A DNA stretch of 64,000 nucleotides from Amoebophrya sp. A120. Taxonomy: Eukaryota; Protista; Dinoflagellata. Of the stretch, positions 1-64,000 are shown piece by piece; the first letter of the stretch is position 1, and the number at the start of each line of letters is the position of its first letter. Under the pieces are notes generated by a model. That model did no database searches. It saw nothing but the letters and a program-made list of their open reading frames with translations, and was not told the origin of the DNA. The position numbers and the translations under genes are program-made. The stretch lies in assembly GCA_905178155.1 (NCBI GenBank), contig CAJINV010000011.1, positions 134,154 to 198,153 of the forward strand. Direction: 5' to 3'.

Positions 1-2420
1 GGGCAGCAAAGTCCAGAAAAATCTGCGCTGAAATGCGGTCGTTGCGGGTCAGCGCCCTGCTGATGTGACTGATCAGAGTCCGGTCCTGCCTTCTTTCCTT
101 CTCCGAGACCCACTGGTGTATTCGGCAGACCGCGCAAGAGCTTCCGGGACCGAACCCAACAGTCTGCGGCTGCGAAGAGTGTAGTTGCTGCTGAGTGCGA
201 AATATGCATTGCGAAACAAATGTCGCCTTCGCACAAGAACTAGTACCAAGTGCATAGCAGAACGAATAATCGAATTTGTCATGCATAGGAAGAAAAAAAA
301 ACAGGTCTGTCATGCAAGAGCCGCATTTGATTTCGTACGAGTGCGATTGCGAGACTTGTTTTGCACACGATAGTACGAAGCGCGTTCCATTCGCTCGGCT
401 TGATGCCACCAAACGGACCCCATCCGAACGCAGCCGGCTCCTTGCCCACCAGCACAGTATCGGACCACGTCTGTGCGAGCCCGTCGATGATGGAGAAGAG
501 CTGCCATTGGCCGGCGAGAAGGAGGTCGTACAGGGTCAGAGACTTGCTGCGCCACAAGGCGGCGAAAATGACCTCCGTCACGCGCAAGTGGTAGTGCAGG
601 TCGTGAAAATAGACGTCCAGTTCGCGAAACGAGGTCTTGCCCTGAAACCGGTGCACCCCCATTTGCAGCACCGTGCCCGATATGCATAATGCAAATATCC
701 CTGGATCATGTCTGGAGATGATTTGTGACGCTGAACTGTGGATCATGAGGAGGACTCTTCCGAATGCAGCCAATGGCACGACAAGTTCGCAGAACGCTTT
801 CTCAAACGCAATCCGCACTTTTCCATGACAAAAGAATCTACACTTCTTTATGAGACTTCACTGCGGTTTTTTATGACAAAAGAATCTGAGTGACTTCGTT
901 TTGTTGGTCCCCCTGCAACACAGATTTCACAAGAATGGAAGCTCAGCATTACAAGCTCCACCTTTCCAGACCCAGATCGAGATTTGCATTTGGTACCCGA
1001 GGTAGCGGACGCCGCAAACTCACCGAGAATGCAGTGTCGTCGGTCCGACCGCTTCAGCACCTTGCCGGCAACCGACTTGTCTGCTGGTGTTGCAAAGAGC
1101 ACCTGCCGCTTCCAGAGCTTCCAAAAACGTTCCTCTTCGCTGCCGATTACCAGCCCGTGCTCGCAATTTAAGGCCTTCTGGACGAGCTCTTCTCGCCAGC
1201 GGTATTGTATGCCACAGAGAAATACTACTATTACACCATCAATTTGCACTACTACACCGTCAATTTGCTAGAAATAATGAACGGAATTTCTGCTGCTCTT
1301 TCGCTGTTACTAGGATTAGATCAGATATTTTGAGGTGTTCAGCATGACAAAGTTTTATATTATTTTGGTCCTTCGTAATCGTAAAAATCGATGAAGCCCG
1401 TTTGTTGCAAACAGCATTTTCCGTGACAGCAGACCGCGTCTTTGGCTATCTCCGCATCACTACAAAGGCTCTTACCGCACGACTATAGCAACACAAAGCT
1501 ACAAATATGTTTTTTTTCTGGTGCAAATTCTCGTGCAAATGACTTTTCTGTAGGATATATCTGTCGCAGCAAACTGCCGCCATCGATGAGCAGGCGGCGT
1601 AGAAGTCGCTCCGACCGTACAAACGAACCAGAGCATCGTGGTCGAGGCAGCATACCGGCCACTCCAGCGTCGTCGCGTTGTTTTGCCGCTTGTGCGGATA
1701 TCGACTAAAAATATGCCTGAGTGTGAGTGAAGCTTGTAATGCTAAAAGCGAATAAGAATGGTGAGCGCACTGCAATACGCAGCCAGGCATTACAAGACTT
1801 TCCGCTGCTATGTTTTGCGCCTTCCGCATGGCGTGACAAAGTGCGTTTTTGCATGATAGGTAAGAGGGCCGTCTCGGTCGTACCTAGACATCACAGATTG
1901 TCGATTCATATCAGACATGCATGGCGAATGCAACAATCTTCCAGGCCCAGACACATTTGCATTCGATAGCGGAGGTACGAGGCAGGCGTCGCCCGTCGAG
2001 GCGTCGTCCTTCTTGAGCCATTTGGACAGGAAGAGGCATGATTGCTTCACTCCCCCCAGGGATCTATAATGAACGTACCGAAAATTATGGTCACCCCGCA
2101 GAGACCGTGAACTTGCGATAATGCATTTGTGGTTTCATCACTCTGCGTGAAACTTGTTTGAGTTTCGTTTTTCTTTTTGCATAAGAATATCATACAAGAA
2201 ACTCCGTCCCGAAAGATGCAATCACCCCGGGCCTGTCGATGCGATAGTTTTCCAAGGCTGCTCTGGGAATTGTGGCACGGCCAATCCATGTACATCACCA
2301 TGCCGGCCCAATGCCACCAGGTGGACCAAAGCAACAAATAGGACCGGCTGCGCAACAGTAGCTACGAGGACACCCGAGCGCATGGCATGGAGCGAGCAGT
2401 GCCCTGGGTGCAGCTCATGT
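1..2420 (-). CDS. Multi-exon hypothetical protein gene, 3' end runs off the window; exons approx. 1-190, 370-680, 1001-1210, 1365-1480, 1565-1702, 1965-2040 and further upstream
   Basis: GC-rich coding blocks join in frame across direct-repeat-bounded introns, e.g. ...EFAASATSG|TVLQMGVHRFQGK... across 681-1000. No family recognised. The 5' boundary is uncertain. Confidence 0.5.
681..1000 (-). mobile_element. Introner-type non-canonical intron, family A (TGCAAATATGTCTGGGTCTGGAAG ... CTTCCAGACCCAGACATTTGCA)
   Basis: Inverted arms at ~690-716 and ~963-989. Flanking direct repeat GTGCCCGA (673-680) / GTACCCGA (993-1000). Removal joins ORF 848..1249 to ORF 279..818 in frame. Confidence 0.75.
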
Positions 2421-3321
2421 AGAAAGCGTATTCCTGTGGCCTCAAACGAGAAAAATGAAAGGAAAAATTGTTTCTTGATGTTAGAGCTGGATTTATAAAC
2501 TTATTGCAGGACAAGCTGCTCCTTTGTTTAAAATTATGAAAACCAAAATATCAGCTCACTTTTGTACGAAGATGTTTCGGAGACGAGGTAAGGAATAACA
2601 TGAACAATCAATACTGTGGTCCCCCGCGAACAGCAATGCGAGAGTACAATTCCTTTGCGACATCTCAAAATAACGGGCGGGGCGATCTTTAATTGAGTTT
2701 AACACGAGCACGCAACTCCTTGTTGTACAGGCTCTTCCTTAACGGTCATATTCCTCCTGTCCGCGTTCGTCTTGCAATCAGGTAGAAACGGTGTCGTGTG
2801 CGTAATTCCCGTGAAAATTAAAATTTCTTTTGCAGATCAATAAAGCCCTAATTCGTAATACACACGATACTGATTTCCCTTCGCTGTAGTTTGTTTCCTT
2901 TTGCGATTTTTTCGCGCAATGAGTGGCTTCCTTGTGTCGAATTAGTTTACTGCGTTGCCACTTCTATGAGTTTTATGAAGCACCAAAATAATTTGTATTC
3001 TCTTGAGTCTGTTGTTAAGAAGAAAGTGCTGCTTCCTGAGAAAGAAAAAATCAGAATAGAATCTCAAGCGGAAATCCAAGACAAAATGCACATTTTCTGA
3101 AACTGGAAAAGCCGTCTTTTGGGAATCACATCGATGAGCAAATCGACGCATTTCCCTCCGTGGAAATTATTGGCTCAACACTGGTGGAGGTTCCTAAACC
3201 ACCCGCAAAACACGTCTATCCCCTCGCACACATAGCGTTTTTTCGTAACTCGCATAGAACATTTTACATCGATAGGCATATCTGCGAAATTAAGTATCGA
3301 GGAATCAAGGGTTCAAATAGT

Positions 3322-6300
3322 TGGCGACCAAGATCTTCCCGAAATTGGGAAAAAATAGCAAAGCCGCGTGCTATGCTCTTCCTGCAATTGGGAAAAATTA
3401 CAAAAACGGAAGTCCCCGGCCTCCCTCGGGGTCGGGTTAAGGTCTCCGGGCCGGGGCCCAAGCCGGGCGACCAAGATGGATCTTCCCGAAATTGGGAAAA
3501 AATAGCAAAGCCCCATGCTATGCTCTTCCCGAAATTGGGAAAAATTCCATACACAAGCTGCAGGCCCCGGCTTCGGGGTCGGGAGGTCTCGGGGCCGGGG
3601 CCCAAGCCGGGCGACCGGGATCTTCCCGAAATTGGGAAAAAATAGCAAAGCCGCACGCTATGCTCTTCCCGAAATTGGGAAAAATTACAAAAACGGAAGT
3701 CCCCGGCCTCGGCTCGGGGTCGGGAGGAAGGTCTCGGGGCCGGGGCCCAAGAAAGCCTGGCGACCAGGGTAGGTCTTCCCGAAATTGAGAAAGAATAGCA
3801 AAGCCGCGCGCTATGCTCTTCTCGAAATTGGGAAAAATTACAAAAGTTGCAGGCCCCGGCCTCGGGGTCGCGAGGAAGGTCCCGGGGCCGGGGCCCAAGC
3901 CGGGCGACCAAGATCTTCCCGAAATTGGGGAAAAATAGCAAAGCCACATGCTTTGCTCTTCCCGAAATTGGGAAAAATTACAAAAACGGAAGTCCCCGGG
4001 CCCGGCGGGCCTCGGGGTCGGGAGGAAGGTCTCGGGTCCGGGGCCCAAGCCGGGCGACCAAGATCTTCCCGAAATTGGGAAAAAATAGCAAAGCCGCACG
4101 CTATGCTCTTCCCGAAATTGGGAAAAATTACAAAAACTGAAGTCCCCGGGCCCGGCGGGCCTCGGGGTCGGGAGGAAGGTCTCGGGTCCGGGGCCCAAGC
4201 CGGGCGACCAAGATCTTCCCGAAATTGGGAAAAAATAGCAAAGCCGCACGCTATGCTCTTCCCGAAATTGGGAAAAATTACAAAAACGGAAGTCCCCGGG
4301 CCCGGCGGGCCTCGGGGTCGGGAGGAAGGTCTCGGGTCCGGGGCCCAAGCCGGGCGACCAAGATGGTCCTTCCCGAATGAAATTGGGAAAAAATAGCAAA
4401 GCCGCGTGCTATGCTCTTCCCGAAATTGCGAAAATTACAAAAGCTGCAGGCCCCGGCCTCGGGGTCGGGAGGTCTCGGGGCCGGGGCCCAAGCCGGGCGA
4501 CCAAGATCTTCCCGAAATTGGGAAAAAATAGCAAAGCCGCACGCTATGCTCTTCCCGAAATTGGGAAAAATTACAAAAACGGAAGTCCCCGGGCCCGGCG
4601 GGCCTCGGGGTCGGGAGGAAGGTCTCGGGTCCGGGGCCCAAGCCGGGCGACCAAGATGGGCCTTCCCGAATGAAATTGGGAAAAAATAGCAAAGCCGCGT
4701 GCTATGCTCTTCCCGAAATTGCGAAAATTACAAAAGCTGCAGGACCCGGCCTCGGGGTCGGGAGGTCTCGGGGCCGGGGCCCAAGCCGGGCGACCAAGAT
4801 CTTCCCGAAATTGGGAAAAAATAGCAAAGCCGCACGCTATGCTCTTCCCGAAATTGGGAAAAATTACAAAAACGGAAGTCCCCGGGCCCGGCGGGCCTCG
4901 GGGTCGGGAGGAAGGTCTCGGGTCCGGGGCCCAAGCCGGGCGACCAAGATGGGCCTTCCCGAATGAAATTGGGAAAAAATAGCAAAGCCGCGTGCTATGC
5001 TCTTCCCGAAATTGCGAAAATTACAAAAGCTGCAGGCCCCGGCCTCGGGGTCGGGAGGTCTCGGGGCCGGGGCCCAAGCCGGGCGACCAAGATCTTCCCG
5101 AAATTGGGAAAAAATAGCAAAGCCGCACGCTATGCTCTTCCCGAAATTGGGAAAAATTACAAAAACGGAAGTCCCCGGGCCCGGCGGGCCTCGGGGTCGG
5201 GAGGAAGGTCTCGGGTCCGGGGCCCAAGCCGGGCGACCAAGATGGGCCTTCCCGAATGAAATTGGGAAAAAATAGCAAAGCCGCGTGCTATGCTCTTCCC
5301 GAAATTGCGAAAATTACAAAAGCTGCAGGCCCCGGCCTCGGGGTCGGGAGGTCTCGGGGCCGGGGCCCAAGCCGGGCGACCAAGATCTTCCCGAAATTGG
5401 GAAAAAATAGCAAAGCCGCACGCTATGCTCTTCCCGAAATTGGGAAAAATTACAAAAACGGAAGTCCCCGGGCCCGGCGGGCCTCGGGGTCGGGAGGAAG
5501 GTCTCGGGTCCGGGGCCCAAGCCGGGCGACCAAGATGGGCCTTCCCGAATGAAATTGGGAAAAAATAGCAAAGCCGCGTGCTATGCTCTTCCCGAAATTG
5601 CGAAAATTACAAAAGCTGCAGGCCCCGGCCTCGGGGTCGGGAGGTCTCGGGGCCGGGGCCCAAGCCGGGCGACCAAGATCTTCCCGAAATTGGGAAAAAA
5701 TAGCAAAGCCGCACGCTATGCTCTTCCCGAAATTGGGAAAAATTACAAAAACGGAAGTCCCCGGGCCCGGCGGGCCTCGGGGTCGGGAGGAAGGTCTCGG
5801 GTCCGGGGCCCAAGCCGGGCGACCAAGATGGGCCTTCCCGAATGAAATTGGGAAAAAATAGCAAAGCCGCGTGCTATGCTCTTCCCGAAATTGCGAAAAT
5901 TACAAAAGCTGCAGGCCCCGGCCTCGGGGTCGGGAGGTCTCGGGGCCGGGGCCCAAGCCGGGCGACCAAGATCTTCCCGAAATTGGGAAAAAATAGCAAA
6001 GCCGCACGCTATGCTCTTCCCGAAATTGGGAAAAATTACAAAAACGGAAGTCCCCGGGCCCGGCGGGCCTCGGGGTCGGGAGGAAGGTCTCGGGTCCGGG
6101 GCCCAAGCCGGGCGACCAAGATGGGCCTTCCCGAATGAAATTGGGAAAAAATAGCAAAGCCGCGTGCTATGCTCTTCCCGAAATTGCGAAAATTACAAAA
6201 GCTGCAGGCCCCGGCCTCGGGGTCGGGAGGTCTCGGGGCCGGGGCCCAAGCCGGGCGACCAAGATCTTCCCGAAATTGGGAAAAAATAGCAAGACCACAT

Positions 6301-6492
6301 GCTATGCTCTTCCCGAAATTGGGAAAAATTCTAAAAACGGAAGTCCCCGAGCCCGGCCTCGGGGTCGGGAGGAAGGTCTCGGGGCCGGGGCCCAAGCCGG
6401 GCGACCAAGATGGCTCTTCCCGAAATTGGGAACAAATAGCAAAGCCGCGTGCTATGCTCTTCCCGAAATTGGGAAAAATTACAAAAGCTGCA
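3322..6492. repeat. Tandem satellite array: ~150-bp monomers becoming a homogeneous 293-bp dimeric higher-order repeat
   Basis: Near-identical ORFs recur every 293 bp (4377, 4670, 4963, 5256, 5549, 5842, 6135), with 150-bp spacing at 3.9-4.35 kb. Each monomer has two TCTTCCCGAAATTGGGAAAAA motifs and a GC-rich half. Confidence 0.97.
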
Positions 6493-6589
6493 GTTGTTTT
6501 GAATACAGTCGTAATTTTGATACGAGCAAAAAATATTTTCTTCAAATCATGTTAAAGTGCGTGTTTTTGGAGCTGCAATTCACATGCAC

Positions 6590-9345
6590 AAGCATTCCTT
6601 CAAAATACATCTTATCGCCGTCGCCCTTTTTCTCGACCGCCTGGTACCACAGCGACTTCATTGCGAGGAGGTTGTCGTGCTTAGATTGCGACGCCTCTGG
6701 AACTGCGACCATCGCCAGCAGTATAAACCACGACATAAAAACAATTGACTCGACCTTATGAGCAATCACTTTTGGTTCGTAAAATGCGGCTGAAGCGGTC
6801 GCGGGCGCTGGCGGACTTGTAGACGAGGCACTGGCACCATAAAGGCCTGCGACCTCCTCGAGAAAGCTCTGCGTGTACTCGCCCTTGTGCCGCGCGTTGC
6901 TGTCGTAGGGATGCAGGTGGATGTGTTGTAGACTATTCAACAAGTCCTCGTGCGTGGGGAAAAGCCGTTCGAATTCCGCATCGATTGCAGTTCCATCCGG
7001 ACGAGAAATGTGGTGCCTGTGCAGAAAATCAGCAAGCTGGAGGACTTGGTCTGGGTTCACGGCAGTCGCGGCACTTGTTGACCCGAATCCCCAGGAGCGC
7101 CGCAACGCATTGATCACCATCTGTTCGTACTCGTCCCATTGGATCGCCCACCGATCAAAACGAGCTGATTCATATTTGCGCTGCTCCAGCCACAGCGTTC
7201 GTGGGTTTGCACTCCGCGGCGCGGCTTCTGCGTTTCCGCTAACTACCTGTTCAAGTTTTTGTGTGCTCTACAGAAATATCTACAAGAACTGATGCAACTC
7301 TACGGTGAATCTGAACGCAACGTCTGCAATTCTGGCACAGTTCACAGGGACCAAGCTTCCACTCGACTCGACGGGATTTGAGCAGCACAAGCACACGAGG
7401 GAACCAAAGCCTTCCAACTCGTAGAGATTGGTTGAAATAATCGCAGCGAACCTGTGCATCGGAGTCGTTCCTTTCCGGCCGCAAATGCCCGACTGGCGTT
7501 GTGTCTGCGACCCTTCCTCCTGGCTTCTTACCCCGTTTTCCGCCCATTTCTACGCGCAGATCCGTACGAAACCGGTCCTCCCGTGCTCGTTCCGCATCTT
7601 GCAGTTCTCTATGCGACACATGACACTTTCGGACGATTTGTCCGGCCATCCGCTTGTGAACGGTGTTGACAATCCTGACCCTCGCCTCCCTGTCACACTT
7701 TTCATCTAGCTCTTGCGCCAAAGCTGCGCGGGAACCTGTTTTTTGTATTTTGCGTTTTATGCCAATGCCATGAGAAGGCGGTGGGAACCAAAACCCATGA
7801 ACTACACGCGTATACCATGATACCTCCGATGCACTACAGCCTGAGGCTCTGTCAGTAGAAAGCGTGCGGTAGCTGCAAGCAGAAAAACGAAAATCATTTT
7901 TATTTTTGTATAAGTACGATCTCCCCTTTCCCATTTTGCTGCTTTCTTGGCTGTCCTCGGCGCAGATCCCAGCTCGCGACGCGCGGATCGGCTTGATTTT
8001 GGAATCTCTTGGTTTGTAGCATGCCGCGGTGTCGTTTGCGCTGCAGTCTTGGTCTTGCCAGTCCAAGTGATCTCTGCACCATCTTTACCTACGAATTTAA
8101 ATGTTTTACTCTGTCCGTAGGAAAAGGTGAAGAAAGCGAAAATATCTGCAACCACATATAATATCCATTGCATGACACGGTCACGGACAGATTCCAATGA
8201 CGCCTGCTAGCATAATCAAACAGCCCCGCTATCCAAAACACTTAAGTAGAACACCTCCTGGTTCCTGTGCCGGTGCTGCAATGATCCGCTTCTTCGTAGG
8301 GGGGCCAGCGGCAATTTCTTCTTCCTGACCGGTATCCAATTCCGCCTCGTGTTCCATCATGCCAAAGCCGCTTGCTGAGGACGCAGAACTTGCGCTGGCC
8401 GATGAGCGCGCCGGGGTTCTCTCCTTGCCTGCATTCTGTTCCGTTGCGCCACCCGCTGCTTCGAAAGTGGTCGTCGCTTGCGTGGTGGACATTAGGGAAT
8501 CTGAACATTAATTTGACGAGGACTTATCACGCAAACATTCTGCTCCAAGTAAGGCTACTCAACGACATTCACATGCAACACAATGGAAACAATAACAAAC
8601 AGAAGCACGAAGACGAACGTGCCCGAAGCGACAATTATACAAACCAACAAAACTACCGCTCCGACTGCCTTGTGACTTTGGCAAAAAGTCTATACCGAGC
8701 TCCTCCGCGGTCAATGGCCGGAACTCGCGAAACGGCTCGGAGTTGTCTTCCTCCATTCGCTGCTTCTCCTCCTTTGTAAAATAGCGGAACCGAAGGGTCG
8801 TGCCGTTGCCGATTTGCAGCTCCATGCACTCTATGCATTGCAAATATCTTTTTGTTTGGGTCTGGAAGGATGCAGATGTTAATTTTTGTCATGTTGTTAT
8901 TCTTATTTTTCCATTTCGATTTCCACGAGCACGACTCAGAAGGTCTGGCATGCAAGGTCTAGCACTAATGTTTTTGTTGAGAAGGCGCGCCGTAGATGCC
9001 TAATCCGCCTATCAGATTGCCTACCTATATTTCCAGTGACAAAAGCGAGCAGCGTTCGCTGTCTATGCATGAGAGGTTTTGGTGTTCTGTGAAGTGCGCA
9101 TTACAAGTTCCACCTCTCCAGCAGAGGATCCAGATATATTTGCAGTGGGTACAGTCCAGCTCGCAAAGAGCTGGGTCGACTAGAATTTCTTCGACCTCCG
9201 ACAAGAGGGCGGGTGGGAGCGCCGAGACTGCCTCCAGCAGGTCGCTGAGATCCCCCGCGGTCAGCTCCGTCCCTGGCACGAAGCGCACCAGCGAGCTATT
9301 CCACGCGTAAGACCCGAGCGCTTGGGCTGTGAGATTTTGCACCAA
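6590..9345 (-). CDS. Multi-exon hypothetical protein gene(s)
   Basis: ORFs 9025..9345, 8559..8843, 8229..8492 and 6542..7120 contain coding-like blocks. ...DPALCEL|QIGNGTTLRF... is joined across a family A intron with direct repeat GAGCTG. This could be more than one gene. Confidence 0.45.
8822..9162 (-). mobile_element. Introner-type intron, family A
   Basis: Left arm TGCAAATATCTTTTTGTTTGGGTCTGGAAGG at ~8839 and right arm CCAGATATATTTGCA at ~9130. A 6-bp direct repeat CAGCTC (plus strand) lies on both sides. Confidence 0.7.
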
Positions 9346-11114
9346 ATCTATCAGAATCAGTCAGATTTTTCGCATTACATATTCATCAAGTGAGCAGAGC
9401 ACACGCAAATACAAATGTACCTGGTATGCCATACAAGGTACAAGCTGCTTCTCGTGGTGGAGCACATGACGCATTAAATAAACATGACCAACTAGTCCAC
9501 CGACACGCCTAGTAAATTGACACTGGCTGAGAATATACGAAGATGAAGTATTCTAATTCTTGGTAAATTTGATGTCAGATAGAAAGTTGCAAAAGGCACC
9601 TTAGGATGTCATTGGGCTACTAACTTAATCTCAAAGTTCATGCAAAAAAAGTGAAACACCCGTCTTTCGATTTGGTTGTGTCCACAGATGACACGCCCGC
9701 TGAAGAGAAAGAGAACGGTTACTTATCATCTGTACCGTATGGCAACGCCGCTGAGACCTTTTTCGCGTTCAGAAACTTTTTGTCGTCGCCGTCAGTCCTG
9801 TCCCGGACGACAATGCCAATGCTGTCGTGCGGACGGATTTTCTCCTGCTTGATCGTGTCTTTGCCAGCATCTGAATCCGTAGTCTTCGCTGGGGCCCCCG
9901 TCCCAAAAACAAAATGTTTCGAGATCCGACGCATAAGACCTGTTTCCGTCAATCAAGAATCGCAAGAACAAGAAATTTCTGTACTAGAGAGATTGCTCCC
10001 CTGAAATGACCTGCTACTTAATCCTTTCTTGAAATGTTTGGTGTACAAATGCATCGCTATCAAGCAAGCAAAACGTGTGTTGAAACAGATAATCATTTAT
10101 ACAGAAAAATTCCTTGTGCAGCCGTGCATCTGTCGACGTCACTCCAAGATCCAAGCGTAATTTCCAAACACGGTCACCGTGGTTGATTATGAAGGGCACT
10201 TTCTTGTCGAGTCCCGCGCGGACGAGAGACTGTGTGGACTCGACAGAGGATTTTGTGATGGTAGCCTCGCTGATGCTTCTGGGACCCGAACCTGGTTTAT
10301 GCGGTTTTTCCTGGTTTATTGACAACGCAAAACAAGATCTCTGAAGAGGTTTTTTCTGCGGGCGACGGGACGTCACAAAAGAAGTCCTGCATGCTGCCAT
10401 TAGCATCGTCCTAATCATACTACTTTGTGCCAGCGCTGAAACAGTATTCAAATGCGTACTTATCACAGTTAATAAGTACCAGCATCTTTCGGCCCCGGGG
10501 CCGCGGAGTTGGCGACTTGGTCATCAGCCCCGCCACGGCTCGGCATCGACAGCGCAGATCCACCGGCGTCGTGACCACAAGATCGTCCAACGAAAAACTG
10601 TCGCTCAAGCGGGTCTCCAACCTGAATAGTCGTTTTTTTCAGTCGTAGAGGTCTAGTTAGGAGAGAATGCAACTTGAAAATACTGAAAGAAACCGTCGGA
10701 AGGATGAGTAATTTTCGAGAGAGCCACTAGCAATACCGCGAGCAGTTCGACGATGAGGGTCCGGTAAAACGACTGGAAGCTGCTTTCGCTGAACACCACG
10801 TACGAGTTGTATTTTCTTATGAAGAAGTAAAAATATCATGTCCAGGTCCGGTTCTTTTGAAATCACGACTACTTGATGCTCCGTATTAGACGAGCTTCCC
10901 TGTGAAGATCATGAAAAATCTAGTCTACCACCATCCAGCAAAGAAACACAAGGAAGGCGGTTGTAACACTAGATTTAATTTTTTGCAAGAAGGAGTATCA
11001 ACAAACATGCATGCCCAGCGTCTTCTACACACGACTGGCGCCACGATGTCTGTATTAGATTAGAGGATGCAACCCTTCAGTGGATCAAGAGCAGTGACTG
11101 CAGGCCTGGCATCT

Positions 11115-14100
11115 TCACCCCGGGCCCGGTAATGAGTATTTACCGAGGGCACTTTGAATGTTACTCAAAGAGCTGTGAATCGCGCCGTCCACCTGCTCCT
11201 TGTAGATCGTGTCAATGCCGTCACCCGCCAAGTCCAGAAAATTCTGTGCCCAGTGCGTCCAGGTGTTGTAAGTGTTGACCTCGTCCGTGGCTCGCTGCAG
11301 CGCGAGGTCGTCGAAGAGCGGCTGCAGGCGGTGAGCGGCAATCTTGCCAACCGGGGTTGACTGCGTTCGCGTGATGGTCACGGACCGTTGCAACCGTTCC
11401 TGCAGACGCGGTTGCAGTGTTCCACAAAAGTCCAGGCCGTACGGCAGGATTGTCTATCAACTGCAAATATGTCTTGGTCTGGAAGGAAAGTGCCCTTGTT
11501 TGTCATGCATCTTTTGGACCACGGTCACGTAAATGGTCTCTCAGGTAGATGCAAGCATCAAAAGCATTACAAGGTTTTTGCAGGACTCTAGATGCCTCTC
11601 CTTGAGCTGGGCGCCTCAGATGAAAAAAGTCATCTGATTTTCTCTCAATTTTTTGAGATTTTTTTTTTTTGAAAAATTTTGGAAAAAAACGGTCTACTTT
11701 GCATTGGAAACAAAGTTGCTATTCACGTCGTTAGGTGCATTTCTATAGCGGTTTCGCCTTCTCATCTCATTTTTTTGGTCGAAACTGCATGGTATGCTGC
11801 ATCGATGCTATTCCGCATGGTATGGTGGTCATTCGACTTGTCGATCCTCCACCATACCATGCGGAATAGCGATCTAGCTGCTTCCGTCAGTTCCTTTTGG
11901 CCGTCGATAGCGTCGGGTTCGAAACCCGACGCTATACTGCTATCGCGACACACGACGCGACTGTCGTCGTATCGCTCGAAGCAGTATACCATGCGGAAAC
12001 GCATCCTCAAAGTTGTCGACAAAGTACACAGCCCGTGTTGGGCTGTGATAGGGTCTCCGCGGTCGATGACCGATGCAGTCCGCTCGGCCGTTTGGCCGAG
12101 CGGTTAAGGGGCCGAGTTGTTTGTCTCAGTCCCTTTTCACCCTTCGCGAGGTCGGGTTCGAAACCCGGCACTATACTTCTATCGCGACAGACGACTTGGC
12201 TGTCGTCGTGTCGCTCAAAGCAGTTTATCATGCGGAAACGCATGATCAAAAATGTCGACAACGTACACAGCCCGTATTGGGCTGTGATAGGGTCTCCGAG
12301 GTCGATGACCGATGCAGTCCGCTCGGCCGTTTGGCCGAGCGGGTAAGGGGCCGAGTTGTTTGTCTCAGTCCCTTTTCACCCTTTTTGCGATCGCCGGTTC
12401 GATTCTCGGCGACAAGTTTTTTTTCCGCGATGCGATCAGTACTATTTTCGTAGCATAGCGCCCAGGTTTGGATTCTTGTGTGTCGATGAGTAATCACGAC
12501 ACACAACAATCCATACGCGGATGTGCGGCGCAAATAAAATAGTACTGATCAACGTGCAGCTGTTACTCGATTATTTGGCTGCGAACTTTCGCAGCCAAAT
12601 AATACCGTCGACCCTCGTGTATTCGGTTTTGAGATACAGCTGCACACAGCGGAGGACTTTTACAGAGCTGCTACTTCGAAGGCTGAAGAGAAAAACGAAA
12701 AGTCTTTTGTCGATGATCATCGTGCTATGCATTTCGAAATGCATAGCACGACGATCATGTAGTACGGCAAAAGAGCTTATCGATTTTCCTTTCTAACTGT
12801 AGCGGGCTTGTGTATAGTCGGCTATTTTGTAAAAAAGGGAAACGAAACTGCACCTGTTCGCGTTCGCGTGAATAGCAACAAGAACTTTCCTCTGCAGAAT
12901 AGAACCGGGCAAGCAGTCGGCGCGGGTAGAAGAGGCAGCGGTAGGAAAGTGGTAGCGCGACCGGGCGGTGGGAGATACACACAAAACAAAAGCGCTCGCA
13001 GTGTCGCTGCGAGTAACATCTTGCGCCGAGAAGCGGCTGCGAACTGCAACTACATCTGCAATAATTGCAGGCAGTGTTCGGTAATTTTTTTGTCATGCAA
13101 GAAGCGACGTTTTTTTCGAAATACCAAACGAGCTGCTTTTTTGTGTGAGAAGAGAAGGCTGAGAGATTTTTTGGCTGCGCTATCAGGAGGGAAGGGCTGC
13201 GGAAGAGTGCCAGCACGAGAACGGGGAAACGCAAGTATTTTTTTTTGGAAATACAAAATGCATATTCTATTCTCCTACTAGCAGGCAGGTTTTTTTTTTA
13301 AACTAAGCAATACCCACATACCTAAGATAAAATAATTAATTTGCTAGCACGCAATCCCATCTAAGTAAAGCTATATAATAACAACTGCATCCGCATCTAC
13401 TGGCGCGGTCCTGTTCTTCCGCCGTCGTTTGTGTTTCCGCACCAGTTTTTCGGCGTAACAACACGGAGTAGGAAAATGGTGAAGAAGAACCAGGCGCCGA
13501 AGACAAAAAAGCAAGAAGAAGATGCGGCGGCGAAACAGAACGAAAAACAGGAGGAGCACGCGGCCTTTTTCAACTCGCAGTCGTACCTCGCTCCGAGGAA
13601 GTTGTGGAAACTAGCCGCACTGCTGGTCGAGACGTGTTTCGAGTTCAGCCAGACCTACTTCAACGACAGCAGCAGGCTTTCCCTCGTACATTATCGAGTC
13701 GAAATAGATGGCACTACGTGCCAAAACATGCTATTCGAGAATAGCACTCGCGGAAAAATAAAAGTGTTTGCCCACGTCATGATCAGCATGGTGGCAATAA
13801 CTTTTTGCTGTGGCAACATCGACAAAATGGGCTCCGTCTTCCTGCCATCACATACTGTGATGTACCCATCGAGCTACGATTTTGGACCACGACAACAAAA
13901 CCAAAAATCAGCATTCCGGGGGTACAGTGAAGCTTTTGAGGTGGCAGACCAGTTATGGACGTATCACTCGCCGGAAGTTTTTTTCAGTAACTGGTCGCAG
14001 AACACCATCAAAGTATGGTCGCCGGTTACGGACTCCGGCGGTAGTACAATCCCGACATTGTTTTATGTCGGGGGCCTGTTCATGGCGTCCAAGTACTTGT

Positions 14101-17100
14101 CCGACGTTGTACTTTGGACGCAACGCTGTAAAGTCCATCAAACCGCCCTTGTTACGAAGCAGGTTGCGGAGCTATACCTGGGGATGATGAACCTCGACCC
14201 GGTTGGTTGGCAAAAAAGGCTTTGGTTACAGGTATAGCCACGCAGTATTTGCTTCGTTTCTGCATGACAAATTTTATGACGTTCCGCATGACAAATGAAA
14301 TAATATGCGCATCAACATTGTTTTCTATATTTATCATCCAGGTTCACAGCATCAAGCTGCTGCAGGAGAAGATCCACAACGGCCTCGACCAGGTGGAGCA
14401 ATGGCTCGCTCCGTGGGACAAAGGAGAGAAACCACCCAAAGACGAGAAGCTGTGTGCTTTCTTGGACCGCCTACCGATGGACACGAAAAAAAAAGACTTC
14501 TTCCGGGACTGCAGTGTGCGGCAGAAGTTGCTCGTCATCCCGCGAAACAGCAAGCATCAATGCATGCGAGCGCTGCATTGTCTGTACCGCGGCTTCAAAT
14601 GTCCGGTCTGGACACGATGGCTGACGGTGATGTCGTGTCTGACGCAGCTCTCCCTGGCGACCGCGTTCTTCCTAGGAAGAATTTTTACGGGACTGGGCGA
14701 AAGAATTTCTTTCGGCCAAGAGAAAATCTTGGAGCATGGTTTTACGGTGGACATGCGCAACAAGACAGGTGCTACAAATACATAATATTGCCATGCATCG
14801 ACGGTTCCACAAAGTGCATGGTAGAAAAGCATGCAAATGCACATTTTTTCTCATGCAAAAATCATGCATTTTTGCCAATCCAGCATGACAAACTTACATC
14901 TTCAACTCATAACAAAATCAGGAACGCAATTCCTCTTCCTGGTGACGAGTTGGCTTTTGCTTCACTTGATACGCCCCATCGAGCGTTATAATGGTAGCAT
15001 GCTGCGGAGCAATGTTCGGGAAAAAGGGCGGGCGGCATTGAAGCAAACCTTTCGGGAGGATCTCGTCAGCACGTACAACTACTTCAGCGACAAACAGGCA
15101 GTGCTGGATGATCTGGCGTTTTTGATGTGCGGCATCGGGATCGGAAGTGTGACGTTTTCGGATGCGCAACTTGAACTGGTATAGAATAAAACAACCTTTC
15201 CATTTTGTCATGCACATTTTCCAGCATGACACGAGGACTGTTGAAATGCATATTTAGAATTAAAATGCAAAACAGATAGAGCTGGCGCGGATAAATGCAC
15301 AACACGTCCTCATCATCTCCCGCTGTATTCTTCTCTATCGCGACGGGCAGTGCGATCTGCATGAGACATGGTTGGGGAACGCGCGGGTCGACCTGAAGAA
15401 GGCCATGGAGCAGTTGGACAAGTGCAAGCTCGACGTGTACACGCAAGGGGATCCCGGGTCGATATCGCTTCATTCTGTACAGCGGTATATGCGGAATCTG
15501 CCGCAGAACATCCGCGAAGCGAAGATGAAATCCCTCACCGAATACCTCGAAGTTGCCAACCGCAGCACCAAAAACTGCGAAAAACGGGGTGGACGTTACA
15601 AGTGGCATACGAAGCGGCGCAAGACTGGAACCAAGAGTATCCCCGGAGTTATGAAGTGAAAATGTGTAGCATAGCTTTCTTGCATTACAGGTTTTTTTCT
15701 GAAAAGGCGCCACATACTACATAAGGCATGACGAATCTGTGCAACGACATGATGAGAACGCAACTTTTTGCATGCAAATTGCAGTGCTTTTTCAGTTTTG
15801 ATTTTTACTTGCAGGAGGCTATGTTACATATTTTCAACGCATACGACCGGACGCGCAGCTAAACAGAAAGGACTGGCAAAACATGGCTTCGGTGGTGGAA
15901 GAGGAATACCGGCCGTACTTGCTACCGGATCAAGAAGACGACGATACCGGCGAACCCGCAGCGAAACGGCACTACGCCTGCACACGACCGATAGATGCGA
16001 AACGGGAAGACCAGTGGGAGGACGGTGAAGAAGACGTGAAGATGACAGCGGCGGACGTGCTAGAAAAGTGTCACAAATTGAATTCCTGGAAGGACGACGA
16101 CGAAAAAGCGAAATACACCATCATCGCAGCGGAAATGGATAAGAAGAAGGAGCTACTAGCGGCGGAGCTGAAGTATGAGGATGCCGAAGAAAGCGAAGAA
16201 GAGGAGGAAGAAGTCCGGGAATTTGCTGTCGTGAACCGCGAGAAACTGTACTACGAAGGGGCGCAGGAACGAGTGCTGCAAAAGTACTTGACAAAAGACG
16301 GCGACTATCGAAAACTTGCACCCGCTATGTGCAACAGAACCAACCAGCTGATTACAGTGGAAAAGCCGCCGGAGGTGACGGTGCGGGCGAAAGTTAAACC
16401 GGCTTCTGCTGTGCTGATATCGCGTTTCATCCGGGCGAAGCGCGGTAAGCTGAAATCGCTGCGACAAGAGAAGAAGGCTGCTGGAATCGAACCCGGTGAT
16501 CTAGCTCACCTGAACCTCGCCGAGCCGGATGATGATGCTATCGAAACGCAACAATCTTATCCTGCGAAGAAACAGAAAGCTTCGCATGCTTGCATACAAA
16601 AACTTTGGCCTTCTTCGCAGGATAAGATTGTTGCGATCGATAGTCGACGACGAACTGCTGGTAGAAGACGCAGACGAAGTTGGGGAAGACGACAACATCG
16701 CGATGCCGGTACTGCAGGGGGTGCACGACGTGTCGTCGTTATTGTCGCCATTCTTCATAACGCAGTACAAGCACCGTCCGTCGGGGGAAATGCACACGTT
16801 CCTCATTTCAGACGTGGTGCTGTCTCCATCATCGTTCAAAGCGGTGCAATTAGCACTGCAGAAAGATCCGGGAAAGGAGTGGTGGCAGTGCAGGATGCGA
16901 ATGACCTGGATAAACTTGTACTCCGACGACCGCGGCACCGAATACGACCTGGATACGATGTATGCAACCAAAACATTGAAGCTACATGACAAGCATCACA
17001 AATGTTGACTGTTGCATTACAAAATTTGATTTCTTGTGCGCAAAACCTTTACATATTTCATGCAAATATCTAATGCATAGTAGTAATGCTTGGCTTGCAG

Positions 17101-20100
17101 CTTCAATGCTTTTCACGGGATACACTCGGGCCGATGTACACGATGAAAGTCGACGTAAAGGACGGCAGAAGCAAAGCGTGCTTGTTCTGTGGAGAACGGA
17201 TCAACCTGTCGTACCGGCAGCAGCGGACCAAGGCGGGAAAGGAGGAGGACAAGGTGCTCAGGGAAGGGTGGGCCTCCGCTAGCAATAGCGAGAAAGCCCA
17301 AATGCAGGACAACTTGGAGAAGTTTCTGCAGCCTACGATGCTGGCTTTGACCGCGCCGAAATCGACCGACAAGATCTGGGTTCTGGACGACAACAAGATG
17401 GTAGCAATGCCACTACAGTCGGATGACGTCCATGCGGAAACGTGGCGAAAGACGAACAAGATCGTCGTGGAGGAACCGCAAACGCAGGCTTCAACGCAGG
17501 TGGAAACGCAGGGCATGACTGCCCTTTCTGCGACGGCGAAGATGCACCTCTCGAGCAAGGAATACGCACTGCATCAGCTGGAGCGACAGAAGGTTGCTAA
17601 TCGTCTCTTCGCAACGAGAGTCGAAGGGTGGAAATGCATCGAAGCGTCGACGGTGTTTGACCGCAAGAGAACCGGAAGAGATGCTGTCCGACTGAGCATG
17701 AAGTGCGTGGACACCAAGCTGGCGAACAACATGAAAAAGCTCCTCGTCCACCCCTACCTGGACATGAAGTGCCAGTCGACGAAGAGGCCCATGAGGAGCA
17801 TGGTGATTGGCGAGAAAGAGGGACCCCTTTGGGTCGAGTGCCTCCAAAACGGGTGGGCCGTGATGTGCCGTATCATCTGCGAAAAAGCCAGCTCCAACAG
17901 CAAGTACGAACCGCAGTCCACCGAAGATGATTTGGAGGATTTGAAGTCCCAGTACGCCGCCTACACCTCGGAGATCCGTGCTTTTGCCGCCGAACGTGCT
18001 GGAAAGGACGCTACCAGGCAGAAGGAGTTCGACGCTCTGATGCACATTTCTGACCAGACCTACAAGTACCTCTCGCCCGGAAAGTCGACTACGTCGTGGT
18101 TGGATTTCCAGAAGATCGACGCAGAATACCTGGAAATCGCCGAAGTCCTTGTGGAGAAGCAGAGGATCAAGGCCAAGACCAAAAAGCAGCCAAAGATGGC
18201 TGCTGCAGGTGCGGGTAAACAGCATGATGTGCTCGCAGAATCGGCGTCCCAAGTGCCGGCCCAGTGAAGGTGGTCGGGCACCTCAAGTTGTAGTTGAGCA
18301 CACTTATATTCTGCACAGTTTCAGGTTCAAAAAGCATTGATTTATTGCACAATTCATCTCTCAAAGGAAATCTCAACTATTCCTCACAAAAAGTGGTCAT
18401 TTTTTGAGCTCAAAAGTGATCACTTTTGAGCACAAAAAAAAGTCTCTCGCTTTTCCTCCTCGAAGTCACCTTTTGCATCTGCATAGTCAAAAAAAAAGTC
18501 TAGAAAAAGGACTCACGTCCTACTTATATTCTCCATTATCGCGAGACTTTTTCGAGTTCACCTTCTAGAAAATCAGGAGACTTTTTTTTCGAGGTCAAAT
18601 TTGCAAAACGTCTCATTTTTCGAGTTCACTTTTGAGCAGAAAAAGTGATCACTTTTTGTGAGGAAAAGTCGTCACTTTTAAAGGATATCAGAAAATGTAG
18701 CCTTAAGTAGACAAGAAAACGTCAATTTGTAATGCGTAGAAGGTGTCAAAAAGAGCACTACTAGAACAAGAAAAGCTTAGTAAAGTAGTATATAGTAACT
18801 TCACGGCTGGTCATCGAACTTTGGCCCACCACGACTACTTCACCCTCGCGGTCATGCGGCAACGGAGATGGTCACCATGGACGAACGGATACCTGCGAGC
18901 CCTAGATCACCACCATGACGCGTTGACCATCTGCACCATGACCTTCGCCTTCTTGTCCGAGTTACCGATGGCCAGCCGTGTAGAATAGTGGTGTACCTGA
19001 CAGTAGTTTCATTGCAAGTAGTAGAATATAGTGCACAAATTGAATATTACATAGGAACAGCTGTAGACTTTAGCATCGCGCAAAAGACCTATATATAAGC
19101 CAGAAGCGTTGACAACTTTGCACAATCTTAACTGCGTAGAACGACCTTACTTCGTGTGAAAGTACATAACTTGTAATACAAACAGTGTACCTGTAGATGG
19201 ACGTAGTGCGTGACAGTAAAACCACACAGTAGTAGCATCATGCATACACATAGGGACATAGCGCAACTCTTCATGGGAAGTTGAAGCAGCATAGTACTGC
19301 TGCTTTGTGATACACAGCATGACAAATTAGTAGACTTCGAAGTGCATGTCATAAATTGAGTACGCTGGATTGACATACAAGAAGCATGACAGACTGCACA
19401 TGCAAGTAGTGGAACATACATAAAAAAAGAAGGCACTTCTCGAGTTGATATAGCACAGCATGCAAGTATGTCATAGAGGTAGAATTGCGCGCACAATACA
19501 GAAGTAAAGCAAGGTTTTTTTTTGTGTGAGTTCGGCGTCGATGATGGCGTTGTCGTGTCGTAAGCTTCAGCACACATAGTACTTGGTAAAAACGTGCTGA
19601 CATCATCAAATAAGTCGGCTCTTTGTTTTGTTTTTTTTTGTGAGAGATGAAGCAGTGCATTGTAGTGCCTAGAATGAGATGATTGTTGTTGTTGTAGTTC
19701 AAGTTATGGGATAGATCTGAGATCTCACTTTGACAGTGGTAATTGTGAAGAAAAAAAGGTGGTTGCTTTGATGATCTTGATGTTGTTTGGATACTTTCAC
19801 TTTACAATTTTGAATTTCTGACGCGCGCCATCTAATACTTGCTTTTCATCATCTTCATCAACACAAAACCCGTAGCCAACTACTTCTTGAGTTCTTCCTT
19901 TGTGGAGAGTTCTTCCTTTGAAAAAAAAAGCGTGTCAAGATGGCAAACAGATTGGCCCGTCACCCCACTGGAGAGGTCGCCCAGGAGTTTCTGCAGAACG
20001 CAGCTCTGCCGGTACACATTTTTGAACTTGTCATGCATAGAATGCCTTTATCATGGATGGGCAGACGCTTGCTGATGTGAAAAAGACATACTGTAAATTC

Positions 20101-23100
20101 AAAAAAATTACCACTACAGCAAGACGCGAATCATGTCGCTGCCATGGGTGCCCTCTGGCGTCAGGAAGGTCGCATGCGGACCCGTCTGATATGGTAGCAA
20201 TATCTAGCTCAGCACCTTACACTACTGCTTTGTCATGCTAACTATGATGCAAATTGGTCTCGACCAACTGTGCGACTACGTGCTTAATGCATGTGAAATA
20301 GCATATCTGATCATATGAGTTTGTCATGCGCTTTTGCATTTTTGAAGTAGCCAGGCATGCATGACGCGGCTGAGGTGCTGAGCTAGAGTTGCAACTTGCA
20401 TAATTTTTGAGTCGCGTCCAGTACCTTTCCACCCTGACTGACGCCCAGATCGGTAACCTCGAACTGGCCCACGAAGCCGTCATCGCCAGGTCCATGGCCG
20501 CGTTGCCCTCGGCGGTGCGTCAGATCGTGCTCTTCACGCGCACCGACATCATCGCCCGCGAAGCGGCCCGTTTGGGAAGGGCCGATTTCAATCATACTAC
20601 GCTCGAACAAGAACGTCGTGTGGCAGTACTACATCAATTTTGGAACTTGTGCATCACAAACTTGACCGACATGACAATCGCATGATGCTTTTGTGAAATA
20701 TGGATTTCTGCATGACAAAACTGCCATTTGAAGTGGAAATCATGGTCAAGAACCACGACTCAGGTCCATCTCCAGGGGAGATTTGCCTCCCTGACCGATG
20801 AGGCCAACGGGTTACGTGCTCTCGGCGTGTGCGATCGTCTGTGCGGTTTAATGCGCCACCCAGAAGCCCGTGATGAAGTGGAGCGCGCGGGAATCATCGC
20901 TTTGTTTCAGGGTGGTGCCTTCCAGCGGACCGCGGCCCGCCAGCCCCGGACCTTGGTCCAGTTTCGCGACTGGTATATTTGTGTGTTTTTGTTGATAAAG
21001 TGATGCTGTTCACATCGTAATCTTACGTCGGTCCATTGAAATCATGCTTCAGTGCCACAGAAAAACGCAACTGTAATTTCATGAGATACATCATTCTGAC
21101 AATAAAAAACAGGGCGTACGCGCAGGCCCGCGCGTTCGTGTCCGGCAACAACAACATGCCCGAGATCCGCGAGAACATGATGATGATCAGCAATGCGATC
21201 GAGCTGCAGCAGGTGTCTTTGCTGGAAGACGCCATCACCACCCAATTGCTGCAGGGTGCCCCCGTCAACGGCGGACAGACGCTCCAGGAGTTGTTCTGGG
21301 AGAAGGCGATGGACGTATATAGTGTTGTGCCTTTTGCAAAATGAGCGCGATTCATCGGTTGAGTCGTGTATTGCGTAGTCGGAAACTGACGAAGCAAAGT
21401 TTTTAGCTTCTATGCATGACAGAACTACTGTGTAGCGCAGATGACGAACAAAGCATCCAATATTGATAAGAAACATATCCTGAAACGATGAGCACGCATG
21501 TTGCATTTCATACTGCAAATCCACATCAGATGCTCCGCGCTGCCGCCGTGGCCGAACTGTTGGTCCAGGTGGAGATTCAGCTCGGCACCTTCTTGCGCAC
21601 CGGTAACGCCCAGTTCACCGTGTACGACGATGCAAAGATAAAACCTTGGCTCAAAGCACTGTTTTCTCTTTCAGATTTTACTCTGCATGCTATGCTCATG
21701 AGTTCGCGTGGTTGGGACTTGAAAAAAAGAAAGTGCTGCACTGTAAAAGTACCAAGAGAACAGGACGTCAAAATACAGTGGAGGAAATGCAAGAAGAAGT
21801 GATAAAAAAGTCGAAGAATGCACCCGTCGTGCACCTTTTGAAAGGAAAACAGTGTGTTGCTCCAAGGTTTTTTTCATAGCATAGCAAGGCTGACTTGACC
21901 CGCGCGCTCGACACTTCGCGTTGTGCTGAGGAGATGGCGATGAAAGCGATCAAGCGCGCGCAGGGAGAGGTGCCCCCCCAGCCGGAGATCCATGATTTGG
22001 TACTACTTTTTCATGCTGCTTGAGTTGAGAGCTATCACGAGCCGAGAGAGCGAACTTTATTGGTTGATAGAAAAACGAATCTTCCTGCATAACAAGTTTG
22101 ATACTGAAGTGCCAGCTTTATTGTCGTATAGTTTCGTCTGTAATTTCTACAATGCAAATCTCCAGGGCTTGATGCGTCAGATGGTCAACACTATCCGCCA
22201 GTGGATGAACCTGCCCCAGCCGCACCCGGTCATCACCACTTTGATCGGTTTGAACGACGCCTACACCAACACGACCTCGTTGTACTACACCAAATTGCCC
22301 GGCAACTTCACGCAGCAGTACAATGGTGCCTTGCGCCGCTACTTGTTGACCATGGACCAGACCCGCGTGGAGGGGCAACTGCGGGACCTCGACAACCGCA
22401 TCCTGGCCATTGGCACCGCTTTTGACTTCTTGCATGACTGGGACAACCGCGGATCGCAGCAGGAGATGATCGACTTGCACGCCTTCTTGGGTGGAATCCG
22501 CTTTCCCGCCCGCAACCGCTGGCGTTCCCTGCACGAGATCATGCGCGAGATGTGCAACTGCTACACCGGTGGTGCGCACCAGGAGCATGCCGACCGCGCC
22601 AACACCATGTTAGCGATGAAGGAGGATTTGGAAGCGCGCCTGTTCACCGAGTACCCGTCCAACCAGGAGAAGTTGAGTGAGACGATTGAGAAGTTCGTCC
22701 GCCGCATGCAGGAGTTGGAGGAGGGTCCGTTGCGGATCGCTTTGGCGAACGGTATACGCACAGAAAATTTCTTGGTTGTAAGCAATTAGAAGAACGACCT
22801 ACTGCATGCAAGACAGATTGGTTTATGCAAAGCAAAAATGAGCATAATACTATGCGAAACTGCATCTACAACATCAAGCCAAAAATAATATCAGGATCGT
22901 ACCAGGAGTCCGACCAGGCTTACAACAGTATGACGGTGCCATTCAGTTTTCTCTTTCCCGCCCAGAAGCAATTGCTCTGGCGTGAGATCACCCGCCAGAT
23001 CCCGAACGGTGCCGACCCGGCCGGTGCGAACGCCAATCAGCCCGCGCCCCAGAGACGCAGAATCAACCTCCAGTTGCACGTGCCGGGTGGTGCGCAGGCC

Positions 23101-26100
23101 AACGAGAACGCCCCCATTGCCAACAACGCGGTCGCGGGCGGATCCGATGATGAGGATGAGTAGTTGGACGGATAATTTTGGCCGTGAAAGTTGTTTGCAA
23201 TAGTCGCACTTTACATACCAATATTTGCTGCTTCATCACCGTCGGTTTGATCGACCAGAGGATACTACTCAAGCAACTTTTACTAGGTTTTGATTGATTT
23301 ATTGTTTCGTACTTTTTATACTTCGAAAATGCACAGTTTCATCTTGCCACAAGTACATAATAGTAAAAGTATGGACCAGTAAGTCAGTCAGTGAATCAAT
23401 TTGTCGGGGACTTAATGATATTTGTAGGCTTCAATGTTTTCGTAAAGAACTCACTGTTCCTACTGGCAGGAGGCCCATATCCAACAGTCTCACACGTGGA
23501 GGAGGGAATAATAAATAAAGCTCAACACGTAAATAGGAGCGGGAACAGAGTTGTTAATCAAAAATAATATGTAAAATTTTTCTGTATAATATATCAAAAA
23601 CAACTCTGTTATGGTGGATGTGTGAGATGTTGGCGCAAATGTAAAATTCCTCCTTTGTAGAAATGTTCTACTTGAGTTCAAGCAGAACCATCTACAGAAG
23701 GAGGGGGGAAATTAAAGTTTAGTTATAGAGTCGACGTCCAGCTAGTTGCTGCTTTTTTCCATCTTTTCTACATAATGTTCTACTTGTTGCCCATGACAAA
23801 CTTTGATGAAACACGATGCAAGACATGAATGCACAAGTCGGTGAGAACGTTGTCGGTGTAGATCACAGCATACAAATGAAAAGTCGGTGATGAACCAGAA
23901 GCGCATGTGTAATATCGGTGCGACTATACAGAGTAAAGAAAAGCGCGATCGGTGTGACAGTTGCATGCGTGCAGTGCTTTATGCAAGCCGCCTCCCCGGG
24001 CGGGATAGAAATTCGGGAGGCTGTAGTGTTTACTATAGAAAAAGATAGTCGTGCCTTAGCATACGCTGTAAAATAGCCTGCTACTACATCACGCCAACAA
24101 TAGAATGTAGTTTGAACTTTGTGCTGACGAGCACACCGGATCGGGCCGTCGGGCTGCACCGCGAATTCAGTGCCGACGGGGCTGCGATGTGGAGATGCGA
24201 CTGTGGATTTTGCGAATGTGGACGCCGCGACCGCAGCGTTGGAATTTTTTGAACCCCCATCGGTTCCCATCGCCGCGTGAGCGGAGATTTGCGGTGGAGC
24301 GAGCGAATGTGGATCTGCGATGTGGAGCTGTGGAGCGGCGATGTGGATCGGCGTTGGCGAGCTGCGATGTGGAGCCGCGCGGTGGACCTGCGATGTGGAT
24401 TTCGCGACGACAACCTTCGCTTCCCTTGAACCTTTGGTGGTTCTCGTGGCGGCGTAGACGGATTTGCGGCGGCAGGAGTGGATGCGGAGCTGCGATGTGG
24501 ACTTACCGGCGGTGGCAGCGAGATGTGGAAAGCGGAATTGCGGCGTTGAGCCCGACTGCTCCGCCTGCGAACGGCGATGTGGATCCGCGATGCGACGACG
24601 CGATGCGGAGTTGGCTGCTACGGAGCCACGAGCGGAGGCTGGAGTGCGGATTTGGAACGACGGAGGAACTTCCGTCCGCCTTCGCAAACTTTGAACCTCA
24701 GGTGGTTCCTATCGCAGCGTGGACGAGCTGTGGTGGCGGCGTGGAGCGAATGCGGATTTGCGAATACGCCAACCTTCGTTGTGGCGCGGACGACTGGAAA
24801 GTGGACGTCGAGATGCGGACGAAACAGCGGTGGTGCTGTTGGATCTGCTGCTTGCTGCCGACGGATGGAAGTGGATTTTTCCTCCCTTCTACGGAAGGTT
24901 GAGCTTTTTTTCCCCGCATCGACCCGCTCTACATCATGAATCACAATCGGGTTTTGCGGGTTCCGAAGTCGCAACGAGGACGCGGTAAAAAGACAGCTGA
25001 CGGTGGAGGCGGGAATGCTACGCGGCGATGCGGAGTGGCGAGACGACGGACCCGGGCGACGTGCAGATCACGATGAAATACATAATTGTGTAAGTACAGT
25101 AAAAAAAAAACGGGATTGCGTGCTAGCTAGCTCTATATCTATCACCACTCCTTGAAAAAAAAACGCGAACACAGTAGCACTACGATCTTTTTATGTCTAA
25201 GCATTGATGCAGCTATTGTATATGTTCATCTCAACCAAAAAAACAGGTGATGACTCGCGGGCAAGTGCAGTTGAAATACTGTTGGCGTGATGTAGTACTG
25301 AGATACGACTGACGGCAGTCACAAGCAGGCTCTCAAAGCAGGCCACTTCGCACCTGCAAACATCGACTTCAAAATTTTTTTTAAAAAAAAAAATCTAAAA
25401 AAATCGGGAGAAAATCGTGGACGGGGTGCCATCTGAGCGCGCCCAGCTCAACTCTCCTGCATGAGAAACAAGGTCCGAGCACGGGGACAGAGTCCCCGTG
25501 CGGCGACCTTCCGGCATTTGTCTGGGACGAGTTCGGGGGCCATGGTGGATGGCACCGGGCAGGCAGGCCCCTGCAACCCGGCGTCTCTGTGTGGCCTGCG
25601 CCCCCTGATCCGCGACAGATCTGCGGACGGAGCCCCTCTGTTTGCCCACACTAGACCCGTTGGCCTACCGCGAACAAAGAGAACAGATGAAAGGAAGAAG
25701 CTGGCGCCGGATTTGTAGCTGGCCCCTAGGTCATGACGCGGGGACCGAGTCCCCGCGCTGACCTAGGGCCTTTGCCCCTGGGCCGTGCGGTTAGTTTCCG
25801 GGAAGCGCCCAAAGCTGGCCCCTAGGTCATGGCGCGGGGACCGAGTCCCCGCGCTGACCTAGGATGGGCTTTTGCGCCTCGGCCGCGCGGTTAGTTTCCG
25901 GGGAGCGCCCAAAGCTGGCCCCTACGTCATGACGCGGGGACCGAGTCCCCGCGCTGCCCTAGGGCTTTTGCGCCTCGGCCGTGCAGTTAGTTTCCGGGGA
26001 GCGCCCAAAGCTGGCACCTAGATCATGACGCGGGGACCGAGTCCCCGCGCTGACCTAGGGCTTTTGCATTGCCCTCCGGCCGTGCGGTTAGTTTCCATCC

Positions 26101-29100
26101 GGGACGCGCCCGAAGCTGGACCCTAGGCCATGACGCGGGGACCGAGTCCCCGCGCTGACCTAGGGCTTTTGCATTGCTTGCCCGTGGGCCGTGCGGCTAG
26201 TTTCCGGGAAGAGCCCATAGCTGGCCCCTAGGTCATGACGCGGGGACCGAGTCCCCGCGCTGACCTAGGGCTTTTGCATTGCATGCAATGCTTGCCCGTG
26301 GGCCGTGCGGCTAGTTTCCGGGAGGAGCCCATAGCTGGCCCCTAGGTCATGACGCGGGGACCGAGTCCCCGCGCTGCCCTAGGGCTTTTGCCCCTGGGCC
26401 GTGCGGTTAGTTTCCGGCCGGGAAGCGCCCAAAGCTGGCCACGAGGTCATGACGCGGGAACCGAGTCCCCGCGCTGGCCTAGGGCTTTTGCGCCTTGGCC
26501 ATGCGGTTAGTTTCCGGGAAGCGCCCAAAGCTGGCCCCTAGGTTATGGCGCGGGGACCGAGTCCCCGCGCTCACCTAGAGCTTCTGCCCCTGGGCCGTGC
26601 GGTTAGCTCCCGGGGCGCGCCCAAAGCTGGCCCCTAGGTCATGACGTGGGGACCGAGTCCCCGCGCTGACCTAGGGCTTTTGCCCCTGGGCCGTGCGGTT
26701 AGTTTGCGGGAAGCGCCCAAAGCTGGCCCCTAGGTCATGACGCGGGGACCGAGTCCCCGCGCTGCCCTAGGGCTTTTGTCCCTGGGCCGCGCGGTTAGTT
26801 CCCGGGGAGCGCCAAGAGCTTGCCCGTAGCTCATGACGCGGGGACCGAGTCCCCGCGCTGACCTAGGGCTTTCGCGCCTCGGCCGCGCAGTTAGTTTCCG
26901 GGGAGCGCCCAAAGCCGGCCCCTAGGTCATGACGCGGGGACCGAGTCCCCGCGCTGACCTAGGGTTTTTGCCTTGCCCGTGGGCCGTGCGGCTAGTTTCC
27001 GGGAAGAGCCCATGGCTGGCCCCTAGGTCATGACGCGGGAGCCGAGTCTCCGCGCTGACCTAGGGCTTTTGCCCCTGGGCCGTGCGGTTAGTTTCCGGGA
27101 AGCGCCCAAAGCTGGCCCCTAGGTCATGACGCGGGGACCGAGTCCCCGCGCTGACCTAGGACTTTTGCCCCTGGGCCGTGCGGTTAGTTTCCGGCAAGCG
27201 CCCAAAGCTGGCCCCTAGGTCATGACGCGGGGGCCGAGTCCCCGCGCTGACCTAGGGCCTTTACCCCTGGGCCGTGCTGTTAGTTTCCGGGAAGCGCCCA
27301 AAGCTGGCCCCTAGGTCATGACGTGGGGACCGAGTCCCCGCGCTGACCTAGGGTTATTGCATTGACCGTGGGCCGCGCGGCTAGTTTCCGGGAAGAGCCC
27401 ATAGCTGGCCCCTAGGTCATGTCGCGGGGACCGAGTCCCCGCGCTGACCTCGGGCTTTTGCCCCTGGGCCGTGCGGTTAGTTTCCGGGAAGCGCCCAAAG
27501 CTGGCCCCTAGGTCATGATGCGGGGACCGAGTCCCCTTGCTGACCTAGGGCTTTTGCCCCTGGGTCGTGCGGTTAGTTTCCGGCAAGCGCCCAAAGCAGC
27601 TGGCCCCTAAGGTCATGACGCGGGGACCGAGTCCCCGCGCCGGCCTAGCGCCTTTACCCCTGGGCCGTGCGGCTAGTTTCCGGGGAGCGCCCATAGCTGG
27701 CCCCTAGGTCATGGCGCGGGGACCGAGTCCCCGCGCTGACCTAGGGCTTTTGCCCCTGTGCCGCGCGGTTAGTTTCCGGAAAGCGCCCAAAGCTGGCCCC
27801 TAGGTCATGGCGCGGGGACCGAGTCCCCGCGCTGACCTAGGGCTTTTGCCGGCCCCTGGGCCGTGCGGTTAGTTTCCGGCAAGCGCCCAAAGCTGGCCCC
27901 TAGGTCATGACGCGGGGACCGAGTCCCCGCACTGACCTAGGGCCTTTGCCCCTGGGCCGTGCGGTTAGTTTCCGGGAAGCGCCCGAAGCTGGCCCCTAGG
28001 TCATGACGCGGGGACCGGGTCCCCGCGCTGACCTAGGGCTTTTGCTCCTCGGCCGTGCGGCTAGTTTCCGGGAAGCGCCCAAAGCCGGCCCCCAGGTCAT
28101 GGCGCGGGGACCGAGTCCCCGCGCTGGCCTAGGGCTTTCTTGCCCCTGGGCCGCGCTGTTAGTTTCCGGCCGGGAAGCGCCCAAAGCTGACCCCTAGGCC
28201 ATGACGCGGGGACCGAGTCCCCGCGCTGACCTAGAGCTTTTGCCCCTGGGCCGCACGGTGTCCGGGAAGCGCCCAAAGGAAGCTGGCCCCCAGGTCATGA
28301 CGCGGGGGCTGGGTCCCCGCGCTGACCGAGGGCGCCTTTCGCCCCTGGGCCTTGCCCACGGGGCCCGGGAAGCTCGACAGGCTGGCGGCTCGCGTGACAA
28401 ACTGGAGTCCGGCATTGCGCATCTCGCGTGGCGAGGTCCCAAAGTGTGTCCGGGGTGTGGCCGAAAGTCTGCCCGGGGTGTGTCGGAAAGTCTGCCCGGG
28501 GTGTGTCCGGGGTGTGTCTGGGGTATGTTCGGACTTTTTGCCTGGGGTGTGTTCGGGGGTCTGTCTGGGGTATGTCTGGGGTGTGTCTGGGGTGTGTCTG
28601 GGGTGTGTCTGGGGTATGTTTATACCCCACCTGTTGCTTTTTCGCCAAAAATTTGTATTCAGGTCGTGACTGACTACCATTTGCATACCCCTGACACACC
28701 CCCGAACATACCCCCGAACATACCCCTCGCATGCATTTTTGACCAGCTGCTGCAGTTTAGATAGTAATTCCCCATTTGCGACGTAGCAAGGAGCGAGCAG
28801 CTTAGGGCGCTCCTCATGCAACACAAATGATTGCCGATAATTCTAATTCCAGAATCCGCATCACAAGTTGCAACCTTCCCGACACAGGTATATGTGCAAT
28901 GCGTATTGTCAGGCAGTGGTCGATTTCGCTTTCATCCTCCTGCGACTCTGGGGTCCAGAAAACCTCGGTGGTCCTCTGGATGCCGCCGGCCTCTGCGGGG
29001 GCGACAAAGGTATCCAATGCAAATGTATCTGAGTGGTCTGGAAAACTAGTGCAAAAATCTCTGTTGCATAAACTACAACCAAAAGTCGTCCACTTTTGGC

Positions 29101-32100
29101 CAAGTTTAGCGGCAGTTTCTCATGCAAGGGAGGCATGGGAGATGAGATCCAGGTCTCACAGAATCTGTCATGCTGGGTCCTGTATGCCAAACCTCACCAC
29201 GCGCAATGAAATACTAAAACCTGCAAGACAAGAAGTCTTGCAACCTTCCAGACACAGACACTATATTTGCATTTGATAGAAGGCCAGGGTCAACAGCTTG
29301 TAGTGGTCGGCGAACGTCGTGCTCCAACCATTTTGGATGTCGTAGCACACGACGCAAATGAGCAGCTCGGAAGACCGCGGCGTCGCGTGTGACGAGGGGA
29401 TGCTGGTGGAAGAGCTCATAATGCTGCTGCCCGCCGAAGATGAACCTGTTTTGATTTTTTTGGTGGGTGGCTGTCAGAAAGCACATCTTGGTCGGGCACA
29501 CGGTCTTCATGCAGAACAGCAACTTGTCCTTTTCGTGCAAATTCATGTGCAACAACTACACTGCCATTCCCATCGCTACTCTTGCGCGCAAAAAAATCGA
29601 AAACAGAGAAGTTCATCATCGTAAATAATATAATACTTGCTGCTCCTTCTACACCGCTGGAGCTGCCTCCGCCTATTTTATTATCGGGTTTCGCCGCAGT
29701 GGTCATTCGTACGCGTGACTCCCGCACGGCGGCCACGGATCGGAGTCCTGGTCGATAATAAGTCTTTATGCATTGCAAATATGTCTGAGTCTGCAAGAAT
29801 GCCAATGTTTGTCTATGCATTTTCTAAATCACACAGATAGTCCTTAATGCTCGGAACAACATCTTCACAGGTTTTGTGCAGGCCGTTTGATGCCTGTTCC
29901 GCATGAGAAATGCCCTACTGCTGGCGTAGACGTATTATTTAAAGATGGGCAGCTCATGCAAGAGCAAGACCAATGTTTGTGTGATCCGGTAGACTATGCA
30001 TCACAAGTTGGACGAACTCTTCGTCCAGACCCAGACATGTTTGCATTTGATAGTCTCACTCGGTAGGCCCGACGTCCTGTTGGATACAAAGCGAGCGGCT
30101 CGTTTGCCCTGCGCGATCGGCATCCACTCTTGAACGTCCAAGAGATGGTCGCTTTTTGCTGGGGAGAGCCATGTTGTCTGCACCAGCCGCAGTGGCGGTA
30201 CCGGAGTAGTTGCTCCATATTGGAGCGCCATCTTTTCAGGCTTGGGTGGGCCGCTCCGAGTCGGAAAAAAAATATGATTTCGAGACGACGCCGCACAACA
30301 TCACAAGGATGGAAGAAGAAGAACAAATAACATCCTCAAATTTTGAGGTTTTTCTGAAAAAGCTTCCTGTCGTACATCTACTATATCTCCTCTTCCTTCT
30401 GGTTTTACATTTGGCTGTTTTTCATCGATCGCTCGTGCCACAGACTGCAATATCTAGCGAGGGACACTAAGGACAAAGCTAACTTTGGAGACCATCTACT
30501 TGTGCGGAAAAAAAAATTGAGGTATTTTTGACAGATTTGCAATTTGGATTCCCAGCAACCCCCAACGCAAGATTGCCGTGTTGCGAGTATCCGGGAAAAA
30601 AAAAACAGCGTCCAATGCATCAAGATCATCCGACAGGCGTATTGGATCACACAAACGTACAGCCTGGCAGACTGGCCGGTGACCACAAATGTTCGGTGGC
30701 AGTGGCCGGCGACCACAAGTCTCCGCTGGCAGTTGCCGGCGAACACAAGTCTCCGTTATGTGAGGACTCTATGTGAAGAGATTCTAGTGCAGCTTCCCTG
30801 TTCTCTGTACTGATTTCTGTTCTGGATTAGACACTGGAGGTTAACTTGAGTACAACTCTGTTCTGTTTTCTGTTACCACGACGACCACTTCCGCACAGCG
30901 ACCGGGCGCTTGCAGTGGTGGCATTGCTGTTTATTTAATCCCTTCCTGTAAAGGAAATGGAAAAGGTTGTGACAACATCATTTTCTAACGCGCTACCTAG
31001 TAGTTCAACATCAATAAGATATTCGATCCGCCGGCTCGGCTTCGCTCCGAACGGAGGTCGGACATTAGAAGAAGAATAAGAGATGAGACTGTTCCCTTTT
31101 TGCTTTCGACCCTAACTGCTTCGAACAGAGAGGGCAACCGCGTTTTTGTAAATGATCCACAGTTCCTCGCAATAGTTTGCTAAACGAAAAATTTTTTACA
31201 ATGGACACATGAAAATCACCATTTGATTGGACGGAGCAAAATTTCCATTTGAGAAACAGAAACATTTAGTTAGTTAGTATTCCCACAGAAAACGTCACAA
31301 TCACCATCAGCAGAACCACCAGACGAAGGCAATGTATCACATGCAAATATGTCTGGGTCTCCTGGAAGAATGCAGATGTTTGCCATGCTGTTTTTGCGTG
31401 ACACGGTCATGGAAGGCCTGTCATGGAAGCCCTCGCACAACAGGTTTAGAGCAATGCCTGGTCTGCATGACAAATCTTCTATTTCGGCGACAGGAGATGA
31501 GCAACTTTTGCTGCCTATGAATAAGACCTCTGTGTATGTTGATGTCAATCATCACGAAATACAAGTTTGCCTTCCATCTCCAGATACCCAGACATTTTTG
31601 CAGTGGATACGATGTCTCTTGTACCGAAACCCGCGGCGGCGGCGAGTAGTTGGAAAAGTCCTCTCTTATCAGACGGAAAAGCACACCACCTACTGAGCAA
31701 ACAAAAGCAATGTAGCAAGATTCTCCCTGGTGTTCTCATTGGCATTGCATCGGCTCATGCTCGTGTCAGAAGAAGTGAAGTTTATATAGAAATGTGGACT
31801 TTGGTGTTGGTCATCTCATGCAGCAGCGAAAACCTTTGCTCGTTTAGTTGGACAGGCACAGAAGCAAGCCGGCCCAGAGTAGATTGCACGACATAGATCA
31901 ATAATCAGTGTTCCAGTATGCTTAGAGGAGTTTGTTTTTCCGGATAAGCTTCCGGGCAAATTGCGGACCCATGCAGGCAAAGCCCGTGTGCATCCCGGAT
32001 CTCTCACATAGGCCGTGAAAGATGTCGTCGCGGGGGGAAGTATGCATCGCAAAACCGTCTGAATCTGGAAGGGCGCACAGGTACATTTCAACATCAAGGA

Positions 32101-35100
32101 GCATTTTCAGTTTTTTACTCCTATTTGTACGCAAAGAAAATATCAATATGTCATGCACACGGCAGATGGATGCACGTGCACCCAACGGGTGAACGAATGT
32201 ACATGTTATGTAATGCAACAATCCAAAAGATTATACAATACTTAATGATCATTCTATCAACATCGCATGAATAGCTGGCATGACAAGTCTTACGTCTCGT
32301 GCCAGGTAGTTGGAAGCATGAACATGATGCTGTGGTCTGAAAAACAAAAAATATCATTCCTGAGTTACTAATCTTTTTATCTCGTTTCCATTCTCATACA
32401 CATACAGGTACTTAAAGTCAGCATTACAAATCCAGATCCACGACCATAAATTTTTGCAGTGCATAATAGGAATCGAATGAGTCTTTCGCCCGGAGACTCT
32501 TCAACAGGTCCTTGAGTTCCTTCATCAGTTGCTCCTTCGTCTTCGTATCCATTAGAAAAATGTCTGCGTCTAAAACATTGCTGGAATATTAAGTGTAATC
32601 CAAGATGCACAGCAGCTTGCATACTTACTCGCGAGGTTTGTCATGCATGTTGGGGAGCAGTTGCAGTGCTGCTCGTTTGTCATGCAAAGACGCCAGTTTT
32701 ATTTCGCACTCGGTGTGGCCTTCTTGCCGCTTCACGCAAAAGCAAACAGCCGCTTCACTGCAAAATTACGCTTTTCATTCGAACAAGCGGCACACTTTGC
32801 CTCCACCCATGCATGCGGCCACATATGGCTGTAATGTCTTCACAACATCACAGACAAAGACATTTTTTCAACGAGTACTTCGCCGGGCCGCGGCTCTCCA
32901 TCCTATACAAAAACGTCCCCGTCCCAGAGTCAAGACGGGGATCTCGCACGACAAATTGAAAAGTTTTGGGAGTCAAGCATGACATAAACACACTGTGCTA
33001 CAACTGCATGACAAGTTCGTCCCTGTATTGTAGTGCAGTTTCGCAAGTACAGTCGCAACACAAATCTATCTGCATCTGCTCATCCTGTTTACTACAGCAT
33101 TACAAAATACAAAAGACGATTGGAAATTAATGCCTCTCATGGGGATGCACATTGGCATTACAAATCTTCCACTTACTGCAAATCTGCATGACAACTACGG
33201 TGTGGGGACATTTTTACTCAGGATACTCTCCACCCGCAATTTCATGCGGTCCACCTGGCGCTCCATGTAGGGTATGCAGCGCAAATTCTTCTGGGTTTCC
33301 CAATTTGTAATGCTGGTTTGGGAATGGCGGATACATTGGTTGCAATAACAATATTACGAAGCCATAGCCAAGCATGACAATTCGTTGAGCTGCTATGTGT
33401 TTTAGTTTTCTGCATCTTCAGCTGCGCTTTTGTAGCATGACAGAAAATAAGCTCTCTTCTTGCTCATGCATCACAGGATTGGGAGTCATGCGAGACAAGC
33501 ATGACAAGCTTACATTGTTCCTGACCCCGACATATTTGCAATGCATATGGACCTTGGCGAGTCGGTAGTCCTTGCGGAGAAAGTGCTCCAGGCCGACGAG
33601 AACGAACCGCTCCCACTCGCCGATTATCAAATGCAAAAATGTCTGGGTCTGGAACGCTGGAACTTGTCATCCTAATTCTGGATCGTGCAAAAAGCTGTGT
33701 TGCAGGATTACCAAAAGTAAAGCTGTCCACTTTTGACGAATTTGAGAGGCAATTTCTCATGCGGGTGAGGCATGATAGAGGTCGCACACAATCTGTCATG
33801 CTAGGTCATGTATGACAGACCTCGCGCGTCATGGAAAACCTGCATGACAAGTCTTGCAACCTTCCAGACCCAGACATTTTTGCATTTGATAGCGATGAAA
33901 TGCTTCTGGATTCTGGACGCGTATTCCCGCGGTACCCGCTTGTACGGAACGACCTTCGTGTCCAACTGCGTGACCCCCAAAGCCTCAAATGTAGTCTATG
34001 CAGTGCAAATATGTAGTCTGGGTCTCCTGGAGCTCTGTCCTGCTGAAACTCGTCGCATCATATCCGAGCAGGCGCTTGTACGGTCCGACAGCCTCAGAAG
34101 TTTTTTAGGCTTGTAGCAGCTTCGACCGTTTTTACTTACTTAGATGCATGACAAACTGACATAAATGCATCACAGAAATAGATCATCTTGAAGTCGTCCT
34201 TCAAATCCTGCACCACAAATGCAAATTCAGATCCAGGCATATTTGCCATGCACAAAATGCGCACTGGAATGTAATACGCCGGGTTGATGCGGTACTCCTT
34301 CATGTACTTGAATTATCAATCGCAAACACGTAATATGCGGGAAGTAGACCGTGGATGACGATGACTGCAAGGCGAGCATCAAAAATTCTTGGAACTCTCC
34401 TTCACGCGTAGTGCGACCACGCGTTTTTGAATGACGAAGGACAAAAATGCCTGTGCTTGTGTTGATAATGTAGTACAGGTTTTCGTTTTCGTTTCTAGAA
34501 ATGCACAAAAAGCTGCATGACAAGTTCCACTTCTCCATAAGCATTTGCGGTTGATATCAAGACCGTTTTCACCAAATCGTAGGCCAGGTAGTATTTGTAT
34601 GCACTGCAAAAAAAATCCCAGGGCCGCCCACATGAAGCATCAAATCAGTTGTACTACTTCATCTTCGCACGACAAGCCTTGAGGTTGTTCTTTGCCCGTC
34701 CCGAGAACTTCAATTTTGCACTGTACTTCTTTCATCATGTTGTGTTGCAAAATCGTGCACCGATGCAGCTTGTCATTACATTTGGAATGGCAGGGCTACT
34801 GCATGAACATTTTGACTGGCCCTGGGATGATAGTTTCAGTTGATATTCCGCACCAGTTCTCCACCTTGCCGTCATACATGTCCTTGAAGCGGTCCCCTTG
34901 GAGCTTTTTGATGATGTCCTGGAAATATGCAATGCAAAACAAGAAATATCTTCGTCCTAGTTCTTTAAGTTGCACCACAAGTAGCTTTATTGTTATTCTC
35001 AAGTTGAAATAAAGTGGATTTTGTATTGCTGATTTTTCGCGGCCTAAACCTAGGAGGAGATGATGAAATCTCAATCTGTCATGCAAGTCTGTACTTGATA

Positions 35101-35400
35101 CAACGACAAACGCGATACTTACTTTTTCTTTTGCAGTGCATAGGGAACACTTCTTGATGTCCTCTTCATCCGGGTCAGCTGGGGGTTCTATCCAACGCAA
35201 ATATGTCACTTGTCTGGGAACTTGTATTGCTGAGATGTGAATCTGAATCGTGAATGCAAATGCTCTCGAACGCACAGCCAAGCATGAGAAATATATTTGC
35301 GCGGCTTCGTGTTGCCTTTCCCGTATGAAACACTGCGTTCTTTTTGCGTGACAAGCCAAAGAGTCTCTTCTTGGACACGCATAGCAAACTCTTCAATCAT
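11115..35400 (-). CDS. Highly fragmented host gene, hypothetical protein; terminal exon 11115-11454, next exon 28911-29010, many short exons from 29.3 to 35.4 kb
   Basis: ...QEDESEIDHCLT|ILPYGLDFCGTLQPRLQERLQRS...LPGPG* reads in frame across 11455-28910. Upstream exons alternate with family A introns. The 5' end is uncertain, and 30.3-35.4 kb may belong to a separate gene. Confidence 0.55.
11807..11870. repeat. Perfect 22-bp-arm hairpin in the left subterminal region
   Basis: GCTATTCCGCATGGTATGGTGG ... CCACCATACCATGCGGAATAGC. Confidence 0.9.
11908..12385. repeat. Tandem duplication of a ~239-bp unit in the left subterminal region of the transposon
   Basis: Two similar copies offset by 239 bp, each starting GTCGGGTTCGAAACCCG and ending TGTCTCAGTCCCTTTTCACC. 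Confidence 0.9.
13476..18267 (+). CDS. hAT-like DDE transposase with a long C-terminal extension; about 7-8 exons
   Basis: Motifs in the expected order: YFND (D at 13665), SPVTDSGG (D at 14031), RCKVHQ (CxxH, 14127-14138), CPVWTRWLT (14612-14620), STKNCEKR (E at 15579). Introns at approx. 14232-14341, 14769-14921, 15179-15281, 15645-15814 (direct repeat GGAG), 16538-16643 and 16963-17138 (direct repeat CGATGTA) join ORFs 13431, 14207, 14831, 15372, 15883, 16529 and 17086. Confidence 0.7.
16538..16643 (+). other. Short hairpin intron with a perfect 25-bp inverted repeat
   Basis: CGCAACAATCTTATCCTGCGAAGAA (16547-16571) / TTCTTCGCAGGATAAGATTGTTGCG (16611-16635). It lies exactly at the frame switch from ORF 15883 to ORF 16529. 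Confidence 0.8.
18380..18665. mobile_element. MITE-like or foldback segment inside the large transposon
   Basis: TTCCTCACAAAAAGTG ... CACTTTTTGTGAGGAA termini, with internal AAAAGTGATCACTTTT palindromes. No TSD identified. Confidence 0.55.
19940..23163 (+). CDS. Cargo gene, unknown protein of roughly 700 aa, about 11-12 exons
   Basis: ATG at 19940 (MANRLARHPTGEVAQE). Exons with strong C/G-ending codon bias lie within ORFs 20407, 20728, 21036, 21488, 21992 and 22825 and are separated by AT-rich introns. Ends ...AVAGGSDDEDE* at 23163. Confidence 0.75.
24082..25297. repeat. Right subterminal repeat region: GCGATGTGGA-type short repeats bracketed by an 18-bp inverted repeat
   Basis: TACTACATCACGCCAACA (24082-24099) / TGTTGGCGTGATGTAGTA (25280-25297). 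Many strand-biased (G)CGATGTGGA and GATGCGGA motifs lie between them. Confidence 0.75.
25718..28370. repeat. Tandem array of a ~98-bp GC-rich hairpin unit (~27 copies)
   Basis: Unit CTGGCCCCTAGGTCATGACGCGGGGACCGAGTCCCCGCGCTGACCTAGGGCTTTTGCCCCTGGGCCGTGCGGTTAGTTTCCGGGAAGCGCCCAAAG repeated with small variations. Confidence 0.97.
28444..28726. repeat. GGGGTGTGTCT-type minisatellite followed by a short inverted copy
   Basis: (CTGGGGTGTGT)n-like run at 28444-28620, then ACACCCCCGAACATACCCCCGAACATACCCC at ~28695-28726. Confidence 0.85.
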
Positions 35401-35460
35401 GCCAGACAGGCATGACAAACCTTACATCCTACTCGCAGACCCAGGCATATTTGCAATGAA
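29011..35460 (-). mobile_element. Cluster of family A introner-type introns
   Basis: Paired arms at approx. 29018/29245-29273, 29774/30025-30047, 31343/31580-31601, 33632/33862-33885, 34004/34228-34247 and 35196/35438-35456. Each encloses ~230-280 bp rich in GCATGACAA/TTGTCATGC. Confidence 0.75.
30672..30756. repeat. Three copies of a 30-bp minisatellite
   Basis: TGGCCGGCGACCACAAGTCTCCGCTGGCAG-like unit repeated three times. Confidence 0.8.
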
Positions 35461-37079
35461 TAGGGGGACAACAAATTCCTCCCCCGCAGAACAAAGCGAA
35501 GAATCCGGTATTATCGTAGTGAAAATTATTACCTCCCATTTTTTTCTTGTAGTTCCTCCGCTAAGTATCTCATGTCCATATGTCCACATTGCACTTCCTT
35601 CCGCATGACACACATCAAATCAGTCCACGAAAATCGGTCGTGCCACGTGCTGCAAATCGTGGGAGGTACTTTTTCACTACGTACGCTTCGCTCGCAGGTG
35701 GAGGCGCGTCCGTCGAACTGCTCGCTGACATAGTATTTTGTGCTTCAAAACGAAAACAAGATCGAGGCCACGTATTATCTAAGCCACGTATTAAATACTA
35801 TTTCAGAAGAGTGGTTTTTTTTTACTCAATTTTACGAGCAAGGAAGGCCAGGTTCCATCACAACTTCACTATATTCTGAAAAAAACATCCTTTCCACTGT
35901 TGGTAGCCAAGATCACAAGGGATCGACCACTTATATTTTTCTGTGCAAATTTCAACTTGTACAGCACTGGTTCCATTTTTGGTTTCCTCCTCCAATGAAA
36001 ATTCTGTATACAAAACTCGAAGGACACGCCAAAGAGTACTTAGACAGTAATATTTTCGAAGACACGACTCAGACGTACCCTCAGACAACCCTAATTGAAC
36101 TCTCGGCTTCGGCCTAGAAGCCTGCTTCGACGAGAAATTGATGCAATCGATACGACCCTATTTTGTCAACAGAAATGACCACGCGCAAGAGAAAAATTCT
36201 TCAGTCATCCGACCAGCGAAAGCACACTCACATTCTCAAAAACAATCTATCAACCCATAGCGATTGTTTATAATGGATCCCCTTTTGCAAAGGTATTTGT
36301 GACAAAATGTTTTTCCACGAAGAGTGAAAGTCACCGACACATGTTTCTTACGTCCCCATAGACACGAAGGATAGAGTGAACCGAGACACGCCTATGGCTT
36401 TTGTTCATTGTACCGAACAAATCAATAATCAAATCATTGACGGAATCTTGCATACAGCTACAACATTGTTTTCGCGTATAAGAAAACAAATCGCGGAAAG
36501 AGGAAAGACCATGGACATTTTTGTAGCCAACCGAAATTCCTGTGACTGAGAGCGAGCTTGTTAGGAAGAGCTGACCATGAATGCGAAAGACAAAATACAG
36601 CAGAAAAGACTTACGCGCCCCCCATACATAGTACACGAACAATAGTCTTCAAGTGCGCATTAGCTGCGTCGCCACGTGTCCACACACTAAAACGTGGCGC
36701 AGCACACGTAGTACCGAGAACAGGAGCACGCCCACCAATGGCAAGGACCGCGGCAAACTAGTTTTCGGGCTCGGCAGAGCCACGCTTGCGGGACCCGCAA
36801 AGCCGCGTTTCTTGTTGGATACGTTATTCAATCACTCATCTGTGCTAAAAAGTAAGATCAACGCACAAAGTTCATCCTAGAAGGTTGGAAAGCTGATTAG
36901 TCCAATAAGCTTGGGACGGACCAGCGCGCCTGTCGCTCGTAGCCAGGCCATTCGCGTTCAGTCATGCCATTTACGCGCTCAACCACTAGTAGGCAGCTTA
37001 TGCAGCTCAAACCTCCAGTGGCAGCAGTTCATAGCGGCCGCGGGCGCTGGCGGATCATCCAATGTGCGTCGCGGGTCGG

Positions 37080-37850
37080 GGTCCTGCAGAACATGCGGAA
37101 GCGGGTTCTGTTCGAGTGTATAATATTTTTGTGGAAAGCAAAGTACCAAAATAAAACAGGTGCTGGGCAGAGCAGGACGCTATGCCAAGCAAAATTCGCA
37201 TAGTTACAACTTTTTCAAGCATCAGCTCGCACGGTGTTGATATATTGCTAGAAGCTGTTTCAATAAACAATGAGAGGTAACAAGCTTAAGCGCCCGGCAC
37301 ACAGACATATAAATTGGGATGCTACGCGCGACCCCATCAAGCTTGAAGAGAATCCAGAAAAAGCGGGGGAGCTGCTAACACCGCTCCGGAGTGTTGCCAA
37401 CAGCTTTGCAGCCGTACAAATAGAATCCGGCTCGGGCCATTTTTTCTCTATCCTTATTGGCTTGGACTAGAAGGCGCCAGCGGCCAGAAGAGTCGCACGA
37501 TTCCGCGAGAAATCATCAAAGCAGCTTACTTTGCTCACGGGCGGAGACTCTGGTGGAGACGCTTGCGGAGACACTGGCGGAGACTCCAGCGTTTTGTTCG
37601 GATTCTGCCGAAGGTAGGCGGGCGGGTGCTGTTTGAGAATTATTTTTTTTTGGATAGTAAAGCACCAAAATGGCACTGGTGCTGGCCAGGACGCTACGCC
37701 GAGCAAAATTCGCACAGTTACGTACCTTTTGAAGAATCAGGCCCCACGGTGTACAAGATCGCTAAAGCTTTTCAATTGATCAAAGTTGTTTATAGGGGGC
37801 AATTCAACTGCTAGCGCCTGGCGAACAGGCATATCAACTGGAACATTCTG
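37080..37850 (+). repeat. Diverged ~520-bp-spaced duplication, possibly a decayed coding repeat
   Basis: CAGGACGCTATGCCAAGCAAAATTCGCATAGTTAC (~37173) vs CAGGACGCTACGCCGAGCAAAATTCGCACAGTTAC (~37687), with alignable flanks. Confidence 0.7.
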
Positions 37851-40294
37851 TGCGACGCCCCCCCGAGTTTGCACGCAGAGAACCAAGAGGAGACTGGGGA
37901 GTTGCCAACATCCTTCCGGCCTGCCTGCTCGAGGAGGTGTCGATGAATGAAGGAAATCGAACACGGCGAGGCGCCGCCCATTTGCCTGAAACTTAGGCCT
38001 GCCCTCGATCAAGGATTCACTTTAAAACATAGAGGCGCCACCTTTTATGTTATTTGGCCGGTCCGCTTCCGCTACCATATCATGTGACATGGCAGTCAGG
38101 CAGGTCGCCACTTGTGAAAAGTTGTGTCCTTTAGCTTTACGCCTCAGGGATAGTCGCTTTTTTCTGTAGTACTATCCTTTTGCTTTTCCCTCGTGCGCTT
38201 TAGGGAGAACGAAGTTTAGAAACGGCAGGAGTGCCTTTGATGAAGCAAAAACGACTTTACTTTTGGCACTTTTTGCTTTACCGGCTTCGCGAACAAACAA
38301 AGATGCCAAGAAACGCACAAAGCGCAGTGTATTAGGAAGAGAAAAAAACTCCTTGCAGCAGGTCGTTTTTTATTTTTTGCGGTGGTGGCTTCAGGAGGAC
38401 GCCAAGCACAAACCGCTGCGTACCTTTGAAGAAATGAAGAAATAGGATCCGTCTTATTTGGCTGTTTTTGCACCGCTGGCTGCAAGCAGAAGGCCTGAAC
38501 CGGCAAGGCCTGCACTTTTAGAGAGCTACTTCTGGCCAATCATTTTTCCCTATCTTTACTGGCTGCGCCTGCAGTTAGAAGGCAGCAGCGGCCAGAAGCG
38601 TCGGGTGGCTTCAACGAGAAACCAAGAAAAGCCAGAAGCGTACCTCTCGTTGAAAAAAAGGTAGGCCTTGCTGGCTTCAGGGAGAACCTTTGAGACCCCA
38701 GAATCCCCAGCCCCGAATCGAAAAGGGCTACTTCTGGGTTGATCAGAAGACAAATTAGGCCCCAAAAGCGCGCCGCAAGAGGGAAAAAGCCCGGCTTCTG
38801 AACCTGCCACACCTTTAGAAGTGAATTCATCTTTGCCACGAAGACGAAGGGTTTTTATAAAATAAAAAGATTCATTTCATTCCCAAGCCTCAGCAGGTTC
38901 TGACGGCTAGCTAGACCTTCAAAAAAGAAAACCCTTCTGACGGCTAGACACAAGGAACCGAGCGCAGCCGTCGGTGCCCAACAAAATCTAAATTAGTCGC
39001 GAAACCAATACCGATGGCGTTTTCGTTCCCGTTGTGGCAACTGTGTATGACGATACTAAATGCGGCTCCGTCAGAAATATCCAAAAATTTCAGGGTCGGA
39101 ACGCGGCATATCAGTCATCCTTGTCTGTCGTGAACATGAAATGTATTTTAGATCTTGTAGTCTGTCATGCATAATTCTTCATCTGACTTGGACTTCTTGA
39201 CCTTGTTGTATACAGAGTTACCTCGCTGAGAGTGCAGGCCCTGCACACGGCGGAGCTACAACGGGCATGCCCACGGATTCAGGCGATTCCGCTGAGCGGC
39301 TTACCGACAGTCCCCTCAGGGCTGCCTTCTTACTACTACTAGACCACAACCACAGTAGTTTTGCTATGGCTTTCCACTACACGATACCAGTCGGGCGACA
39401 GCGACCACAAGAGCGACACACGCGACCCTTGAAATTTTTGGGCAGTCTTGACCCAACCACATATCGCGTTGACATATTATCACGATTTCAGATTCGACTC
39501 CTTGAAGCACCGTTTGCTCATATTCGACGTGTTCAAGCACCATTTGCTTATAGTGTCTTTTTGTACTTAGTGGTCGTTTACATGAAAATTAGAATTTGCG
39601 CAATGCGCGTCCTGTGAGAATTGAGTAGGTATTTTGAAAATGCAAGTCCTTGTTCTCCTTGTCCTGTGAGTATTGAATTTGAAAAGCAAAAGACGACTAC
39701 GGGAAAGCAAAAACGTTTTTCACTCAGAACAAACAGAAAAAAACTCTCAAAAGCAGCTGCAAAACTATTGCAAAAAAGGGTGAAAAAAAGGAGACGACGT
39801 GCAATGCGCACTTACCGACGAATGACAAAACAATCACATCACGCACGAGTAGGGATGCACAAAGCATAAGGCTCCTGCTGTACAAGATAATGACGTCTAC
39901 TTTAAACAAGATGACTTGGCATTCACTTGAAGTACTGTACCAGATGAGGAACAACTCACGAGGGATGGGCGCCACGAAGCAAATGCGTGACTGCAGCGGG
40001 GACTGGTATGAATCTGTACGACGGCCTACTTACGCACACAGTGGAGAGCAGAGCGACTGTAGTGATATTCATTCAAGAAATCCTGTTGCACCACCTCAAG
40101 GTCATTCTCACATACGTACCGGACCCGCTTTTCAAAAAAATAGCTGTCGTCCTCGCTTCGAACTATTTTGCTCATGCTCGCGAAAGCACGGCAATCAAAA
40201 CATCTGGGTTGCATGATTGCATTGCAACCCTGGATAACTTGTCTTTGCAATGACAATGAAGGCTACCACTTGATGTAGTTCTAGTGGCTGTTTC

Positions 40295-41300
40295 TTAAAA
40301 GTCCCCCACGACCATCTCCTCCAGCGTCGGCTCCGCCTCGCGTGCATCCGGAAGAACACAAGCCTCCATCATGGCCCGTCGCATGGCGTTTAGCTCTCGG
40401 GCTTCCGCCGCGATGGTGCGCAGCTTCCTTTCCACGTCGGCAGACGGGGGCACGCAGAACAGGTAGACGGAATGATCCAGGGAAGAGGATGGGAGAGCAG
40501 CTGAGAGAGCACAAGAACTATACTGTCCTGCAGGTGCGCAGCGAGGATCTGGTACGGAATTGAAGTGGAGGTCCTGCTCTCCTGTAGATTGTGCCCTTGA
40601 TGTAGTAGTAGTCCACGCCATCACCTCGATCGCCCACATGTCGCCTGGCTGCAGTGGCACAGGCAGCTGCAGCAGTGTTTCCGGAACTTGCGGACCACTG
40701 CCGGGGCCGTCTCGGGCTACAAAAATCGCAGTGGCCGTTGGGGAGAGCGTGGGAGAATCGCTTCGTGGTGTCCTTCCTATGTCCTCGTCCTCTGTGGCGC
40801 CAGCGGCCGCCGCGCGGACAGCGTGCTCGATGTCATGCGTTTTTATTCCCTGCGAGTCCACTGCAGAAACGCGTGCATGCCCCTCCTCGGTCGGTTCCAT
40901 CGGGAGATTGTCTTTTGCGCAGGGGTAGTTCGCGCCACGACATGCGCACACGATCCGCTTCGCACAGACAGCCATCTCGACTTGCGGTGCAGTAGAGGTT
41001 TTGACAGGAAACAGAGCCGCGTGCAGATCTCCCGCTTCGCAGCGCAAAGGATCCTCGTCCACCATGGCACTCTCTTGCCCGTCCTCTCCTCGTTTGCTTC
41101 GAACGTTAGTTCTCCCCGCGACGTTGGGAGGAACATCAGCAGAGGCCAGATTCTGCAGGTGCTGGTAGAGCGTGGCGAAGCACAAAGTGTTGCATTCGCT
41201 ATCGGCGTGATGCCCAATCATTACCACTGCGGCAGACGGCTTGCCCATGGAGCCCAGAGTCGTCCGCGGGATGCTGGGGGGATGGTCCTTTTGCCGAACA
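40295..41300 (-). CDS. Hypothetical protein
   Basis: 391-aa ORF 40295..41470 with GC-rich coding character. True start and exon structure unknown. Confidence 0.5.
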
Positions 41301-41714
41301 ACGTTCCTGCTGTGAGGCTCCGACTGCAGAACTTGACAGAGGCTCTCTTGACCCGGTTCCCAACTAGTATCCTGAATGTTGCCAGAGCGCACGCCAAATA
41401 AATGCACCCAGGAGCCTATCATGCTGCAACCCCCCTTCTTACAATATATACGTAGGGCGCGAGGTTGCACAAGTTATGTCACTACGTAGAATATGCTAGT
41501 TTCCAAGGTTCAAAACGAAAAGCAAGAATGTCGCATCGAAACCTTCTTTCTTTGGCGGGCGTTAAGAGCCGGCTTTCGACGTCAGTTCTAGATGTTGGCG
41601 AGAAAAACCAAAATCATAGTATCTTGCGACACAGCAGCGTGTTGGGCTCAGCTCATAATTTTCGATAAATATGCTGCAAGCAACAAAAGCAATTTAGTAA
41701 GTAGCCTTCCTTTT

Positions 41715-44700
41715 CTAAAAAATTTCAAAGAAGGCACAAACCGAGGCGCGCATATATTGAGGTGCGAAGAGGGTTGCGGCAGCGATAGAATCCAGCAAGT
41801 CGCGTATAGGTACCTGCGCCAGGACAAAGGGCTGAACATTTTCCGACAACGTCATCTTTGCACCACCATGATCAGCACATTTCGCAAGAAGCACATTCGG
41901 AACCGCCGGTGCCACGGTAGAAGTCTCCCTACAAGAAACGGTTTTGCGGTCGTCCCAAACTTGAAAGCAATCGGCGTGCAGGATGGACCGCGGGTCCCGC
42001 ACATTCCTCGTCCGGCGCTGAAAGCGCGAGTGCTTTCCGAAGGCACGGGTGCATTTGTTGGCGACGCCCCAGCCACTGGGCATGAACTTCGGCTTCTCTA
42101 GGTCGAGAAAATGCTCCCGCCACATCCGAATAAACCCGGCCAGTGTGTCTCTCGCAACGTGTTTCTCCACAATTCTCTGACCAATTTCGGTTTGCGAAAG
42201 AACCGGGTTCTTCTGTCGCAGCTGCCGTGATGAAGATGAGAAGTGCTGTCCAGGATTTATCTTCAAGTAGAAGTGCTGCTGCTCTGAGCCCTCTTCTTCA
42301 CAGCTCCTGCTGGTTGATCTGCGAAGGGATGATCCGCCAGAAGTCATCTTCGTCGTGGCCCAGACCAGCTTGCCGGGTAGTGCCGTTCCCCCGTGGTCCT
42401 TCTCGGTCCACGTCAAGACTTTCTCGAGCAGATCGAGCGACACCTTCGGTTGCTCGTCCGAAATGCGGGCAATACCGCGACGGCACTGCTGGAGAATCGC
42501 CACCTGCCAGTTCCTTGTGTTGCTTTTTTCGCTTTCCGTGTTCTCATCTGCTTGCGAGCAGGGGCTATCGCCTTCCTCCGACATGATCACGGGTTGGGAC
42601 CTGCTCCTTGCATCCCAGGCATAATTTTTACAGGACGGCGCGTTGGTACGTGTTTTGACAGCGGCCTCTTTCGCCGTCTTGCACATCCTCCGCACCAGGT
42701 TGAGAAGCTTGGTACTGCCGGGTGCTGTCCTCTCGAGGGCAGCAGGAGACGAAGTTTCGATGCCACGCTCGCGCAGCGTCTTCGTGAAAATCTCCTCTAG
42801 CGCATAACGTTGGTTTCGCCGGGCCGACTTCGTAGCACAAACGATGGCCTCATCGAGCAGGCGAAGCAGTGGGCAGTCCGGTCCCTGGCAATCATGCGAG
42901 GGGTCCCGCAGCCGCTCGGCGTCAACGAGCATCGAACAGGTTCTTTCTTCAAAATCCGTCTTCGAAGTAGAAATTGTCGTGGGCGTAATGGACCGCCGTT
43001 CATTCCGCTCGTGCGTTTCTCTCTCTGAAGCCGAAAAAAAAGGCCAGTCCAGTTCCTGCAGCGTTCGAATTTCCGCTTCGACAGTCCGCACCCGAATGTC
43101 TGCACAGAACCGCAGGATTTCGTTTTTCAGATCGCGAATGCGAGCTTCCGGAATGCGGTGCTTCCCCACGTCTCCCCACAGCGCCGCAGCTGCCGACCTT
43201 ACTTTCTTCACGTGCGTGTCGGTATCAAGGGCTAGTGATCGTAGCTCTTCTGGATTTATTTTCATACAGGCTCTTCTCGTCGTGGTCGTGGTCCCGCCAG
43301 TAGAAGTAGTGTTCCTTGCACTTCCGCTGCGCACCATCCCTTTTCCGCTTTCCACTGGCGCGGAGGTTTTTCCAGAAGCGCCGGTTGAAGGCGAGAGCAG
43401 TGCACCAGCAGCCGCTTCCTCCCGCCGATCTGCCTCGTCCAACTTGCGTATCAGGCGGTACTGGTTCTGCTGCGCCCGCTCCTGGCACGCCACACACAGC
43501 AGCACCACGTCGTGGCTCGAGTGCGCCTTGAACTCCTCCGGGAAGTGTTTGCGGTACACTGTTATCCAGTACAAAGCTGTCCGGGTCGGGAAGATTCAAT
43601 GCCAATTCTACATGTTGACTTGCGATGTCTGTGATGCATGCTCTAGCAGTACAGGTTTTCGTTTCGCGAAGGCTTTCCCACACCTGTCCTGTATGAGATA
43701 TGCCTTCTCCGCGTGGCACAAGACTGAGTGCCTTTATTTGCTGCCCATGCAATACAGATTTTTGTATCATTGAACATTAGCATCACAAATTCCGTTCTTC
43801 CCAGACCCAGAAATTTTTGCAACACATAAATGTGGGCACAATTTTAAACCGCACGTAGTTCCGCTCCGCGCCACAGTATTCGGAGCAAAAGTTGTGTCGT
43901 CGCGGTCGTACTAGTTTTTGTTGCGATTTCACTATTAAGCATGACAAATGCGATAAAAGATCCACAGGATAACTCGCATCCACCTTCCGTGGGAAAAATG
44001 AATTTCCGTATGCAAAAATTTTTAGCTCATGCATCCTCGACGTCCTTCCAACTTCTACACGTGCCTAGACAGCAGACGCAGATATTTGCCTTCTCCTGGA
44101 TGTGGAAGGAGTCCGCTTTTTTCTGTTCCTGGAGCTGCTCGAAGCTCATCTCGTCGTAGTGCTTCCTGCCCTCGGGGTCAAACAGCAACTTTATCGTTCT
44201 CGGTTCCCCCGGGACCCGCTCGGCCAATTTCTGTTGCAGATACCAACGCAGCTTTTTCTCGTCGCACTTCGTCAACAGCTCTCCGTCCCGGGCGATAATG
44301 CTGCAGTTCCCGTACACGGAGTATCAAAAGGAAAAATCCCCGCTCCCCATACCGAAAACGAAACTTGTGATGCTGTATTTGAGTACACAAAGCGACTTGT
44401 AATGCTAGAAGGGCAAGAGACGCAGCTGTTGGCTCGTTTGCAGGCAATTTGTCATGCTGTTTCCCACTTGCAGCTGCCCCCTGTCATGCTGAAGATGCAA
44501 GGCTTTCCCACGCCAGCCAGCACTAACGTCCGCATCTTTTCCCTTCTAGCATGACAAAGCTGATTTGTGGCCACAAATCTGCACCACAAATTTCTAGTTT
44601 GAGTATGGGGTGGAGGGATTTTTCACTTTGATACGGAGTCCGCACTGTACTTCAGGGTGAAATACACGTAGTTGGCCGTTTTTTTGTTCGCGGGCCTTCT

Positions 44701-47700
44701 GTATGGACTTGAAAAGTTTTCGTACTCACTGGAGCATAGCAATTTCTAATTCTATCGCAATTACGCATAACAAATCTTTATTTTCGCAAGGTATTAAGTC
44801 AGCGATGGCAATCAAAATAAATCCCGTTTCTGTCATGCTGAGAAAGAAGTTTGTAAATGCAATTTCTACGACCAGTAAGCATGCTACTTTTGCAATCCAT
44901 AGTCTGCGCACCTCCCTTCGCACCGAGTCCGACAGACTGTTCACAGCTGCTTCGTACGCTTCCAAGGACGAAAACTTGTCAGACCAAAACGCGGTGCTGC
45001 TGAGTGCCTGCTTTTTAATCTTGCCTCCCTCAGTGTGACAACGCGGCATCACACCTTTTCCAAGTCCACCGTCCCCGGCATCCTCGGCGGCATCACCGCT
45101 GTCCTCTGCGGAGCAAGTCGACGATGTCGTGTTTTTCGGAGGTTGGCAGCTGTGGTTGAATGGAGTTGGAGACCGAAACGTGAAATAGCAGTATGTTCAA
45201 AAAGAAGTTATGTTGCTGCTCATCAACAAGATCAACATCGAGTGTTGCCGCGATAATTATCACTAAAACTAAAAGTGGACTTGCAAGAAATATAACATCA
45301 TCAAGCTAATAAGTATGGACGCCGCCACAAAACGCGTACCGGCACCCAGCGGTGGACATCGCGTACATGAGATGAATAACCGCAGAAAAGTCCTCTACCT
45401 GCTGTTTTCCAGGTTCTCTCCGAAAGAAGCACACCGGGTTTCTGTCAGATCCACAATTCTCGCTCCAAGGTGCTCCACCAGCACTTTTTGTGAGACAAGG
45501 CGCGTCACCCCCGTCTGGTGTCCAACCGGAACTTCGAAAGCATCGTACATCGAAGCGAGCTTGGCGTCGATGAGGATTTGCACCGTGCCCGCACTTGTGT
45601 AGCAGCTTCCTCGATCGCTTTCTAGCGTGGTGGCAGGAATGTCTCTTCGTCTTTCTGCTACGGCTGGACACACATGATTCGACGAGAGGGGCGCGGTTGT
45701 TTTCGGGGGCAGTCTGCGAGTCTCCGGCGGTTTTTCTTTTTCGCTGGTTGAAGATATGCCAAACGCGGAACAAGCACCTGTGGCACCACCACCATCGTCC
45801 GTCGCCGGCAATTTCGAATCCTCTGTTACTTCATCGTGCTTTGAGCCACCGCTTGCAGAAGTTCCATTTTGGCCACTTTCGATCCAGTCAGACGATGCAG
45901 CTGCGGCTTCCTCCGTCATGCGCACTTCTAGCGGCGAGAACGGCCCGATGGAGCCTGGTTGCTGATAGAACTCTGCAACAACGTCGGAGGCGAGTTGCAG
46001 TCCGGTCGTCTTCGTGTCTAGACGGTCACACGAGGAAAGCATGCACAGAAATTTTTGTCTCGTGCTAGAATGGTTTTCATCCAACGAAGGTATTTTAAAG
46101 CTTCGCAGCCCGTCCTGGTCCTGCGTGCCATGATCCCCACCCCAGCACGCCAGTGTTTTGTAGTCGGCTGACCGGCAAATGCGGGAAGAATCTTCAGGCA
46201 GGGTAATCGTTGGAGTTTGTTCTTGGATGTTTTTCTGCAAAAATGATCCGGACGTCGCGGCAGTCCCACTCGGCGCGACAGCACCACCGCGTCCCATCAC
46301 CAGCACGTTATCGCTGTTTAATTTTTCCGGTCCGCCGTGACGAGAGGGGAGTTCTATCGAGTGCTGCAGCATCTTTGGCGTGAGCACGAGCGGCCCAAAT
46401 GTGGGTATGACGCCTCGAAGGAGCGGTCTCCTCACTCCTAATCTGACGTGCTGTTCTTGTTCCTCCGTTTCCCGGAAGAGGAGTTGAAGCAGATACCAGG
46501 CGTCCAGAGCAGCGTAGCGCTTTTGGTCCGCGGATAAGGGCCGCTGTGCCCAATCTGAGCACTGCTCCGCTTTGGACATCTCGTGCCCGAGCTCTTCACG
46601 CACGCGGGTCTGCAACGACGGCAGCTGGTCACGAGCTTTTCTCACAGTGCTACTTCGCTTGTTCTCATTCCCGCGCGGCCCATGCGAAGAAGAGGATGAA
46701 GAAGCCGGGCTTGTTTTCATCGCGCCCTCCGTCTCGTCTTCGCGGTGATTCGGGCTTGCTGACGAATGTTGAATTTCTCCCGGAACAATGGTTACGCTTA
46801 TGCCCGAATCCGATTCAGACACGGGAGACGGACTGCGAGCAAGGACGGACACATCAGAGACCCGCGGCTGCAGGTCCACAACGGCATAGTGCAGGTTCTT
46901 GGGCTGCTGCCACCAGGCAAACGAAACTGCGATTTTGGCCAAATCGTTCATCGGGGCGAAGGCGTACATGCGCTCAGACGCCAGAATCCACTCTAGGAAT
47001 TCCATCAGCAACTTGCTCTGCCGAAACTGCTGAATGTCGAAGAGAAAGATCCGGCAAGATGATGAGGAACAATCTCTCCTTCCCGCAAGAGCATCATCTC
47101 CTTGGCTTCGTTGTCCGGCGGGTTGTTGTCTCGCCGATGGTTCTGTGTTCGGCGCAACACAGATCGAGAGCACCTGGAGAAGGTAGTCTCCCGGCCGCCA
47201 CTCGCAATCGACACACATGTATGAAGAGAGAGGGAATTGAATCTTCATGGGCACCAACTGAGATTTGACTTTGGCAAGCAACACAGACCGTCTTGCAACG
47301 GCAATAAGGCTGCAAGATTATAATCGCTTTTATTCGAACTTCAGCGGAAATCAATTTTTTCGTTCTTCTCGAACAATGTGGTGCTAGCAGGGAAGATTTG
47401 TCTTCTAAGAGTAGAAATACGCTATCCACTATCTTTTCGCATCGAAGAAAACCGATCGCGCGTTCTAACTGGTCCTCCGTATCAACCCACGTTGTAGCCG
47501 AGTGCAGCGCGGCAAGATGCAGCCCGTCCTCCGGTGGCGTGTCTGCATGTTGTGCGCTGTGCTGGCCCTCTCCGTGCTCAACAGCTGATGTGGAGAGCTC
47601 TAGTACCTGAACTTCACCTAAAACTGCCATAGTTTCCCCCTCGTTCCTGCAGGAATGCTCTTCTGTCGTGGGCGAGTCGCACATGCGGCCTGGTGGAGGC

Positions 47701-47747
47701 ATCGTGTTCAAGCAGCAGGATGGATCCGGCATGTGATATCTAACCAC
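41715..47747 (-). CDS. EXD2: EXD2/Mut-7-like DEDDy 3'-5' exonuclease with an EXD2-type C-terminal HNH-like domain; multi-exon
   Basis: ExoI CVDCEWRP, ExoII MNDL and ExoIII SDWAQRPLSADQKRYAALDAW in ORF 45395..47284. YGNCSIIARDGELLTKCDEKKLRWY...KANICVCC|GAERNYVRFKIVPT|VYRKHFPEEFKAHSSHDVVLLCVAC, assembled across introns, matches the EXD2 C-terminus as I recall it. Orthology is not established. Confidence 0.8.
43562..43833 (-). mobile_element. Family A introner-type intron inside the EXD2-like HNH region
   Basis: Arms TACAAAGCTGTCCGGGTCGGGAAG (~43570) and CTTCCCAGACCCAGAAATTTTTGCA (~43797). Removal restores IVPT-VYRKHFP. Direct repeat ACA on the coding strand. Confidence 0.75.
44323..44639 (-). 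mobile_element. Family B introner: ~37-bp TIRs directly abutting a 7-bp direct repeat
   Basis: ACGGAGT (44316-44322 and 44633-44639) flanks ATCAAAAGGAAAAATCCCCGCTCCCCATACCGAAAAC ... GTTTGAGTATGGGGTGGAGGGATTTTTCACTTTGAT. Removal gives ...YSADSV-YGNC. Confidence 0.85.
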
Positions 47748-48919
47748 TGTGTCGAAAACCTAGTGAGTGAATGACTTATTCAACTGACGGGGCTACTGGA
47801 GGGAATTATTGAGTTTCTATTCTGCTACGTTTCCTGAGCAGCGTGAAAAAAATACACAACCGAGGTCTTTGCCTGCTCATGGGGCGACTGTGTGAAACAA
47901 CGATCCGGTAGAAAAAACATCATTGTTGATGTGTGGACCACACATACAACGACATCTTTAGATTCAGTTTGCAATACAAGAAGCATCTGATCGTCCCTGC
48001 CTGGAGATTTCAAGACTTCTACGGATGAAAAAGTGTGCTGCTGATAAATAGTACGGAATACTTTTGATTTGCGGGGCCACCTGGTTCGGCTTCAAGATTC
48101 GATTCTCGGACATAGATCTCAATGACCGAGATTTGTTCAACAGTGTGTGCCAAGTGTGAAGATGATCGCGATCATCAGAGCGCCCACACAGCTATCGGAT
48201 GTGTTGGCAGTTAACGATATGCAGATTGATCGCTATCACGAATTTTGCAACATCCTCCACAATTGATCTTCTGCGGCACGGCCACAAACGAGCCTCATAG
48301 GGACAACAGAGACCGATCACGAAGCAGTCTGTAGTAAGTACTCTCATTGCTCACAGAGATATGTAGTTCATACTGCTCGGTCGATAATACAACTGACAGT
48401 CTTCCTCATCAAACTATAGTATGACGCGTCGTGCCCGCGACTTATTACCTACAGGACCAAAAAGCCTAGGGCAAAGTTTGCACAGGAATTCGCTACGACA
48501 ATAGAGAATCTAGGTGCATACCAGTACAAGAGTTCTGCTGCCTCTCAAACCGATGCTCGTTCAGGTCGGAAAAAACCCGTTACTTACTATACAACGGGAC
48601 GAATGTTGGCACTTATTCATGCTACTACAACTTACGTACTCTACTTACAACGATACTGCGTATATGGCGGGACTGCATGGCCATTGCGTGTTTAAAAATG
48701 CGGACGGCGTCATCTTCTGTAGTGAAGCCGCTTGATGACGGAGCAGGGAGGAAGTTGCGAGCGGCCACGAGAATCTCCAATCGCAGGCTGATGACGCTGC
48801 TGGGCGGGGTGTAACCTGATCCAGTATGTGTGTTTTTGGAATAGCCGACCATTTTTTTCATATCATTCCTTGCCTGTGACGCATTTTTCGACATTTTAGA
48901 AGATTTGTCGTCCGGGTTG

Positions 48920-49960
48920 AAAAGTGGTGACAAACTCCTTCCGACAACTGCCTGTACGTTAGTGCTCAGGTGGCAACAATAGCGCTCTTTTGTAAGAACG
49001 AGTCTCCACCTGACCGACTGCTAGTGACCGAGCGCTAGTCAGATAGTGGAGATTCGAACATTTTTTAAACACAACCCCATCTGCACACGACCTTCGCAGC
49101 ATAATACTTTTCTAAATATAAGTATGCGAGATTGCAAGAAGATCTTGTCTGCGCTCTGTCATGAATTCTGTCTGCAACGTCGGAGCTTGAGCTGCATTGC
49201 GACACCTACTTTCGCTCTAATGAATTTCGAATCACAGCCGGCTGCATGATCTCAGCTTGTACTGCTCAGAGGTTGGTGCGACATCTTCAGTCTGGTTTTT
49301 TCAATCTGACTACGCACTAAGGACCGCACGCGAGTCGGACGAAGCTTGAAAAATAAAGAGTCGTGTTCCTCATCACAGGAGCCATCATTGATCTAAAATT
49401 GCAGCGCAGAAGTGCTGCGCCTCAAGTTGCGTGTAGGGTATTTTTTCTTTGCGTTGGGGTTTGGCCGTGCAATTATTTCCTGGCCGTCGAGAAGCCTCTA
49501 ATACAACATCACTTGTTGCGCTGCAGCGTTCTTCGATAATAACCTTAGGAGATACTTACAACTTCCTGGTTCATAAGTCCTGCCGATGACACTGCCTGCA
49601 AAGTGGTGCTCAGCTGCACTCAGTCTGTATTTCTCCACCTGACCGACTGCTAATAAAACCGAGCGCTAGTCAGATGTGGAGAGATCGAAAGGACGAGGAG
49701 ACAAGGTTTTGTGATCTTCACACCATTGCGATTGCAGGAGCACGTCATAGTCCTCTAGAGTTACGTGCAACATAGGTTTTTCCTGTAAAAGTGGTGACAG
49801 AGTCCTGCCGATGACACTGCCTGCAAAGTGGTGCTCAGAAGTCAATATTTCTTTGTAAGTCTCCACCTGACCGAGGGCTAAATAAAACCGAGCGCTAGTC
49901 AGGGAAAGACATCTGCTTTTTCGTCATCTTCACACCCTTGCAGGAGCACGGCATAGTTCT
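48920..49960. repeat. Degenerate repeat, 3 copies
   Basis: CTCCACCTGACCGA...ACCGAGCGCTAGTCAG at ~49004, 49633 and 49861. GTCCTGCCGATGACACTGCCTGCAAAGTGGTGCTCAG at ~49577 and 49802. Confidence 0.75.
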
Positions 49961-50745
49961 CTGTAGTAGAGATATGCAACATGATCTGCCCTCATATCTT
50001 TGTTTTTTCTGGGACCACATGATCTTCTTCAAGCTTGAGCTTCTATTGATAGACTATAACTTTTCGGCTGTTCTGCTCCCTTCACTACTATAGTAAGTTG
50101 CTCTTCAGTGCAGGAGATCGTAACGGAAGGTTTCTGACCACCAGAGCGGCTGCAGCTCGCTGCTCAGAGCTTGCTACGGTTTTTTGGCTTTTCATCCTAT
50201 CTGACTGCGCAGAGCGGAATAAATACCACACTTGCAAGTTCCTCATCACATGAGCAGCATTTCGCCTTATGGAAAAAAATAACTTTCACCACTGTTACAA
50301 TTAACTCAGATGATTGCGTTGTTTTCAATTGGTATGATCCATCCCTTACCGCTCTTTTCAGAGCTACACAGCAGAATTTCAGGAGAAAGCATGCGCCTAG
50401 TACTAGCGCCATTGCTGTCGTTCTAGTAAGCTGTAGCCCATCATCAATGCGGAAGGCGAAGGGATTTTTTTTCTAGAAAGAAATAGGTATCATTCAAATG
50501 CAGTACCTGGTAGATCATGATCAACACACACCTTTCCACTGTAGCGCTATTGTCGACGGCCAACCATTTGACCAGAGAAACACTATAAACGCACAGACAC
50601 AACAACCTGAGGATGTTTGAAAACGCGTGCGAAAAACAGAAATACCTGTGCGGCCACTCGGCTAACAGTATTGGTGGAACCAAAACGTGGAAGAACTTGC
50701 GCATCACGCAGAGCTCGAGTAAGTAGGTGGCGCGGCCCAGATTCA

Positions 50746-52434
50746 TCATTTTTCTGCCTCTCGATCTTGCAGAAAATTGCCGCGGCGAGTGAGACTTTCA
50801 TACGCCCCTTTTCTCCATGGATTTCGGTCGGACCGGAAGACTCGCTCGAGAAGCGCGACGAGCTCCCGGCGCTGCTCCACGCGTGTGCAGGGAAAATCTT
50901 CACCTCGCCAAGTTTGTCCTGCCTGGCCGGTGGTGCGGCCAAGGTCAGCATGCGCTCTTTCCAGCACCGGCCCAAGCGACGTCACCGGCATCTTCATGTG
51001 GTCTGCAGTGGGCTCATTTTCCCGTAGTTCTGATTCCCCAAGAAAGTCGCGCAGCTCCGCTACAGCAGCACGCACGTTCTTGACCGCGATGTTGAATTGG
51101 ACAGCGACATGCGGGAGCGAGAACGCGCACGGACTGTGTTCATCGTCCTGTCGATCGGATTGACGCAGCCCGGTAGAAGTTCTTGCGATCGCCCGTAGGG
51201 ACACCTGGTTGACGCACTCAAAGGTAAATTGTTCGTCCAAAAAGCGGGTGCTGGCCGAAGGCGATCCCGATCTCGCTCTCCCGCCGCTGCGCTTGGAATA
51301 GATGCAATGGCGCTGCCACGAGTTCTGATGTTGTCCTCTGCAGTCATTCCCTATCATGTCCGGTAGTTCCGCGGTGAATGGCGCGGCGCTCGGGATACTT
51401 TTCGTGTAAAGGACGTGGACGTAGTTCTTGCAGGGCTCATCTCGTCGTGGTCCTGCTTCAACACCCGCTCCACCGTGGCTTTCGCCTGACGTTGTAGACA
51501 TTTCACCTCCTGTACCTCCGGGGCGTCTTGTAGCCGCACCTCCGCTGGTCGTGGGAAAGAGCACCTGATCCACCTCTTGCGGTGTGGTCAGGAAGGGGTC
51601 TGATGCAGCTCTCGACGACGTCTCATCTAGAGCCAGTACTGACCATTTGAATAAACGAGCTGTCGAAGGAGTGCGGGGGCAGCTCGACTGCGTAGTTGTA
51701 CCGAAATTATCCCTCACCAGCTCGCCCACGATGCAGTGTCGGCGGGAAACGTACACGGTTTTCCTGTGTGGCCAGCTGCGCACGTAGATGCCGCTGACGC
51801 AGGCCGGCGACCGTACGACGAAGGAATCCGGATGCACAAGCTCCGCGTTGCGCGATAGTGAAAGAGGCGACGACGGCAGAAGCGGTTCTTCTTCCGCGGT
51901 AGGTTGTGAGTCCCTAGTACCTTCTCGTAGCAGCGGTTCTCGCGAGGGTGTGACCAGAGTGGAAGATGAAGCAGGCTCGACTTGTTTCAGAGCGGATGAA
52001 CCAACGCCTGCATGCGCGGACCGCGGTTCGACGCTTCTTGACTCCCAGGGATAATACTCGAGCAGTTTTTCTCGAAACGGGCCTTCCATTCGACCTCGCA
52101 GTTGCTCGAGCTTGCCCTCATCTCGAGAGGAAAACGCGTTCCACAGTACGGTGGCTTCCTCTAGGCCAGAATTGCTTGCCGCTGGACTCTTGCTTTGATT
52201 TTCGGTCGTGGACACCTTCGATTTCATTCTGAGATGCGGGCTGTCCTTGTCAGTAGTACCCGAAGTCGACGACACTTGTTCAGACGGATTCTGAAGATGA
52301 CGGGTGTAGTAGTCTTTTAGATCCGCCACGAACGTTGAGCACCCGCCAACGATTTCTGGCAGCTTTAGTAGCTCGGAGTAGGAGCAGATTGTCCGATCGC
52401 CATCATATATCTCCAGGGCAACCTGCAGGGACAC
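50746..52434 (-). CDS. Hypothetical protein (large exon)
   Basis: 562-aa ORF. It may be spliced to neighbouring ORFs. No family recognised. Confidence 0.6.
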   Translation of the reverse strand: MSLQVALEIYDGDRTICSYSELLKLPEIVGGCSTFVADLKDYYTRHLQNPSEQVSSTSGTTDKDSPHLRMKSKVSTTENQSKSPAASNSGLEEATVLWNAFSSRDEGKLEQLRGRMEGPFREKLLEYYPWESRSVEPRSAHAGVGSSALKQVEPASSSTLVTPSREPLLREGTRDSQPTAEEEPLLPSSPLSLSRNAELVHPDSFVVRSPACVSGIYVRSWPHRKTVYVSRRHCIVGELVRDNFGTTTQSSCPRTPSTARLFKWSVLALDETSSRAASDPFLTTPQEVDQVLFPTTSGGAATRRPGGTGGEMSTTSGESHGGAGVEAGPRRDEPCKNYVHVLYTKSIPSAAPFTAELPDMIGNDCRGQHQNSWQRHCIYSKRSGGRARSGSPSASTRFLDEQFTFECVNQVSLRAIARTSTGLRQSDRQDDEHSPCAFSLPHVAVQFNIAVKNVRAAVAELRDFLGESELRENEPTADHMKMPVTSLGPVLERAHADLGRTTGQAGQTWRGEDFPCTRVEQRRELVALLERVFRSDRNPWRKGAYESLTRRGNFLQDREAEK

Positions 52435-52679
52435 CTTGCGCCAGAGTAAAAAGCAAAAAGGCCATCGCTACGAAGCAATCGCGTTTGCTCCTGTCAGCAT
52501 TCATTTACGAACAAAATTTGCCGGAAGAGTTTCATTTTCTATTTTCTACATCCTTGTTCAGGATCACGATTTATGCTGCAAGTCAGGCTGTGGCAAAACG
52601 TAGAAATATAGCAGACTTTATTCCACAGCAGCACATACACATAGAAATAAATCGCAGAGCGATAATGTAGTGACGGCCT

Positions 52680-53940
52680 TTTGCGGGTTCTTGCCGTAGT
52701 CGTCGGAGGCAAATCAGTTGGGCGAACTTGGGCTGCAAAGCCTCGTACACTGACCATATGTAGTTCTTGTTTGTCCACCTGGGTCGCGCAGACGCCGCTC
52801 TTTGGGCCGCGCCTGGTGTGTTTATCTGCGTTTCGTCTGCGTTCCCGCGGCTAGTCCATGAGGTCAAGTTGCCCTGCTCCGGAGGTAGAGGGTCCGTAGG
52901 AGGCGGTAGTTTTGATGACTTTGTTTCATCCACCATGGAAGTCGGAGATGCCAGCGTGACAACTCCCTGCGTCATAGTTGCATGAGCCATAGGTGCCTTT
53001 GTGCCTGACGTGGAGAACTTACGTGCTGCTTCAACGTCGCCTCTTTGTTCCGCGAGCCGCACCTCTCGCTCGAGGAGCTCCGTGGTTAGCACTTTTTTCT
53101 TCAGGCCCATCTTCGCAACCTCGGCCAGCCATTCTTGGACGCGCTCTCTGGCAACTCGGGCATGATCTTCATCGGTGATTTTTTCGTTTGGCATATGAAC
53201 GTCCTCGTGATTGAGGATGTTTGTTCCACGCGGAGGCCGCGTCCCCGGGGATATGACCACGTTCTGGTCGACACCTTTCATCCGTTGTCGAAATTTCTCG
53301 AAAAGGAACCGGTATTCTCTTGCCGTCACCCGGGGCGGACGATGTAGCGACACGCTTGTTCCCGGAAGTTTTTCCATAAAGGCCTGAAGCTCTCTCGCTG
53401 AGCGAGGACCTAGTCGTCCTTCATAGCCCTGGTCCTGGCAGTACTGGAGGATTTTCCGCCACTCCGCCCTTTCTTGGTACACTTGCAGCGTCACGGCCTC
53501 GTCGCGTGTCGTGTACCGGGGGTGTCGTAGTGTGTTCCCGCCACCAGATTTTGTTTCTAGATTTATATCAGGCTGCACCACTACTTCTGAGGATCGCCTC
53601 CTGCACGTTGCCATGTTCCCCGCTCCTGTCTCAGGACTGCGATAGGTACTCGCGCCAGCGTCTCCTCCTGAGGTAGCCATGCCATCTGGGTCTGATTTTG
53701 AGGAGCGATTATAGTGTTGACGGATTTGGATTTCATCTTTACCACCGCTCGCGGCGTCTCTCTCGTGCGACGGCAGCGCTGTCGTGTTTTTCCCGAATGC
53801 ATCGAGGTGGTAGGGGAAGCGAAGGGGCAGACCTGCCCGGACGGCGATGCCCTTCCAGTGCGGGTCTGCAAAGGCCATCAGCAGGTACACGTCCTCATAC
53901 CCGTTGGCCTCCCAGAACGGTAACAACTCGAGATATCGAC
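52680..53940 (-). CDS. Hypothetical protein exon with a possible SAM-like domain
   Basis: 462-aa ORF. LLPFWEANGYEDVYLLMAFADPHWKGIAVRAGLP resembles SAM-domain helices (weak, by eye). Confidence 0.5.
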
Positions 53941-54189
53941 TTGGGAAAAAACAAATCCTTTTGTCGCGCATTCAAACAAGATGAAGTGCTACATCTATAT
54001 CGCGAACGGGTCAAAGTGCTTCAATACAAAAAAAACATAAACGTTTATCTACCGATGCAAACACTCTTCGAGAAGCCTGTCGGCTCGGGCGGTCCTCTAT
54101 TGTCCACGGAGAAAAAAAGCTTGCTCTTCGTGTGGCGGTAGAACCTTCAAATACTTCTTACAGCTCAAAGACTTAGTTTGCCATACGAT

Positions 54190-55955
54190 ATCGAAACCCA
54201 GGGCTTTATGTGCGCCACGAAGTCGGGTAGCACCTGTTCGGGATGGAGGTGGTCTGGGAAGCAGTCCGCACAGCGCTGCAGGAACAGGAAGATTTGGCAC
54301 CCGAGGACGACCCGCTTCACGGCGTTTGGCACACTGTATCCGACAGTCAGAAGCAGATCCGATGGGGGGCTCGCCGAATTGGTCCCGCGCATCGTAGCCG
54401 CGCGCTCTACTTTGGCCGAACGAGCATCCGAGTTTTCCATTTTTGAGTTCCTGCAGGTTTCTTCTTGCCGGCAGCTACCAGCTGGGACTTCCTCTACTCC
54501 AGCTGCTTCTGCCCGCGGATATTTCATTGCCTGTCTATATTTGACTAGGGCGGCCTGGTTCCAGCAGCTGCTTTGCATACGCATGTTCTCCTGCGCTTCT
54601 TTCGAACCATCTATCTCAGCGTTCCGTCGTGCGCCATCATCTTCAAAAACGTCGTTGGCCCCGCCGTGCTGCGTCACTTTCTTGAAGAATTGATCGTCGG
54701 TAAAGCCAATTGGTGGTGGTCTTGGAGAAGTACAGGCAGGAGGCTGCTGTGTCCTGAGCGGGACGACCTTCGAAGAATTTCCGTTAGCACCGACCACTGT
54801 TGTCGCTGCATCCTCCGTGAGCAGCGTAGTAGTGCCGACCACGGGGTGGTTTTGAAAAGTACCGGTAGCAGTCGTACTGGCACCACCTCCCCCTCCTGCA
54901 CGAAGATTTCCAGTCAGCCCCCTTGCTCGTGGCGCAACGAGACCTCCGTGGGCCACGGCTGCGTCGCTGCCGCCTTGTTCGGACTCGACTTTTGCCATGA
55001 CTCGCCCTCCTGGGAACGAGAAGTCAGACTCTTCGCTAGATGAAGGTGTAGTGGAGCCGCTCTCCTTTCTGCTGCTGCTTTTGCGCGGTGTGTCGAAGCA
55101 TCCCGGACGACCCGGTTCGTGGGATGTGGCTGTGGCTGCTTCCGTGGGCAGCGGATGCTCACACTCTGTAGGCACTGCCAGTTTTGGAAGTTCTTCCAAT
55201 GCCGCTCCTGCGGCCTCCTTCGGCAGCACCGGGTTCATCTGATGCTTGCAGTCGGTAGTAGCAGCACCGCCTGCATCCTTTCGTAGTTTTTGTCTCTCCA
55301 CTGCAGTATGTCGATCAAGAAACTCGTGGAAACGGCGGATGCCAGGCCCGAACTCCTCCTGCAGCTGCGGATACCGCAGACCAATACCTCCGTGCTGGAA
55401 AAGGCCTAAGCGATGCGAGACGAGTCGCTCGCAGAAATGCACGATCGAGTTGGAACTGGCTAGGTAGTTTCCGAGAATCGCTTTGGCCACACTGCGGGCC
55501 TCCTCGTCGCATACACCGAGGATCGCATCACAAAAATTGAAAAGAATCAACTTGTTGTCGTGGTTTTGCGAGTCGTCCGGCAGCGGAGCGGTCTGGTGTC
55601 GCAGTCGCGGCAAGCTGTGCCGGTCATTTATCCTCCCGGACACGGTTGGGGACGTGTGGATTGACACCGCCTTTCTTTGCGGCCAGAGATGGCACTCCGT
55701 GTGTTGCTCGTTGTTAGAACTCAAGGCGATATTAGCTGACTTCGTGTAGTCGGAACCCTCGTCGCAAAAATCCCGGTGCATTTGGAGCATCCCCGTTGAC
55801 GGCTCAATGCAGCTGGCATACCTGGTAGACGTGTAAGTAGAACCAGCAGTAGAATTCGATCCACTTTTATACGTCAAAATTTTAGGAGAAGAAGCATGAG
55901 GGCGGAAAACTTGTGACCGGTATAGCTCCGGGTTCCGCTTACGGGGTGCACTCAA
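54190..55955 (-). CDS. Hypothetical protein (large low-complexity exon), possibly the same gene as 52680-53940
   Basis: 596-aa ORF 54165..55955. Confidence 0.55.
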
Positions 55956-56043
55956 GCTGCAGGGTTTCGTCTACTATCAACAAACATAGTTCCTGCTCAT
56001 TTTCATTTACTCGCTCTAGTTCATTGCTAATACATCACCGGCG

Positions 56044-57102
56044 CTACCGATCGCAAAGACCGTCCCTTTCGGCCGCCTTTTTTCGGTCCGGGAGGAGCCG
56101 CGTCACCTCCAACACGACGTTGTTCGGCGACTGCGCAGCCCGCGCTAGCATGTCGCCGACCCTCCGGGCCTCGACCGGCGTCCGGACGCAAATGTCTTTT
56201 TCCCCATTCACCGCGAGAAGCTTTGCGTAGGTGGGGAACTCGTGCTCGTGCTTCGCTAGTGCGCTCAACACAAGAGCTATGGCCCTGCCATCGTCCTCCG
56301 CCTCTTCCGCTTGTTCTACTCCGCGCAGAAAACATTTTTTGTCGATGAATCGCAGTACTACATTCCCGTCACACGTCACGGTGAGCACTTCTGCGCAGCG
56401 AGAAAAATCCCGTCCCGATTCGCAGGTAATGAGCCAGCTGGTGTTCCACGCGATAGACTGGCAGCTACGGGTGCCAGCATCTTCCAGCTATGCAATGCAG
56501 AATCATCGTGGTCGCTATTTCGTAAAACTAGTACAGTCAATTGCACGGAAAAGTAAGAGGCAGCAGGTGAAGATTGGTCATGAAAAAATATATATCAGAA
56601 GTACGATAACGACGAGAGAACGCGATAGTTTTGCACCGGATCATACCAAGATGGTGGTCGGAAGCTCGTGTGCCCTTCGCCAATACGTCGGTCCGATGCC
56701 ACCCGCGTTGAAGTACCAAACGGCGCCATACGGCTCGGGGTAGGTAGTCAAGAACAACATTTTCGAAGCTTCTTGTAGTGAGGACCTGCAGCTCGTGGTC
56801 CTGGGGCTTTTGTGTGATGCGGACGGCGGCATTGTGTTTGTGTACGTGTTATTTCCGCAGAAAATGTTGTGACGTTTCTTATCGCGCTCTAGACGAGGAG
56901 AGTTGTCGTGGAGAAAACGTCGCTCGAATAATTCCTGGCTGGTAGGTGGGGTCGTGCAAGATAGAGTGACCGTGTGCCGCGAGAAACGGACAGAGAAGTT
57001 GGTCGTCGATCCGGCATTTTTTAGCACATCACGACCAGACGAATTTGCGCCGTCTTGTTGAATCACCCCGCACCGCCACGGTTCGGGTCCGCGGAGTCGC
57101 AA
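56044..57102 (-). CDS. Hypothetical protein, at least 2 exons
   Basis: ORFs 56641..57102 and 56044..56388 are separated by an AT-rich gap at ~56490-56645. Confidence 0.45.
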
Positions 57103-57426
57103 CGAAAGTTCTTCAATCTGCAGGTCTTGTTCCCTTATTTCTTCATCGTCGCTCTCGCTGCTAATAGGGCGCGGAGGACCCCAGCTTCGTATATTTTGGA
57201 TTTTTTTTGTCGAGTGATGAGTAACACACTATGCGGTTTTTACTGATGATGCAGATGAAGAAGTGAGTTTATTCATTCGAAAAAGGGCTGTACTGTTTAG
57301 AAAATGACCATTTGTGTGTAGCAGGCCTGGGCACTATATAAGGAAATCAAAATGACGTTCGGCAAATGTTGGTTTTTAAGGAAAAGTTCACTGGAGCAAT
57401 TCTTTTGGTAGTTTTTTTTCAATGCT

Positions 57427-58830
57427 CTACCTCGTCTTGAACCGCCGACCGGGTGCTCCTCCCGCAAGTCGTTTCGCCGGATGCATTCCGAGGACGTGAA
57501 GCTTTGGCACCGTACTAGCGCCTGCACGACCCACCTCTTGCTCAGTCGCGCCGGCGATCGCCTGACGATCGCCTGCGATCACCCGCAGCGCTGTAAAAAT
57601 CGTGACACTAGAAGCGCAGCGGGATGAAACGGTTTCGTGACTGCATCCCCGGGGTGGAATAGTAGAATCGGCCACCGTCGTAGTCCAACCCGTCCCGGCG
57701 CCGGCCACGCTGCTTTGTCTGACGACGTCGTGCAGCAAAAGCTGGTAGTTCCGTCGACTCAACTCGGACGTGGCTGCCTGATCGCTTTCGTCCCCTGCGT
57801 TCCGGCCCTTGTAGTTCGTGTTTGGCCCTGCCGCAACGAGCTTCCGTGCCGCCGTACTGGTGCTGCTTTTTGCCATGACCGCCACCCACGTCGTGCGCTT
57901 CGCCTCCTCTTCCTCTGAGGCGAATCGTTTGAATGCCGCGGAATGATGATCATGAGTTGATGTAGATGTGGTAACACTTCTGGGTGAAGAAGAAGAAGAA
58001 GAGGGTTTCTCCACCGGCTCTCCTGGTAGTCCTCCCGACCACCGGCTCTTTTCAAGGCTGCACCAGACTCGTTCCCCCCGCTGCCGCACTTTGCGTATCT
58101 CGTGGTACGCCTGCACACAGTCCTCGTTCGCGAACGCGAAACTGGAGAACAGGCGGTAGAGCAATCCGTTGTCTACTCCTTCACACACGTCCTGCTGGCC
58201 GGCGGCCTGACGGCGTGGTTGGTTTTGTAGTGCGGTTCCAGTTTCACTTCCAGTTCCGCCACCCGCTCTCCGGGGGTCGTGTGTTTGCGTCATTGCGCGG
58301 GATGTTAAACTGGACGACATTAAAAATTGCAGTTCAGCTTTCTGCTTTGATGGATTTTGCTCCGTCGGCGACGCGGCGACCAAAAACGCTCCATACTTCA
58401 CCTCGCGAAGCAATTTCTCGCGGATTTCCGGACAAATCGCGTACAGGAACGGGAATACGTCTTGGATTCCGAAGGCCTCCACAAGAACTTGCTGCGGTTG
58501 GTGTACACAACCGTCGCCTCGGTCCGGCCTCGTGCCGACTTTGATGACCTTGCCAATGGCGGCAACACTGTGCTGCGTATCCATTGCAAAAGGAAAAGCT
58601 GTATCGGACTTTTTAGTGTAAATCGCATGACAAATGGAAATTTTTGTACGAAGGTTATTTCAGAATCAAATAGATTTTGTGATGCTCAATTGGGTAGGAA
58701 AGCAGATCTGTCATGCATAAATGCGATTCGTTGTACGATCAGCATGATACTTTGGCACAGGTGGATACTGTTTGTGATCACGCAAAAGCAGCACTTCGCC
58801 CAGAAGCTCGTCCTCATCCACAGTCAGGAA
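57427..58830 (-). CDS. Hypothetical protein, multi-exon
   Basis: 385-aa ORF 57427..58584 plus a short upstream coding-like block at ~58750-58830. Confidence 0.5.
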
Positions 58831-60179
58831 ATTTGTCATCTTGTTCTGGTGTTTTTCGATGGATACAGAAATTTTTTGGTTTATCCTTATTTCGTTTTGT
58901 CGACAATAGCGACGAGAACGGCGTCCTATCTTTGACTTTATAGTGACCCTATCCCTGCTACTATTTTATGTGTTTTTTATAGTTCATCATTCCGCTGTCC
59001 ATGATTGCTGGGTAAAGACATCATGTTGGTGACACCACCTACAAAAGACACATTAAAATCGCAGTGCGTGTGTGTCAGTGTTTTGAGGATCATAATCCAT
59101 AAGTACGCGACGCAAACTGAAATGTAAGCACACACAACATGATGCATACGAATATGAAAATTTGTTGATTCTGAAATGGTAGGTGGCATAGGATAGGATC
59201 CTAAGAAGCAAATAATTGATGTGATTCGCAGATTTCGCTGAACTTTTTTTCATCCGGAATGGCGTTGTATTCCGTTTTGTTGTATTCATCTTCGGTTTTG
59301 CAGAGTTGCGCGTGTGTGCTTGCAATGCGGCGTTTTATCGTCGGCCATCGCTTTCTTGCTTCGCCTTTTTGCGAGTTTTTTGTTCGTCAGTAATCTACGA
59401 GGCTGAAAAATGGAAATCTTTGAGAAAGACGCTTTCTGTTAGGAACACCACCGTCAATGCAGACGAAGAAGTATTAATTCGGCAGCGAAAGCAGTTGCTG
59501 CAGCGTCTCGTCTACTCATAAAAATCTCCATATTTACATCCAACGCCAGAGTCGTCAAACAAATCCGATAGGATTTGAACAATCTCGTATATGTACAGTA
59601 GGTTCTTTTCGAATGAAATAATCGCTAGTTGTTGATGCTAATTTTAGCCTTTAACCGTCGTTGGATGCTCATTTATTTCGCTGGTAATCTCATCGGTAAC
59701 TCTATTCTTAGTTTCTACAAATTTAGCTTGTATAAATTTCTATTCGCTGAAAAAAAATTCATTTCTGGAAAACGCTTTCTTTGCTTTGCCGAGGTATCTC
59801 TTCGTTAGGTTTTATCTTTCTCGCGAACTATTTTGTAGCCATCATTTACATGACCGCATTATACTCTATCTCCAGGTGGCAAGGAAATTTAGTGGTCATC
59901 AACGTCAATATACACATCGACATCACTTGCAACATCTACTGCTAGTCTGGAACGGGATAAACAAAACACTGTCTACAACAACCATAGGAAGTAAGTGGAA
60001 AATCATCGACCCTAATTCTGCGGTGAACGTGATCGTTAAGCAACCGCAGCGCAAATAACAATATCAGGCCTGCCTAGGTTACTTTCACAGATCACTTCTT
60101 CTTGAGTTCCGAACAACTCTAGCCTGCTCGACATAATTCAGGAAAAGAACTCGAATTCGAGTTCTACCGCAAGCTCGTG

Positions 60180-60320
60180 ACTACCTATGCATTGCAAATC
60201 TCCCGCGACGTCTGGAAAAGTGCAACTTGTCATGCTTCCTTTGGATTCGGACAAACGTGCGTGAACGTGACAAACGTGACAAACACTCTTCCAGACCCAG
60301 ACAGATTTGCATCTGATACT
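60180..60320 (-). mobile_element. Short family A intron in a further minus-strand gene (exons around 60.1-61.05 kb)
   Basis: TGCAAATCTCCCGCGACGTCTGGAA (~60193) / CTTCCAGACCCAGACAGATTTGCA (~60288). Confidence 0.6.
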
Positions 60321-61517
60321 GCCAGCGGCCGTCCCGAAGAGGTTTGCGTTGCCCTGCCCGGTTACCAGCGTGTCCCGCGGGTCGCCGATCTCGAACAGAT
60401 CCACCGTTGCTATCAAGTTGTTCCCGAACATCACTACATTGACTGCTGCTACGTGCTTTTGTAATGCCAGAATAGCAATTGCAATTACCAAAAGGGCGGA
60501 GGGTGATAGTCAAAATTACAGAATTGCATGACAATAAATTCTGTAGCAGCACCAGACAATGTAACGTTTGAGAACTGCATAGCTACGACCCCCTTGACTG
60601 CAACGGACCCGCCAAACGCGGAAAACGTGGTACTGTTCTGCAACAGGTAGTAGGATATGCATTGAAAATAGGTCTAGAGATTTGAGAGTAGATTTCGAGT
60701 GAAAATCTGCATTGCTCATTTGATTTCGAGTACTGTAGAGAAAATTCAAAATGCCGCATGACAAACCAAAGGTAAGGTACTAGCAGTTCCTCGTGTAATG
60801 CAGAAAAGTGTATGTTGTCACGACCCTGTACTATCCGTAAATTCGCCATGCGCAGCTACTGCGTACTAAGTAAAGCTACATCAAGTACGACCCTTCTACT
60901 AGTCCCAGACGCAATTCTTTTTGCAATGAATATCGTAAGCCTTCTCCAACACCACGCGCCGGCGAACGGAGGCGAAACCGAGGTCGACGGTCACAGTGAG
61001 GAAATGCGTATCACCAATTTCGTAGTGAGCAGCGGGTAGCAGCGGCAGACTCGTACTCGTTTTCTTCTTCCCGCACGAAGCACGGACCGTTCCGCCGAGA
61101 GGGTATGGACTGTAAAAACTCCTCCTGATTGCTTTTGTCGCTCACTGTGTCAGCATGACAATAGATCGGGTGCCGAAAAAACTAATTTTTGCTACGTCTA
61201 GCTTTTTTGTAAGTATGGTCCGGTATATTAATTTTGCATTCCCGGATCTACAACAAGCACCGTAGCGACCACGGGCCACACAGATTTTATGAAGTATCGT
61301 ACTATGTACATTTTTGTTTTCTAGAAACGCAGCAGAAACTATGTTAGTAAACAACGGTGACTACGAGAGAGGGGCGTTTTGTCTTTGGATAAGCTCCCAT
61401 CCAAGTTTACAACACGGACGACCTGCATGTAATTGGTTTTTTAGTTTGAGACTTGCAATGCTATATGTCTTTTTTCTGCATGATGACGTTGCGCCATTGG
61501 ATATTAACAAAAGAGTA

Positions 61518-63466
61518 GGCGTGGGCCTGTAGGCCTAAATTCCGGTCGGTTGGTCGGTCGGTTGGTTGGTTTTGGACAGACGACAATTGACCGAATTTCC
61601 GACTTATGGAAAAACGCATATCGGTTTCGGATTTAGAAGACAACCGCAACGGCAAGGAGGGCGAAACACGATAGGGGGGTGGTCGGGGCGCGCGGCGCAC
61701 CTGCCTCCCTACCGGGGCTGCAGCCCGCCCCTGCGAGGCTGGTAGCGCCGCATCCTATCGCCGCCCAGTAGGCACTTCCGCCAGGGCGGCAGAAAGGTCT
61801 CGGCAGAAGGAGAGTTCGATGTGTCCACGCAACACAGACGCAAATCTGTGTTGCGTGGACGCCAATCTGTGTTGCGCGCGCCACAGATCTGTGCTGCGCG
61901 CAGCTCGCCGCAGACACAAATCTCCGCTGCGTGCGCGCAGCACAAATCGGCGTTGCGCGCAAATCTGTGCTGCGTGTTGCGCGCAAATCTGTGCTGCGCG
62001 CAGCTCGCCGGAGACACAAATCTGTGTTGCGTGGGCGCGCATCTGTGTTGCGCGCAACACAAAGCAGTGTTGCGCGCAGCTCGCTGCCGACACAGATCTG
62101 TGCTGCGTGGACGCAATCGGAGCTCCAGGGGGCCTCGTGAGAGTTTGCGCCTGTCTGTGAGATAGAAAGAGGTCGGGGCTCCAATGCTGCATTTTTCTCC
62201 AGCCACGGCCTGCGTTTCCTCAACCCAAGCAAAACACACTTGGGAAATAGAGACAAATTCGCGCAAAATTTGGATCAGCCCCCGCTTGGTCAAGCCGAGC
62301 GGGGGCTTTTTGCGCAACCCCTTGGCTTCGCGAGTCCCTTGCTTGCAAGCCCCCTGCTAATAGATTGGGCCATAGGCGACGCACGCTCGCCCCACCCCCT
62401 CCCCCCCCGCTTGGCAGGTGGGCTGGTAGGTCGGTAGGCGTGGCNNNNNNNNNNNNNNNNNNNNNNNNNNNNNNNNNNNNNNNNNNNNNNNNNNNNNNNN
62501 NNNNNNNNNNNNNNNNNNNNNNNNNNNNNNNNNNNNNNNNNNNNNNNNNNNNNNNNNNNNNNNNNNNNNNNNNNNNNNNNNNNNNNNNNNNNNNNNNNNN
62601 NNNNNNNNNNNNNNNNNNNNNNNNNNNNNNNNNNNNNNNNNNNNNNNNNNNNNNNNNNNNNNNNNNNNNNNNNNNNNNNNNNNNNNNNNNNNNNNNNNNN
62701 NNNNNNNNNNNNNNNNNNNNNNNNNNNNNNNNNNNNNNNNNNNNNNNNNNNNNNNNNNNNNNNNNNNNNNNNNNNNNNNNNNNNNNNNNNNNNNNNNNNN
62801 NNNNNNNNNNNNNNNNNNNNNNNNNNNNNNNNNNNNNNNNNNNNNNNNNNNNNNNNNNNNNNNNNNNNNNNNNNNNNNNNNNNNNNNNNNNNNNNNNNNN
62901 NNNNNNNNNNNNNNNNNNNNNNNNNNNNNNNNNNNNNNNNNNNNNNNNNNNNNNNNNNNNNNNNNNNNNNNNNNNNNNNNNNNNNNNNNNNNNNNNNNNN
63001 NNNNNNNNNNNNNNNNNNNNNNNNNNNNNNNNNNNNNNNNNNNNNNNNNNNNNNNNNNNNNNNNNNNNNNNNNNNNNNNNNNNNNNNNNNNNNNNNNNNN
63101 NNNCCTCGCCCCACCCACCCACCAGGCTGGTGGGTCGGTAGGTCGGTAGGCGTGGCCAATAGGCAGCGCGCGCTCCCTCGCCCCACCTACCCACCATGTG
63201 GGTGGGTAGGTCGGTAGGCGTGACCAGTAGGCAGCTGTCTCTGGGTGGCAAGGGATAGGTAGGTAGGTGGATCGGTGCGATCACGGTACTACAATGAATC
63301 GAAAAGACGCCAGGTAGGTGGGTAGGTAGGCAGCTTCAACAGTAATAATAGATGAATCTCAGAAAAACACAAAACACAATGGAGCGGGTTCGGTCAATTG
63401 TCGTCTGTCCAAAACCAACCAACCGACCGACCAACCGACCGGAATTTAGGCCTACAGGCCCACGCC
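61518..63466. mobile_element. Apparently non-autonomous TIR element with TA target duplication (Tc1/mariner-type ends); spans an assembly gap
   Basis: Perfect ~78-bp TIRs GGCGTGGGCCTGTAGGCCTAAATTCCGGTCGG...GACAATTGACCGAA at 61518-61595 and 63389-63466. TA at 61516-61517 and 63467-63468. Internal AAATCTGTGTTGCG and GGTAGGTCGGTAGG repeats. Confidence 0.85.
62445..63103. other. Assembly gap (N run)
   Basis: 659 Ns. Confidence 1.
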
Positions 63467-64000
63467 TATTGTAACAAGAGCACTATGCAACAAAGCAGGG
63501 GGTGCCACTGCAGCGACTACGATCTGCGTCGCCTGTGACTGATGCTCAACCTCAAAAGCGACGAATCAATATGTTTCTTTGTAGAAATATACCTTCAGCG
63601 AGAAACTCTTGGCGTACTGCTCCGCAGTCGTTATCGCGTTCGCGAAGAGCACATTCGAGCCAGACGACGATGCGCCGGATGCGCTTCTATGCATTGCAAA
63701 AGCATCGCTTCTGTACTAGTACAACAAGTTGCATACCCAATTTTTCTTCTAAACCCAGAGTCGAGGCATCTTCTTATGCTAGATCGCTTGGAAGGTTAGA
63801 TTTGTCATGCATGGTTGATGATAAGATTACAACGAGTTGTACAGGAGCATCACTTTTGCAGTGGATAGCTGCCGGCGGCACTGGATGTTGCACTGGATGA
63901 TGAGCTACCAGACGCCGACGCGGAACTAGAAGTCCCGGACGACGCTGCTGCTCCGGCCTGCAGGATGACACTTGCGCTCGACCCGGCCTGGTGCCCAGGG

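Follow-up and report, generated by a model that had tools for sequence, protein, structure and literature searches.

An intron of 17,456 nt in Amoebophrya sp. A120 is an ordinary introner enlarged by two inserts

Within the 64,000-nt window of Amoebophrya sp. A120 DNA analysed here (contig CAJINV010000011.1, positions 134,154 to 198,153), a gene on the minus strand contains a giant non-canonical intron, which is an ordinary Amoebophrya introner of about 300 nt enlarged by two inserts that lie 11 bp apart: a DNA transposon with a gene for a likely transposase, and a Helitron-like element (Table 1). We regard the nested anatomy and the splicing of this intron as highly probable. The best explanation overall, and in our opinion a reasonably probable one, is that of a nested, inflated introner across which the exons are joined and whose ends are marked by a terminal motif.

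Table 1. Features of the giant intron and its surroundings (positions refer to the window)
Feature	Position	Strand	Remarks
Host gene	6542..30231	-	15 exons, 1,063 aa; translation agrees letter for letter with P0001
Exon downstream of giant intron	11153..11454	-	mismatch-free in pieces of X3 and X6 contigs
Direct repeat ATTGTC, left copy	11449..11454	.	stays in mRNA
Giant non-canonical intron	11455..28910	-	17,456 nt; spliced contigs and exon model
Introner remnant 1, with TAT-type arm (intron 3' end)	11455..11601	.	sibling alignment; profile rank 1
DNA transposon, 13,850 bp	11602..25451	+	inverted ends, target duplication, extra copies
239-bp tandem duplication	11912..12383	.	among several subterminal hairpins of the transposon
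Transposon gene A	13476..18267	+	7 exons, about 1,330 aa, in-silico model
Family-like introner within gene A	15650..15843	.	arms 23/30 complementary
106-nt hairpin intron within gene A	16538..16643	.	TAT-type ends, -53.6 kcal/mol
Probable transposon gene B	20404..23163	+	several open frames; no family
Introner remnant 2	25458..25468	.	11-nt piece of the inner motif conserved in the family, between the two inserts
Helitron-like non-autonomous insert, 3.3 kb	25469..28767	-	ends uncertain by about 6 nt
Tandem array	25717..28333	.	26.6 copies of 96 nt; each a hairpin, then CTAG, on the minus strand
Introner remnant 3, with arm (intron 5' end)	28768..28905	.	sibling alignment, contig, profile
Direct repeat ATTGTC, right copy	28905..28910	.	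likely 4-nt target duplication plus flanking matches
Exon upstream of giant intron	28911..29006	-	X4 contig piece 28905-29006

The public Amoebophrya sp. A120 protein P0001, an 'unnamed protein product', maps to the locus across the 17,456-nt intron, and the 15-exon model that reproduces it confirms the uninterrupted frame which the first-pass annotation had obtained by joining the exons. The exon-exon junction predicted there is found in P0001 and likewise in spliced contigs: the exact join of 28911 to 11454 occurs in X3 and X6 (two samples of one study), in which 30 of 30 letters past 11454 match 28911-28940, so that the excision of the giant intron, previously put as a condition, is now supported. 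The X3 and X6 contigs also lack every one of the 10 downstream introns (8/10 being GT-AG), and in X4 (record length 3,885) the four upstream exons occupy positions 1-591, after which the contig departs from the locus at 28905. The spliced contigs are presumed to be RNA (their label 'RNA?' is a guess), all originate from one study and may be the source data of P0001, of which they are therefore not independent. Since the tandem array was masked in both read mappings, the giant junction is visible there as a loose end and not as a listed joint. This junction can slide by 6 nt, and in 0 of the 7 registers are the ends GT-AG or GC-AG; the introns of the host gene comprise nine with GT-AG ends and five non-canonical ones. 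The upstream exon, annotated in the first pass as 28911-29010, does start at 28911, but it ends at 29006 and reaches 29010 only by a 4-nt slide of that junction. The host protein matched no Pfam family, P0001 was the sole match among the longer proteins searched for host-gene relatives with a short intron, no relative was found in the JGI metagenomes, and no Rfam family was found within 11400-29000.

It could be argued that an insert-free allele in the culture is the source of the mRNA, or that the assembly has misplaced repeat copies; indeed, no contig among those listed bridges an insert junction, and both inserts are repeats where short-read contigs break. However, a mis-join would not create an error-free 6-bp duplication by which the family motif is re-established together with an intron of family size, the unique parts on either side are equal in depth (41.5 and 42.5), the assembly was built with long reads according to the available part of PMC7789003, and no joint among those listed in the DNA-like run X1 skips the transposon, which together make this possibility very improbable. 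We give hardly any credence to the idea that two gene halves are transcribed separately and that the arms mediate their joining in trans: dinoflagellates do trans-splice leaders (PMC7789003, available part) and contigs are blind to the difference between cis and trans, but nothing points to a start or an end of its own for either half, and the geometry of the cut is the same as in the short cis introns.

With both inserts removed, the emptied intron measures 301-307 nt, and its short siblings span 266-425 nt, rather than belonging to the class of about 250 bp to which the element had been assigned. It is 61-70% identical to 7/7 short members (56-75% among the members themselves), with alignment scores of 114-196 against shuffle maxima of 61-86, and once the transposon and one CTCTCC are deleted, the inner motif is whole again, with the 5-nt spacer that is seen in the siblings. 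In 4/4 family introns of the host gene (291, 273, 17,456 and 325 nt) the intron equals the arm span plus 5 nt, and the sibling introners of this gene are spliced in both orientations. The proposal that the giant intron is an inflated family member is thus borne out by the identity to all seven members and by the preserved relationship of arm span and intron. Orphan arms are present at both ends, as annotated, but the left one begins at 11455 and not at 11462; the right one ends at 28905, a base that belongs also to the direct repeat. These arms are 22/35 complementary and begin with TAT and TAC. The same ATTGTC repeat had been noticed outside both arms and is indeed found in both places; a 6-nt match at one given pair of sites has p of about 2.4e-4, and we infer a 4-nt core of the repeat, which would be placed as in the siblings. 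In the available portion of Farhat et al. 2021 (PMC7789003), A120 introner elements are described with the features seen here, namely inverted arms starting with TAT, a short direct repeat (3-5 nt) overlapping the boundary, membership of a repeated family and removal without GT-AG (for the giant intron from contigs of one study), in the same organism; unlike them, the present intron is 17,456 nt long and carries nested inserts and a likely transposase. The A120 families in the accessible part of Gozashti et al. 2025 (PMC12130899) are likewise short, of TIR type and mostly with non-canonical ends.

The larger insert had been recognised as a transposon of 13.85 kb, and it is indeed 13,850 bp long with CTCTCC on either side (6-bp target duplication at 11596-11601 and 25452-25457). 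Its inverted ends, 11602-11684 and 25368-25451, are imperfect (80% over 85 nt). The read depth of 96-117 vs 41.5, the breaking of contigs at 11602 and at 25452, and the occurrence of another right flank in X3 indicate that it is probably present in 2-3 near-identical copies. It therefore combines the inverted ends, target duplication and dispersed copies that characterise a TIR cut-and-paste transposon. A Polinton or viral origin was weighed on account of the size and the 6-bp duplication, and no support for it was found. Of the two antisense genes said to be spanned by the intron, gene A is corroborated by homology, whereas gene B is seen as open frames only.

Judging from its sequence, the product of gene A is likely to be an unclassified hAT-like DDE transposase. 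The candidate catalytic residues, in order D78, D186, C218xxH221, W345 and E582, were chosen by eye ahead of finding homologs; among nine homologs, D78 is retained in six, D186 in seven, C and H in all nine, W345 in three and E582 in two, the homologs without D78, D186, W345 or E582 being those that do not cover these sites. Members of the family occur in Amoebophrya strains A120, A25 and AT5. In an alignment-based structure model of the A25 homolog (pLDDT 53.5) the order of strands and helices would fit an RNase H-like fold with a helical insertion, and a fold search with this low-confidence model placed Hermes at rank 3 (E 0.30), with no match at Z >=8; the single-sequence fold of the gene A product was unusable (pLDDT 34). 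Searches with gene A revealed no transposase family in Pfam (below-cut-off rows only), weak unrelated rows only among PDB sequences, and no match in the longer-protein sets, viral contigs, metagenome contigs or Atlas. According to the available parts of PMC5225508, PMC4763223 and PMC12730594, the order D..D..CxxH..W..E with basic residues soon after E and the inverted ends are shared with hAT (Hermes, Kat1; hAT6) and MULE transposases, and the 6-bp duplication resembles that of hAT6. On the other hand, the 700-aa C-terminal extension, the second gene and the length of 13.85 kb set the element apart from hAT and MULE, and hAT6 has been described within an animal lineage.

Gene A would itself be interrupted by two hairpin introns, both predicted from frame and hairpin and from the A25 homolog P0008, which is continuous across 15650..15843 and 16538..16643; cutting the span plus 5 nt at 15650-15843 restores the frame. 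A stand-alone transposase of 607 aa ending at 15659 was considered and dropped, as the inner introner and P0008 indicate a single long gene. We disfavour a role of gene A in the splicing machinery, because strain AT5, in which 99.98% of introns are canonical, carries the gene A family too. The ends and the 6-bp duplication of the transposon differ from those of the introner family (family A), so that it is at most a possible mobiliser of that family.

The second insert accounts for a 2.7-kb hairpin satellite reported previously: the satellite exists, but not as a free-standing unit, and the array is the inside of a dispersed Helitron-like element (about 25469-28767). The element resembles non-autonomous Helitrons, as characterised in the available part of PMC8969392, in the lack of a target duplication, in the A|T insertion site (found under either right end, with the introner motif continuing across), in the 3' terminal hairpin (-33 kcal/mol) and in array units that consist of a hairpin and CTAG. 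It differs from them in its likely termini, TT and CTTG instead of the canonical 5' TC and 3' CTRR, and in having no RepHel gene; the 5' end reads TT if the contig-supported end 28767 is taken, and TC if the end is 28761.

The choice of the intron ends appears, on balance, to be led by the terminal motif of the family, and not by length or by strong pairing of the arms. A 20-nt arm profile, built from 23 other arms in this one window and run over about 17,400 positions per orientation, places the true 3' arm first (29.5 vs 14.4 for the next) and the true 5' arm also first, though narrowly (18.1 vs 16.4). Between the two ends no other arm lies within 10 mismatches of the 30-nt family arm; the profile scan, by contrast, detects a weaker inner pair at 15650/15843. 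Recognition by motif is favoured because the pairing between the arms is weak while the motif ranks both true ends first; nonetheless, pairing or bracket matching must contribute to some extent, because the 5' arm wins only narrowly and the arm at 15650 would be met first by scanning. We propose that the splicing machinery would mark each end by the terminal motif, whatever the length of the intron, that the upstream introners would already be gone when transcription reaches the far 3' arm, that in the transposon gene, which is antisense, the inner introner pairs would match up with each other as brackets do, and that both inserts would fold on themselves, so that the effective distance between the intron ends would shrink.

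In a hairpin model, already proposed for short Amoebophrya introners (PMC7789003, available part), the arms would instead base-pair directly, with the self-folding inserts looped out and the ancestral stem re-formed. In agreement with it, the element without its inserts has a folding energy of -97.3 kcal/mol (siblings -71 to -118), the transposon ends pair at -97.7 kcal/mol, and the self-folded 3.3-kb insert leaves just 13 outer bases unpaired. However, in a rough pairing test with duplex energies that leave out the tiles' own folding, the duplex of the 30-nt arms reaches just -16.2 kcal/mol and 177/867 intron tiles pair better with the 5' arm, the 138-nt remnants reach -61.7 and 136/247 tiles do better, and this 3' arm pairs more strongly with the 5' arms of upstream introns (-35.5, -25.3). 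We consider the hairpin model unlikely. Stepwise, twintron-like removal, in which the inner introners and the transposon are cut first to leave a much shorter intron, seems to us quite improbable: the elements all nest correctly, the arms of the inner pair at 15650/15843 read alike on both strands, and the inverted and direct repeats of the transposon reproduce the introner layout, but the transposon ends lack the TAT arm motif (they are outside the top six profile matches), the 3.3-kb insert has neither inverted ends nor a direct repeat, and no transposon-only joint is among those listed for X3 and X6, although contigs drop rare forms. The intron may be removed by a single recognition event over the full 17 kb, to which stepwise removal and looping-out are the alternatives.

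Transposons within introns are common in eukaryotes, and the giant intron is already contained in a public gene model, both of which limit the surprise; introners and long A120 introns have also been published. According to the available part of Farhat et al. 2021 (PMC7789003), more than 60% of Amoebophrya introns lack GT-AG ends, no U1 snRNA is detectable in A120, and the mechanism of removal is an open question; the analyses dealt with introns of 40-1,000 bp and capped mapping at 10 kb, and the longest A120 intron in Table 1 of that work, 35,152 bp, is given without its anatomy. The A120 rows listed in Dataset S2 of Gozashti et al. 2025 (PMC12130899, available part) include splice_3 values of 7,143, 13,922, 16,127 and 18,837, and in one row a satellite-bearing member of 6,806 bp is given; inflated introner members seem to be implicit there, the splice_3 values being read as alignment positions and not as intron lengths. 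The word 'nested' is absent from the accessible main text of that paper, and no paper on nested insertion in introners was found in the open literature searched.

In this locus the distance between the intron ends has grown about 58-fold and inner decoy arms have been added, and the cut is unchanged. It represents a natural experiment that constrains any model leaving the definition of the splice sites to a compact hairpin alone, and it provides exact junctions that can now be sought in nascent RNA. With the inner element there is now a likely transposase in a genome that had been reported to be devoid of transposases (PMC7789003, available part), an absence that served to exclude transposase-driven spread of introners. 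It is tempting to speculate, although we regard this as tentative and rather doubtful, that U1-less splicing pairs introner ends in the manner of brackets, whatever the length and the antisense genes between them, which would turn tens of thousands of introners into landing pads for transposons, one passenger being a recently moved, undescribed DDE transposase family (A120, A25, AT5) that would overturn the no-transposase view and reopen transposase-driven introner spread. That non-canonical introns may act as 'safe havens' for large insertions is a reading from this one locus.

Comparable arrangements are found in unrelated lineages. In the nonconventional introns of Euglena (PMC12501133, available part) the ends are likewise set by a short motif of complementary bases that stands at a fixed distance from the junction, this motif being unrelated to the present one. 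Fungal stwintrons, as described in the available part of PMC9024468, are also nested introns, but they are canonical and split a splice signal, whereas the inserts described here lie in the middle of the intron.

The first-pass annotation had claimed that an introner of the ~250-bp class, inflated to 17.5 kb, still frames a host gene, and the nested structure is confirmed; its splicing is borne out by an exon join in contigs and by a protein that reads through the predicted junction. That protein (P0001, 1,063 aa, an unnamed NCBI product of Amoebophrya sp. A120) is the only one of 133 candidates matched by the last-exon frame, at 100% identity, and it maps continuously across the giant-intron junction. 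Our model of the gene, built from contig pieces, translates to P0001 exactly; nine of its 14 introns are GT-AG and five are not. The giant intron is thus already present in the public gene model, which derives from transcript alignments according to the accessible text of PMC7789003. No Pfam family was found for P0001.

The stretch is contained in eight of the 11 sequencing runs listed, none of the eight being annotated as RNA. In X3 and X6, which are two samples from a single study, the contigs lack all ten introns downstream of the giant one, eight of which are GT-AG, and thus behave as mRNA. Past 11454, their next 30 letters are identical to 28911-28940. A contig of a further run, X4, carries the four upstream exons and departs from the window at 28905 with 3,294 letters remaining. 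The intron so removed measures 17,456 nt; its junction slides by 6 nt, and none of the seven registers offers GT/GC-AG. The spliced contigs all come from one study, possibly the same data that underlie P0001, three raw RNA runs contributed no reads, and the giant junction appears as a loose contig end, because the tandem array was excluded from the comparison. The joined exons could alternatively stem from mRNA of an insert-free allele, which we place third among four rival explanations; however, no joint removing the transposon occurs among those listed in the DNA-like run X1. Trans-splicing of two gene halves, which would likewise yield these exon joins, is placed last.

The giant intron belongs to a known type of element, the Amoebophrya introners, of which it represents an extreme, nested version. 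No further strong family arm was found between its two arms. Its arms, direct repeat and family geometry agree with the A120 introners described in the accessible part of PMC7789003. Emptied of both inserts by script, it shrinks to 301-307 nt and is 61-70% identical to each of the seven short family members tested, which share 56-75% among themselves. In all four family introns of the host gene, where both orientations of family A are found, the spliced-out length (291, 273, 17,456 and 325 nt) exceeds the span of the two arms by 5 nt. Such an excess is consistent with a duplication of 4 nt and one further base, and the ATTGTC repeat therefore probably consists of a 4-nt core extended by matching flanks. 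In the contig-supported 339-nt host intron, an AG sits 2 nt ahead of the end actually used.

Features of the giant intron, its host gene and the surrounding window
Feature	Coordinates	Strand	Remarks
Host gene (P0001)	30231 to 6542	minus	15 exons
ATTGTC copies	11449-11454; 28905-28910		
Giant-intron arms	from 11455; up to 28905		
Host intron	10814-11152	minus	339 nt; GT start, AA end; without family A arms
Insert 1 (DNA transposon)	11602-25451		13,850 bp; imperfect inverted ends; CTCTCC on either side
Gene A	13476-18267	plus	7-exon model, open over ~1,330 aa
Family-like introner in gene A	15650-15843		arms 23/30 complementary; frame regained by removing span + 5
Hairpin intron in gene A	16538-16643		106 nt
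Last gene A intron	16961-17079		short TATGCA inverted ends; frame kept by this or GC-AG reading
Inverted repeat between both transposon genes	18376-18669		44 bp, 89% complementary; possibly another small element
Probable second transposon gene (predicted)	~20400-23160		
Satellite	3323-6493		second satellite, of 150/293-nt units; starts ~50 bp past host stop codon
Probable foldback element	61516-63468		perfect 80-bp inverted repeat enclosing tandem repeats and a 659-N gap

Excising insert 1 in silico recovers the inner motif of the family with sibling spacing, and both 11602 and 25452 are break points of X1 contigs. Among the contigs listed, none bridges an insert junction; a duplication that restores the family motif would be hard to obtain from a mis-join. 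Long X1 contigs on the insert reach depths of 96-117 versus 41.5 on host exons, four of them show 54 mismatches to the window in 12,469 letters, and X3 carries its right end joined to a different flank. This suggests two to three very recent copies, although depth is no copy number. Spliced contigs contain little of the insert. The 69 X1 differences counted in it include 18 changes from A to T but not one from T to A, which may reflect faulty polishing of a collapsed repeat.

The satellite of 26.6 x 96 nt lies within a larger insert of 3.3 kb (insert 2). Contigs at its right end have a depth of 1,009-1,184 versus 42.5 and stop at 28768; the element is thus dispersed, with roughly 25 copies, and its end lies near 28767. 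It lacks a target duplication, is located at an A|T step and ends on the minus strand in a hairpin followed by CTTG, while each of its 27 array units has a similar hairpin followed by CTAG. Helitrons seed such tandem arrays. In the missing duplication, the A|T site and the terminal hairpin it resembles the non-autonomous Helitron described in the accessible part of PMC8969392, but under the better-supported end it lacks the TC and CTRR termini, and we therefore call it only Helitron-like. Across the whole window there are 34 instances of the word GCATGACAA and 6 of GCATGAGAA, none of them in the 3,192 exon bases of the host and 15 in its introns, 13 of these in the giant one; both inserts adjoin such a word, now stranded between them.

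Beyond the first-pass annotation, our analysis mainly adds a constraint on end choice and a likely transposase inside the intron. Direct arm-arm pairing in a hairpin is the foremost rival; the arm duplex (-16.2 kcal/mol) is surpassed by 177 of 867 inner tiles. The 138-nt remnant pairing is outdone by 136 of 247 tiles, and the 5' arms of upstream introns pair better with the giant-intron 3' arm than its own partner does. The ends are not singled out by simple pairing. In a 20-nt profile from 23 other arms in the window both true ends rank first, the 5' end narrowly, which together with the weak pairing favours motif recognition at each end. A terminal motif would be recognized at either end, inner arm pairs would close first, and the self-folding inserts may shorten the distance between ends. 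Motif-plus-spacing rules have a precedent in non-canonical introns of Euglena (PMC12501133, accessible part). Stepwise removal of the giant intron is the second-placed rival.

The product of gene A is very probably a DDE transposase. Its first exon has nine homologs among 1.84 billion representatives (two from AT5, three from A25, four unnamed), and the A25 protein P0008 aligns at 32% to model residues 195-1317, supporting one long gene. This alignment is continuous across the family-like and hairpin introns, for neither of which splicing was seen. Candidate catalytic residues were chosen by eye before the homolog comparison, and the D and E positions were compared with the Hermes numbering; D78, D186, C218, H221, W345 and E582 are conserved in all homologs covering them (6, 7, 9, 9, 3 and 2 of nine). 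CxxH and the tryptophan are common to hAT and MULE transposases (PMC5225508, PMC4763223), and hAT6 is defined by 6-bp duplications (PMC12730594), as far as the accessible parts of these papers go. No match was found in Pfam, PDB sequences or Atlas; in a fold comparison with a model of an A25 homolog (pLDDT 53.5), Hermes came third at E 0.30, with no Z of 8. Membership in hAT is a reading towards which we lean slightly. Of the nine listed differences from sister copies that lie in gene A exons, eight alter a residue; either drift of this copy or incomplete polishing of the repeat may explain this. The family also occurs in AT5 (P0002, P0003), a strain whose introns are nearly all canonical, and four environmental proteins without a name belong to it as well.

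The accessible text of PMC7789003 already describes A120 introners, gives 35,152 bp as the longest intron, analyses introns only up to 1,000 bp and reports putative transposases in A25 only. By our reading, Dataset S2 of PMC12130899 (41 of 58 A120 rows) already implies inflated family members. In the literature covered, which misses most subscription papers, we found no description of the nesting or of the gene A family. The earlier suggestion that non-canonical introns are safe havens for insertions is plausible, based on one locus. An X3 contig extends ~900 letters beyond 6550, and the host 3' untranslated part may enter the second satellite there.
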